This document shows positions 1-64,000 of a DNA stretch of 64,000 nucleotides, piece after piece. Below the pieces are notes generated by a model. It saw nothing but the letters and a program-made list of their open reading frames with translations, had not been told where the DNA came from and searched no databases. The DNA comes from Tubulanus polymorphus (lineage: Eukaryota > Animalia > Nemertea). Position 1 is the stretch's first letter. Each line of letters begins with the position of its first letter. Position numbers and translations under genes: made by a program. The stretch is taken from the NCBI RefSeq assembly GCF_964204645.1, contig NC_134026.1, positions 12,894,050 to 12,958,049 on the forward strand, in the 5' to 3' direction.

Positions 1-170
1 ACACAAGTTATGCTTGATTCTCATGTTCAAATTTAATTCAAATTTATTTTATTACATCATATTTACAAAGCATATCATTGGTTCATACAGTAATAAAAAT
101 TAGGGCAGAACAAATATTATTACAGAAACTCCAAAAAGGCAATGAATTTCTATAACTAAATGAACATTAT

Positions 171-730
171 TTTTAGCCCACTTGGGACTTTAGTCCCAGC
201 GGGCTATTGCGTTCACTTTTCGTCCGTCGTCCGTCCGTAGACGGAAATCAGTTATTTTAGGAAGTTTTGAAGACGCTTCAATGTAATGTCTTGATATTTG
301 GGTTACACATGTATCTACCCTAGACACATCTTCAGCCCAAAAACTGGCCCTGTCAGAATCAAGATGGCCGAATGGCAGCCATTGTTATTCGCCAAAATCA
401 ACACTTTTTACACATTTTTGAACTTTTTGAGGGAAATTTTGAAGACGCTTTGATCAATTACCTTGATCTTTCGTATATATGTGAATGCCCCCTGGGCCCA
501 TCAGCATAACAAAAATTGGGATACGGACTCAAGATGGCCGTCCAATGACCTTTTTTAGTGCCCAAAAATGTCAATTTTGGCCCGAATTCTCAGTTTGCCA
601 TTTCTCATTGCAGTTTGTGATGGGTATTCTTTGAAAAGGGATGTTTTATACCTTTGATACCTGAATTGTTAGATTGTTGAGCATTTGGAACTACTTCCAA
701 AGTGGGCATGGTGTCCCTGGACCCCTAGTT
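171..730 (+). mobile_element. Non-autonomous Helentron-type element (HINE/DINE-1-like)
   Basis: Starts TTTTAGCCCACTTGG with a 5' hairpin (GGGACT/AGTCCC) and a (CGTC)n microsatellite. Ends with inverted subterminal CCAAAGTGGGC, a short 3' hairpin and CTAGTT. The interior is similar to 5865-6270. Confidence 0.65.
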
Positions 731-2569
731 CTAATAACTCAGATCAAGAGTGACTCTCCCGTTTATTAGGAAACACACGCAACTTGTGGAATAGGTTTGA
801 TCACACATGTTGCAGGTATCAATTGTTTATCACTATAGAATTTGTAATCCATAAAAGCCAAAATCAACATCAGCCGGAAACCCAGACCAAATCAATTCAT
901 AATTTATTGATTGAATCTACACTACAATATATGTATAAATTCAAATATTTCAATAAAAACATTAACTTCTTAAATCTATTCTAAATCATAATACGTTCTT
1001 ATCTGTGAATTCACTCAATCTATCGGCTCAGCAGGTGCTTAAGATGAGTTCTTAATAGGACAGATCCATTTTTAAGGATGGTAATAATACAGTATCATGA
1101 TGTTTGAATGCCAAAATAAATGCCTGGTCAAATATATTAATATTTGTGATTGTACGTCCGCGTATGTTCAGTTTCAAAGCTGAATCATATTTGACGTTTA
1201 CACAGTGGTTGCATATTAGGTTCGAATCTGTCAATGCATTTTATTCTATGTATCGATATTTCAATTTACTACAATTCCCATCATTCTGAATGGCTTTACA
1301 GAAAACCCGTCATCGCTGCTTTGCAGCTATATTTTATTTTGCTTTGTCTTTCACTTGATAGATATATATTTCAATGACAATGTTTAGTTTTTTACCTGTG
1401 TTGATCAAGCTCCATTCTGCAATTGAATAAATCGAATGATTATATGTTGAACTAAAAAAATCAGTATCAGTTACTTTGTAGGTAGAATTAATTTTTTTTT
1501 TTCAAGACGTTTACCTTCTTCAGTCATTTGAAAATTCATGTCGCTATTGCAGACGCTCTTTGTTGTTTGATTACCAGTCGGAAGATGGCAGCACCTGATG
1601 GTGCTAATTTCTATGCGAAATATAGTGTTAAAATTGGCATTGCACTTTAAAAAGAAACCACAGCGCAGCGCAGTAACAAGAAATAGAGGTAACTAACGTT
1701 TTTTTTTCAGGATTAAATAATACATGCAATTTATTTATGATATTAGACATTCACATTACTATTTACAAAAATTGAATTTAAAGGCCGACTTCAAGTATAA
1801 AAGGCTCATCATCTGTCAGACATGGCAGTATCTGTGAACCCATGGAGCAGTCAAGAGCTCCGCCGTTGAAACTGGAATTTCTATAATATCTCTGTCAGTT
1901 AACCGATTTGGACCCTCCTTTTTGTCAGGGATATGTGTAAACATGTAATATAGTCATATCTATGGTTTAAAATTTAGTTTAAGCCCTCCTTCATGCATAA
2001 ATTAGCAATTTACTTAGTGCATTCTTCAAATTTTCAAATCTTTGAATGACAAGCTGGGAGGAGTTACTCACCTCACCACAGAGAGCACAGTGACCTGTAG
2101 TCATAAACCTATATAAACAAAACAGTTGCAGCTCTCTAGTGCGTAATTTCATCAAAATCGGACAAAAATTGAACAAATTGAAAATACAGATTTTATGTTC
2201 AACTCCATTATTACTGGAGGAATTCTTATAAAAAAACATCTACAAAACCAGCGAATTCTAATTAAGAAGATTACTATGACCAAAATGATATCAAACGTAT
2301 GCGAAAAAAGTTTTTTTTTATGTGTCACTGTGATACTGGTGTGAGCCAGATGTGTTCCAGTAAACACTATAAACAAACTACCGCTTGCTAGTTGCTAGTG
2401 GGATGTGGCCTGCACTGCAAATCTCAAGTACCAACCGGTGGGTTTTTGGACCTCCATTTGTGTCGGCCTTTAAGTCAACTTATATTCAGAGTTTTATATT
2501 GGCACTGCTGCACCGTGCGCGTTGCCGTTACTCAATTATCGTCGATTCTGGCGAACGTTGTCAGTAACC

Positions 2570-3760
2570 TGCCTGTGTGGTTTTGTTTCACGATCGGATA
2601 TTTCCACAGCGTTGGTTAGCACAATCTGATTATAAAAGCTTCAGGCGAACGATGAATCTGCGGCGGGTAAACCCTAAAAAGTGGAGAATTATCAAAAGTT
2701 CTTGATGTTTGGTAAGTGCCTGTCAGTGATGGAATCTCTGTATGTATTTCTAACATACAATATTAATATTAATGTTTTCTAAGACTGATTCGTTCATCGT
2801 AAAACCATGCGTAATTCTTTGGAGTGGAAATTCATGTATAATTTGGCCATTAAGAATGGTCGGGATGTTTTAATTTCAAGACAATTGCAAATAAATAATG
2901 AGTCTTTTATTTTGACGACGATGATGTTATTACAATTGTACCTGCCTGTACTTCAAATTAGGCACAATGCCCAAATCCTGGTTTCTTCAACAGCCGTTAA
3001 AATTTGACATTTTTTAAGTTGCTCAACAGGCACCAGGCATGGTGCGAATGCTGCTTCTGTTGTGAATGTCCACCAGAATCCGTTGTCATCAAGTCTTGGC
3101 CTGCTTAGGCATTTTATTAGTGCCAATTCCTTGAAAAAATGTCAATTTCAGTGAAGTTGTGTTTGGTAGGAGGCAACGAAGCCCTGGTTAAGATGGAAGA
3201 AGAAAGGAAAGGACACGCACCTGTTCATTGCATTTAATGAATCTGATGATTTAGGATATATAGGTATATCGTATGTGACCGTTAATTTCAACAGCATTTC
3301 TTCGACGTCGATCGTCATATTCGTCAAATTCGATTTGTACATATGAACTACAGGTTTTTAATCTGCGGTTTTGTTCATAACTGAAATGATGTGCTACATA
3401 GACAAGATACGGTATGTAGAGATTTGTATTGAGATTTTCATGATAACTTACATTTGTGTTCTATAGTGATATAACATTTCTGAATCGTGGTCTGATACCA
3501 CAGCCATATCGTAATTTTCGATCGGATCAAAAATAATTTGTCTGAAATATTATATATCATCATTTTTATTAATATGAAATGCAAATTAGATATTTTAGAA
3601 TTCAGGTCTCTAAGAATATTTACCCATCGAAAAACTCCTCTAAGGCGTGTAGCAGCTCATCAACCGGTGGTATTAGAGAGGATTTCCCATACAGGTAACA
3701 GTCGTGTTGGTGTATTATATACTCTCTGTATGTAATATCCGCTGTTATTTTATGATTTTG
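2570..3760 (-). pseudogene. Heavily decayed MULE/Mutator-like transposase remnant
   Basis: Minus-strand peptides TIDVE, FFHLNQ and SPEAFIIRLC*PTLWKY resemble the MULE motifs DFE, CxFHxxQ and TNNxxEx(F/W)..HPxxW. Many stops and frameshifts; boundaries approximate. Confidence 0.35.
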
Positions 3761-4437
3761 CTCATCCTCGTCGTGAAACACCTTTTTTTCGAAATATATT
3801 GAAAATTGATAGCCAAAATTTGTTTAATTTAGAAAATAAGTTGATTATGTTCCAATTTGAGGAATTAAAAGAGCAAATACAGTAGACTCCTTGATTCGAA
3901 TCCTTTTGTTGAAAAAAAAAATTTGAGTTGATTGTAGTCAGATATTGTTGAGATCCTATGTAAGTATTATACTCACAGTAGGTAAGAATGATCTGAGAGG
4001 TAATGGAAGATCTTCATTCCTTAGTTTCTTGGCCGAGTTGTACAGAAGTAATACCTAGAAATAGATACATTGTGTATGCATACATGTGGTTTTATGAACA
4101 AGTTAGAATTTTGGGAATCGTACCTGGTGCTTTTTCATCAAGCTTTTCTCTACTTGATTTGCTGTGTTTATCGATTTCAGCTTATTTGAAAAATGATTCA
4201 GCTGCAAACATGTTGCTATAAGGTGCCGTTCCGAAAGTCTTGACTGTTTCTATTAGATGATGGTGAAGATGATAATGAATCGTCAACATCGAAGCAGGAA
4301 AATAACGTTCTATGTCTACCAGATTTGCTGCCATGTCATTTGATAAGTTGAGCCATTCATTATCTGTATTTGTTGAGTAGATTTCTTAAAAGACAGGGGT
4401 TGAAATGTGTACTAATAGTTTATGCAAGGTTTGGTAT

Positions 4438-6677
4438 TTTTAGGCCAGCCGTAGGCTGAGCCTATTACTATACAAATGGAGCGAATTTAAATGACATGGT
4501 TTCCACACAAAAGGCTCTTTTGCTTGCCAAGTGAGGGCATATTCGAACAAATCACGTATTTAAGCGTAATCCATTCTCGGAATCGTAGCGAGCAGAATTT
4601 TGAAATAGGGTCTCATAAAAATGTTTTCTGCATTTTTCACGAAAGTTAAATCGGGAAAATTTCAATTTTTATCAGCCAATCAGGAAGTTGTGTCTTCCCT
4701 GTGATTGGTTTATTTGAAAATATCAGCAGCTGTTCACGTGAATTATCGCGATTTCATTACTGGCGCTTTTGCGCATGACGTCATGTATCAACACGCGACA
4801 ATACTTCCGCGTTCGCTACGTGTTCGCTGATTGGCCCATTTACTGGGAAATTCCACAGAAGCCTAATGTGGTTTGTTACAAGCGCTGTGATTGGCCCGAC
4901 CCGATTCTGGCATTGCTTTAGCTTAGTGGGTTCGAATCCCTTGACGGGTGAAGATGATGGATCCTATCAATATCTATTGCAACAAATAAGTTTCCCGGTT
5001 GGGCAGCCGCGGATATCTACCGGAAGTGTTCCGGTTCGATATTTCGAGGTTTCTTTGAATTTTGGAGTGATATTGAAATCCGGTAAATACCAGCGGTAGA
5101 TTGTGAAAACCCATTGCATGATATTTGTATTACTTAATCAACGAAAAGCGTCGGGGCCGCGCCAGGAGTTTTCGTGATTCAAGTAGCGCAATAGCCTACT
5201 TCTTCGTGTTCGTCCACCTCAATTTTCACTCCGCCGATCTCTGACACGGCTCTGTCCCCGTCGGCGCTGTGATTGCACTTTCGTACCACCAAAATTTTTT
5301 ATTTCTATATCAGGGATGTCTGGAGAATAAAAAAGTCAAAATTTGGATATCACATAGGCCTGATTTCATCGAATAAGTCGACCATGGTCGTTAAGTTTCC
5401 GTACTTATTACCACCTAAAACCGTCTGAACAATTTTGTCACAACCAACATTTCGTTTACAGAAATCAGGTGTTCACGTGAATCCGCGGTATCGTCTACTG
5501 TTTTACTTCCGGGTTTTATTTAAAGATTTAAAATTGTATTTCAAGATCGATTTCTATGAAATCTTTAGTTGATTTGGTGTTTGGGAGGAATTTTTATTTG
5601 CTCTACAGAAAATTCATCCTTGACAATTGCGCAAGGTTCGCGAAAAAAAGGTTTTACCAAATCGGGTGTATGACCTTGATATGCTAATTAGCCATGTGCC
5701 CGAATTGCAAATTCAATCAAATTTTATTCTGCCAAAAAATGTTAAATACAATTCGCTTTCCGAGAGTTAATGGTATGCTGCATGGAACAAAGTTGTTTTG
5801 AGATGGGTCTTGAAGCTATTGAGGTCGAGAGATAACCATCTAGATAGTTCGTGAGAGTTCCAAAGTTTTGAAGACGCTTCAAGGTAATGTCTTGATATTT
5901 GTTTTATACGTGTATCTACCCTAGACACATCTTCAGGCCAAAAACTGGCCCTGTCAGATTCAAGATGGCCGACTGGCAGCCATTGTTGTTCGCCAAAATC
6001 AGCACTTTTTACACATTTTTGAAGTTTTCGAGGGGAATTTTGAAGACACTTTTATCAATATCCTTGATCATTCGTATATATTTGTATCCCCCGAGGGCCC
6101 ATCGGCATGGGAAAAATTGAGTCGATCGGACTCAAGATGGCCGTACCGTGACCTTTTTTGTTCACAAAAATGTCAATTTTGGCCTGAATTCTGAGTACTG
6201 TAGCTTTCTAATGGTGCGCCATGTTTCATTGCAATTTGTAATGGATATTCTTTGGAAAGGGATCTTTTATATCCGAGAGGGTATTTTTGACCAGGCAATT
6301 ATGACGCACTTGGCAGCCATCTTGGGGTCATCAGTACTCATTCGTAGGTGGAAAAAAAGTTTTTCCACATCATAATTGATACTTAAGCATATTTTGCTAC
6401 TATAATCTATTGGAAAGTTGTAGCTCATGACATGTTCTATGATCGAGGTGAGTTTCAAGCTCATTGGTTTTTTTATGGCCACCAGGGGGAGTTGAACAAT
6501 ACAATAACTTAGTATTTCTATATTACATTCGTTCCTGCTGTTTGTGTTAACACACGATTTTACTATGTAAATGATATTGAGCAGGGAGTGTATATTGATA
6601 AATATAACCCACAGATTACATCATTTATAAAAAGCAAATCTGACAGGCTGGCCATTGTGCCCCTTGGGGCTCTTGTT
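4438..6677 (+). mobile_element. Non-autonomous Helentron-type element (HINE-like), composite interior
   Basis: 5' TTTTAGGCCAGCC with hairpin, and 3' inverted subTIR CAGGCTGGCC followed by hairpin GCCCCTTGGGGC and TCTTGTT. Segment 5865-6270 is shared with the element at 171-730. Confidence 0.55.
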
Positions 6678-7071
6678 TGGATATAATAGTTCGCTTACTT
6701 TCGATTAATTTGCAATAATCTCGAACTGTCCGCCTTTGGTTGTTGCCGAGCATTCCTCTTATGCAAAATAACAATGGTCCATGTATGGCTGCCTGAAAGT
6801 TATTTGCACATTAAAACTAATGATTGAAATTTATTTGGTTTATGAGGTATTCACATCAAGTAAATTTGATGTCATACCTATATTAAATCATAAGATTTTA
6901 TGTCATTGGCAAAATTGAATACTTTGTCGTCGCCTCGGAATGAACAACCAAGAGGTGCCCGAATAGATTTACATCTTTGTTGTACTAATATCTTTTCCAT
7001 AGCCGTGAAATTCCATTCTGCCAGTGGGATGTTCATGTCATTTAACTGAAATTTGTGAGAAATAAAAAATT

Positions 7072-7237
7072 TCTCCCTCTCCCTCTCCCTCTCCCTCTCC
7101 CTCTCCCTCTCCCTCTCCCTCTCCCTCTCCCTCTCCCTCTCCCTCTCCCTCTCCCTCTCCCTCTCCCTCTCCCTCTCCCTCTCCCTCTCCCTCTCCCTCT
7201 CCCTCTCCCTCTCCCTCTCCCTCTCCCTCTCCCTCTC
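7072..7237. repeat. (CTCTCC)n microsatellite
   Basis: Perfect hexamer run of ~27 units. Confidence 0.98.
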
Positions 7238-8223
7238 AACGACTATTGTTGAGTCGTAATGTTAGAATATCTGAAATCTTTATTCCTAATACTATTGAAT
7301 TCTGGTGCGAGTCGTGCACTTGTATTAAGGGCAATATGCCCTTGTTAATCTCCTCCTTTGGTGGCCGGTTGGCCATCTTATCTACCTTAAATGTTGTAAA
7401 TAAGAGATAACCTCGAGGTTGTGTATATATTGTTCATTGTTCGAATATTTCCAACAAATAATAAATAGTATTCAAGAGAATATTATCATATACATAAAAT
7501 TCTAAATCTTTGCCTTTTTCCCTAAACTATTTTTGTGGTGTCGGATTTACTATCAATTGAGTAAAGGATTTTCTTGTGCATTTTTGGGATTCTGTGACAC
7601 CATAAAATATTCTTGAAGAATCTTGTGGGTTGGAGAGTTTAGGGCATCATGTAAGTCTTCAAAAAGGGGAAGCATTGAGGGCACCCTCTAGTGGGAGAGG
7701 CCAAATATTGGTGAATGCTCCTCGTTTTATTTAGTTGGTATCTATTATTCTTTTTGAAGCTAAACGCCTGATCAGGTCGGCTGTGGAGGCCGGAAATACT
7801 TGTAGCGCTGGACGCAGTCCTGTATTTCCTCCTCAGTCGGAGAGAAAGCTAGGGGATTTTTATTTTATTTGACTCATTCATGATTCTTCTATTAATTCTT
7901 TTGGTCACAGTTTTTCATACATGGACACGCCTTTTTCATGGGTGATTTGTGAGGACATTCAGTCACCCGTGTTACAATTATGACTTATCACTGAGAATTA
8001 GGACTCCATTAAGTATTCTCACTCACCAGAGGAAGACTTGACAGAGGGAGAGGGAGAGGGCGAGGGCGAGGGCGAGGGCGAGTTACCTGTATTCCCTCTT
8101 GGTCGAGGAAATTCCGAGAGTTGAGACCTTAGACTTGACATTATGAATTTTAACGGAAACGGAAGTAGATTTTTGTAGTCACTTGCCAGAGCACGCTACC
8201 CCGAATCCCGGTATTCCGCTTCA

Positions 8224-8450
8224 TTAGCATTGCCACGATTGGGTGCCATATTTCTACAATTTCTGCAAGGAAGGAGTCTTGAAGTGTCTTTCGTTTTCGG
8301 GTAGGCATCCTCGCTTGCCAGGAGTCCAGTGTCGCTCCCGAACTCGCTTCCACCAGCCCCCTGGCCTCACGACGCGCGATTTCATTACCGGCGCTTTTGC
8401 GCATGACGTCATATATCAACACGCGACAATACTTCCGCTTTCGCTACGTG
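8224..8450 (+). repeat. Dispersed GC-rich repeat with an inverted copy at 10950-11173 and a partial copy at ~4746-4905
   Basis: Near-identical reverse-complement match. The ORF track shows mirrored peptides (MPYFYNF.., MLIYDVMRKS..) at both loci. Confidence 0.85.
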
Positions 8451-10043
8451 TTCGCTGATTGGTCCATTTACCGGGAAATTCCATAGATGCCCAATGTCAT
8501 TTGTAACAAGCGCTGTGATTGGCCCGACCTGATTCTGGTCGGCTAGTAACGACTCGTGAGGTCAAGCGGTTCGGAGAACAGCTTTAGTGTAGTGGGTTCG
8601 AATCCCTTGACAGGTGAAGATGCCGGGTAGGGTACGGGGTAAAACCTGGTTTACTTTCTCTTTCTACTTGCTGGAGACTACTATCTGCATTGTATTGCAT
8701 GCTTTGATTTGACTGGCTTATGAGAGTCGAACAACGTTTTCCCATACACAGGCTTGGCTTTAGTACTAGATGAAGGCTAGGCACTGCACATTGTGGATTG
8801 ACTGGAACTCTAAACTCACAAAATTAAACGAGTCAACAAGAAAGATCCAATAATTTGACGTTTGTCTAACTATATTATTTAACAGCTTAAAATAATACAT
8901 AACACATTCTGCTAGAGTACACAAAAGAAATCAGTTCTTACATTATATCAGAATCAATAGTTCGCTTAACTCGGGCTTGAATTCTGGTTCCATTGCTTCA
9001 TATTCTAATGAAATTCACTAGCATACCTTAGAATATTGCTTAGCTTAAGATAAAAAATTTGGTACCAGGAAAACGGGGAAGTAAAGTGGGTGTACTGTAC
9101 ATCCGCAATTGACTTATTTCTCTCTGGTTGAATCAAGTTATTACTGAAATAGCATTCGAATAGCCATTTTGTTTTTAAAAATTATGTCGTTCAGCTATCC
9201 TGGTGCAAATTTCGGAGTTTAAGTTAACTAGTGCCATCTGATTTCTCAGTATCTCAAATTTGCACATTCTTAGCCCGAGTCTAAAAATAGAAAAAATTGC
9301 ATTTTAAGTAGGAAATAAAAGAATAGTGGCTAATACACCCTGGAGATATAGCCTATGGGGTGGGCCTAGTTTGAAAGCACTGAGGTCCGAGGGAACAGCA
9401 CTTTGTAAATGAATACTGAGATTAAACTTACAAAACACCCAATACTTGAGATGATGTACTTGACAAGAAGTGTGTCCAGCTAAGCAAATCAACTTTGTCT
9501 ATGACTCCTCCTTTTATAGTCTAAAAATAAGAATCGGTACATTTTTCTAACAGTTGGTATGTCATTTTTTTCAAAAAAAAAACTTATTAATATCACACCA
9601 CAGCAAATAAGTAACAGTTGTTGAATGATTTGCCCGATTTAGATTAATTGGTTGACGCTAATTAGTATGACCTATAAGTAGGGGCCTACTGCATGTCATT
9701 GGCGTCAATCCATTCCATTCCACGGTGAATTAAAAAGAAATTTAGTTAGATCCATTTTGTCCAAAACCTGCATCATTTATATAACTAGCTGTCAAATTTA
9801 ATTTACCTCCTTCAGAGAATGCCATAGTACGTCGCCCATCAACGTGTTGACAAAAGAAAAGTTGCTCATAATCCTGTTTTATACATGAACGTAACGTCTT
9901 GCAGAAGTATCCCATATTCTTGAAATATTAAGCATAGTGTTTAAGTTGGCTTGCACGGTTTGTGAATGGGTTTTCCTCATCATGCTGCCTGTATGCATTA
10001 AAAATCCGGATTTCAAGCAAATTAATTCGTCCAACAAGTGGCC

Positions 10044-10780
10044 GTCAAACCGTAATGTTTCCAATGTCTCCGTTTTTAACGCATGCGCATTAGGCTTAGT
10101 AAGTGTTGGAAAAGTCTAAGTCGAGAAACCAGCACAGTGCGCAGGCGTCACGACAGTACGTATTTACATGTTTCAAAACTGGGTCATGTCAGCACGGTAT
10201 TCGCTTGAAATGAACCAGCGTGAACTTTAGCAGCAGGATCGTGATGTCTAAATAATCTCGTATCATATGCTTGCGTATCATATGTTATTACAGTTAAATG
10301 AATTGTCCAAATAGATAAACAATGGCATTGGGATCACCATAGAAAGTGCACCAAAGCTCATAATGGTTAGCATTTCGAGATCAGCATTTTCGGTATTCGA
10401 AAATGATAGCGCCGTGTAAAATAAATCAGCGACCTGGAGTCATCGAAGTTCAATTTGAATTGAAATAAGTTCAGTATTTTTCGGGGCTTGAATCTGGTAG
10501 CGCCGCAAAAATACACGAGTGACACTGGGGTCATCAATGTTCAAATCGAATTGAAATAAGATATTTATTTATTGTGGGATTCGAATCTAATAGAAACGGA
10601 AACATTGGAGTCATCAAAACACACATTCATTATGCGTACTGACATGACCCAGTTTTGAAAGTTCTGACATGTAGTGACGCCTGCGCACTCAACCGATTTC
10701 TGGACTTAAGAGTATTTCCCCAACACTCACTAATGTGCATGCGTTAAAAACAGAGACATTGGAAACATTACGGTTTTTGC
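10044..10780. mobile_element. MULE/Mutator-type MITE
   Basis: Imperfect TIRs of ~150 bp (AAACCGTAATGTTTCCAATGTCTC / GAGACATTGGAAACATTACGGTTT), flanked by an exact 9-bp TSD CAAGTGGCC (10035-10043 and 10781-10789). Confidence 0.85.
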
Positions 10781-10949
10781 CAAGTGGCCCTCTAGAAGTA
10801 TACTCCACACATGCTGCCCATGCATGTCTCTGTAACCGAAGGCGGAGACTAAAACACGGTCTAGGACTCGGCAGCGGACACCGGCCCGGAAAATATTTCA
10901 TAACGTGTATTGTCGGTACCTAGCACGATTTCAGCGTTTTTCTGGAATT

Positions 10950-11173
10950 CGTAGCGAAAGCGGAAGTATTGTCGCGTGTTGATATATGACGTCATGCGCA
11001 AAAGCGCCGGTAATGAAATCGCGCGTCGTGAGGCCAGGGGGCTGGTGGAAGCGAGTTCGGGAGCGATACTGGACTCCTGGCAAGCGAGGATGCCTACCCG
11101 GAAACGAAAGACACTTCAAGACTCCTTCCTTGTAGAAATTGTAGAAATATGGCACCCAATCGTAGCAATGCTA
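10950..11173 (-). repeat. Inverted copy of the 8224-8450 repeat
   Basis: Reverse-complement identity apart from a few substitutions. Confidence 0.85.
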
Positions 11174-13318
11174 AGTACAGTATACTATGACGGTTGAACC
11201 TTTATTCACACCGAAATAGAATCAAAATAGTCATAAGATCCATGCTAGCACTTAATTTGGGTTATCAGGTTCAGCCTAACTAGCTGTACTTTCATTCAGC
11301 TACTACTTTTGTATGAGACTTGGCAATGATAAGTTGCAAGAAATCACCAAACATAAGAAAAAATATTGAGAATTTATAGACGGACGCCGGGTGCCGTAGG
11401 CGCCCGGAGGACGTCCCTTTGATAAACGCGTATATGTGGATTCTAGAAAGTGTCTTCTTAACCGATTCTGACTTACTGACAAAGTCAGAAAAAATGACGT
11501 CAGAGTACGTCCGGTTCGAAGTTCATGGGGAAATCGGAAGTAGAATTACGTCACGCTAAAATCTGGCAGCGAAGTAACTAAAATCCGGCAACTTTTGGAT
11601 CGGGTGATTTCAGAATGTATTTATTTCGTGAAATGTCGACCAAGATTGGATCGTTGAATCGTTTAACAATGAACCACGTTGAGCGAACGTGGACGTATTC
11701 AAAATAGCTGAAATTCCCTTAGCAACACGACCGAATTCATAATAACAAACGCGCCCGGCCGGTCCGGCACCGCGCACGGGTTCGAATCCCGGAGAATTAC
11801 GCTCTAGCGCGCAAGTACAGCAGTCAACCCCAGCCGCAGCACTGAAATATTTAATATTTATTTTATCAAATTAAATGACTCTAAAACAGCGATGAGAGTC
11901 GCGTTAGACTGAGTCGTACGATTTGCTTAAAATTTCACGGCAGCGCGGCGGATCGCCGATCGGTCTCGCTCGAGCAGCAGCAGCAACATCGCGGTCGGCA
12001 ACAACATTTAGTCTCCGCCCCTTCTTTCGCCAAATAAGGAATTCGGTACCGCAAGCCACGTGCACTACTTATTTACTTGAGCCGTAGATTCCCGGTACTC
12101 GACATTACCGGAGGATTAGAAACAAATTAATATTTTTCGTAAGAGAAATCAATGTTTGTATTGATATTTGAATTTTCCTGCTGATAATTAATTAATTCGA
12201 TTCTTTCTGGCAGAAAATAATTTTCCGATTGGTGCATTTTAACGCGTCTTTCATTTTTCTCCGCAATTAAAAAATTCGTAGTTATCTTCTTGTCCTTTTG
12301 TTTTCGAATGGTGCTAATTTCTAAATCAACGACCAGGTCAAAATTCTTCAATCTTGCAAAAAACCAGTCTCAGTCTGACTCAGTTTCACTTCGAAATGTC
12401 GGGTTACAGTGGGTTTGCAAAGTGGTTTAAACCATCGAATAATTCTAAATACACTAATCTAAATCGAAATAGTAGCGACAAACAGTGCCACGGGTAAGCC
12501 AAAGACCAAAAATTAATATCAATAAATAATTCAGTTGGGAAATTAGGTCAAGTCTTTTTTCTGGCAGAAAATGGAATTTCATTATCTTAAAAGCCGAAAT
12601 TTTCTATAACCAGAAATGTATCAAACTTAGAGTTGCAGTTTCATCGTCTTCCCCCTCCCCAAACCCTCTGGCATTATTTTTCATTTTTCCAAGTTTTATC
12701 TAAGAATTGATATGCTTTGGGCCCAAAGTACAATTTCAATATGAAAAAATTGATTAAAGTTACTTTCCAGTTTCATGGGATTGACAACAATTAATTGTCT
12801 CTGTGTTCCTAGTCACTGACAATATTTTGAGCGTATTTCGTTATACACTCAAAATACACAATACATGCACAATACACAATATCAATATACACGAGGTTGT
12901 TTTCGAATCGAATGATTTGTAAGTATAAAAAATTAAATCAAGCTGTGACGAAGCGTCCGTCACTTAGATTTCATCTTATTACATATTATTACTGTAATTA
13001 AGAATTTATTCAAATGAAGTGATAATTTCATTGTTAGATCGTACCGGTATATGCGCATAAAACAAAAAACACATCTAACAATCTACGCAATCCGCAATCG
13101 ATCAACTCGAACATGACGACGACCTCAAGGCATGTCTCTGTAACCGAAGGTAGAGACTAAAACACGGTTCAGGACTCGGCAGCGGAAACCGGCCCGGAAA
13201 GAATTTCAAAACGTGTATTGTCGGTACCTAGCACGATTTCAGCGTTTTTCGGGAATTCCCTGAAATTTCGGCGTTTTTATTTCAGTGTTTCAGCTTTTTC
13301 AGCGAAGTTCAGGAACCG

Positions 13319-16300
13319 GTACTTATGTACCAAGTTTAGGGGAAATCGAGAATAACGAAGATACAGTATTTTTACCATTCCCTAGTGGCAGTTGAATGAA
13401 CTAATTTTGGCGGTTTGCGTACTATACTTATGTATATGCACTCACACCAGGTTTTTGTTTATGTCTATCATAAAATGACTGAATTACACGTAAGGAAACG
13501 GATGAAAGAATGAGTTTTCGAAATGTACGCACACATGCGTATTGTTTGCATACTGTTTGAATCGGGCTTAAATTTCGATGTTTAGAGGCTCACAGTGAGT
13601 AAACAGTTGAGTTCTAATTAATATTATACACAGTATTTGTCAATGCAGCGTAGTACTTGTGATACCGAATGGTTTCACCGACAGTGAAAGTAAGTTGCAG
13701 TTGTTTATATCCCTTCAGTAAGATCCAGTGTGAAAAAGAATATAATAATAATAATAATAATCGCAGGAATACAATAGGTTTCTGCGTAGGCAGCAGAAAC
13801 CCTAATAATAATAATAATAAAGCTATAAATATAGCTGCAAAAAAATATAAATAAATATAGCTGCAAAGCAGCGATAACGGGTTTCTGCCTTGCTGGATAC
13901 ACGTCGTACAAGGGTGCGTGCAAACTTTTCACCGAAAGCAGTTCACAACGTTCCCCTTTTCAAAGGAGCGCCACCTAGGGGTCAACTTATGACATGGATA
14001 TGTTGACCCACAAGGGCTACTACGCGCAAAGTACTTATGTACCAAGTTTAGGGGAAATCGAGAATAACGAAGATACAGTATTTTTACCATTCCCTAGTGG
14101 CAGTTGTATGAACTAATTTTGGCGGTTTGCGTACTATACTTATGTATCTGTACTCACACCAGGTTTTTCTTTATGTCTATCATAAAATGACTGAATTACA
14201 CGTAAGGAAACGGATGTTAGAATGAGTTTTCGAAATGTACGCCCCCTAGTGGTTAGAATAGGAACTCATTATGTGAGGGGTTCATTGTATCTCATATCCA
14301 GGTATACGTGTATCACTTTTCATAGAAATCCCTTTATCCGCTTAGTAGATATGAATAAAAATGTATTTCCAGCAAAATGTAGGTGGCGCTCCTAGAGAAC
14401 CATAAGTTACCATACATGAATACAAGTATCTTGAAAAGGGCTACTAACCTCACATCGCAACCACGTTTATATCACCAACAGTTAAGGAGATAGGAGCAAA
14501 AATCGTAGTTTTCACAGTCCCCTGGTGGCAGTTGTATGAACTAATCATGCAGGTTGGCATATTACACACATATATTTGAAATAATACCAAGTTTTGTTAT
14601 TTTCATAATAAACATACCGCATTACATGCGAAAAATGGATGCTGAGATCGATTTTTCAAAATTCAAGCCCCATAGTGGTTAAAATAGGAACTAATCATGT
14701 AAGGGGTTCGTTGCATTTAGTTACCAGGTACATGTGTATCAATTTGTATAGAAATCCATTGATAGCCTTAGTCGATATAGATGAAAATGAGTTTTCCAGC
14801 GTCTTATAGGTGGTGCTACTTGAGAACCATATGAGTTACATAGTTATACCATACAATACAAGCGCCTTGTCATGGGCTACTGGCCACTCGTTGCAACCAC
14901 GATTCTATCTCCAACGGTTAAGGAGCTAGGAGCAAAAATCTCATTAAAAAATTTGGGGGCCCATTTTCGAGCCCGTAGAGCCCAAACGGTTAATCGTAGA
15001 TAGGGCGTGCCATTGACTTTTTTAACCTCCGGGCTGTTATGAACAACTTTCGTGCTCGCCTGAAGCTGAAAAGTCAAAGACAAACAATTTTCTCACACAG
15101 TTACTTTTCGATGTCATAATTTTCAAATGTAAAACACGCCCTGGTGGGTGAACGGGGTCCCAAATCAAAGATCCCTTCGACTTACCTCAAGGTACCTGTG
15201 TTCCGTACATCTCCCGAAAGTTTCTAGTAAATCCGTCAGGGAATATTGTAATGCTAGCAGAAGAATATAGTCATCCAGGCTCTCGCGTATCGATAGCTGC
15301 ATTTATTAGCTCTATCCAGGGAAGTTACTGCAAGGATGCTATTGCTTGTACGTACGTATATGCGGCACAAACAAGGCTATAAAAATTCCTCAGTTGCGTT
15401 CACTCGAGAATGTCATATTTCAACGGCAAAACAATCGACTCGTAGAGTGATAAAAATACTTTTTACTACTGATCTAGAACAGGGCTCTCTATGACTGCAT
15501 ATACGGATACGCACTCAAATACACGTACTGCGGCACTGTGGGAATAAGACACGTAGGCAATACACATACGTAGATGGATACTGTTTGAATCGGGCTTAAA
15601 TTTCGATGTTTAGAGGCTCACAGTGAGTAAACAGTGGCATTCTGATTAATATTATATACAGCATTTGTCAATGCAGCATAGTACTTGTGATACAGAATGG
15701 TTTCGCCGACAGTGAAAGTAAGTTGCATTTGTTTTTATCCTTTCAGTAAGATCCAGTGTGAAAAAGAATATAATAATAATAATAAATATAGCTGCAAAGC
15801 AGCGATAACGGGTTTCTGCCTTGCTGGATACAATGTCGTACAAGGGTGCGTGCAAACATTTCACCGAAAGCAGTTCATAACGTTCCCCTTTTTAAAGGAG
15901 CGCCACCTAGGGGTCAACTTATGACATGGATATGTTGACCCACAAGGGCTACTATGTGCACATTGCAACCTCGATTCTATCGCACACGGTTAAGGACCTA
16001 GGAGCAAAAATCATTGTTTTCAAGGTCCCCTGGTGCCAGTTGTATCAACTAATTATGCAGGATGGCATATTATACATGTCTTTGTACTTATACCAAGTTT
16101 TGTGATTTTCATAATAAACAGACCGCATTAAATGCGAAAAATGGATTCTGAAATCGATTTTTCAAAATTTACGCCCCCTAGTGGTTAAAATGGGAACTAA
16201 TCATATAAGGGGTTCGTTTCGTTTAGTAACCAGGTACATGTGTATCAATTTTTAAAGAAATCCATTACTACCCTTAGTCGATATAGATGAAAATGCGTAT

Positions 16301-17570
16301 TCCAGCGTCTTATAGGTGGCGCTACTGGAGAACCATATGAGTTACATAGTTATACCATACATCAATAAAAGCGTCTTCGCAAGGGCTACTGATCACTCGT
16401 TGCAACCACGGTTCTATCTCCAACGGTTAAGGAGCTAGGAGCAAAAGTCTCATTAAAAAATTTGGGGGCCCATTTTCGAGCCCGTAGAGACAAACGGTTA
16501 ATCGTAGATAGGGCGTGCCATTCACTTTTTTAGCCTCCGAGCTGTTATGAACAACTTTCGTGCTCACCCGAAGCTGAAAAATCAAAGACAAAAAATTTTC
16601 TCACAGTAACTTTTCGATGTCATAATTTTCAAATGTAAAACACGCCCTGGTGGGTGAACGGGGTCCCAAATCAAAGATCCCTTCGACTTACCTCAAGGTA
16701 CCTGTGTTCCGTACATCTCACGAAAGTTTCAAGTAAATCCGTCAAGGAATATTGTAATGCTAGCAGAAGAATAAAGTCATCCAGGCTCTCGCGTATCGAT
16801 AGCTGCATTCATTAGCTCTATCCAGGGAAGTAACTGCAAGGATGCTATTGCTTGTACGTACGTATATGCGGCACAAACAAGGCTATGAAAATTCCTCGGT
16901 TGCCTTCACTCGAGATTGTCCTATTTCAACGGCAAAACAATCGACTCATAGAGTGATAAAAATACTTTTTACTACTGATCTAGAACAGGGCTCTCTATCA
17001 CTGCATATACGGATACGCACTCAAATACACGTACTGCGGTATTGTGGGAATAAGACACGTAGGCAATACACATACGTAGATGGATACTGTTTGAATCGGG
17101 CTTAAATTTCGATGTTTAGAGGCTCACAGTGAGTAAACAGTGGCATTCTGATTAATATTATATACAGTATTTGTCAATGCAGCATAGTACTTGTGATACA
17201 GAATGGTTTCGCCGACAGTGAAAGTAAGTTGCAGTTGTTTTTATCCTTCCAGTAAGATCCAGTGTGAAAAAGAATATAATAATAATAATAATAATAATAA
17301 TCAGCAGGAATACAATAGGGTTTCTGCGAAGGCAGCAGAAACCCTAATAATAATAATCAGCAGGAATACAATAGGGTTTCTGCGAAGGCAGCAGAAACCC
17401 TAAATATAGCTGCAAAGCAGCGATAACGGGTTTCTGCCTTGCTGGATGAGGAGCGCCACCTAGGGGTCAGCTGATAACATGGCTATGTTGATTCACATGG
17501 GATACTACGCGAAAAGTTCTAATGTACCAAGGTTCTATAAAGATTGGTCCAGAAACAGTTTTCTCATTAG
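13319..17570 (-). mobile_element. Head-to-tail array of non-autonomous Helentron-type elements (units ~13319-13804, 13853-15783, 15784-17401, truncated 17402-17570)
   Basis: Repeated 3' ends (minus strand CCCGTTATCGCTGCTTTGCAGCTATATTT with hairpin) at 13853, 15784 and 17402. 5' ends TTAGGGTTTCTGC..GCAGAAACCCTATTG with (ATT)n at ~13800 and 17340-17400. Long shared interiors. Confidence 0.7.
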
Positions 17571-18524
17571 ATGATTATAATTTATTTATGCATTACAAAG
17601 ATTTATGGTTAACTAAAGAAAATAGAAATAATATGATATTTCAAGGCATCCAATCAGAAAACCAAAATAAATTAAGATCATAAGCTAATAATGCAGTAGT
17701 AACTAATGACGTAGATAATTTGATTAAAAAGATTTATTGAAGCAAATATAGAATTCCATTAGACTTTGAATTGATGAATAATAATGCACATTTATATAAA
17801 TATGCAATTCAAGAAGATATTATATTTGAGATAACATTTGCTCCTGTTAATGAAATTTTAATATCAAGTATAATTAAAGATATGGGTTATAAATTATCGA
17901 ATATATGTTTAGAATATGATACAGTAACCGATGAAAATATTTCAAGTATAATTCAAACACAATACAATCAAGGATTTTCATTATTATATGATTATATTGA
18001 TAAATTTAAAACTGTAACTATTAATGCACATGATGAAATAATTAATGAGAATATTAACTTCCCAAGAAGAAATATCAAAGGTATATTAATATTTTTTTAC
18101 CATTGCAACATATTCTAATGGTGCAATACAAGTTGATAAGTATTATAATCCTGAAATAACAAAGGTAGAAATAACTATCGAAGGTATAGCAAATAAAATA
18201 TTTTGTCAAGGAATGAGAATGATCGATTAGTGGCCAGAAATTAGAAAACATTTTATGAATGGAAAAGTAAAATCATCTGAAAATTGTAATATTAATCAAA
18301 TTGATTATTATACCGGTAATAAATATGCATTATGGTTAGATTTTAGAACAACAGAGGATAATTCATTACATGGTTCTGGAAAAAAACTACAGAATACTAA
18401 AGATTGGATACAATTATTCATGGCAATGAAAAAAGGAAGCTTAAATTTCAAAATGCACATTTATATTATATCTGAAGCGCAATTAAATATTGTAAATTCT
18501 CAATTAGATAGTATTCAATATTAG
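17570..18524 (+). pseudogene. Polinton/adintovirus major capsid protein, 5'-truncated and disrupted
   Basis: Peptides YKDLWLTK..FQGIQ, YRIPLDFEL, YKLSNICLEYDTVT, NPEITKVEITIEG and KYALWLDFRTTEDNSLHGSG resemble Polinton capsids. Directly upstream of the integrase and ATPase. Contains in-frame stops and a frameshift. Confidence 0.65.
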
Positions 18525-18554
18525 AAATATAAAGTTAAAATTAACGATATATAA

Positions 18555-19670
18555 ATGGGCGGTAAAAAAACTCCTAATACTAAAGAACAATATTCAAGAA
18601 ATTTATATTACAACCCTGAGAGTTCGGTTGCTTATTCTTCTGTAAAAAATATATGGCGTCAAGTAAAACAAGATGAATTAGATAAGATAATCCCACAAAA
18701 TTTAGTTAAATATAAAGATATAAATGAATTTATGTTAGAACAACCAACATATACAACACATAAAATAATTGTTAGAAAATATAAAACTCGTAAAACTATG
18801 GTAAGTTATGTAAATCAACAGTGGCAAGGAGATTTAATTGATATGAAAAATGTTAAGAAAGATTGGTGGATATTGAATATAATTGATATTTTTAGTCGTT
18901 ATGTATGGAGCTTCCCACTTTATAGAAAATATGCTGTACAAACATCAAATGTTTTAAGAAAATTTCTTTCGGATGATAAACTAAAACCAAAAAAAATACA
19001 ATTTGATGATGGAAAAGAATTTGATAATTCACTTGTTCATGAACTCTTAGATAATCATAATATTAAATATTTTTCAACAAAATCGGATAAAAAAGCAGCA
19101 GTTGTTGAACGATTTAATACAACATTAAGAACAAGAATGTGGAAATATTTTACAGCAAATAATACTTTTAAATGGATTGATGTTTTACCAAAATTGATAG
19201 AAGGTTATAATAATTCTTATCATTCTTCTATTGGAATGAAACCTATTGATGCTAGAAAACCTGAAAATGCAGAAATTGTTTGGAATAACTTGTATGGGGC
19301 ATTTCTTGTAGATGATTTTGGTGAACCTAAATTTAAAGTTGGTCAAAATGTTAGAATTTCTAAGTATAAAAAGATATTTGACAAAGGATACGATCGAAAT
19401 TTTACTAGGGAAATATATAAAATAAAAAAGGTAATAATAACAAAACCATATGTCTATAAATTATAAGATTTAAATGGTGAAGAAGTTGATGGGTATTTTT
19501 ATGAAGAAGAATTAAGTTTAAATACTGAAAATCTAGAACAAGAATATAAAATTGAAAAAGTATTAAAAACATAAACTATTAAAAGAAAAAAATATTCTTT
19601 AGTAAAATGGGTTGGATGGCCAGATAAATTTAATGAATGGATATTATCAAGTAAAATTAAAAATATATAA
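18555..19670 (+). pseudogene. Polinton retroviral-like (rve) integrase with C-terminal chromodomain
   Basis: WQGDLIDM, IDIFSRY, QFDDGKEF and KAAVVERFN give the DDE triad. After a premature TAA at 19466 the frame continues DLNGEEVDGYFYEEEL...YSLVKWVGWPDKFNEWI (chromodomain). Confidence 0.92.
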
Positions 19671-21608
<1,938 letters not shown>

Positions 21609-21620
21609 AAGCCCCCCACC
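21609..21620 (-). promoter_or_regulatory. Polypurine tract
   Basis: Minus strand GGTGGGGGGCTT immediately precedes the 3' LTR. Confidence 0.8.
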
Positions 21621-21727
21621 AGCCCTGAACGTCCTCGTTCAGACGAGGCGACATAACAAAACATACATGTTATACAATATAGAAAACATACAGGTTATAC
21701 AATATATGTGAGGGAAACGACGACAGT

Positions 21728-22597
21728 TCACGATACCAATTTTTGAATCATAGCGCTTTTCATCTCGTCTTGAATTTCGCAAAACTTGCAGGTGAATTTG
21801 TCTCCAGGCAAACCTTCTATTGAAATGACTCCGCCCCAGAGCTCATGACGATGGATAATGCGGAATGGTTTCCGAGGGTCGCTAACAGGTTCCGAAGGCT
21901 CGAGCGGTATCAGTTTGGGATAACTTTGCTTGGTCGCTGGAGCTTCTTCCGGTTGGTGAAGCTCAGGAAAAATTTTAAAAAGAGTGTCGTCGGCCATATC
22001 ATCTAAAGTTAAAATTGGCATGTCGAGCGTATCTACGAGCGGCGGATCTCGCGTGATAATTTTGCGGGCCGGATCTTCTAATGATACATTAACGGTCGCC
22101 TCCGAAACGCAACTTGTCGACGGGTTACAGACAATTTCGTTCGATTCCACGACGGACGGCGGTATGTTCTCACAATCGAGAAACGGCGTTGGTTTCTCAG
22201 CGGTCGACATCGTAGTATCGATATTTTCGGCGATCGCGATGGTCGATTGTAACAGAGGCGGCTTCGACTCTTGATTTTTGATCAAACGGATGAGTCCGGT
22301 ATACTTCTTCTTGTTTGATATGAACATCGCCTCATGTTCTTTTTCGATATGAGTCATAATGACTTCTCGATCCTCCGAGCCGACAGCGCACATCATGCAA
22401 CGATAAAATCGTGCATAAGCATATTTCGATTCGCCGAATCGGTTCTTATACGCCTCGCAGTGTAGGAAGTGTCGTTCCCTCTTGTATTTTCGAGAGAATT
22501 TGTGCTGACAATACCGACAGTACCATTGGCCGTCTTTTCTCGCGCCAGCACGGCGCCCCTTCGATATACACGACAACGTCTGATGATCTACCTTCAT
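21728..22597 (-). CDS. Gypsy ORF3: tandem zinc-finger protein in the env position
   Basis: Open frame with WYCRYC-x12-H-x3-C and YRCMMC-x12-H-x4-H fingers and an acidic, Pro-rich tail. First ATG at 22597 is preceded by a splice-acceptor-like TTTTTATTACTTCATTGTAG. Confidence 0.75.
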   Translation of the reverse strand: MKVDHQTLSCISKGRRAGARKDGQWYCRYCQHKFSRKYKRERHFLHCEAYKNRFGESKYAYARFYRCMMCAVGSEDREVIMTHIEKEHEAMFISNKKKYTGLIRLIKNQESKPPLLQSTIAIAENIDTTMSTAEKPTPFLDCENIPPSVVESNEIVCNPSTSCVSEATVNVSLEDPARKIITRDPPLVDTLDMPILTLDDMADDTLFKIFPELHQPEEAPATKQSYPKLIPLEPSEPVSDPRKPFRIIHRHELWGGVISIEGLPGDKFTCKFCEIQDEMKSAMIQKLVS

Positions 22598-22649
22598 ACT
22601 ACAATGAAGTAATAAAAACACAGTTTTTAATTATGCGACATCGGTTTCG

Positions 22650-25600
22650 TCAGTCCCAACCTAAACGTCGTGGTGGGAATACAGGGCGCCCAGTGCGGGT
22701 CTGATAAGGCTGCGACTCTGTAACATCGGGGCCATCTTCAGATAAAAGAGGGTTTACATCACATCGGCTCAACATATAGGTCTTGAGCCTATCACCATGT
22801 ACGCATTTCTCTTTCCCGGAGGGAAGTTTGATGCGGAAAATAACATCGTTAAAGTTTTCTAAGACGTTACACGGGCCTGACCACAAGCACGACAGCTTCT
22901 TAGATTTGCCCGATGGAACAGCAGGGGTGTACAACCAGACAGTAGAACCTATTGGAAACTTCGGTAATTGAGATTTAATGTCGTATTGAATTTTATTTCT
23001 TTTAGCACGTTTAAGAGTTTGGTTGCGGACTTCGTGAAATGACTCGGAAAAACGGTGTTTCATCTCTATGACATATTGACTACTCAAGACAGGAATTTCG
23101 CTGCGAGGGCCGCCAGTGATTACGTCAATGGGTAAGTCTACCTCGCGACCTAACATCAATCGGTTAGGACTGAACCCAGTTGCATCGTGTACGGTAGCCC
23201 TGTATGCCATTGTGACATAGGGCAGATGTTGGTCCCAGTCCCTCTGATTTTCCTCAACTTTGATGGATAAACACATTAGCAACGTCCGATTATAGCGTTC
23301 AATCATTCCGTTTGACTGCGGACGAAACGCTGTGCTCCTGGTCTTGTGTATCTGAAGTAATTCGCAGACTTCTGCCATTAATTTGGACTGAAAATTTCGT
23401 CCCTGGTCTGAGTGTATGATCCTTGGAACGCCGAACCGAGCAACAAATTCGTCTACAAGTTTCCGAGCGCAAGTTATTGCTTCCAGGTTGGGAATTGCAT
23501 ATGCCTCGACCCATTTCGTAAAATAGTCGCCGACTACAAGTACGTATAAGTTTCCATCGTATGTTTCAGGCAATGGACCTAATATGTCCATCGAGACTCT
23601 TTCCATAGGCTGGCCTACGAGGTAATTATTCATGGGTGCCTTCTGTCTATTTGAGGGTTTCTTTGAAGCGCATTTATCGCAGAGTTTACAAAAATTCTTC
23701 ACGTCGTCATGGATACCGTACCAAAAGAAACGGTCGTGTACCAAAAAGAGAGTCTTTTTGACACCGAAATGTCCCCCGACTGAAGATGAGTGGATATGAA
23801 CAAGAACTTGTTTCCTGAACGTCTCAGGTAAGATTAATAAAGTAGAGTCAGGGTAACCCTTTCTTCTCTTGATAATATATATGAGCCCCTCAATCATCTT
23901 CAGATCGTTCCAGTGGGTCCAATAAAATTTGCAGGCAACACCCTGTGAGGAAACTTGGTGCCATTTAGGCCGTTTGTCGTCGTCGACGTGTGTGAGGATC
24001 CACTCCAAGTCTCTCTCTTTCCTTTGTTCTTCTTTCATATTTTCGAGTGACCACTCAGTCGACGGTAAGAACTCGCTGTAGGAATAAGGCATGTCGTTGT
24101 GAATTGTCATTTTCTTAACTACTCGATTCCTTACAGATGCTGGTGTTTGTTTTTCAGAACAGATTCCATCGATCCTCTCGCACTGACGACAGGGCATGCG
24201 CGATAGAGCATCCGCGTTACCATGGCTTCGACCCGGTCGGTGTATGATGTCGAACTGATATACACTCAATAGAGATATCCAGCGAGCTACTTGTCCTTCG
24301 GGTTCTTTGAACGACATAAGCCATCTCAAGGACGAATGGTCGGTCCGGATAGTGAATTTCTTGTCAGCGAGGTAATATTTGAACTGTTTTACAAAGGCTA
24401 CGACAGCTAAAAGCTCTCTGCGGGTTACGCAATAGTTCCTCTCGGCCTTTGTCAAACAACGACTGGCACAGGCGATAATTCTTTCTTTTCCCTCTTGGAC
24501 CTGGCTAACGACGCCTCCGATCGAAAATGCAGATGCATCGGTGTCAAGAATAAAAGGTAAACTTGGATCGGGGAAAGCCAGAACTGGTGAGTGGGTCAAA
24601 ATCGACTTCAGCTCGCGGAAAGCTTCTTCGCATTGAGCATCCCATTTGAATTCTCTCCCCTTTTCCGTCAGACGATGAAGCGGTTTTGCAGTTTCAGCAA
24701 ACCCTTGACAAAACGACCGATAATACGATGCTAAACCGAGGAAAGATCGAGTCTCTGTAACATTCTTAGGAGTGGGCCAATTCTGGATTATTTCGATTTT
24801 GTTTTCCGAACATGATATGCCATCAGCGGATATGTGGTGCCCAAGAAAATGGACTGATGTTCTAAACAGCTCACATTTCTTAGGTTTTAATTTTAGGTTC
24901 GCCTGTCGCAGACGATTGAAGACAGTACGCAGGTTGGTCATCATCCCAAGGAAACTGCCCGCATGAACAATAACGTCGTCCAGGTAAACTAAAGCAATTT
25001 CCGGAATAAGACTTCTGAATACCTTTTCCATCAGCCTTTGAAATGTAGCACCACTATTCTTCAAGCCCATGGGCATCTTACGGAATTGATATAGGCCTTT
25101 CCCGCCCACAACGAAAGCTGTCTTTTCCTTAGAGTCTTCGTGAACCTTCACCTGCCAGTACCCTGATGCTAAATCGAGGGTACTGAGGTACTTCACGTCA
25201 GCTAGCGATCTGATAGTGTCGTTAATAAGGGGTAAAGGATAGCTATCTGCCTTGGTTAAAGCATTGACATCACGATAATCTAAACACAGTCGAATACTAT
25301 TATCTGGCTTACGAACCACAACAATACTGCTGCACCATGGACTATCAGATTCTTCAATTACGTGTGCTTTCAGCATGTCATCGACTAACTTATTAACTTC
25401 TTCTTGTGTTGCAAGGGGCAACCGCCGAAAGCGTTGTTTTGTCGGAACAGCGTTACCTACGTTGATGACGTGAGAAGTCTCCGAGGCTTCTCCAAGATCT
25501 AGGCTGGAGGAGGCGAAAACATCCGAATATTCAGATAATAGGTGTTTCACATCTCGACATTCTTCGGCGGACAGACCTTCACAACTCCGGTGGTACAAAT

Positions 25601-26444
25601 CTCTCAGAAATTCAGGTAATTGGTCATTCGACTTCGACGCATCTGATGTATTAGTTTCCGTATATATTTTCGAAATTTGTCCAATTACCCCTAAGGGTGT
25701 CCCCTTATGGATAATCTTCGGATGCGAACTAAGGTTCACCATTCGAACAGGAATACGACTACTATTTATATTTACAACCTCTTTGGCGACCAGTACTTCC
25801 GGTCCTAGCCTCCAGTTGTTACTAGATTCTATTAAACCCCATTGTCCAGGTGGTAATGTCGTCTTTACGTGACCCGACACCATGACTTCAGAATTCGGAG
25901 GTAAGACTATTTTCTCATCGTTACGTACATAGGCAGAATTCCGTTCGAGCTGGCCCGTCGGAATAGAAAAAGCTTGATTCCCTCGGCATGTCACAGTGCC
26001 GGTACCCGGATGGATATGGCAGTCATATGCGGTAAGGAAATCCATCCCTAGAATAGCATCATCTGTGATGTCAGCGACTATCACGTCCCACATTATATCA
26101 GAAGAAAAGAGACCTAACGGAACTCTAGCCGTCCCTGCGACATCCAGGGGGCTATTATCAGCAGTATATAAATTATACTTTGTCTTCTTCAAGGTGAGTT
26201 TCTTCTTTAGATTGATTTCAGAAAATAATTTCTTACTCCACACTGTGAAGTGGGCGCCCGTATCTACTAAATACTTTGTGTCACGACCGAGAATTCTTGC
26301 AGATAAATGTATAGTTTCAGGTAAGATGTTCTCATATGAAAGAACCTTGATCTTTCCTGACTGATTAGATTTGATAGGTAGGTGAGGATGTGTCTGTCCG
26401 GGTGTTACCCCTTCCCTCTCAGGAGTAACAGCATCTAGTTTCCC
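22650..26444 (-). CDS. pol: Gypsy Pol polyprotein (protease, RT, RNase H, integrase)
   Basis: Uninterrupted ORF 22650-26522 with LVDTGA, LDLASGYWQV, YLDD, DTDAS, HHCC zinc finger and SDQG..GMIER integrase motifs. Probably entered by -1 frameshift at GGGAAAC (26444-26438). Confidence 0.97.
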   Translation of the reverse strand, partial: GKLDAVTPEREGVTPGQTHPHLPIKSNQSGKIKVLSYENILPETIHLSARILGRDTKYLVDTGAHFTVWSKKLFSEINLKKKLTLKKTKYNLYTADNSPLDVAGTARVPLGLFSSDIMWDVIVADITDDAILGMDFLTAYDCHIHPGTGTVTCRGNQAFSIPTGQLERNSAYVRNDEKIVLPPNSEVMVSGHVKTTLPPGQWGLIESSNNWRLGPEVLVAKEVVNINSSRIPVRMVNLSSHPKIIHKGTPLGVIGQISKIYTETNTSDASKSNDQLPEFLRDLYHRSCEGLSAEECRDVKHLLSEYSDVFASSSLDLGEASETSHVINVGNAVPTKQRFRRLPLATQEEVNKLVDDMLKAHVIEESDSPWCSSIVVVRKPDNSIRLCLDYRDVNALTKADSYPLPLINDTIRSLADVKYLSTLDLASGYWQVKVHEDSKEKTAFVVGGKGLYQFRKMPMGLKNSGATFQRLMEKVFRSLIPEIALVYLDDVIVHAGSFLGMMTNLRTVFNRLRQANLKLKPKKCELFRTSVHFLGHHISADGISCSENKIEIIQNWPTPKNVTETRSFLGLASYYRSFCQGFAETAKPLHRLTEKGREFKWDAQCEEAFRELKSILTHSPVLAFPDPSLPFILDTDASAFSIGGVVSQVQEGKERIIACASRCLTKAERNYCVTRRELLAVVAFVKQFKYYLADKKFTIRTDHSSLRWLMSFKEPEGQVARWISLLSVYQFDIIHRPGRSHGNADALSRMPCRQCERIDGICSEKQTPASVRNRVVKKMTIHNDMPYSYSEFLPSTEWSLENMKEEQRKERDLEWILTHVDDDKRPKWHQVSSQGVACKFYWTHWNDLKMIEGLIYIIKRRKGYPDSTLLILPETFRKQVLVHIHSSSVGGHFGVKKTLFLVHDRFFWYGIHDDVKNFCKLCDKCASKKPSNRQKAPMNNYLVGQPMERVSMDILGPLPETYDGNLYVLVVGDYFTKWVEAYAIPNLEAITCARKLVDEFVARFGVPRIIHSDQGRNFQSKLMAEVCELLQIHKTRSTAFRPQSNGMIERYNRTLLMCLSIKVEENQRDWDQHLPYVTMAYRATVHDATGFSPNRLMLGREVDLPIDVITGGPRSEIPVLSSQYVIEMKHRFSESFHEVRNQTLKRAKRNKIQYDIKSQLPKFPIGSTVWLYTPAVPSGKSKKLSCLWSGPCNVLENFNDVIFRIKLPSGKEKCVHGDRLKTYMLSRCDVNPLLSEDGPDVTESQPYQTRTGRPVFPPRRLGWD

Positions 26445-27484
26445 TGCTTCTTCGCGTAATTCGGCTTGGGTTGTTCCCACGGTCTGTTGGGAGCCTGTCT
26501 TCGACCTCCGAGGAGGGGACAATTAATTCGGATGTGGCCTTGTTGGTCGCAGTTAAAACATCTTCGATTTTCTACAGAGGTCGGGTTCTGAGTTTTAATA
26601 GCCCGGACGTCGGCGGCCAACCGGGTAACAGCATCCGTCAGTTGTCGGATAGCCCTGGAATCTTCAGAGTTCGCAGCAGGCGTTGAGGCGACCGCGTTTA
26701 TTTGCGACTTGAAGTTCTCATGGTTACGAATGTTTTCCATTGCGTGAATGCTTTCTAATTCAAGTGCGTAGTTTACAAGTGCATCAAATGAGCATGTATC
26801 CTTCTGATACATGAGAATCCGGGTCTCGACTTCTGGGAGGGCTTCGATGAAATGGTTCCGACAGAGGCGTTCCCTCTGTTTTGGGGTCAAGTCAGGATAA
26901 GCTAGTCTTCCCATAGAAATGATCGTCTGACCAAGTTCCTTCAGTGATTCGCCTCGTTTGCGTCGACGAGATCGTAATTCGGCAAGGTGAATCTCTGCTC
27001 TATGACTCGGTCCGAATCTGCTCTCCAGGGCTGTACATAATTGGAAATAATTCGTTATCTCATCGCTTGTCAAATTGCAAGCCAACTGCCTTGCAGCGCC
27101 ACGTAGGTGTGAAAATAACATGTCAGCTTTGGTCTGCGAGTCCCATCCATTCAGACGAGACACCGTCTCGAAAGTTACTAAGTAATCATTCCATGGTTCA
27201 TCACCATTGTAACACTCAGGTTTCATTTTACAGGTCAAGATACGGGACATCTGACCTGAAACATCAGTGCGGGAAGATCGAGACCCATTCATCACAACAG
27301 GTCGAGGAAACTCATCAATGACTGGAGCATCAGCGGGTCTAGGGACCCCGGCGTCAGGATAGTCTCCAGAACTTCGGTTTACGAACTCAGCAGGCGACAA
27401 AGCTCGTTCTCCTACGACTAAACTCTCGGAGCTACGACTCCGAGTAACACTTCTAGACATCCCACGAGTTTCACGACGACTCAT
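26435..27484 (-). CDS. gag: Gypsy Gag
   Basis: 349-aa ORF with a capsid-like region (KPECYNGDEPW) and CCHC knuckle CFNCDQQGHIRINC; overlaps pol. Confidence 0.93.
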   Translation of the reverse strand: MSRRETRGMSRSVTRSRSSESLVVGERALSPAEFVNRSSGDYPDAGVPRPADAPVIDEFPRPVVMNGSRSSRTDVSGQMSRILTCKMKPECYNGDEPWNDYLVTFETVSRLNGWDSQTKADMLFSHLRGAARQLACNLTSDEITNYFQLCTALESRFGPSHRAEIHLAELRSRRRKRGESLKELGQTIISMGRLAYPDLTPKQRERLCRNHFIEALPEVETRILMYQKDTCSFDALVNYALELESIHAMENIRNHENFKSQINAVASTPAANSEDSRAIRQLTDAVTRLAADVRAIKTQNPTSVENRRCFNCDQQGHIRINCPLLGGRRQAPNRPWEQPKPNYAKKQGN

Positions 27485-27760
27485 AATTGTGTTTATAGTA
27501 TTCTCGGACTATATGAAAACCTATCGTATTAGATAAGAGAAACGAGAGTCATTTCACGCGTCACGTCATTAAAATATGTTCCTACTTTATCTAATTATTT
27601 GTATGAATATTTAATTTAAACGCTGTCACGAGGAGGAGGCCTGCAAAAAAAAAAAAAAATAAGGGAACCCAGGAGTCAGCCACCGAATAGTTGATCCTAT
27701 CAATCCGTCACACGTCATCAGCTAGCTTCAAGGATAGATACCTCGTCAGTTTTATCACTG

Positions 27761-27778
27761 ATCCCACCGCTGCCACCA
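27761..27778 (-). promoter_or_regulatory. Primer-binding site, tRNA-Leu type
   Basis: Minus strand TGGTGGCAGCGGTGGGAT, 4 nt inside the 5' LTR; complementary to a tRNA-Leu 3' end (..ATCCCACCGCTGCCACCA). Confidence 0.85.
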
Positions 27779-28583
27779 ATTTTGTAGCCGCGACGCCCGG
27801 AGCCTCCCTCGGAGAGGTGGGTGACTCAACGGAGAGGTGGCGCCAGGGTAGCCTTTACGGAATAAAGGATGGTACGATCGCAAAAGGTTGAAAGCCTGTT
27901 TTGGTCGATGGCGAGTGACGTCACTAGTACAAATTCCGAGCGGTTCGAATCCCACAATACGCCAAAATCACTACGGCCGCTCTGAGCGCACATCGCATTT
28001 CAACGTTGCCGTTTAATAATTGTAAAATAACTAATAATAGTTTAAGTTTTATAAGGGTTAGAAGTACATTGTATTTACTGCTAGTGTATGTATATATCAT
28101 GTACGGTTGCGAGAAATCCCTGCCCTGGTTAAACAGTAAGTCCACTAAATCTTTAAATTTTAAGTTGTTTAATGAAACTATTATTGTTTTAAATTGTTAA
28201 AACTGCAAACTATGGTTGTCGAAGATGCACCTTCTTCACATCCTTTGAAATCCTGGATAGCATCGCTGTCGGCAAAGACCTTCAGGTCTGTCTTCAACGG
28301 CACATCGCTTCTGGAACAAGCGACTACTGTGTTATCAAATCTGAACTAGGTAAAAAAATGTTCCCCAAAAATAAAGACAAGTAAACGGATTAATTTGAGG
28401 TTTGAATGTTTTTGTTTATTTGTTGGTTTAAATCGAACCCTCGTCATCCTGATCTCCATAAATCTAAGAAAAGTATTCGCACACTTAAAACAATAAAATA
28501 CGAGCAATAAGCAATAACATCAGACTGGAGTAAGTAACTTTACTTAATTCACAGATACAATCCTACACAAAACAATAGCTATT

Positions 28584-28829
28584 CAGTGGCGGATCCACCC
28601 CTCTATTTTTACCGATGTAGCCGCAAATCTATGCGTTACTGAGTAAAAACCGAATGAAATGTTTCTATTAAGTAATGCTCAGAATGCACCTGCTTGCATC
28701 TATTTTTCCAAAAAATTTTTAGGGAGGGTCTTCGCGTTATCGGTGCTTGCTCTGGAATGGCTTACAGCCATCTGTTGTTGCTTTCATTTGCCCCCCCCCC
28801 CCCCCTTCAAAATGCTGGATCCGCCCCTG
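28584..28829. mobile_element. Small hAT-like MITE inside the MULE
   Basis: TIRs CAGTGGCGGATCCA / TGGATCCGCCCCTG; no clear TSD. Confidence 0.6.
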
Positions 28830-28959
28830 AGTGCAGACAAAATGATCGACAAAGACATACAGAACTCTAAAACAACAGTTAACAATTTAAGCAACGATAG
28901 ACAAAACAGATAGCTGATTACTTTACAAACCTGTTGTCAGAACCTTAATTATTTTTACA

Positions 28960-29895
28960 TGTACATACAGAGGACTGTTAACAATTCAACCAATGAAATT
29001 GCGATAGAGATACAGAACATACAGCTTTAACAGTAAACAATGCAACCAATGAAATTGCGATAGAGATACAGAACATACAGCTTTAACAGTAAACCATGCA
29101 ACCAATGAATTGCGATTAACTAAGACCTACGAGCAATTATCAAGTTTGATAATTGCTCGTAGCTAAGACATACAGGACAAACAGGACTAACTTAATTGCG
29201 ATAGACATACAGGACATACAGGATTAACAGTAGACAATTCAACCAACGAATTGCGATTAACTAAGACATACAGGACTAAACCACAGGACATACAGGACTA
29301 ACAGTAGACAATTCAACAACCAATGAATTGCGATTAACTAAGACATACAGGACATACAGGACTAACTTAATTGCGATAGACATACAGGACTAACAGTAAA
29401 CAATGCAACCAATGAATTGCGATCGCGATCACAAAGACATACAGGACAAAACCACAGGACATACAGGACTAACAGTAGACAATTCAACCAATGAATTGCG
29501 ATTAACTAAGACATACAGGACATACAGGACTAAACCACAGGACTAACAGTAGACAATTCAATAACCAATGAATTGCGATTATTTAAGAAATACAGGACTA
29601 ACTTAATTGCGATAGACATACAGAATATACAGGACTAACAGTAAACAATGCAACCAATGAATTGCGATTAACTAAGACATACAGGACATACAGGACTAAC
29701 AGTAGACAATGCAATCAATGAATTGCGATTAACTAAGACATACAGGACATACAGGACTAACTTAATTGCGATAGACATACAGGACTAACAGTAAACAATG
29801 CAACCAATGAATTGCGATCGCGATCACAAAGACATACAGGACAAACAGGAATAAACCACAGTAAATTGCGATAAAAAAGACATACAGGACTAACT
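28960..29895. repeat. Irregular tandem minisatellite inside the MULE
   Basis: Shuffled modules GACATACAGGACTAAC, AGTAGACAATTCAACCAATG and AATTGCGATTAACTAA. Confidence 0.9.
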
Positions 29896-30672
29896 GCAGT
29901 AAATATATAGGGCCTTAGGAATGCAAAATACATTCATTTTGTCGAATTTAAACATTCCACAACTTATTTCATTATGTCATTTCCAGTTTTCAAAGGGAAT
30001 TTTCTTAACTTCAGATGCCTCGAGGACATAAACATATAGAAAGATCTGTCCCAAAAAAATGTCAAGTGTCTTTCATAGTGCAATGGGCCCTGGTTTCCAC
30101 GTTTATATATCACATATAAAATTCTACAGAAACAATCAATGAATAAGTGAAAATTTACGAATAACAAACAAGACATTCAAGCAGTTGAGTAAGTTAAAAT
30201 GGGACCAATCTATATATATTATATATGGATTATACAATTTAATCAGGGACAGCCTTGAACCGAGGTTGATGTGTCCATACACTCTCTTCATACACTCTCT
30301 GAACATGCATGTATGTATACTGCTGCCAATTGATGATAAGTCAAGGATGTTGAAGTTCTAGACATGGTCAGAATCATCCAGAGACATCGGCACGCATCAC
30401 AATAACTGATGATTTTGCAGTAACCTGTAACATAAAAAATCAAGCGGTAATCTATTCACAAAATATATTTTCCTGAAAGAAAAAACCTGAAATAGAGCAC
30501 TATAAACACCAGTGCATATACATCGCTTCTTAACCTTATATATAATCGAGTAAATATATAGGTGACTAAGTGACGGTCATTATAGGCTTCTTCGTTCACC
30601 ATGGGAAATGAAAATATTTCTAACGTCAGGGATTCATTCGAAACCCGATCAATAATATTCAATACAAACTAT

Positions 30673-32880
30673 TTAGGAAATCGGGTCACAATGAAAACAA
30701 AACCACCTGATATGTTCAGGAGGAGCCTCATTGATTGGAGCACATTTCCAATGATACCATCTATGGCAATTATCACATTCAATTGAGAATGTGGACTTTT
30801 TCTTAGGATTAGCATTGCAGTTTTTGTGGCAGACAGGGCAGGTTTCAGCAACTAACTGAGAAGGGGTTTTTTCAACTTTTGATGAAAAAAGATTATCTAG
30901 TTTCAATTTTGCTAGGTTTTGGAGGCCTGCATTTCCAGGTTGATCTATAAGAATTTCTAATTCTTTTTCAGAATTGGAATTATTGATTTCTGTAATAGGA
31001 GAACTGTTGAGATAATCATCTCTATTATTATAATCGATTACAATAGATTTTTTCTTATGATGATTATGTTCAATACCAATGTGCTTTTGAAGGAATGTTT
31101 CACTTGCATATGAATTAATAACCCCATCTGCCCAACAAATAGCACATGAGATAGGTTTCAAAGATGAATGAGAAGTGGATATGTGCCTATCTAGTTCCCT
31201 GCGACATGAACAAAGATATGGAGGAATTATTTTGTCTTTAATACAAAAGGAACAGACAATACTTTTTTCAAATAAAACAGACTTCGAGTCATTTTTAACA
31301 ACTGGTATTGACTTAATATCTTTTGGTTTGGTATCTTTTGATTTTTTCGGTAAGGATGATTTATTCTGACTTAAAATATCTGCTGAAAATTCGATATCAT
31401 TGCCAGGATCTGGATCAGTGGAGTCTATGGTTTCAATTTCTGATATTTTAGCTTTTTTACCTAGTTTGATAGCAGCATTTTCAACCATAGCAGAAAAGGA
31501 TACACCTCTGTTAGCAGGTCTAATTATCTTTCGCCCTCCGTGTCTTGCATTCTCAGCATCTTTAGGCATTGTAACCTTAGGGCAGTAAGGGTCTATCACT
31601 TCAAGTTCAGGAAGGTTTATGGCAACCTGATTGTCCTTGATTGGACCCTCAGCACGCCTATGAGCCATATTGTGAGGTTGTCGTTTGGCTGGTCGTCCGC
31701 TTATTAACTTAATTCCACAGTGGCTTTCATTATGTAAAATACTTAGAATGTGCCCTTTCCGAGCAGCATTGATATCATTCGAGCTAGCAATGTGGGAATG
31801 ATCTTTTAACTTATCAATGAGGGTAGATGAAACAGAACTATTTTGTCGAGTAAAATTGTAAGTTGGCAGAGGCTCCACAATGTGGAATTTATATGCATCA
31901 ATTAAAGCCTTTGTTGTGGTTATATTGTTTTTTTGGGCAAAACAGGCAAAAAGATGTTTGCAAAAATATGGTTGTCCAATCATTATAAAAGCTTCACAAG
32001 TACATATACCTAGTTTCAAATTGATTAAATGGCAATTACCATCTACGTATGAAAGACAATTTTCAGGAACGATTGTAATAACGTAATTGAATAAGATACG
32101 ACTGGATATTGAATCTAAATTTCCTATGTACCTTCGGCATTTTTTTGAAATGTCGTATGAATGTTCCTCGGATATTGATACTTTATCGGGGAATCTTTCT
32201 TCTAAAACATCAAGCTGATTGAATGTATATTGAGTATCACCATTGAAAAAATTATCATTATCTTCTAACCTATTTAAGTTCTTTCGTGAAGAACTCTTCA
32301 CAACAAACCAATTAGTTTCTTCATCATATTTTAAAATCTCATTATTCTGTAATAAATCAAAGGCTCTTTTGCAACACTTTTCTATCTTTTCAAGGTGACG
32401 TATATTCTTAACTCGTTGGTCAAGTTGCTTAAATTGGAGATTGTTCATATTTGTCGCTTTGATCTCATCATTAAAAACATTTTCAAACAGTAATCGTACA
32501 AAAGAGGATATCAGTTTATTTAGGTGTCCACTTAAGTAGACATCATCTAGTTGTTTGAATTTGCGCTCAGTAATATTATCAGTTAATAGCAAAGGGTTAT
32601 TTCTGTTAGATTGGTCTGACTGATAAATTGATTCAGCATTGAATGCATCAGATTAAATTTGGGAATTAAACCAATTCTTCTTTAGGTAATCAATAAATAA
32701 TGTTTTTGTATCTTGCGACATAAGGTCTAAAGAAATATCATTCTCAATAAAACTAATAAATGAATTGGCTATATCAGTTCTAGAGGAAGCATCCCATGAT
32801 CTCATAATGCATTTGAAACCAGTTTCTAGAGGCTTGCAAAATAAGCGAAGTTCTTGATTTTCATTTCATATACTGCCTAC
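30673..32880 (-). pseudogene. MULE transposase C-terminal half with SWIM, C2H2 and PHD fingers
   Basis: Upstream FIDYLKKNWF (then a stop), TDNITE (MULE TNNxxE), SWIM CTC..CKH, two C2H2 fingers, and terminal PHD CPVC..IECDNCHRWYHWKC..WFCFHC. The N-terminal DD region is absent. Confidence 0.8.
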
Positions 32881-34955
32881 GGCTACTGCGACTGGTGGTT
32901 CGGTTGGCAGAAATTACTTGTTAACATGGGGGGGGGGGGGAAGTAAGCGTGGATGAAGACAAATTAATTTAGCCGAGTAAGTAGCAAGTAAGTAAAGTAG
33001 TGGCAGTACAGTAGGCCTAGCGACAATGTGAGTGTGGTGGTAACGTGGCCGTGGTGGCAATAACAAGACTCCAAAACTGGCAAAAGCCAAAATTAAAAAG
33101 CCCTGCCGCCGCGCGGTCGCGACGCCTCGCCTGTACCACCGTGTACGATGCTCGCGGCGTTCACCAGTGTTACCCAGTGAGTTTTTTATAATCTTGCAAT
33201 CTACCTCTTTTTTCAAACCAATATTCCCACCAACTGGTCCGGAGACAAGCTTAACACGTTCGGAAAACATGATTCACAATCTTTTAATCAACAGCCAGCA
33301 AGAATACACTTGACAGCAAATTCAAATTCAGCGGTTAACCGTTAAAAGTGAGTTGTTTAGCTGTGGGAGTAACAAAAAGGCGATCTTGATGACGTCACTA
33401 GCCATCGACCAAAACAGGCTTTCAACCTTTTGCCACACGATCTCAAAGTGTCCGAGTTCCAAGGCTTCTTCGTCAGAGCATGGCTACAAGGGTCCGCCTT
33501 CGTCGAACAATCCCGGGTAGTAGGACTGCAAAGGGGAAAAGTCATCCTCCGAAGGTTGATAAATGGAAAGCGGCTGACTCAAGGGAAAAAGGGGTTCCAC
33601 GAGGGCTAAATAGTGTCAGAGGTGAGTGCGAATCGTACCCCACAACCCCATGGCTGGATGAATGGGTCACCAGACCAGTCAGGACGAGTGTCCGCCGTGT
33701 GATCAGTCAAGTCAGGGCCCTTGACAAGACGCGAGATCACACGGTCACCCGAGCACCGGCGCCTACTTCTCCTCTGGTATCCTCTGGTGTAAAGTGTCAT
33801 TCCAAGTGCCTCCAGCACGTAGCTCTCGCAACCGGCTTCTTTGGCTTGCCCCAGCTTACTATGGACTCATGTGACACACAAATTAGGGGAATAAAGGGAC
33901 ACAGACCTCCTCCTCTACTCGCGACAGAGAAAACGAGAGTTTTAAAATTCAATATATATTAATAATATTTTCCAAATTTAACTCGTACGTTCATATAAAT
34001 GAAATGTATATTATATTCTATAATTAAACAGAATAAACTTTTAAAAATCAACGTAGAAAACTTGCTCTGATTCATTATTTTTAACAATCTAATAAATAAT
34101 CTAATTATTGCATTTGCCCGGAATTTAAAAAGGTCGAGCTTATTATGTCTACGGATATATACATAAATTAAGCTCAAAGATCATGTGTCAAGAAAAGAAT
34201 TGACAGAACCGGGTCGCCGAGTTGACCCCGATAACGTTGAACTGACGGCATCTCAGAATTTATATATAGGTCGCCACGTTGACCTATATAAAACGAGATT
34301 TAATAGATCGCCAGGTTGATCTATTAAAGTCAAAAGGGAATCAAAGTGATTATAGGTCGCCAAGTTGACCCAGAGCACAAGATCATTAAGCAATAGACTT
34401 CGTAACGAGGGTCCTACCCGACGCCAAGAGGACTCGGCGCCGGGTTGAACTACGTACCTCAGATAATTTGAGCGAACTGACTTTCTCAATTCAAAAAAGT
34501 GCAAGGTGACATCACGCTGCACTCAGCGCTGATTGGCTGAGTGCCACAATGACGTCAGGAATGCGAGCAACGTGACGTCACATTACAACAAAATGGCGGA
34601 CATTGGAGCGTGAGGAGGTAATTTTTATATAAAACCTAATATAATTAAGTTATAAATGGACGGAACGATAAGAAAAATACGTGAAAACATTTTGATCCAA
34701 GGTTTATACATTCTGTACAAATTTCAAAGCGATACGATAATTTAAAGGTGTGGGAAATGATCGGACAAAATTGCAAAAAGGGGAGATTTAGAAAAGTTGC
34801 GCTAATTACCGCCCAAAACCGACCGACCATTTCCAACACCGGAAATACAAAACTATCAACCACGCGCAGGGCGGCGGAGGAGCTCTGCAGAAGAAAACAC
34901 CCCGAAAAACAACTACGGCAAGGGATTTTCCGCTACAATATATATATATATATAT

Positions 34956-36382
34956 CATTGGTTCAACTGTTTTAGAAGTATCAAAATTATTAATGTATGA
35001 TTTTTATTATAATGTTTTACAACCACTTTTTGGGGAAAAACATATAGAAATCTTATATTTTGATTCTGTAACAGCTGACACCCCAATATTATTAAAATGT
35101 AATGATAAAATTTTAATTAGAAGAATTTCAGAAATAATTCCAAAACAAAATGAATGTTATATTTCATATGGTGAGAAAGAATTAATACAAATAAATGGTT
35201 TAATGGATGTTTGGACAAGAAATGGATGGAAAAAATTAAAGAATATTATTAGGCATAAAACAAATAAGAAAATCTATAGAGTTAGAACTAAATTAGGGTT
35301 TGTAGATGTTACAGAAGATCATAATTTAATTAAACGAAATGGTGATGAAATAAAACCAACTGATATAAAAATTGGAGATGAATTATTACATAAAAGATTT
35401 TTTCCAAAAATGAATCATATGTCATTCGATGAAATTATTGATAATATTTATAATATAGAACCTGAAACATTAGAAGAAAAAGAATATTTTATCAAAGGAT
35501 TTTTCATGGGTGATGGTTCAGCAGGTGTGTATAATTATGTTTGGGGTAATAAATATTGTTGGTATTTATGCAATCAAGACTTGAAATTATTAGAAAGAAT
35601 TAAGAAATTCTGTGAAGAAGTTTATTCACATAAAACATTTGAATCATGGATGTTATGAAATCATCAGCAGTTTATAGAATACTTGTAAATAATCCTAAAG
35701 ATTTTGCTATAAAATATAATGATGAATTCTATATTCATGCAATAGTGAAAAGTAATACTTCAACAAAAGAAAAGATAGTTCCAGATTATGTTCTAAATGC
35801 AAAAGATAATTTAAGAAAATGGTTCTTCATTGGATTCTACGCAGCAGATGGTGCTAAAAAATTTACAAAGGATAAAAAGATAACCTTTGCACAGAAAGGA
35901 AAAGTTGCTATATCAGGATTAAATATATTATGCAGTTCATTAGGATTTAATATGAATATAGAATTAATTAAATCTAAACCAAATTGTTTTAATTTAAGGC
36001 ATACAGAAAAAGATTTAACTGAAGAAGTTAGAGATTTATTTGAAATATATAACTCATCAGATTATGTTTATGATTTATCAACTGAAGATGGTACATTTAA
36101 CTGTGGATTTCCATTAATTTGCTTCAATACTGACGCCTACATACTAAAAATCAAGACAAATGACATAACAAAAGACTTAAAAACATTGAAACATCATTTT
36201 GATTTTAGCAATTATCCCAAAGATCATGAACTATTTAGCAATGATAATAAAAAGATTCCTGGTAAATTTAAAGATGAATTAGGGGGTGATGAAATGATTG
36301 AATTTGTTTGGATAAGAAGTAAAATGTATAGTTATAGAACAAAAGACCATGAAGCTAAAAAATTAAAAGGAATAACAAAAGA
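34956..36382 (+). pseudogene. Polinton protein-primed DNA polymerase B, paralog B copy 1 (C-terminal fragment, intein-containing)
   Basis: IGSTVLEVSKLLMYDFYY..LYFD [intein] TDAY..FDFSNYP..GKFKDE..RSKMYSY..KKLKGITK. Confidence 0.93.
35065..36128 (+). mobile_element. Intein with LAGLIDADG homing endonuclease in pPolB motif C (copy 1; 1-nt deletion near 35640)
   Basis: Block A SVTADTP, block B VTEDH, blocks C/E GFFMGDG and GFYAADG, block F YVYDLST, C-terminal N followed by extein T. Removal restores YFD-TD. Confidence 0.93.
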
Positions 36383-36384
36383 AA

Positions 36385-36756
36385 ATGTATTTATATTTAT
36401 TATTTAACGATTATTATAAAAAACCTAAATTAACAGAAGAAGATATGGAAAATATAAAAGAAACATTCATACAAATATTAAGATATTATGTGGATAATAG
36501 TATAACAGATTCAATTAATTATGAATTCTTTTTAAATAAGATTTTAAATTATCTAAACATCGATATTATAATTCCATTTGATGAATTAACAAACAAAAAG
36601 AAACAAAGAGAGCGAGATGAAATGTGGAATAATATAGAACTTTATTTAAATGAGAAAAATGAAATGGAAGAACCTAAACAAATTATACAAGAACAATTAA
36701 ATGAAAAAGAAGAAACCAATAGTGATTTCGAGTTTGACGATATCGATCCATTTTAA
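36385..36756 (+). CDS. Polinton accessory ORF of unknown function (acidic), possibly 5'-truncated
   Basis: 123-aa ORF with the same AT-rich codon usage. Its stop overlaps the convergent pPolB stop at 36753-36755. Confidence 0.5.
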   Translation: MYLYLLFNDYYKKPKLTEEDMENIKETFIQILRYYVDNSITDSINYEFFLNKILNYLNIDIIIPFDELTNKKKQRERDEMWNNIELYLNEKNEMEEPKQIIQEQLNEKEETNSDFEFDDIDPF

Positions 36757-37710
36757 TAACCATAAGGTAATGTTATACCATCATCTGAAATATGTCTTTT
36801 ATCATCAAATGGATTTAAACTAGTTTTTTCAACTTCATTAAAACAACTTATATCCAGGATTATCATTTACATTGAAATATCTATCACCTAATACACCTGA
36901 AACTCCTCCTCTTATAGATTTTTCAAATAATAATAATTGATCTATATTTGTTAACCAATCCATTTTTATGTCTGTAAATTTTAAACCACAATCCCAAGTT
37001 AATCCTGGTGATGAATAACAATGGCAAGGATCAATATTAAAATATTTTAGGTTTACATCTCTAAACCTTTCGAATATATCCGATAATAATAATACATCAG
37101 ATTTTAAATATAAATCTACTAACTGCCATGATTTGTTATTTTAAAATGATTGCAAATATTCAATGTTCTATTATATACTTCATCTTTAACATATTCATTT
37201 TTTAATTCACCATAGAATTGTTCTTTTAATAATTCAGTTATATTAAAATCATTATGCGATTTATAAAATGAATATGGTATTGCGCCTCTATATCTCATTA
37301 ATTGAAAATCATCATTATTTGGATAGTGTTGTTTTAATATCTTTAATTCATCATCAACTAATGATTTTGATAAGTTATCTAATGAACTACCTAAAAATCT
37401 ATATGAATCCATAATCTTAGACACCCAAATTGGAAAGATATATAATTCTCAGATGTTTTAGCTAACATTTTAAATTTATAAGTTGGTTGGTATTTTATCT
37501 TTTGATCTATTTGAATTTAATTTTTCTATTTCATTATTGATTTCTTCTATTTTATGACATAGCTGTTTGATGAATAAATGAGCTTCATATCCTGATAAAT
37601 TATGAAATATTACTGGAACAAAGTTAATTTTCTTAGCTTGTAAGTTACAATTCTCATGGGCTGCGCCTCTAAACTTTCCATTCAAATGAGCATGGTCTCT
37701 TACTTTTTTA
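36753..37710 (-). pseudogene. Polinton pPolB, paralog A copy 1 (internally deleted)
   Basis: RDHAHLNGKFRGAAHENCNL, FHNLSGY, DSYRFL and RGGVSG, then a jump directly to the C-terminus SLNPFDDKRHISDDGITLPYGY*. Motifs A-C are deleted. Confidence 0.88.
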
Positions 37711-38227
37711 AATTAAAAAATATAGCAAGTCTGCAATTTATCATACAGCGGCACACATGTCGAATCTCACAATTATTACAATACAATTCAAACATAGATT
37801 ATGGAACATGAGCAATTTTTCTAATATGTCACTAGATATTATCAATTTCATAGTCAACGTGGAAAAATAAAAAGCCTTATAAAGTACAGTTTGAAATTAC
37901 ACTGCAAACAAAACTAATTTGAATCACGATATCCCTGATATAGAAATAAAACATTAAATTCCCACAATTGAAAATTGGCTTAAAAGTTTCTCAAAATATA
38001 TCTAGATTTCAATTGAAATTCATACCAATAGGCAATGGAGTACTGTATCATTTTTAGTCAATTAAAAATTGTGGAATTTTAACCTTTAAAAAATGATATA
38101 TTGATAACTTTGGGCTACATGCTATCCGTCGACAACATCACTATTCTACTCCCATATTTACGAGTATTATATAATAGATTGACATGGACATTTTGAATAC
38201 ATTTTATGTAAATAATCATTACACCAT

Positions 38228-38414
38228 CAACCCTATAACCAACTAATCGTCTAAACCCTAAACCTCTTAACCCTAACTATTTTGAAACCTAACAATCTGA
38301 ATTGTAACCCTCTAAACCCTAACCGCCTAAACCCTAAACCCTTACCATCTAAACATTTAACAATCTAAACCATTAACCCTCTAAACCCTAACCCTCTAAA
38401 CACTAAACCCTACA
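38228..38414. repeat. Degenerate telomere-like (CCCTAA-related) satellite, left part
   Basis: AAACCCTAACCCTCT-type units; continues after the TIR element at 46688. Confidence 0.8.
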
Positions 38415-38684
38415 ACCCCTGTGAAGCTGGCTACCGGTTCCCGGTTCCTTATTCGGCTCCCGATTCAAAACCATTTTGAATCGGGAGCACAAGGTTCACA
38501 GTTTTTCATGCAGTCAACCTCGGCTAATTCCTATCACCGTCCTTACATTAATCAGAGTGAGATTGCTGCCCGGCCAAATTGCCCCGTAACAACTGTTTTC
38601 ATGGGTGCCAAATGAGCCCTGAATAAAAACGCTGGACCAGGTTCAAGCCAAATCTAGCACGGGCTAGAGGTTCCGGAAATGACA

Positions 38685-39093
38685 AGCAATAGGGGTAATG
38701 GGCTTTCATACCAAAGGTCGAAAGGTCGAGCTCATTAAAAACAAAACATTAAAAGTAATTTAAAACTATAATATATTTTCATAACCGTGTGCATTTTATA
38801 TTATAACTAAATATTTATTCTAAGATATCAATAATTTAAATTTTAAAAGCATATTGTATTAAATCCATTGGTCGCTCCACTACGCTGCCGCTCCGCTCCG
38901 CGACCAATTGATTTATTTACAATACACAAATTCATATAATCAAATATATTCAAATAATAATAATTATTCTATTATTCAACTGAAATACACACGGTTATGA
39001 AAATATATTATAGTTTTAAATTACTTTTAATATTTGTTTTTAATGAACTCGACCATTCAACCTTTAACCTGAAAGCCCATTACCCCTATTACT
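38685..39093. repeat. 409-bp imperfect palindrome with AG..CT ends; candidate Polinton terminus/origin
   Basis: AGCAATAGGGGTAATGGGCTTTCA...TGAAAGCCCATTACCCCTATTACT. Arms pair imperfectly up to a GC-rich loop near 38876-38899. Lies ~200 bp upstream of the pPolB start. Confidence 0.8.
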
Positions 39094-39298
39094 CTTAAAA
39101 TATTCATGTACATGAATAACATTTAAATTGACAGATTATTCAATATAAAAGTATATATTTACAACATTATTTCAATATTCATATTTGTGTGAGTTAGATT
39201 TTTAAACATTAAAAGTGTAAGTAAAGTGTGATTGAAATAATGCATGATATAAATCATTGAACTTCTAAAATCAATTTAAAAAAAAATTTAGTATTAAA

Positions 39299-41687
39299 AT
39301 GGAAGCAAATAAGTACTACTGTCCAACATGTAATATCAATATAGATAAATCCCAAAAAGCAAGACACAATAAAACTAAAACACATTTAGAGAATAAATTG
39401 AAACTAGAATATGAAGATGATATATTAGAAACTAAATTAGATGAATTAAAGAATGAAAAAGAAACATATAAATGTGATACATGTAATCAATCATTCAGTG
39501 ATAAAAGATATTATAAAGAACATTTAAAATCTAAAAGTCATATTAGAAATATGAATAATGATATTTTAGGTGAAGATTATTTTGATAAAGATAATGATAA
39601 GAAACAGAAGACAATTAAAAGTATAAAAAATAAATTAAACAATAAAAGACCATACATAGAAGATGTAAGAAAATATATTAATTCATTAGATAATAAAAAA
39701 GATATAGAGATAACCGAAGCATTTAAAAGTGATATTGGCCCAGCAGCTATCGAGTTGAAATTTCATAAAGGAAAAACATTAGAAGAAAATAAAAAACATT
39801 TAGAAAATATGAAAGAAATAATAAAAATAATAACTGATGTTGAATATCCTAAAATAAGTATTTCATTAAAAGTTAAATTCATAAAATCTGAAGATAAACC
39901 AATATATAATATAAATTCTCATTCACAACATATTATATATAATCAACATATAGATGATAAATTAGATAAATGTTTTAATGAAGTAAAAACTAAAATAGAA
40001 GAGAAATATTTTGAAGGATCTGGTTTAATATTTGATGAAATAATATTTATGACTTTACATGTTTATAACACAAAATATAATAAGTTAACTAAATCAAAAC
40101 CAATTGATGAAAATAACGTATCATATTACGTATCATAAGAACCAGATATTGAAGCATCGAGTTATATTAAACTACCATTTAAAACTAATGCTGTAATAAA
40201 TGTACAAAATGAAGATGATAAATGTTTTCTATGGGCTATAAAGAGTTGTTTACAACCAACAGAAGATATTACACATAGTTTTAGATTAACTCATTATAAA
40301 CAATTTGAAAATAATTATAAGATAGATAAGTATCCTGTTTTAATTAAAAACATCCCAAAAATAGAGAAGAGATAATAATATAAAGATAAATGTATTTGAT
40401 TTAATCAAATTACCAAATACAAAAGGTAACAATATAAAACATTATACATTAGAACCTTTATATCTATCAAAAGATTATGATTCAAATGATGTTATAGATA
40501 TACTATATTATGAGAATCATTACATGTGGATTAAACAAATCGATTAATTTTTTTAATCAGAAAATGATCACCATAAAATATATCTTTGTAGAAAATGTTT
40601 ACATAAATTCAGTAATGAAAGTACATTATTAAATCATAAACAATTATGTGAAAATCATGATTATTGTAAATTAGTTTTACCAAATGAAAAAGATAAAATA
40701 TTAGAATTCAAAAAATATGATTACAAAAATAAGGTACCATTTGTAATATATGGAGATTTTGAATCATTAAATAAAGAATTAACTGATCAAGATAGAAAAG
40801 AAATATATTATAAAAGAAAGAAATTAAATTCTAATGAAAATGATCTTTCAGATGAAACGCCAAAACAAATACTATTAAAAAGATTCATCAATCAGCTGCT
40901 GCTTTCGGGTTATATATTAAATCTGATTATCCAGAACTAATTAAAAGTGAATATTATGATTATAGAAATGAAAATGTTATCAATCATTTTTGTGACTTAT
41001 TAATTGAATATGAAATAAGATTTAGTAAATTATTGAATACAAATATAGAAATTATAATGACAGAAGAAGATAAAGAAAAATTTGCGTTTGCAGATAAATG
41101 TTATTATTGTGAAAAGATATTTAATTATAAAGATAAAAAAGTAAGAGACCATGATCATTTGAACGGAAAGTTTAGAGGCGCTGCACATGAGAATTGTAAC
41201 TTACAAGCTAATTAATTTTGTACCAGTTATATTTCATAATCTATCAGGATATGATGCACATTTATTTATCAAACAGTTATGTCATAAAATAGAAGAAATT
41301 AATAATGAAATAGAAAGATTAAATTCAAATAGATCAAAAGATAAAAAACCAACTTATAAATTTAGAATGTTAGCTAAAACATCTGAGAATTATATATCAT
41401 TCCAATTTGGGTGTTTAAGATTTATAGATTCGTATAGATTTTTAAATAGTTCATTAGATAACTTATCAAAATCATTAGTTGATGATGAATTAAAAATATT
41501 AAAACAACATTACCCAAATAATGATGATTTCCAATTAATGAGATATAAAGGCGCAATTCCATATTCATTTTATAAATCACATAATGATTTCAATATATCT
41601 GAATTATTAAAAGAACAATTCTATGATGAATTAAAAAATGAATATGTTAAAGATGAAGTCTATAATAGAACATTGAATATTTGGAAT
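39299..41687 (+). pseudogene. Polinton pPolB, paralog A copy 2 (N-terminal two-thirds)
   Basis: Two N-terminal C2H2 fingers, EGSGL, SYIKLP..NEDDKCFLW, YGDFES (ExoI), endonuclease VII-like CYYC..RDHDHLNGKFRGAAHENCNL, FHNLSGYD (ExoII). Frameshifted and truncated. Confidence 0.92.
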
Positions 41688-44600
41688 TAGTATGTAGGCG
41701 TCGGTATTTTTTTTTGATTAATGGGAACCCAGAATTGAACGTTCCATCATCTGTTGATAAATCATAAACATAGTCAGTTGGGTTATAAATTTCAAATAAA
41801 TCTTTAACTTCTTCTGTTAATTCTTTTTCTACATGCCTTAAATTAAAACAATTTGGTTTAGATTTAATTAATTCTATATTCATATTAAATCCTAATGAAC
41901 TGCATAATATATTTAATCCTGATATAGCAACTTTTCCTTTCTGTGCAAAGGTTATCTTTTTATCCTTTGTAAATTTTTTAGTGCCATCTGCGGCATAGAA
42001 TCCAATGAAGAACCACTTTCTTAAATAATTTTTTGCATTTAATACATAATCTGGTACTATCTTTTCTTTAGTTGAAGTATTACTTTTCACTATTGCATGA
42101 ATATAGAATTCATCATTATATTTCATAGCAAAATCTTTAGGATTATTTACAAGTATTCTATAAACTGCTGATGATTTCATAACATCCATGATTCTAAATG
42201 TTTTATGTGAATAAACTTCTTCACAGAATTTCTTAATTCTTTCTAATAATTTCAAGTCTTGATTGCATAAATACCAACAATATTTATTACCCCAAACATA
42301 ATTATGCACACCTGCTGAACCATCACCCATGAAAAATCCTTTGATAGAATATTCTTTTTCTTCTAATGTTTCGGGTTCTATATTATAAATATTATCAATA
42401 ATTTCATCAAATGACATATGATTCATTCTTTGGAAAAATCTTTTATGTAATAATTCATCTCCAATTTTTATATCAGTTGGTTTTATTTCATCGCCATTTC
42501 GTTTAATTAAACTATGATCTTCTGTAACATCTACAAATCCTAATTTAGTTCTGACTCTATAGATTTTCTTATTTGTTTTATGTCTAATAATATTCTTTTA
42601 TTTTTTCCATCCATTTCTTGTCCAAACATCCATTAATCCATTTATTTGTATTAATTCTTTTTCACCATATGAAATATAACTTTCATTTTGTTTTGGAATT
42701 ATTTCTGAAATTCTTCTTATCAATATTTTATCATTACATTTTAATAATATTGGGGTGTCAGCTGTTACAGAATCAAAATATAATATTTCAATATGCTTTT
42801 CCCCAAAAAGTGGTTGTAAAACATTATAATAAAAATCATACATTAATAATTTTGATACTTCTAAAACAGTTGAACCAATGAATATAGGTTTATTAAATTT
42901 CATTGACGTTCTTTTTAATTTAACTGCTGTTAAATAATCTTCAAATCTTTTATTTCCTAAATGTCTAGGACTTGATTGTAAATGTCTTAATCGTTCAGAA
43001 TTATTTACTAATTCAATATCATTTCTATTTCTAATATTTTCACATGTTTTACCATAAAAACTATTATTCATTAATTTGAAGTAATCTTTTTCAAAATCTG
43101 TTTTTGATATGGTTCTCTGTTGAGTATTAAAATCTATATATTTTTCTAACCACTTCGATTGATTAAATTCAATATATCTATGTACTTTCTTTAATTTCAT
43201 TCCTTGTTTTAGATAAAATTTTAACATTCTATAATGAACAATATAATTGTATTTATTATTTTGAGTAAGTATTAATTTTTCTGTAAAAACATGATCTTTC
43301 GGTTTTATTTTCTTCTGGTATTCACTTAAATAACTATCATCTACAGTTAAATGTTCTGGGCAATAAGGTAAGTTTCTTGTTTTAAACTTTATATTTTCAG
43401 GATATTCTAAATCAACTACAAAGAAATAACCGATTGGTGCTTCATCTTCTAAACTCATAATTGCGCTTTCCCAATTAGTTTTATCACCATTTTCAACTTC
43501 TGTTAGTATAAAATTTTTATATGGTTGAGGTTGCATCATTGCCCAACCATATAAATTATTGGCGTCAATATATAATAATTTATATTCATCATTTGCTTTA
43601 AAATACCATAACACCACTAATTTCACCTCTAATTCATTTTTCAAATAATAAAACCATATCTGGTTCTTTTAATAAATCTAATTCTACATTTGTATATTTT
43701 AAACCACATTGCCAGGTTAAACCAGGACTAGAGTAGCAATAACAAGGATCAACATTAAAATGATTCAAATTAACTTCTCTAAATTTTTCAAATATGTCAG
43801 CCAATATCATAACATCTGATTTTAAATATAAATCAACTAATTCACCATGATTTTTCATCTTAAAATGGTTCCAAATATTTAATGTTCTATTAAACGCTTC
43901 GTCTTTCACATACTCCTCTTTTAATTGGTCATAAAATTGATCTTTTAATAATTCTGTTACATTAAAATCATTGTGTGTTTTATAAAATGAATAAGGAATT
44001 GCGCCTTTATATCTCAATAATTTAAAATCTTGTTCATTTGGATAATAATATCGAGTTATAACAAAATCATTATCAACTAAACTTTTTGATAAATTATCTA
44101 ATGAACTTGCTAGAAATCTATAAGAATCTAAAAATCTAATGCAACCAAATTGAAATGAAATCTAATTTTCAGATGTTTTAGCTAATAGTTTAAAATCATA
44201 TTTTCTTACATTTACACCATTCATAGCATTATATTCTTCTATTTCTTGATTAATTGCACCCAATTTTCTCGATAATTGTATAAATAGATGGGTATCATAG
44301 CCTGATAAATTATGAAATAATATTGGTACGAAATTAACTTTCTTAGCTTGTAAATTACAATCTTCATGAGCAGCTCCACGATATTTTGAATTTAAATGAT
44401 TATGATCTCTAACTTTTTTATCAAATGAATAAAAACGTTTTTCACAATAACAACAATGAGTTGCATAATTATAATCAATTTCATCTTCTTTTGTCATATT
44501 TATTCTTTTATTTTTGTTTAATAATTTTGCAAAATCACTTTCTAATTCAATCATTTTGTCACAAAAATCATTAACTACATTTTCACCTCTGAAAGAAATA

Positions 44601-45988
44601 TATTGATTTTCATATAATTCAGGATAATTTGATTTTATATAAATTCCATAAGCCGCAGCTCTTTGATGAACTTTTTAAATTGTATTTATAATTGGTGGGT
44701 CTTGTATTGTGTCTTCATTTAATTCATTTCCTTTATCCATTGATTTTAATAATTGCTTTTTGTTATATATTTCTTTTCTATCTTGATCAGTTAATTCTTT
44801 ATTCAACGATTCAAAATCCCCATAAAATACAAATGGAACAATATTCTTAAATTTATGATTAGTAAATTTCAATTTATAATCTTTTTCTGTTGGCATTATT
44901 AATTTACAAAAATCTTTATTATCACATAATTCTTTATGTTTTATTAATGTATTCTCAGTCATAAATTTAGATAAACATTTTCTACATAGTTAAATTTTAC
45001 GATGATGATCACTTTCTGTTCTAAAGAATAAATCAATTTGTTTTAACCACATATAATGTTCATTTTCATCTTTTTTATAATATAACAAATCTATAGCATT
45101 TTCATCATCATAATATTCTGTTAAATATAAAGCTTCCAATGTATAATCTTTAATATTTTCACCTTTTGTCTTTGGTAATTGCATTAATTCAAATACATTT
45201 ATTTTTAAATTATTAACTTTTTCTATTTAAGGAATAATTTTTATAGTTACTGGATATTGATCAATTTTATATAATATTTCATATTTCCGATAATCTGTTA
45301 TTCTACAAACATTTTCCTGTGTTGGATGTAAGCAACTAATAATTGACCATAGAAAACATTTATTATCTTCATTTTGAATATTTATTACTGCTTTTGTTGT
45401 AAATGGTAATTTAATATAAGATGATGCTTTAATATCCTTTTCTGTTGTAAAGTTTGAATCATTTTTAAACATTTTATTACTTTTTGATGTTTTATTTCTT
45501 TTTGTATTATAAACATTTAAATCTAAATATATATTTCATTCAATGTTAAGCCAGAACCCTCAAAATATCTTTCTTCAATATGACGTTTAAATTCATTATA
45601 TATTTTTTCTAACTTCTCTTTTATTTGTGTTTTTGAAATTATTTCTTCAGAGAGTGTTTGAATATCATAATCCATTTTATCTTCTGACTTTAAAAAACTT
45701 ACTTTCCCAGAAATACTAATTTTTGGATATTCAAAACCTGTTATTAAATCTAGTATTTTTTCCATTATTTCATTAAATTTATTATAATCTTCTATTGTTG
45801 AACCTTTAAAAAATCTAAATATAATAGCTGCAGGACCAATTTTACTATGTAATGTTTCTAAAATTTCAATTGTATCTTTTATTTCTAGTGAATCGATATA
45901 ATTTCTAACATTTTCCATGTAAGGTTTATTTGAAATGGATTTAGTTTTTGAAGTTGGTTTTTTTACTTTTTGAGGTTTATCGTTTTTC
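41687..45988 (-). pseudogene. Polinton pPolB, paralog B copy 2 (intein-containing, frameshifted, truncated at both ends)
   Basis: YGDFES, RDHNHLNSKYRGAAH, FHNLSGYD, YLKSDV, motif A YIDANNLYGWAM, motif B KLMNNSFYGK, motif C YFD[intein]TDAY. Confidence 0.93.
41706..42771 (-). mobile_element. Intein with LAGLIDADG homing endonuclease (copy 2; TAA at 42598-42600, +1 A in the run at 41707-41715)
   Basis: Near-identical to 35065-36128. Ends FPLIKKN|TDAY after removing one A. Confidence 0.92.
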
Positions 45989-46687
45989 TGGCTGGTGTTC
46001 ATTCTCTCCCATTTATTAGGAAAAAAATTACTTGTGGTGATGAGTGGTGTCTCGCCCTCTCGTCCTCTGATCTGAAACCCACATCTTCCAATTACTGATT
46101 TCCATTGCACACAGACGAAAATATTACGCTATAAACTGAAATATAAATTTAGCCTAACGGCCGTGAAGGTTTGAAAGGTTTTTCCAAAATATCAAAGCAT
46201 TAAGGATTTCAAAGTGATATTGCAATACGTACTTTTTATGGGGTACCTCAAGGAACACACAATGGGATTCACCAAATAAAATATTTCGAGCGAGGCATAA
46301 GAATCAATGACAGATATATTTTCTGGAAAGGACTGGTCACGGAAATTATGTTTTAATCCTTTAGATGTTTGTCATTAATTGGTTTGTCATAAATTGATGG
46401 GTCCAAATGTACCGTGTTAAAACCACAATCAGCAAACATTTTCATTATTGCCAAAGACTGAAAATGTTCCATTGCAAACAAATTAAACAAATTAACAGAT
46501 ATTCATTTAAAAAATTCATTCAGTTGAACATGTAATTGTAAATAATTTTATCCTCCCTCAAGCATTGAAATGTTGGGTGAAATGGTGAAAATAAATCCAT
46601 TCTTTTCTTATTCTGTTCTGATCAAATATTTACTTGAGTTGCAGACATCGGCACGCACGTGGAACCGGGAGCCAGCTTCACAGGGGT

Positions 46688-47810
46688 AACCCTTCACTCT
46701 AAACCCTAACCCCTTTACCCTACCCCTCTAAACCTAACCCGCTAAACACTAAACCCTCTAAACACTAAATCCTAACCCTCTAAACCCTAACCCTATGAAC
46801 CCTACCCCCAAACCCTAACCCCCTAAACCCTTTCCCTCTAAACCTAAACCTCTAAACCCTAACCCAATAAATCCTAACCCTCTAAATCCTAACCCTCTGA
46901 ACCCTAACCCCCTGAACCCTATCCCTGTAAAACCTTACCCTATAAACCCTTAACCCTTACCATCTAAGCACTTAACCCTCTAAACAATTAACCCTATAAA
47001 CCCTAAACCATTACCATCTAAACACTTAACCCTCTAAACAATTAACTCCCTTAACCCTACCCCTCTAAACCTTACCCTCTAAACCTAACCCTCTAAACAC
47101 TGAACCCTCTAAAAACTAAACCCTAACTCTCTAAACCCTGTCCTTTAAACCCTAAACCTCTAAAGCATAACACCCTAAACCCTAACCCTATGAATCCTAA
47201 CCCTCTAAACCCTAATCCTCTAAACCCTGTCCCTCTAAACCCTAACCCTCTAACCCCTAAACCCTAACCCTATAAATCCTACCCCTCTAAACCCTAACCC
47301 TCTGAACCCTAACCCTTTAAACCCTAATCCTCTAAACCCTGTCCCTCTAAACCCTAACCCTCTAACCCCTTAACCTTATAAATCCTCACCCTCTGAACCC
47401 TAACCCTCCGAACCCTAACCGCCTGAACCTAACCCCTAAACCCTATTCCTCTAAACCTAACCCTCTAAACCCTAACCCTCTGAACCCTAACTACCTAAGC
47501 CCTAACCCTATAAATCCTAACCCTCTAAACCCTTACCCTCTAAACCCTAACCCCCTAAACCCTTACCCTATAAATCCTAACCCTTTAAACCCTAACCCCC
47601 TCTAAACCCTAACCCTATAAATCCAAACCCTATAAATATATTATTAAATATATATTATTATATATATTCAAATATATATAATAAAGCCCAATATAATATT
47701 ACTTTAATATAATTAATATAATATTTCTATCTCTTTAAACCCAAACCCTCCAAACCCTAAACCTCTAAACCCTATTCTTCTAAACCCTAACCTTCTAAAC
47801 CCTAACCCTA
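46688..47810. repeat. Degenerate telomere-like satellite (AAACCCTAACCCTCT-type ~15-bp units)
   Basis: Dense CCCTAA/CCCTAAA variants over 1.1 kb. Confidence 0.9.
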
Positions 47811-47811
47811 C

Positions 47812-48400
47812 TTTTCTAAAAGAAATGAAAGGATAGTAGAATAGGGGAGTAAAATAGTAGTATAGTAGGATAGTTAACTATTCTAAAAGAAAGTGAAAGG
47901 ATAGTAGAGTAGGGAAGTAGAATAGTAGAATTGTAGGATAGTTAACTATTCTAAAAGAAATGAAAGGATAGTAGAATAGTAGGATAGTTAACTATTCTCA
48001 AAGAAAGTGAAAGGATAGTAGAGTAGGCAAGTCGAATAGTAGAATTGGGGTGTAGAATAGTAGAATAGTAGAATAGTTAACTATTCTAAAAGAAATGAAC
48101 GGATAGTAGAATAGGGAAGTAGAATAGTAGAGTAGTAGAATAGTTAACTTTTTTAAAAGAAATGAAAGGATAGTAGAATAGTAGAATAGTTAACTTTTCT
48201 TAAAGAAATGAAAGGATAGTAGAATAGGGATGTAGAATAATAGAATAGTAGAATAGTTAACTATTCTAAAAGAAATGAAAGGATAGAAGAATAGTAGAAT
48301 AGTTAACTATTCTAAAATAAATGAAAGGATAGTAGAATAGTAGAATAGTTAACTATTCTAAAAGAAATGAAAGGATAGTAGAATAGTAGAATAGTTAATT
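47812..48400. repeat. Minisatellite with ~44-62-bp units (TAGTAGAATAGTTAACTATTCTAAAAGAAATGAAAGGA)
   Basis: About 10 units, each with the internal palindrome AGAATAGTTAACTATTCT. Confidence 0.92.
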
Positions 48401-48539
48401 ATACAACTATTATAAGATCCCGCACCATTATGTTCTATTATAGGTTCTGGTTGAGTTATTTTAGTGTCTGTTGGTACTTTTTGTATTATTGAACGAGGAA
48501 TTGATGGTAATAATTCGCGATCGTATCGTTCCGTTGGTT

Positions 48540-48798
48540 CTACTGTGCGTATAAATCGCCTGAATGTCCTTTGACTGCATTCAGATCTAAGGATGAATTT
48601 TTTCTACATGCTCTCTCAGCAGGCTCACTCTATGTGAATTGAATTCACACAGCGTGCTCTGGTCTCGGGTTTACATGTATTTTCTTTCCTTGATGATTTA
48701 TTTCTACAGTTTCTTAGATGCCTTCGCTTGTTCGTGCCTTCCGATAATGAGCGCATGCAGTATGAGCATTTCCACAATTTCTCGAAAGTAGGAGCCAT
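48540..48798 (-). pseudogene. ORF3 remnant of the second Gypsy family (tandem zinc fingers)
   Basis: ATG at 48798 gives MAPTFEKLWKCSYCMRSLSEGTNKRRHLRNC. After a frameshift, CEFNSHRVSLLREHVEKIHP follows. Same finger spacing and position as 21728-22597. Confidence 0.7.
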
Positions 48799-48829
48799 TT
48801 TCTTTAAGCTAGAAATATGAAATCACATT

Positions 48830-50720
48830 TCAGTTATCCAGCGGCGTGGCTTTCGGACTACCCGCCCCCTCTTGTTGTCTGGTCACTTGAGATCTCATAC
48901 TCTTCATCTTGAACTGTATATTCTTTGTTATTCTCCCTATCTTTAGTCGCCATGTATGGCTTTAATCTGTTATAATGTACTGTCTTCTCTACACCTTCGT
49001 CCGGCAATTGTATTCTGTATACTACATCGTTTACTTCTCCCTTAACTATACAGGGTCCTAACCACCTATTTGCCAATTTCTTTGATCGACCTTGTGGAAC
49101 TGTTGGATTAAATAACCAGACTAAATCATTGATTAGATATCTACTATCCTTCGTTCTAATATCGTAATTCTTCTTATTTCTTATAGCTCTACGGCCGGTA
49201 TGAAAACGTACTTCTTTGAACGCCAGTTCCAGACATTTACTCAAAGAAATGATATACGTGGTATAAGATTTCTCTACTTGAGAAGACGGTCCACCTACAA
49301 TCACATCGATTGGTAAATCTACCTCTCTACCAAGCATCAAGTGATTAGGAGAATAACCTGTGACGTCATGTTTCGTGGCTCTGTACGCCATAGTTACGTC
49401 AGGTAGGCACTCATCCGAATCTTCTTGATCATCATGGATTGTCATGGTCAAACAATTCAATAAAGTTCTATTAAATCGTTCGACCACTCCATCAGACTGT
49501 GGATGATACGCGCACGTTCTAGTTTTCTTTATTTCTAATAATGCACATAATTCTTTCATCAATCTAGATTGAAAGTTAGCACCTTGATCTGTATGAATTA
49601 TTCTTGGCACCCCAAACCTCGATATAAATTCTTCTACTAATTTACACGCTACGGTTTCTACGGACTTTGATCTGGTAAAGCATAAGCTAAAATAGTCACA
49701 AACTACTAACATATAGGTCATTCCATTGCGTGAAGTAGGCAATGGACCCAAAATATCCATGGCTATTCTTTCCATTGGAAGACCCACTCTGTATAACTGT
49801 AAGCTAGCTTTTGGTTTCACTGCCGGTGTCTTTCGAGCACCACATACAAAACAATACAAGCAGTGTGTTCTTACATCTTGCCGGATGTGATGCCAATAAA
49901 AACGGCCGTGCACTCTCGTTAAAATTTTACGAACTCCTAGATGTGCAGCAGTTATAGAGTTATGTAAACTGTGTAAAACTTCTTCCCTGTAATCTTTCGG
50001 TAATAATAGTAAAATGGATTCACTGAATCCTTCTCTCTGTTTACAGATATATAAAACATCATCTATAATCTGTAACTGTTGCCACATAGCCCAATAAAAT
50101 TTTGCGTCTTCGCCAATGACCCTCTGGAGCAAATTGACTATACGTATATTGAGTTTCAGTTATATCTTTTTCTGATAATAAGTTGTTTACTCTACTCTTT
50201 CTCATTTCATTACAGGTGCCCTGATTTTTTCTTGTTATACGATCGCATTGTGTGCACTCTTGTCTTGATAATGCATCGGCATTACCATGATTCTTGCCTG
50301 GCCTATGGATGATCTCAAAATCGTAAGTACTTAATACAGATATCCACCTTGCTATCTGTCCCTCTGGTTCTTTAAATGACATTAACCATTTTAAAGAGGC
50401 ATGATCTGTTCTTAAGGTGAAACGCTTGCCCATCAAATAGTATTTAAAATGCTTAATGAATGATACTACAGCCAACAATACTCGCCTCGTTACACAATAA
50501 TTTCTTTCAGGCTTGGCTAACGTACGACTTGCGTATGCTATCACCCGTTCTTTTCCATCCTGAATTTGTGACAAAACTGCTCCTATCCCCGTATTGCAAG
50601 CATCTATGTCTAGTATAAAATATATATTCGGGTCTGGATTTGCCAATATCGGTGCTGTCGTTAATAATTCTTTGGTATTTGTAAAAGCCGCGTCACAGTC
50701 GGTGACCACTTAAATTCGTA
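48830..50720 (-). pseudogene. pol: Second, degraded Gypsy pol fragment (RNase H and integrase)
   Basis: ILDIDAC..YASRTL..ERNYCVTRR..TDHASL; HLGVRK..CFVC; MDILGPLP, HTDQG, DGVVERFN. Frameshift near 50100; no LTR seen. Confidence 0.92.
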
Positions 50721-50964
50721 CCTCTCGTTTTCGTACCTCTTGTACCTATCTTGGATTCTTATTTTCTTACTTTCTTGGATTCTTACGTACGTCTAGTACA
50801 TAGATATATGAATTAATTTTATAATAATTATTCTAATTTTGTTTCTAATAAATTTATAAAGTCATCTTTGTTTATATCTAATCCACTGATATCTGTAGGT
50901 ATATTTATTAATTTTAGTTGAACCATCAGTTTATAATTATTATATATCTTAGCTTCTTTTCTTA

Positions 50965-51545
50965 ATTATGCCCCCGGCTCAACTTTAGCCGCCGCAAGTG
51001 ACGTTAACAGTCTAGAGGCTGCAATTGTTGACCGATTGTTTTAAAACTTGGTACACAAGTAGGATATCACTTGGGACAGAACCCTTTTTGAAATTGGATC
51101 GATTCGATTTAAATCATGGCCACCAGGAGGCCGACATTAAAAACGACGTTAACGGCCTAGAGGCCGCAATTGTTGACCGATTGTTTTAAAACTTGGTACA
51201 CAAGTAGGATATCAATTGGGCCAGAACCCTATTTAGAATTGGGTCGATTCGATTTAAATTATGGCCACCAGGGGGCCGACATGAAAAACGACGTTAACAG
51301 CCTAGAAGCCGCAATTGTTGACCGATTGTTTTAAAACTTGGTACACAAGTAGGATATCACTTTGGGTAGAACCCTATTTAGAATTGTTGACCGATTGTTT
51401 TCAAACTTAGTACACAACTAGGGTATCACTTGGAGTAGAACCCTATTTAGAATTGGGTTGATTCGATTTAAATTTTAGCCACCAAGGGGGGCCGACATGG
51501 AAAACGACGTTAACAGTCTAGAGGCCGTAATTGTTGACCGATTGT
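50965..51545 (+). repeat. ~145-bp tandem repeats, probably a HINE-like element fragment
   Basis: About four units starting GACGTTAAC..CTAGAGGC.GCAATTGTTGACCGATTG, following a TTATGCCCCCG start. Confidence 0.75.
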
Positions 51546-52965
51546 ACCTTTATCATTTGCATCAAAGATGTTAAATGAAATATAGAAACACCGGCAATTT
51601 TGCAAAATAGCTGAATCATTTCACTACAGGATCTGACCATCACTTAGTACACAGGTAGGGTAAAAGTTTCATTGGTTAGAGGATTGATATGTCATCATTT
51701 GCACAATTATCTTACCTTAGTCTCTCAGTAAGGTCATGTCAGTAAGGTTAAGTTCAGTGTCTAACCCTTTTGAAAATGATATCAAAGACAAATGCTTCCT
51801 AAAGCAACTGCTCTTCTATATAGTAATATATCTTTTTGTTACTCTTAATATTTATCAGGCTACATCATAGCATAATACATCTCACTAGTGGTTTGCCTGC
51901 TATCCCCATAGCACAAAATTACACAGGGGGTTTCAATTTGTTTTTCTTTTCCATTTTTTATCATTTTCAAGTTTTAATTGGTTTTTTTGTTAGTATTGTT
52001 TGTTTCATTACAGTTTTCTTCTTTGTTTGTTCTAAAGTTACCAATATGACTTTCAGTCATTTCATATTTTTCCATACATTATTTCCTGACTGGTAAGCAG
52101 TGGATCATAAAATCACCAACGTGTACTATAATTGGCTATCATCAGATATTCATTTGAAGCAATTTCAGAGTTGTACATGTAATTTAAAGTTCATTGCTTT
52201 ACCAATAATATTTTATTAATCTACTACTAACCAATATATTTTGTCATCAGAAACCTATCATATGGAACTCACAACCCTTTGCTCAATACCATTAAAAACG
52301 CCATAAAAGTTGTCTTTATGTGTGAGGTAATAATCTACACCATTTAGCAGCTCTTAATCTGGGGCCCAAAACAGATAGGTCACAGAAAGAATCAAAATTA
52401 ACCTATACTATATTAATAGAATATATATATGTATAGCTCTCTCTTATAGATGCGAACCTTCATTAATGATATCTGGCCTTCATATTGCTATAGTGTAACA
52501 CAAAATACTGTGTTTAAAGTATAACACAACTTCCACCTTATGCTATTCAAAGGTCTCAATTGAACCATGGTTTCGTTATATACCATGGCATCTAATGCAG
52601 ACTTAGACGTACAAGAGGCGTATACAAGCATGCTATCATTAATTGATAACATCGAACAGAAATGTGACATGCAGATTATTCTAGACTGTTTGAGGAGTGC
52701 TATCTTATCTCTTCGGGACAATGGCAACACACAAGCTGAGGCTGGAGTGAGAAGAGCTATTAGACTAATTCATGGGATTTTGAAAGGAATTCAAGTCGAT
52801 ACATCCTTACTCAAACCATTATTGGCCAAATCAAGAAAGCTACAGATGACCATCTGATGTTGAAAAATGATATTAAAAATCGAGAGTCTGAACTGTCCAC
52901 GAAATCCCAAGGTTTAGAAGATGCTCTAATGAAGATACAGGAGAATTAATCTTTCTGGAAAGATG

Positions 52966-54385
52966 GGTCATACTAAACACCGTCAGACACCGTCAGGAAC
53001 CGTCAGACACCGTCAGGAAGACCGTCAGACACCGTCATGAACTCACGGGTTATACTAAACACCGTCAGGAAATAAAAAACAATGATTGTGAATTCTAAAA
53101 TTGAATATTTTATATCAAAATCAACACTCAATGAGCCCTACTGTGCAAATTGAATTTGGAAATACATTTTTTTATATGACACGAGTTTTCCTTGGTAAAC
53201 TCAACAATACGTTGTGCAAATTGAGCAAATTTTGTGAAATAAATCTTTTCGTAATATATCGTAGTTTTTAGTTTCTTACGTAGTTTGAGTTAAACTTTTT
53301 TTCCGATTTTGTTTCTAAATCTAACATTCACTTTATTTTGCCAAATTGTTATTACTTCGAAATGACAACAAAGTGACTGATTAATAAATTGCAAACTGGG
53401 TCTGTTCCATGTTCCATGTTTTTGTTCCTACGCAGATAGAGAAACGTGTTCCTTTAAACTGGACTAATAATAATTGCGAAAGTATGAACAATCTCATAAA
53501 ACTATCGACGAATTGGAAAATTTTGAAAATTCCTGATCTCATTGAGCGCCTGAATAGTATAGTAGGATGCGATCATGAATACATTTTTCAGTGCAAAATC
53601 AAAAACAAAATCGATCGAAAAAGTTATCAAGTCCAGTGACGGAAAATTGAATATCCCGAAAACCGCAAAAGTAGCGAAGAAACCAGGGCAATTAAAGCGT
53701 TCAAGAGCGACGAGATCAATTACAATAAAAAAAAAACATAACTTGACACATACATTCTTATTGTCATATCAATTTTCATGGATATTTGTATCAACTAGTA
53801 TATATAAATTTAATTTTCTAGTTAATTTTTCATTTGTTTATTTTGTATAAAATCTTATATTATAATAATCTTATAATATAATTATTCTAAAATAAGATCG
53901 ATTACTTATTGCCTTGATTTCAATGTACATTACAGTTGGAAAAAAGTTGAATAAATTGCGTTTCCTATTCATGTAAATATCAATTTTGTCAGTCATTTAC
54001 CTTGTATAAATTTTTCAAAGTTTCTTTTTTTCATTAGATTATTTTGCCTTTTAAAAGTTGAATAAATGGGCCGCAATAAATTGTTTACCAGGGATTGCGT
54101 TTCCTATTCATGTAAATATCAATTTTGTCAGTCATTTACCCTGTGGAGTGTATTTGTATATTGTTATTTTCAATTTTGCCTTTATTTTAATTTCGGCGTA
54201 CTCTTAATGTATAAGCTTGAGTTGATTTCTCAAATTGTGAATAAACAACATTTTAGTATTTTCAAGAGTCGTTTCAAATTTACTTTCCTTTTCTGCCTTC
54301 AAGATTCACTCTTGATGACGGTGTCTGACGGTTTCTGGCGGTTCCTGACTGTGCCTGACGGCTCCTGACGGTGTTTAGTATGACC
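52966..54385 (+). mobile_element. Non-autonomous MULE derivative with transposase remnant
   Basis: TIRs GGTCATACTAAACACCGTCAG / CTGACGGTGTTTAGTATGACC with subterminal ACCGTCAG repeats. Internal WTNNNCESMNNLIK (MULE TNNxxES). No clear TSD. Confidence 0.75.
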
Positions 54386-54484
54386 GTTCTGTTGGAAACG
54401 AGAGTTTTGTCGATTTCAATGATGATAATGTTGATTCATTCGAAACAAGTACTCCAAAGAAACGTAAAATAGAGTCTGATGAAC

Positions 54485-55140
54485 TGGTTAATGACAATAG
54501 TGAAAGAGATGAAAAGGATCTGAAAGGCAACAAAGGCAACAAAGACAACTAAAAAAATCTTAACATGTATATGGACAATAGAGATAGCATTTTTTATCTT
54601 CATTTAACTCTGAGTATTTTTATGGCTATATTTTTGATATGTCAAAATGACATTTTTGTAATCACAATGCGTAGGTCTAAGCCTTAACATCAAGGCTCTA
54701 TGTCATGATTTGTTTATGACGATAGTAAAGAGATGAAAAAACTGGAATGCAACAAAGACAACTAATCTTAACTCTAACATGTATATAGACAAAGAGCACA
54801 TTAAATGCTTATGTTCATTTATTTCTTTAGTATATTTTTTATGGCTATATTTTTTATATGTACAAATGACACATGTGTAGGCCTAGGCCTTAACAACAGG
54901 GCTCTATGTCATGATTTGTTAATGGCAATAGTGAAAGAGATTTAAAGGAACTGAAAGGCAGCAAGGACAACTCATTACTAACATGAATATAGACAAAGAG
55001 CAAAAATGCTTATCTTCATTTATTTCTTGAGTGTATTTTTATGGCTAGGCCTATATCTTTTCTTTGTTGAAACGATATCTTTAGTAGTAATAATGAGTAG
55101 GCCTTACTAGGCCTTCACATCGGGCTGTGTGTCATGATTG
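54485..55140. repeat. Three diverged tandem units of ~205-225 bp
   Basis: Repeated ATGACAATAGTGAAAGAGAT..CAAAGACAACT..TAGGCCT..TGTCATGATT at ~54490, 54715 and 54920. Confidence 0.75.
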
Positions 55141-56448
55141 ATAATTTTACTGAAAAAAAGAAGAAAAGAAAGAAAAAAATGCAAAACAATAATATAGAAA
55201 TAAATTGCACTTTTAGATATTTTTTTACTTTAACCTTGAGATAGGTAAGAAACTTTTCTTTTTAATACATCAGTGCACAACATAAGCACCGTCATATCAT
55301 ACTATAACAGCACTTTCCATTGACCTTATTATATTCATAATGTTCATTAATTCTCTTCTAGGACAATTCACTTTACTCATATCAGCCAAACATCATTTAC
55401 ATGTATATAGCTGTAAGTCTTACTCCATTTTCCATAAGAATCCTCAAAGTATACTCCTAGATATGATACCCAAAAAAATGAATATTGTCAGTTTCCAATT
55501 TTCTTTCATACCAAAAGAGTGTTTACGGTATGTCATATAATAATATGGACAATTTCAGATGCATTGTATTGTCCCTTATACCAAAAGTTATTTTTAACCA
55601 GTTTATTAATGCAATGCAAATCATAAGACTTAGATGCAATGCAAAAAATAAGATGTTTAATTTTAAATGGCTTTTTACCAGTGATATGACTGAGTTAACA
55701 CATGTAGTGTACCGTTGAACTCCTAGTTGATCTCATTCATGACATGTTTGAACGGAGGACTTCAACCCCATCATCTCTCCTTCAACTAACCTCTAACCTA
55801 AGTTACACTAACATGATCAGGGTGATCACGGTGGATATAATAAAATATGACTGCATCTTCATTTTAAATTGAGCATGAAAGGGCGCTACCGGTGATGTTA
55901 AAAAGTCATCAATATGACCAATTTTAGCTGACTTTTGCTACAAAAAGCTTTTGATCAAAATGGGCTACAAATACTGCTTTTAAACTTTGAATAGGGTATT
56001 CTAAAAATTGTTACTACAGCATAATTCACAATTTTTTCAGACCCCAAGTGTTCAATATAGAGACAGAAAACTGTATTATTATTTGAGAAATTAAAATTCA
56101 AAAACTTTATCTCACTTTACATAATTAAATCAAAATACTATGCACTGTCTTATCTTTTCTTAATTAATATTTTAACGTATAAATCACACACCTATTCTCT
56201 TTACTTTCCTTTGCAGAAAAACAACCATGCCTAAAACCAAACAGGCTTCACCTTCTAAAAGACGGAAACTATCAAGAGAGCTAATGATACAGTCATGATG
56301 TTTGTATCACAGAACAGGCGAGTCCTACCTTGATATCAACTCCTCCATTATATGAATCAATTGCAGATCACAATATCCGTGATAAAACGATACGAGTAAA
56401 ATCCCACAATAAATGAATTAAGTGATAAAATGTTTATTAAAACATATA

Positions 56449-56488
56449 AGAAATATTTCGGGTGGTTACTACCACCCTTCTTCAGTCT
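56449..56488 (-). ncRNA. Minimal hammerhead ribozyme motif (pLTR)
   Basis: CTGAAGA, stem II GGGTGGT-AGTA-ACCACCC, then GAAA-TA-TT. Confidence 0.7.
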
Positions 56489-56811
56489 AAAAAGACTTGC
56501 CGAATACAAACACAGTATTAATACATGAAATATGAAATAAGACACGAATCGCTGCACATTAGGTTATGAGGACTAGAGCACTGACATAACTTGAAAGAAG
56601 TTTATTATGGGGGCTGAAACCATTATTGAGGTTGACAGAACGATCGGAATGAGTAGTAATCAAAGCAGATTCAACTATATGTCGTTTAGTGCGACTACTG
56701 TTGGGAAAAATAATATTGGCTCCAGAAAAATCTAAATTGTGTCCGGTAACCAAAGAATGAGAGACTACCCCACTTTCTAATTAATAGTGTTTGTATTCGG
56801 TAAGTCATTTT

Positions 56812-56851
56812 AGACTGAAGAAGGGTGGTAGTAACCACCCGAAATATTTCT
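56812..56851 (+). ncRNA. Minimal hammerhead ribozyme motif (inverted pLTR copy)
   Basis: AGA-CTGAAGA-AGGGTGGTAGTAACCACCC-GAAA-TATT-TCT. Confidence 0.7.
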
Positions 56852-57719
56852 TATATGTTTTAATAAACATTTTATCACTTAATTCATTTATTGTGGGATT
56901 TTACTCCTCCATTATATATTTCATGTTTACAAACAAAAAATTTTCTGTCTTGAAGACACAACCCAAAAGACGTGTCTATACCTCCAATTCTTGAAATAAT
57001 AACTACACACTTAAAGTATTGCAATGCATTCAAGCACTTGTGATGCAATACATTCTAGCACATGTGATGCTCTAACATACCCCAAACCAATCTAGAAATA
57101 CAACAAACATACTACCCAGGCGTACTACAGATAATCATTCACCTTTTCCTACATTGCAGGTTCTTCACAGGCACCTGCGCCTTTTGACTGCATTCAAATT
57201 CCTAAACCTCAACAGGTCTTGCCTGCTAAAACACAAAAACTATCCACAGAGCCAATGTAAGATGTTTGAATTATAACACAGGTAAATTTGTTCTAATTTT
57301 ATCTTGTCTTTATTCTATCTCTTCCTTTGTAACACTATTATTCACATTAAAGTGCCACTACATGAACTTAACACATCATCCTCTGTCTTCAAGAAATAAC
57401 CCAGTGAGACATGATTATCCCAATTATCAACAATTCTTGCGGTGCATCTACTTGATGCACTTATAAATTTACAATTTATAATATCTGCTTATTTTGTATC
57501 AATTGGAACCAGCTCCATTAGTGTGATATAAGTGTCATGTTATCAGCCTATGTCACATTCATGCATCATGTAGGATATAATTGAGGTCACACTTCTAGTC
57601 CATTACAACATGATAATCTTTTGCCCATTACTAGCCTTGTGTATCCGTCCACTTCTGATCTAACTATTTTGGTTTTTTCCATACTACTAGCCATCATCTA
57701 CCTCTTCTTCTTTTACAGA

Positions 57720-60700
57720 TTCTTCACAACTATCAGTGCTTATTCACTCCATCCAAGCAACTCGTCGCCAAGGAGATCCAATTTTTGGACCGACTGCTGG
57801 AAATGAATGTCTCTCCAATTCAGTACTTTTTTTAATTCACTACCACATCTCTCCGTCAGTAACCACACAATTATTTGATGATATTCTGATTGAAGGAAAT
57901 GATTTGCATCAAAGTATAGGAATTAATCGTTACCTGCTGCATACTGAACTTCCATCACGCGTTATACTACATTCTGGACAAACATTTTCCTTACATTTGT
58001 ATGAATCAATAGCTGGCAACACCTACAGTGGCATAATTCAACATGCTCCCTTTTGGAGTTTAAAGGATGCATTGGATATCGCCTAACCTGTAATTACATC
58101 TTACTGACTATGGGGTCAAATCCAGGATAGGCAATATCCATTGTAAAGATGGCTAACAGATATGCACTATTTGACCCTCATGCCAGAGATGTCTTTGGAA
58201 TGCCATCTCACATTGGAAAAGCTACTTGTATGTATAGAACTACGGTGGATGCTATTCTCACTCATATCAATCATCTTGCATTATCACTGTTTCCATCAAG
58301 CCCTGATGTGTGCCAATTTGAATTGACTCCATTGGATATCTCTGAAGCTCCAAAAACATTTTCTGATAGTTCTCTGATCAATAAATATTTCGACGAACAA
58401 TCATCAAAACAAGCTAGACACAAAACAAGAGCACTCTTATGGTCTGCTTCAATGCTGAAACAAGCAAGGGGTGAGAAAGAAACGAAGCACCAGTCTGATC
58501 CTGTAGTGAAACAAACTAGACGCGAGAGAGAAGCTAAGCAACGGTCTGATCCTGTAGTAAAACCAGCAAGACGCGAGAGAGAAGCTAAACAACGGTCTGA
58601 TCCTCTAGTAAAACAAACTAGACGTGAAAGAGAGGCAAAGCAACGATCTGATCCTGTAGTAAAACAAGCAAGACGGGAGAGAGAAGCTAAACAACGGTCT
58701 GATCCTATAGTTAAACAAGCAAGAGGTGATAGAGAAACAAAGCAACGGTCTGATCCTGTAGTTAAACACGCAAGAGGTGATAGAGAAACAAAGCAACGGT
58801 CTGAACCTGTAGTTAAACATGCAAGAGGTAATAGAGAAACAAAGCAACGGTCTGATCCTGTAGTTAAACAAGCAAGAGGTGATAGAGAAACAAAGCAACG
58901 GTCTGATCCTATAGTTAAACAAGCAAGAGGTGATAGAGAAACAAAGCAACGGTCTGATCCTGTGGTGAAACGAGCTAGATGTGTAAGAGAAGCAAAGCAA
59001 CGATCTAATCCAGTAGTAAGACGAGCAACCCGTGAGAGAGAAGCTAAGCAACGGTCTGATCCTCTAGTAAAACAGCAAGACGTGAAAGAGAGGCAAAGCT
59101 ACGATCTGATCCTGTTGTTAAACAAGCAAGACGTGAAAGAGAGGCAAAGCTACGATCTGATCCTGTAGTAAAGCGAGCAAGACGCGAGAGAGAAGCTAAA
59201 CGACGGTCTGATCCTATAGTTAAACAAACAAGAGGTGATAGAGAAACAAAGCAACGGTCTGATCCTGTAGTATAAACAAGCAAGAGGTGATAGAGAAAGA
59301 AAGCAACGGTCTGACCCTGTAGTTCAACTAGCAAGAGGTGATAGAGAAACAAAGCATCGGTCTGATCCTGTAGTTCGTCAAGCAAGAGGTAATAGAGAAA
59401 GAAAGCAACGGTCTGATCCTGTAGTAAAACAAGCAAGACGTGGAAGAGAAACAAAACATCACTCACAACCACATGTAAAAAAAGCACACATGTTTCAACA
59501 ATCAGCTAGGCGAAGACAATTAAATGTACCTCAAAGAGCGAAAATTAAGATTTCTGATAGATTAAATCATCGCGTCATCCGTCAGCTATTGATGATGTCC
59601 TCAAAAGATTTCGAAATAATATCTGTAATTTCCCTGAGTATGTCTGCACATGCTGTCGAAGATTATTGTATAAACTGACTGTCAAGAAAGTGACTAAACA
59701 ACTGCTTATGAAACTACCACCTGATAGTCAATCCAAAGGAATTACAGGCAGAATTTCAACAGATGATACTGAATGGATTTGTTTTACATGTTTACGTTAT
59801 TTGACTAAAGGAGATATCCCGCCACAAGCTAAATGTAACAACATGTCTTTACCTGATATTCCACCAGAACTCAAAGATTTAACGCAACTTGAGCGACGAC
59901 TTCCTTCACAGAGGTATCCGTTTATGAAGTTATTAGCACTACCCAAAGGTAAACAAACTGGTTTAAAAGGCGGTGTTGTCAACATCCCTGTGAATGAAAA
60001 TGCAGTTTGCTACAACTTACCTAAGACCCCACAAGATGCTGGTCTCATTCCACTGAAACTGAAACAAAAAATAGTCTACAAAACGTATGATAAATTTGAA
60101 TTTATTCGCCCTAATAAAGTACTTAAAGCTCTACAATGGCAGAAGAAGAATAATAAGTTGTACCATTCAGTGGGCACAAATTATAATTGGGAACAACAAG
60201 CAGAAAATGAGGATATTGATATGTGGAAGGAATTAACTGGTAAAGAAGAAACGGTTAAGCCAAGAAAACACAATTCCAATAAGAATTATTCAGATGGTTT
60301 GCAGGACATTCATGCTCAGAATAAAATTGTCAACCGAGCAACTGTTAACCACCAAAACCATGATGATGCGGGTAAGAAACTTTCCATGATATGCACAGGA
60401 TTCATGTTGATCATGGAAAATGAAGCAACTGTTAACCCACATAACCATGATGTACCTATGCATCTGCTTGATGATATACAAGTGGTCGATGATCAAAATA
60501 CAAGGAAATACAAACGACTTCATTCATCCAACCCTCAGCTGTTGACTCTGATGATTACTACTTGATCCCATTTCTCAGTTAAGAGGTGTACATTATGAAG
60601 CCTGTTTACAATCTACTGACCCGTCCATAGATGCTGACACCGCTAGAGTTATAACACCAGGGGAAGGGAAAAAGCCAATCAGTCTACTTATGGATGACCA

Positions 60701-61795
60701 CATTAAAGAAATGGCATTTCCAACTGGAGAATTTGGCTGGAAAACTGATAGACTGATAAATTTAACCGTGAAGAAATACTTTCAGCAACGTATTCTAGAT
60801 GAGTCTCAAAGATTCGCAGCTGACATAGAATATATATTTGTTGCACAGACGATAACAGATGGTAAACAAGTTACAGACAGCATCAACATAGCACTACGGA
60901 AATCATTTCTCCAATCTCCTAGTGAATATAGTCACTATACTGCTAGAAACTTCAAGAGTCCGGATAATATCAGAAGTTTTATTGGAAAATATTATGCATA
61001 CCAATTCCTTCAACCCATTCGTGGAACACCTCCATATTGGCAGAAAGTACAGTATAAATTATTATCTAGCATTAAACAATTAGGAATCTTCACCTGGTTT
61101 TTTACATCTGCAGCTGACATGAAATGGCATGACACTATACAAGCCATAGCAAGACAAAGTGGTACTACACTACGCTGAATGTATTGAAGGAATGACTTGG
61201 GATCAAAAATCATTGTGGCTCAGAACTAATCCTGCAACTGCTGTACGTCATTTTGATTACCGTTTTCAATGTTTCATGAAGGATGTTATACTCAGCAATG
61301 CTCATCCCATTGGAGAAGTCAGTGGGATACTTTTTTCGAATCGAGTTCCAACAACGAGGATCACCACATGCTCATGGTGTATTGCGGATAAAAGATGCAC
61401 CAAATCCAGAAAAGGATTCACCGGAAATAATAGCAAAATTCATTAATTCTTATATATCAGCCCAACTTCCAAAAGATGAAGATTCAGAACTCTACACTCT
61501 TGTTTCTTTTCTCCAACGCCATTCACACTCTGCAGCATGTAAGAAGAAAGGTACCCATTGTCGATTCAACTTTCCAAAACCTATTTCAGACAGAACTTTG
61601 GTACTATACCCAGAGGACCTTTCCAATGAAGCCCCAAAACAAACAGCTCTTAGACATAAACATTCGCTTCAAGTGTTGAACATAGTCAAGACCTATCTGT
61701 TGGAAAATGATGTTGACACATTGTCAGTAAGTGATGTCCTATATATTTGTGACCTAAAGAATTCAGATTACTATTCAACATTGAATGATAGACAC
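57720..61795 (+). pseudogene. Degraded Helentron/Helitron2 Rep(-Hel) gene, truncated before the helicase
   Basis: N-terminal QGDPIFG..AGNECLSNS and FDPHARD (herpes tegument-type Cys protease-like); DUF6570-like CFTC..IPPELKDLT.LE..PFMK; IRGTPPYW, FFTSAAD..W, HUH motif RIEFQQRGSPHAH, QRHSHSAAC..CRFNFP. Many frameshifts. Confidence 0.88.
58460..59445 (+). repeat. 51-bp coding tandem repeat (17 aa: KQARREREAKQRSDPVV) in the Helentron ORF
   Basis: About 19 units; variation is concentrated at third codon positions. Confidence 0.92.
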
Positions 61796-62116
61796 TACTC
61801 AGTGATAGTACGGCCTGGGTCAAACTCGAGCGAGTTGCAGATGGTGAACAGCGCACCATACGGCTTGAAATATAATTGTGAACTGATACAGATAAAAATA
61901 GACTGTCGAGGAAAGTCTCTGTCTTATCATCTGGGTCATGGCACCTCACTTCCCACAGGTCGTTATTTCCACAGTTAATTGAGGGTATCAGCTTACATAG
62001 TAAGTGCTAATACATGAAACTATTTCACTCCTTTTTGACTGGGTAGTTGAATCCGAGAACGAGAACAGACTTTGAAACAGATCAACGCAATATATCGGCT
62101 AAATCAAGATACCTTT

Positions 62117-62875
62117 TTGATTTGATTTGATTTGAAAACTTTATTTTTCAAATATAATTTACAGCATAGTGTACAAAGCATAATACAAAATACAGTAAAT
62201 TAGACCTGGAGGGGCCTGTAGAAACTAAGGAATAGTTTGTATAAAACAGGTCCTTCAAAAGAGAAAAGAAAAAAAGAGAAATGCAATAAAGAAAATAATA
62301 TGCTCACAGTCAACCCTTAACACACAAAATGCAATCAAAGTAAACTATGATAACAGCTTGATTAAGATATAATCATTTAATAAGCTAATTATTTTCTGAA
62401 ATATTCCAAAAACAATAATTTTAGTTCGAATAACTGTATGATAAAATCAAGCACAAAGTTGCTTTCTATAATTTCTTAGGAACAGTTTAGAATTTTCCAT
62501 GTTTTTTAGATTTTCACTGATGTTATTCCAAAGTAAAGGGCCGGATACTTTTACTGAAAATTTTCTTCTTAGACTATTGAAAGAAAGTGTTTGTAAATCT
62601 TGACGTCGCCGAGTATTGTGACTGTGGATTTGAAAATTTTGGTTCCAATAATTTTCGAATGATTTCGGTAATTCGGAGTGGACAGATCTGTAGATAAAAG
62701 TACCTAGCTGAAGTTTATTAATATCTTTGAGCTTGAGGATATTAAAAGCTTTGAATATAGGGTCAGTGTGCGCCAAATAATAGGAATTAGAAATTAGCCT
62801 GATAGCTCTTTTTTGCAATACAATTAATGGCTGAAGTTTATTTTCAAAATTTCGTCCCCAAACTAAGTTACAAGT
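62117..62875 (-). mobile_element. 3' end of a non-LTR retrotransposon (CR1/L2-group-like)
   Basis: QKRAIRLISNSYYLAHTDPIFK..HSHNTRR..GPLLWN ORF2 C-terminus, 3' UTR, AATAAA and (TCAAA)n tail. Confidence 0.85.
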
Positions 62876-64000
62876 TTATTTTCATCATCGCAATAAATGT
62901 AATCACAGACATTCGAAATCACAGATATAATTGATAACAATTTAATAGTTAAAATTATATTCAGTTATAAATTTGATACATTCATATTCTCAAATGATTC
63001 ATACATCATTCATATTCTATAAACAATTTCAAGTTATACCACTTTTGAGAAACAGTTTTAAGACTAGTCTTAATGAATTTTTGGTTTTATCAATAAAAAC
63101 CCGATTCAAATCATTTCAAATGATATTCAAGTCTTTTGATCACGTCTTGATAAACAAGTGACAAGTGAAATTTGCAGAATCTACGAATCTACTTCAAATT
63201 TTGAAGAATTTCTACCAATCTTATCAACTGCGGCCACGACAATTAGAATCGCTTTAGGTGACAACTATCTCAGACATTCAGGCCAAGTAAATGAGCCCAA
63301 TATCTTGGCCGCAGACCGTGTATTAATCAACGTTCTCCAATCAGATATCCATACATCCCATTCTAATTAATAATAGGCCTACAATATGTGATTTTCTGTA
63401 TTTTCAATGTAAAATATTTAGTTTGGTCACTCTAACCACATACCAGCGCTTATGTATCATTTAGCTAAAATCATTCAATATTTTGTTTCAAAAATACTAC
63501 AGCATTTGTTTTGCTCCTTGTACAAAGCCATGCCAATGACACCGACCAAACATACACTTGCTACAGACTGGGCACAATTCGGTAGGCTAGATGGGGAACT
63601 AGCAAGCAAGCAAGTATTAGAGATTCCATCCATCAGGAACAAGGCAGTTTAACCTTATTAAGGAATAATTCTATAGTTTATTCTAAGTTTACTTCATCTT
63701 ATTGAGTGACACAAATTAATTACTGATAAGCACTGACTAGAGCTAAACTGTTATATTAATCAAATACTCAAACATGTTGATTATGATTAGGCACATATTT
63801 ACATATTTGATAATATTCTATCCCATTTGATCCAGTAAAACAGTATTTCATCTATTAAGCAAGACAGTAATAGATAGATGAAAATTTCGATGTCAAATGA
63901 AATGTATTAACAGTTCATATATAGAATTTTGATGAGATGATAGCCATACACCCTATCAGTCACTAAAATTCCTTAAAAGCGCATACTAAGCATCAATGTA

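Follow-up and report, generated by a model that had tools for sequence, protein, structure and literature searches.

A 64,000-nt stretch of genomic DNA (the window) contains a real intein of the known pol-c allele in a new kind of host protein, the protein-primed DNA polymerase of a Polinton, where it interrupts catalytic motif C and carries tandem LAGLIDADG motifs. The genome is likely that of an animal, and the intein family shows the marks of a spreading homing element. We assign a probability of roughly 0.8 to this reading as a whole, in which the intein is predicted to splice and likely spreads by homing among Polintons, the latter because filled and empty versions coexist in the species. 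Here 'filled' and 'empty' refer to polymerase alleles with and without the intein. A complete intein is thereby found in what is likely heritable animal DNA, although its carrier is an endogenous virus-like element and not a host gene.

Two broken intein copies at polymerase motif C

Copy A (35065–36128, + strand, 1064 bp) runs from Ser1 to Asn and contains a Hint domain and two LAGLIDADG motifs. Its Ser codon at 35065 directly follows Y-F-D, the last residues of an N-extein stub of protein-primed polymerase (34949–35064, +) that begins at an (AT)n tract, so that the polymerase fragment starts about 38 codons ahead of the intein site. The terminal Asn codon ends at 36128 and is followed by T-D-A-Y, the start of a truncated C-extein (36129–36385, +) that is 80–87% identical to the empty-site polymerases P0298–P0301. 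The motifs VTEDH, FIKGFFMGDG, FFIGFYAADG and YVYDLST are spread over two frames, with the break near 35640. Copy B is inverted (41706–42771, − strand) and has an in-frame stop at 42598–42600. Its frame also breaks at the C-terminus, in an A-run just short of the intein end, and only about 20 bases of C-extein follow it.

The coordinates and motifs of the original prediction (Ser1, TEDH, two LAGLIDADG motifs, YVYDLST, Asn and Thr+1) were all recovered. Its description of the intein as full-length holds for the DNA but not for coding: copies A and B are pseudogenes, the former within a polymerase fragment, and both survive as dead remnants in a Polinton that has been rearranged and is nested in a chromosome. 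They are ~95% identical (58 mismatches over 1197 aligned bases). We rejected an assembly artefact because the copies differ at these 58 sites mostly synonymously and independent reads cover the intein. GC content is alike in intein (0.255) and extein (0.237) and does not separate the two.

Profile searches, proposed earlier as a check on the Hint and LAGLIDADG identification, bore it out. TIGR01445 (intein_Nterm) matched copy A with 32.6 bits and copy B with 32.2 (cut-off 24.5), and LAGLIDADG_3 (PF14528) matched copy B, translated with X at its stop for searches, with 24.8 bits (cut-off 22.5). The Pfam profile Intein_splicing was below cut-off for the window copies (28.6 vs 35.8) and above it in an unbroken relative, P0004 (37.7).

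Among solved structures, the archaeal polymerase intein PI-PkoII is the closest in sequence (E 1.4e-5). In a predicted model (42-row alignment; pLDDT 90, pTM 0.90), beta-rich halves surround two alpha/beta repeats. The 11 best PDB matches of the model (Foldseek) are all endonuclease-bearing inteins, with TliVMA at the top (E 1.8e-16, TM 0.64) and PI-PkoII, PhoVMA, PI-PfuI and PI-SceI among the matches; I-DmoI also matches (TM 0.68–0.75 by target length). The predicted fold is thus a Hint domain with a nuclease inserted between its halves, which is a class 1 feature.

Other class 1 features are found in the sequence. The nucleophile is Ser at position 1 in both copies (35065 and 42771). In block B, T83 and H86 are at least 90% conserved in the 42 rows, and TxxH is present in 206 of 212 inteins. 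Copy A has the block F Asp in YVYDL, the terminal Asn and Thr+1, and the full set of Ser1, TxxH, block F Asp, Asn and Thr+1 is retained. The canonical His-Asn subtype does not apply, as the penultimate residue of copy A is Phe (Phe-Asn), not His, and His is also absent there in 100 of 211 relatives. The two LAGLIDADG motifs, GFFMGDG and GFYAADG, each contain an acidic residue in what is predicted to be a tandem alpha/beta fold, and both acidic motifs are kept in 8/8 polymerase inteins.

The insertion is precise with respect to the empty allele, as reads join 35064 to the C-extein and empty relatives read YFD-TDS. It lies between D and T of motif C, the pol-c (position III) site. The identification of D|T as the pol-c site of giant-virus and archaeal PolBs agrees with the site definition of Ogata et al. 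(2005; PMC549080), who also note iridovirus inteins. The closest kin of the window intein are inteins at the same D|TD site, among which it nests.

Filled and empty alleles and the marks of homing

Raw DNA reads of run X7, from the same species and another study, were examined (~12% of the run was read). In 42 reads, 35064 is joined to 36138 with three codons, T-D-S, between. A further 140 reads depart from the window at 35064 into T-D-S-Y, and 246 reads lie on the first intein codons. Therefore filled and exactly empty alleles coexist in the species. The empty site had first been written as Asp followed by T-D-A, which needs correction: natural empty alleles code T-D-S, and T-D-A belongs to filled copies.

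The stop of copy B is absent from 198 of 207 X7 reads, and at the two places of the copy A break, 60/167 and 44/149 reads differ from copy A. The breaks are therefore not general to the intein family, as judged from short reads and not whole copies; no unbroken copy is seen among these short intein reads from the species, which counts against the preferred reading. Intein depth in X7 is ~160–240 vs 0–0.4 on the flank at 37650–38251, which may be absent from that individual; one X3 contig covers 37660–38292. Runs X5 and X6, with small shares of the DNA in short pieces only, were left out, and among the runs listed as containing the DNA none was RNA.

Between copies A and B, dN/dS is 0.12 over 347 codons (Fisher p 1e-11). 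In the endonuclease part alone, pN is 0.017 vs a pS of 0.084 (p 7e-4). These ratios indicate that the copies diverged under purifying selection, with the endonuclease part included.

In a search among longer proteins (best 120 of 300 matches listed), the five best listed relatives (P0003–P0007) are protein-primed polymerases whose intein is unbroken, occupies the same site and is 45–62% identical. P0010 and P0012 are two more of this kind, and P0084 ends inside its intein; the remaining listed relatives are mostly RNA-primed PolBs (~28–43%) plus a few topoisomerase II proteins. A full HMMER scan found 2049 representatives (150 listed), and 207 complete inteins, most of them at D|TD, were extracted from 259 proteins. 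An intein tree was built from 72 of 212 inteins, comprising 8 of protein-primed polymerases, 9 of topoisomerases, 4 of gp43-like polymerases, the 30 next-ranking ones and a sample spread over the others; trees were quick IQ-TREE runs with SH-aLRT support only and no mixture model. The 8 protein-primed polymerase inteins form one clade (SH-aLRT 99) within the RNA-primed PolB inteins; the tree does not fix which of the latter is its exact sister.

The intein of P0006 (45% identical, at YLD|TDS) nests in this polymerase-intein clade. Its extein matches PF03175 with 111 bits and has no significant match to the window polymerase type (best E 0.24). Two deep polymerase classes, Alpha and Beta, have been described (PMC8502044), and P0006, one sequence on a 5.3-kb contig, probably represents the other class.

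The filled state is scattered over the polymerases. Of the 120 closest exteins listed, 4 have the intein, 110 lack it and 6 could not be read. On an extein tree of 63 rows (12 filled and 51 of 114 empty), explaining the filled state takes 9 changes, of which 8 are forced by starred branches, and filled rows as one clade are rejected (AU p 3e-42). As the tree is unrooted, these counts do not separate gain from loss, and they would also suit an intein that was ancestral in the polymerase class and was lost precisely many times or swapped by ordinary recombination, with an endonuclease that no longer drives spread. Polintons are prone to recombination, and the window itself combines pieces of two families. 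With so few listed exteins filled, however, loss would be the rule under an ancestral intein.

The P0004 cluster has 136 members, 15 of which are listed; 7 are filled (1537–1539 residues) and 6 are empty, and they are 94–99% identical upstream. The filled proteins are unbroken, 98–99% identical and located on separate contigs of 95–1,018 kb. Between the 7 filled and 6 empty members, 10/10 fixed differences fall between residues −7 and +44 relative to the site, while the other ~1,100 residues have none. Such a pattern is what co-conversion, or escape at the target, would be expected to leave. Counting against it, the P0007 cluster (3 filled, 1 empty) has no flank differences near the site. The clustering of fixed differences in the P0004 cluster, the purifying selection on the endonuclease part, the retention of both acidic motifs, and the nesting together of inteins from distant polymerases, one of them of an unalignable class, all argue against an ancestral intein, which we regard as improbable. 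Homing behaviour, as originally proposed, is instead backed by the empty-allele reads, the intein clade, the P0004 flank differences and the scattered filled state.

Cys replaces the motif C Thr (D-C-D, not D-T-D) in 40/114 empty alleles (P0298–P0415 and cluster members). All Cys alleles are in the branch with P0004, P0005, P0084, P0385 and P0392, and they need 22 changes, 5 of which are forced by starred branches. We hypothesize that Cys at this position might be an escape from cutting by the endonuclease.

In LAGLIDADG homing, the endonuclease cleaves the site that lacks the intein, and the break is repaired with a filled copy as template, which duplicates the intein. By the same biology, the freed protein, with Asp150 and Asp262 (numbered in the copy B read-through), would cut the empty polymerase site, and repair from a filled copy would transfer the intein together with short flanks. 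Many Polinton copies per genome, or co-infection, could provide empty targets without meiosis; the venue could be integrated copies in the germline or free viruses before integration. The origin may have been one capture from a giant-virus-type RNA-primed PolB, and the intein would then have spread between Polinton families and over both deep polymerase classes.

A more far-reaching version is possible, although we put it at less than even odds. Animal Polintons would carry an active homing-intein lineage, captured once from giant viruses, whose members home from one integrated copy to another in the animal nucleus. The lineage would have jumped between both polymerase classes, and in the arms race that it drives, empty polymerases would escape by changing Thr to Cys. 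If true, natural protein splicing and a natural homing drive would be inherited in animal genomes.

Polinton setting and host of the locus

The Polinton context claimed for the polymerase stands, with an integrase, an A32 ATPase and a PF03175 polymerase all matched above cut-off. A Polinton-type rve integrase lies at 18555–19466 (+; PF00665 41.6 bits, cut-off 32.6), and an A32-like packaging ATPase at 19671–19926 (+; PF04665 27 bits, cut-off 22.8) is cut off at an (AT)n tract. The N-extein of copy B (42772–46041, −) is most of a Polinton protein-primed polymerase, with an Endonuclease_7-like domain, exonuclease and palm, and has several stops and frame breaks. PF03175, the protein-primed polymerase profile, matches it at 43637–44161 with 31 bits (cut-off 25.8; relatives 52–62 bits), and among the nearest listed relatives the closest is P0298, which is 89% identical and has an empty site. 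A VLTF3-like gene is located at 36376–36756 (+; PF04947 27.8 bits, cut-off 25). Broken reading frames at 17492–18521 (+) are putatively capsid-like, with a presumed resemblance to the Polinton major capsid protein, a double jelly-roll protein; profile and viral-contig pattern scans gave them no Pfam match and no viral locus. The Polinton is in fragments, of which no ends were recognised, and Pfam scans of the window frames gave no protease.

Pieces of a second polymerase family are also present. Its N-terminal part (39269–41687, +) has ~73% DNA identity to the copy B polymerase and joins copy B end to end, and another piece (36759–37709, −) has an internal deletion spanning the palm and the intein site. 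The polymerase pieces of the two families thus run in inverted and partly mirror-like order across 36759–46041 and meet end to end at 41687. A recent homing event from one of these families to the other was considered and not adopted: the copy A C-extein is 80–87% identical to relatives of both, which leaves its family undecided.

The polymerase block is flanked by degenerate telomere-like arrays of the CTAAACCCTAACC type at 46697–47809 and 38250–38411. Next to these arrays, ~38419–38450 and 46660–46690 match by eye in inverted orientation, and reads at these places are high-copy.

A Gypsy LTR retrotransposon (20031–34937, −) has inserted into the (AT)n tract that separates the ATPase from the intein-bearing fragment. 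The (AT)n tract at the start of the copy A N-extein stub is the Gypsy insertion point too, and with the Gypsy set aside, the ATPase adjoins the intein-bearing polymerase fragment. The Gypsy LTRs, at ~20031–21608 and at 27783–27884 plus 33437–34937, are 98–99% identical, the second being split by an element with terminal inverted repeats (TIRs). A 15-kb Gypsy inside a Polinton and itself interrupted by a TIR element fits a chromosome, not a free virus.

The window is a nest of mobile elements. The TIR element that splits the Gypsy LTR (27876–33436, 5.5 kb) contains a 659-residue PHD-finger frame (30673–32652, −) and is, we assume, possibly Mutator-like. A second, broken Gypsy pol fragment lies at 48858–50709 (−). 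A Helitron-like remnant at 57691–61978 contains a Herpes_teg_N domain (41.9 bits), DUF6570, Helitron_like_N and a 51-bp coding tandem repeat (58458–59455). A frame at 62447–62875 (−), without a Pfam match, is presumed to resemble the C-terminal tail of a non-LTR retrotransposon.

As for the host, the nested Gypsy polyprotein has 20 organism-named relatives among 120 listed, and 20/20 are animals, although at 41–73% identity such retrotransposon matches are a weak taxonomic marker. Atlas clusters nearest to the polymerase are 70–94% eukaryotic, with Arthropoda commonest. The runs containing the DNA are of one species, and the raw reads come from a second study. From the Gypsy relatives, the polymerase clusters, the single species label of the runs and the nesting, the host of the intein-bearing locus is therefore likely an animal. 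The same four observations oppose an origin of the contig from a protist, fungus, symbiont or free virus, by which the intein would be a viral one in a non-animal eukaryote; we consider that quite unlikely, even though no host gene was recognised in the window among the frames scanned by Pfam (23 + 70 frames) and virus-like polymerase inteins are known from algal and labyrinthulomycete scaffolds (PMC10710043).

A free Polinton virus with an intein was not found among 117 viral or metagenome loci with an intein match, in which the polymerase was protein-primed in 0 and a delta-like PolB in 104; these scans are weak for the intein-bearing polymerase family. Viral-contig scans with P0003, P0299 and the capsid-like fragment gave no relatives, and these negatives count as weak because the scans rest on short patterns.

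Predicted splicing and known inteins

By the class 1 steps set out in PMC5874633, Ser1 would make the N-to-O shift, aided by block B Thr83/His86, and the N-extein would be transferred to Thr+1. The terminal Asn would cyclise without a penultimate His, and extein ligation would restore D-T-D of motif C. Splicing would be obligatory because the insert parts the two aspartates of this motif. That the Hint domain works without ligation, as a self-cleaving or domesticated polyprotein module, or that the insert merely inactivates the polymerase, is very improbable, for despite the missing penultimate His and the description of Polinton polymerases as multidomain proteins with inserted nuclease domains (PMC11071308, PMC10748475), cutting without ligation would break the active site, the residues of the splicing reaction are all conserved, and the filled polymerases of the P0004 cluster look like a recently multiplying family.

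The window intein is like the Mimivirus PolB intein in its site (YGD|TDS there, YFD|TD here) and in its ~350 residues, Ser first, Asn last, Thr+1, block B Thr/His and LAGLIDADG domain (PMC549080). The hosts differ, with an RNA-primed Pol-delta-like PolB of a free amoeba giant virus in Mimivirus (PMC549080) and a protein-primed polymerase of an integrating multicopy element here; Mimivirus was compared by description, not as a sequence row. The nearest outgroup is the pol-c inteins of giant-virus-type PolBs, at 33–42% identity, which share the SVTxDTP start and the xN|TDS end. Their hosts are mostly delta-like PolBs, whereas the inteins of protein-primed polymerases are a separate clade. The 37 viral loci found with the intein include many giant-virus MAG contigs. 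The window intein brings protein-primed polymerases into the range of the pol-c allele and suggests gene exchange between giant viruses and Polintons.

Gallot-Lavallee (2023; PMC10710043) described virus-like DNA polymerase inteins on nuclear scaffolds of Klebsormidium, Tetrabaena and a labyrinthulomycete, as well as Anaeramoeba inteins. Those are likewise viral inteins brought into a eukaryotic nucleus, with viruses proposed as vectors, but in non-animal hosts. The main text of that paper lacks the words 'Polinton', 'metazoa' and 'animal', and two of its supplements lack 'Polinton', 'Maverick', 'metazoa' and 'protein-primed'.

Closer to Polintons, Krupovic et al. (2024; PMC11071308) suggested, citing Jeong 2023, that nuclease insertions in Polinton polymerases come from intein invasions, and the window intein offers a concrete case. 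The insertions reported by Jeong et al. (2023; PMC10748475) are HNH and VSR domains; no splicing domain is described for them in the relevant passages of these two papers, and 'intein' and 'hint' are absent from Jeong et al. Unlike them, the window intein is a complete Hint plus LAGLIDADG unit in the catalytic motif, with empty alleles.

A Hint/LAGLIDADG intein in a Polinton polymerase was not found described in searches of the open full-text literature. The word 'intein' is absent from Starrett 2021 (PMC8502044), Barreat 2021 (PMC8097293) and a 2026 preprint (10.64898/2026.10.13.758929). Inteins are mentioned merely in general terms in the passages concerned of PMC12220804, PMC3671162, PMC13768754 and PMC5718144, and the passages of PMC4104785 on protein-primed polymerases describe no splicing intein in a Polinton polymerase.

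The original statement on novelty needs one qualifier. A eukaryote-wide survey counts no inteins in Metazoa and writes of their 'absence from metazoan genomes', which is also the premise for intein inhibitors as antimicrobials (PMC5784728); the algal-scaffold inteins and those of iridoviruses were already known. The iridovirus inteins, cited in PMC549080 and PMC5784728, belong to viruses infecting animals, insects included, and give protein splicing in animal cells a precedent.

Since one genome has many copies with filled and empty alleles side by side, the cycle of invasion, co-conversion, resistance and decay in homing can be tested by sequence alone. Intein-bearing polymerase genes can be missed because the insert breaks the motif used to recognise the polymerase.

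The same intein family also occurs in other proteins. It is found in topoisomerase II (P0008, P0098, P0106, P0108, P0119, P0121, P0122 and P0283), mostly at D|TDG, which resembles the polymerase target; 9 such inteins form one clade, and P0008 has two. Four PolBs of ~1,200 residues (P0014, P0015, P0017 and P0170), which we take to be phage gp43-like from their appearance, carry related inteins nested among giant-virus-type ones. P0097, named DNA polymerase delta, from the green alga Chloropicon primus, carries an intein of the same family at YGD|TDS.

Follow-up and report, generated by a model that had tools for sequence, protein, structure and literature searches.

A survey recorded inteins from fungi, from the chloroplasts of algae, from some protists and from large DNA viruses (PMC5784728), and PMC5874633 describes them as absent from multicellular organisms. 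The closest described system to the insert reported here is the intein in the family B DNA polymerase (PolB) of Mimivirus (R322, 351 aa; PMC549080), together with the PolB inteins of other Nucleocytoviricota (PMC5784728). The Mimivirus intein sits in polymerase motif C, starts with Ser, carries a TxxH motif and two LAGLIDADG motifs, and ends with Asn in front of Thr. Our insert has all of these features and a similar length. In contrast to Mimivirus, its C-terminal block is one residue shorter, and its host protein is a protein-primed PolB (pPolB), the extein of which does not match that of Mimivirus significantly in BLAST. The inteins at archaeal PolB site III (pol-c) also share the insertion site and the architecture, but their identity to it is 22-29% in full-length matches and they form separate clades.

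The second related system is the pPolB of Polinton/Maverick elements (adintoviruses) with nuclease insertions (10.1101/2023.08.22.554363, PMC11071308, PMC8502044). Similar to our locus, these have an endonuclease VII-like domain, with an rve integrase and an A32 ATPase nearby. The available text of these papers describes HNH and VSR insertions, not a HINT plus LAGLIDADG insert in motif C. One sentence in PMC11071308 tentatively traces the nucleases inserted in pPolB back to invading inteins, and the word "intein" does not occur in the accessible text of PMC8502044 and of the nematode preprint (10.1101/2023.08.22.554363).

A third comparison is Anaeramoeba (PMC10710043), where virus-related inteins move between unlike host genes and intein-bearing viral polymerases lie on nuclear scaffolds; rare non-allelic intein events were proposed there. 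Those cases differ in concerning protists and algae, with RNA-primed or cellular host proteins, and the terms polinton, maverick and protein-primed gave no hit in two supplements of that paper. In the literature covered, which includes parts of PMC12220804, PMC13768754, PMC5718144, 10.64898/2026.10.13.758929, PMC5874633, PMC5784728 and PMC11071308, we came across no protein-primed polymerase described as having an intein at motif C; the tables of the nematode study or Repbase may hold such sequences.

The insert and its host polymerase

We analysed a stretch of 64,000 nucleotides of Tubulanus polymorphus DNA (the window), whose features are collected in Table 1.

Table 1. Intein, polymerase and Polinton features in the window
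Feature	Position	Strand	Remarks
Intein copy 1 (HINT + LAGLIDADG) in pPolB motif C	35065..36128	+	Ser start, Asn end, +1 Thr; frameshift near 35640
First LAGLIDADG motif of copy 1, GFFMGDG	35497..35517	+	Acidic residue kept
Second LAGLIDADG motif of copy 1, GFYAADG	35832..35852	+	Acidic residue kept
N-extein remnant of copy 1	34955..35064	+	~36 codons; upstream end at a (TA)n run adjoining a 1.5-kb repeat
C-extein of copy 1	36129..36404	+	Begins Thr-Asp-Ala; 78-85% identity to P0308-P0311, the four closest intein-less pPolBs
Intein copy 2	41706..42771	-	In-frame stop at 42598-42600; A-run frameshift near 41716; ~95% nucleotide identity to copy 1
N-extein of copy 2	42772..46128	-	pPolB with endonuclease VII-like and PF03175 matches; several stops
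C-extein of copy 2	41687..41705	-	Six codons only, then junction to an opposite-strand pPolB fragment
Second pPolB fragment	39269..41687	+	~73% identical; ends before motif C
Third pPolB fragment	36838..37712	-	Internal deletions
VLTF3-like ORF	36376..36756	+	PF04947, E 2.4e-6
rve integrase	18555..19466	+	Matches 19 of 29 viral contigs carrying the same pPolB class
A32-type packaging ATPase, 5' part	19671..19926	+	Broken at a (TA)n run

A sequence-only reading of this DNA had placed an intein at 35065..35860. All of the motifs that it quoted were found in the sequence and its start was right, but the intein runs on to 36128. In copy 1, the first residue is Ser at 35065 and the last is Asn at 36126-36128, followed by Thr-Asp-Ala. 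The junction is Y-F-D/S...N/T-D (slashes mark the intein ends), so that the insert separates the first Asp of motif C from its Thr (pol-c, which is PolB site III). Breaks aside, both copies have the S...N/T ends, and empty relatives are continuous through F-D-T-D. The motifs of copy 1 are split between two ORFs (34792-35658 and 35643-36407) because of its single frameshift. Its C-terminus is Cys-Phe-Asn; the Lys-Asn/Thr-Asp end of copy 2 lies in a frame different from that of the intein body. The two copies fall within a 1.2-kb stretch of 94.7% identity.

Two motifs of class 1 inteins were found, block B (TxxH) as TEDH and block F as YVYDL. The penultimate residue, canonically His, is Phe in copy 1, Lys in copy 2, Ser, His or Lys in relatives and Lys in Mimivirus. 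A penultimate residue other than His is a common intein variation. Pfam searches of the window piece gave Intein_splicing at E 3.5e-6 (27.3 bits, below the Pfam cut-off of 35.8) and LAGLIDADG_3 at E 2.6e-5, and the Pfam intein hit of a relative, P0002, was above the cut-off.

An AlphaFold model was made of the longest single-frame piece, without the first ~58 residues (pLDDT 81). Its best PDB matches were the intein homing endonucleases TliVMA, PI-PkoII, PI-SceI and PI-PfuI, and the best structural matches of the folded piece were whole inteins. The fold is I-DmoI-like (I-DmoI matched with an rmsd of ~3 A over 190 columns). Among viral structure models, the first matches were the PolB inteins of a phycodnavirus, pandoraviruses and a marseillevirus. 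Judged from its motifs and modelled fold, the insert is a real intein of the known pol-c allele, predicted to self-splice. Both copies in the window are broken. The parallel to the Mimivirus pol-c intein drawn in the sequence-only reading held: the two share the site, the Ser start and the Lys-Asn/Thr end, and they are 38% identical over 300 aa.

The extein was identified as protein-primed by its PF03175 match and by the fold match of its relative P0308. P0308 is the closest intein-less relative (89% identity in the N-extein), and its model matched the polymerases of MELD virus, adintovirus and bidnavirus with E values from 1e-54 to 1e-35, far above any giant-virus PolB. These matches in sequence and model support a Polinton/adintovirus-type protein-primed PolB. 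The sequence-only reading had likewise called the extein a protein-primed polymerase that is only distantly related to NCLDV PolB.

The element is a broken Polinton. There are three pPolB fragments in the window, with endonuclease VII-like and PF03175 matches, and the Polinton-type parts are scattered among Ty3/gypsy and Helitron pieces; the transposon content seems to be of an animal kind. We infer that the integrase and the ATPase, ~15 kb away behind insertions, belong to the same Polinton copy as the polymerase. Broken ORF pieces at 17492..18524 on the + strand may resemble a Polinton major capsid protein; Pfam and further searches of these pieces gave no match to a capsid gene. Among the 25 longest of 83 inverted pairs in this rearranged locus, there was no long terminal pair that could represent terminal inverted repeats.

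Several other structures were observed around these remnants. The segments 39269-41687 (+) and 41687-46128 (-) are different pPolB copies (~73% identity) that meet tail to tail at 41687, both ends being truncated. Two direct repeats of 1.5 kb (20122-21609 and 33437-34938; 98.7% identity) surround a Ty3/gypsy gag-pol and a PHD-finger ORF, and probably represent the LTRs of a young retrotransposon that went into a (TA)n run between the ATPase and polymerase remnants of the Polinton. Degenerate telomere-like C-rich repeats with a 15-bp period (38229-38420 and 46688-47810) bracket the inverted pair of pPolB fragments and are followed by a AGTAGAAT-rich array at 47810-48402; the repeats and the array are possibly element ends. 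A Helitron-like element occupies 57691-61978; it has a deubiquitinase domain of the herpes tegument type, DUF6570 and a 51-bp tandem array. A pPolB that is 61% identical to the window extein, P0317, bears the UniRef label Sulfurimonas sp., which is probably a binning contaminant.

Relatives of the intein and its position in trees

The best 4 of 885 long-protein hits were pPolBs with an intein at the same site (63, 49, 48 and 45% identity), and 115 of the next 116 listed hits carried PF00136, the RNA-primed PolB domain. Shorter protein hits were partial family members at 46-75%. The four pPolBs were compared as protein sequences. Three of them, P0001-P0003, belong to the window polymerase class. 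The fourth, P0004, represents a different pPolB class: BLAST found no match between its extein and that of the window, yet its intein is 44-46% identical to the other pPolB inteins. Intact single-ORF proteins of pPolB plus intein are present in JGI and ENA records.

The next tier reached at most 43%. It contained the best RNA-primed PolB inteins (40-43%), many of them on giant-virus MAG contigs, the Mimivirus intein at 38%, and also Pol-delta-like proteins, phage-type polymerases, Asgard archaeal PolBs and topoisomerases. An identity of 43% over the full query was not exceeded by any of the viral and metagenome loci examined. Of the 37+80 viral and 80 metagenome loci, none was recognised as an intein-bearing pPolB (7 of 117 new ones unclassed), and the intein was absent from all 29 viral contigs carrying the window pPolB class. 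Plasmids gave no match to the intein, phages a single match of 26%, and the ESM Atlas generic LAGLIDADG intein clusters only.

The insert is 38-42% identical to pol-c inteins of RNA-primed polymerases whose exteins have no significant BLAST match to the window extein. For this reason a jump between polymerase classes at motif C, as the sequence-only reading had proposed, is well supported by the comparison of sequences. The explanation that we favour, and consider fairly probable, is that a LAGLIDADG intein in a broken Polinton pPolB belongs to a small clade that arose by a single old jump out of the RNA-primed pol-c inteins, most likely those of a giant virus, and has been spread and lost since.

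The intein type seems to jump widely, because it is also found in Asgard archaeal PolBs and in topoisomerases. Two Asgard-type PolBs (L038:4001-4822 and L039:4001-4828) carry a viral-type pol-c intein (34-36% identity) instead of an archaeal one, and their relatives L044 and L060 have the distant archaeal type at the same site; this is likely a cross-domain intein replacement. The same intein type was seen at a D-x-D/T-D-G site in P0082, a type II topoisomerase by Pfam, and in L137, L149, L150, L152, L154 and L156, which have its junction. The topoisomerase-site inteins would be another non-allelic jump. The phage-type polymerases P0129 and P0130 (phrog_262; the P0129 contig is 236 kb) have inteins ~50% identical to giant-virus PolB inteins.

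For the trees, ~370 inteins were gathered; 45 or 66 were used in IQ-TREE and 251 rows in FastTree, with archaeal pol-c inteins as the outgroup. Inteins outside 300-470 aa (280-470 for later loci) or missed by the junction pattern, six near-identical mates of P0002 and the pieces of copy 1 were left out. The 66-row C20 tree was a quick tree; support values come from the 45-row and 66-row IQ-TREE trees only, and the other trees give topology. The constrained searches of the AU tests were redone longer for three hypotheses, and those for Asgard and phage were short.

The pPolB inteins were monophyletic in every tree (SH-aLRT/UFBoot 99.9/100 with 45 rows, 100 with 66 rows) and were nested among viral-type inteins in both rooted IQ-TREE trees. 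With 45 rows, a 33-row group that excludes the root and has the pPolB inteins nested in it received 93.5/91, and pPolB plus outgroup received 0% of the bootstrap. The sister group was a marine giant-virus/phage subgroup in 51% and the Pol-delta-like pair P0007+P0255 in 48% of the 45-row bootstrap.

A C-terminal block that is one residue shorter, N-[TCS]-G-x-x-L, was present in 6/6 pPolB inteins and in 43 others, some of which are on giant-virus MAG contigs; 294 of the 301 remaining ingroup inteins have the longer block. The subgroup with the shorter block, which includes two phage-type polymerases, was picked by the motif itself and is also a supported clade on its own (99, 66 rows). As a shared sequence feature, the shorter block favours the giant-virus subgroup as the sister. 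In the polymerase tree, the giant-virus exteins of this subgroup group with Mimivirus, apart from a marseillevirus-like group, and the neighbour genes of these PolBs include minor capsid P11.

Mimivirus itself as the sister was rejected (AU p 0.010 under LG and 0.007 under C20; 0% bootstrap; the constrained search stopped before completion). A Mimiviridae-type source, as the sequence-only reading had it, thus did not hold in the narrow sense, and "Mimiviridae" in the broad sense is possible because the best giant-virus candidates group with Mimivirus in the polymerase tree. On these sequence relationships, the source was probably a giant virus in the broad sense. An Asgard sister gave AU p 0.053/0.007 (LG/C20; short searches) and was rejected under C20 only.

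The same history could have had a different donor, either a Pol-delta-like polymerase, from a cell or from another group of large DNA viruses, or a phage polymerase, instead of a Mimivirus-related giant virus. P0007 has a Pol delta C4 zinc finger, the delta-like pair was chosen as sister in the C20 quick tree (66 rows; SH-aLRT 92) and was not rejected by the AU test (p 0.63/0.34 for LG/C20), and PMC10710043 reports Pol delta inteins in Chloropicon and Anaeramoeba. However, neither P0007 nor P0255 has the shorter C-terminal block, and the composition of P0255 is odd. A phage sister was not rejected either (AU p 0.14/0.16 for LG/C20; short searches), but one tree had 22 non-pPolB inteins with the signature and only 2 of these are phage-type. 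We regard such a donor as rather unlikely.

The direction could also be the reverse. If the pPolB inteins were sister to all viral/eukaryote-type pol-c inteins, the split would be very old and the intein possibly went from Polintons to giant viruses. The 251-row FastTree tree with the archaeal outgroup did put the root on the pPolB stem, and the AU test did not reject this basal position (p 0.15/0.15 for LG/C20). It nevertheless had 0% bootstrap, and the distant outgroup together with the long pPolB stem invites long-branch attraction. Moreover, the polymerase split is too old for inteins that are still 38-43% identical to those of giant viruses, and pPolB inteins are rare (4/110 parsed exteins, 0/29 viral contigs). 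A basal position therefore seems unlikely to us.

Selection, probable homing and age

Between the intein copies 1 and 2 there are 31 synonymous and 18 nonsynonymous differences over ~196 and 851 sites, respectively, and the copies have diverged under purifying selection, which acted on the intein until recently. Because pN/pS is 0.13, two working intein-bearing polymerases likely split first and broke later. The intein and extein identities of six pairs were 63/58, 49/46, 48/44, 47/48, 45/46 and 65/66 (r 0.95; the six pairs are non-independent, so the correlation is descriptive only). The two distances track each other, which suggests that the intein has been in the window class since its polymerases were ~45% apart.

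Occurrence of the intein is patchy. It was found in 4 of the 110 parsed exteins (17 more were unparsed). In the extein tree, whose rows were chosen to include intein-bearing ones, it was present in 6/43 rows, which needed 6 changes, and the nearest extein of the window on the tree (89-90%) is empty. The P0002 cluster has 136 members on contigs of up to 1 Mb; of 15 listed, 7 are filled, 6 are empty and 2 are fragments. Around the site, three empty alleles of this cluster diverge from P0002 by 13 of 70 residues, but upstream by only 6-14 of 1021 (~99% match); among six filled mates the figure around the site is 1-3 of 70. This pattern points to recombination centred on the insertion site, which may be either co-conversion by homing or the mark of resistant empty alleles. 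Since intein and extein distances track, and near-identical filled and empty alleles coexist in the P0002 family, the transfer looks ancient and followed by homing and loss among Polintons.

In the separate comparison of intein and extein for which the sequence-only reading had called, the intein fell first into a pPolB-specific clade and its identities were congruent with those of the extein within the class, which goes partly against that reading; the jump between classes stands. A recent uptake by the Polinton lineage from a Mimiviridae virus, with virophage-like dependence, is very improbable. It would account for the site, the Ser start, the Lys-Asn/Thr end and the identity shared with Mimivirus, and the signature-bearing giant-virus polymerases do group with Mimivirus; Polinton-like elements associated with entomopoxviruses are also described in PMC11296320. 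But Mimivirus as sister was rejected by the AU test, the nearest relatives are other pPolB inteins (45-75%), the fetched viral and metagenome loci were all at or below 43% over the whole query, and the intein distances agree with those of the extein. We accordingly reject a recent transfer into this lineage. The virophage-like association of the Polinton, to which the sequence-only reading had extended its claim, does not follow from one old transfer, which requires a single shared cell, once. A chimeric assembly, or viral DNA that came to lie beside a Polinton by chance, has next to no probability and was rejected in spite of the heavily rearranged region, by the same precise junction in two copies, the intact single-ORF relatives in JGI and ENA, and the similar base composition (GC 0.26 in the intein versus 0.24 in the extein).

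Proposed history and significance

According to the favoured explanation, an old jump would have carried a pol-c intein from an RNA-primed family B polymerase, most likely of a giant virus, into a Polinton pPolB. In an intact precursor, splicing via Ser1, TxxH, the terminal Asn and the +1 Thr is predicted from intein chemistry to rebuild the catalytic D-T-D; the element could therefore lose the insert only precisely. Other Polinton copies in the same nucleus with an empty motif C would be cut there by the endonuclease, after which repair would copy the intein plus flanks into the cut allele. Such allelic homing among Polinton copies may explain why intein and extein distances track.

The flanks of the window insert match those of 24 signature-bearing loci at ~8/15 bases upstream and 7/15 downstream, no better than those of other groups. 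Because the match is so limited, the class-crossing jumps cannot have been ordinary homing. Both the initial jump and a second, from one Polinton polymerase class to another, would instead have been rare non-allelic events on few bases of similarity, like those proposed for Anaeramoeba. Each class-crossing event would need donor and recipient DNA in one cell once, and dependence on a helper virus is unnecessary. The favoured explanation is weakened in that the patchy presence equally fits repeated loss, and the divergent block around the site may mark resistant empty alleles.

A bolder version can be put forward tentatively: the intein was captured once from a giant virus sharing a cell with a Polinton, now homes between Polintons in animal chromosomes, and has crossed the two main polymerase classes. 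If true, the nuclear DNA of animals would contain a protein-splicing element that works, and Polintons and giant viruses would have left a dated trace of their contact. The finding does not show that animal Polintons are virophages.

In conclusion, the insert is a known pol-c allele in a host protein class for which no earlier report was found. An intein clade specific to protein-primed polymerases would add a new host protein class, and it shows pol-c inteins to be capable of crossing between polymerases with little in common beyond motif C. The multicopy P0002 cluster, with its filled and empty alleles, offers a natural system for homing among integrated elements. The hosts of these elements are probably animals, and if they are, the Polintons would provide a chromosomal niche for inteins in animals.
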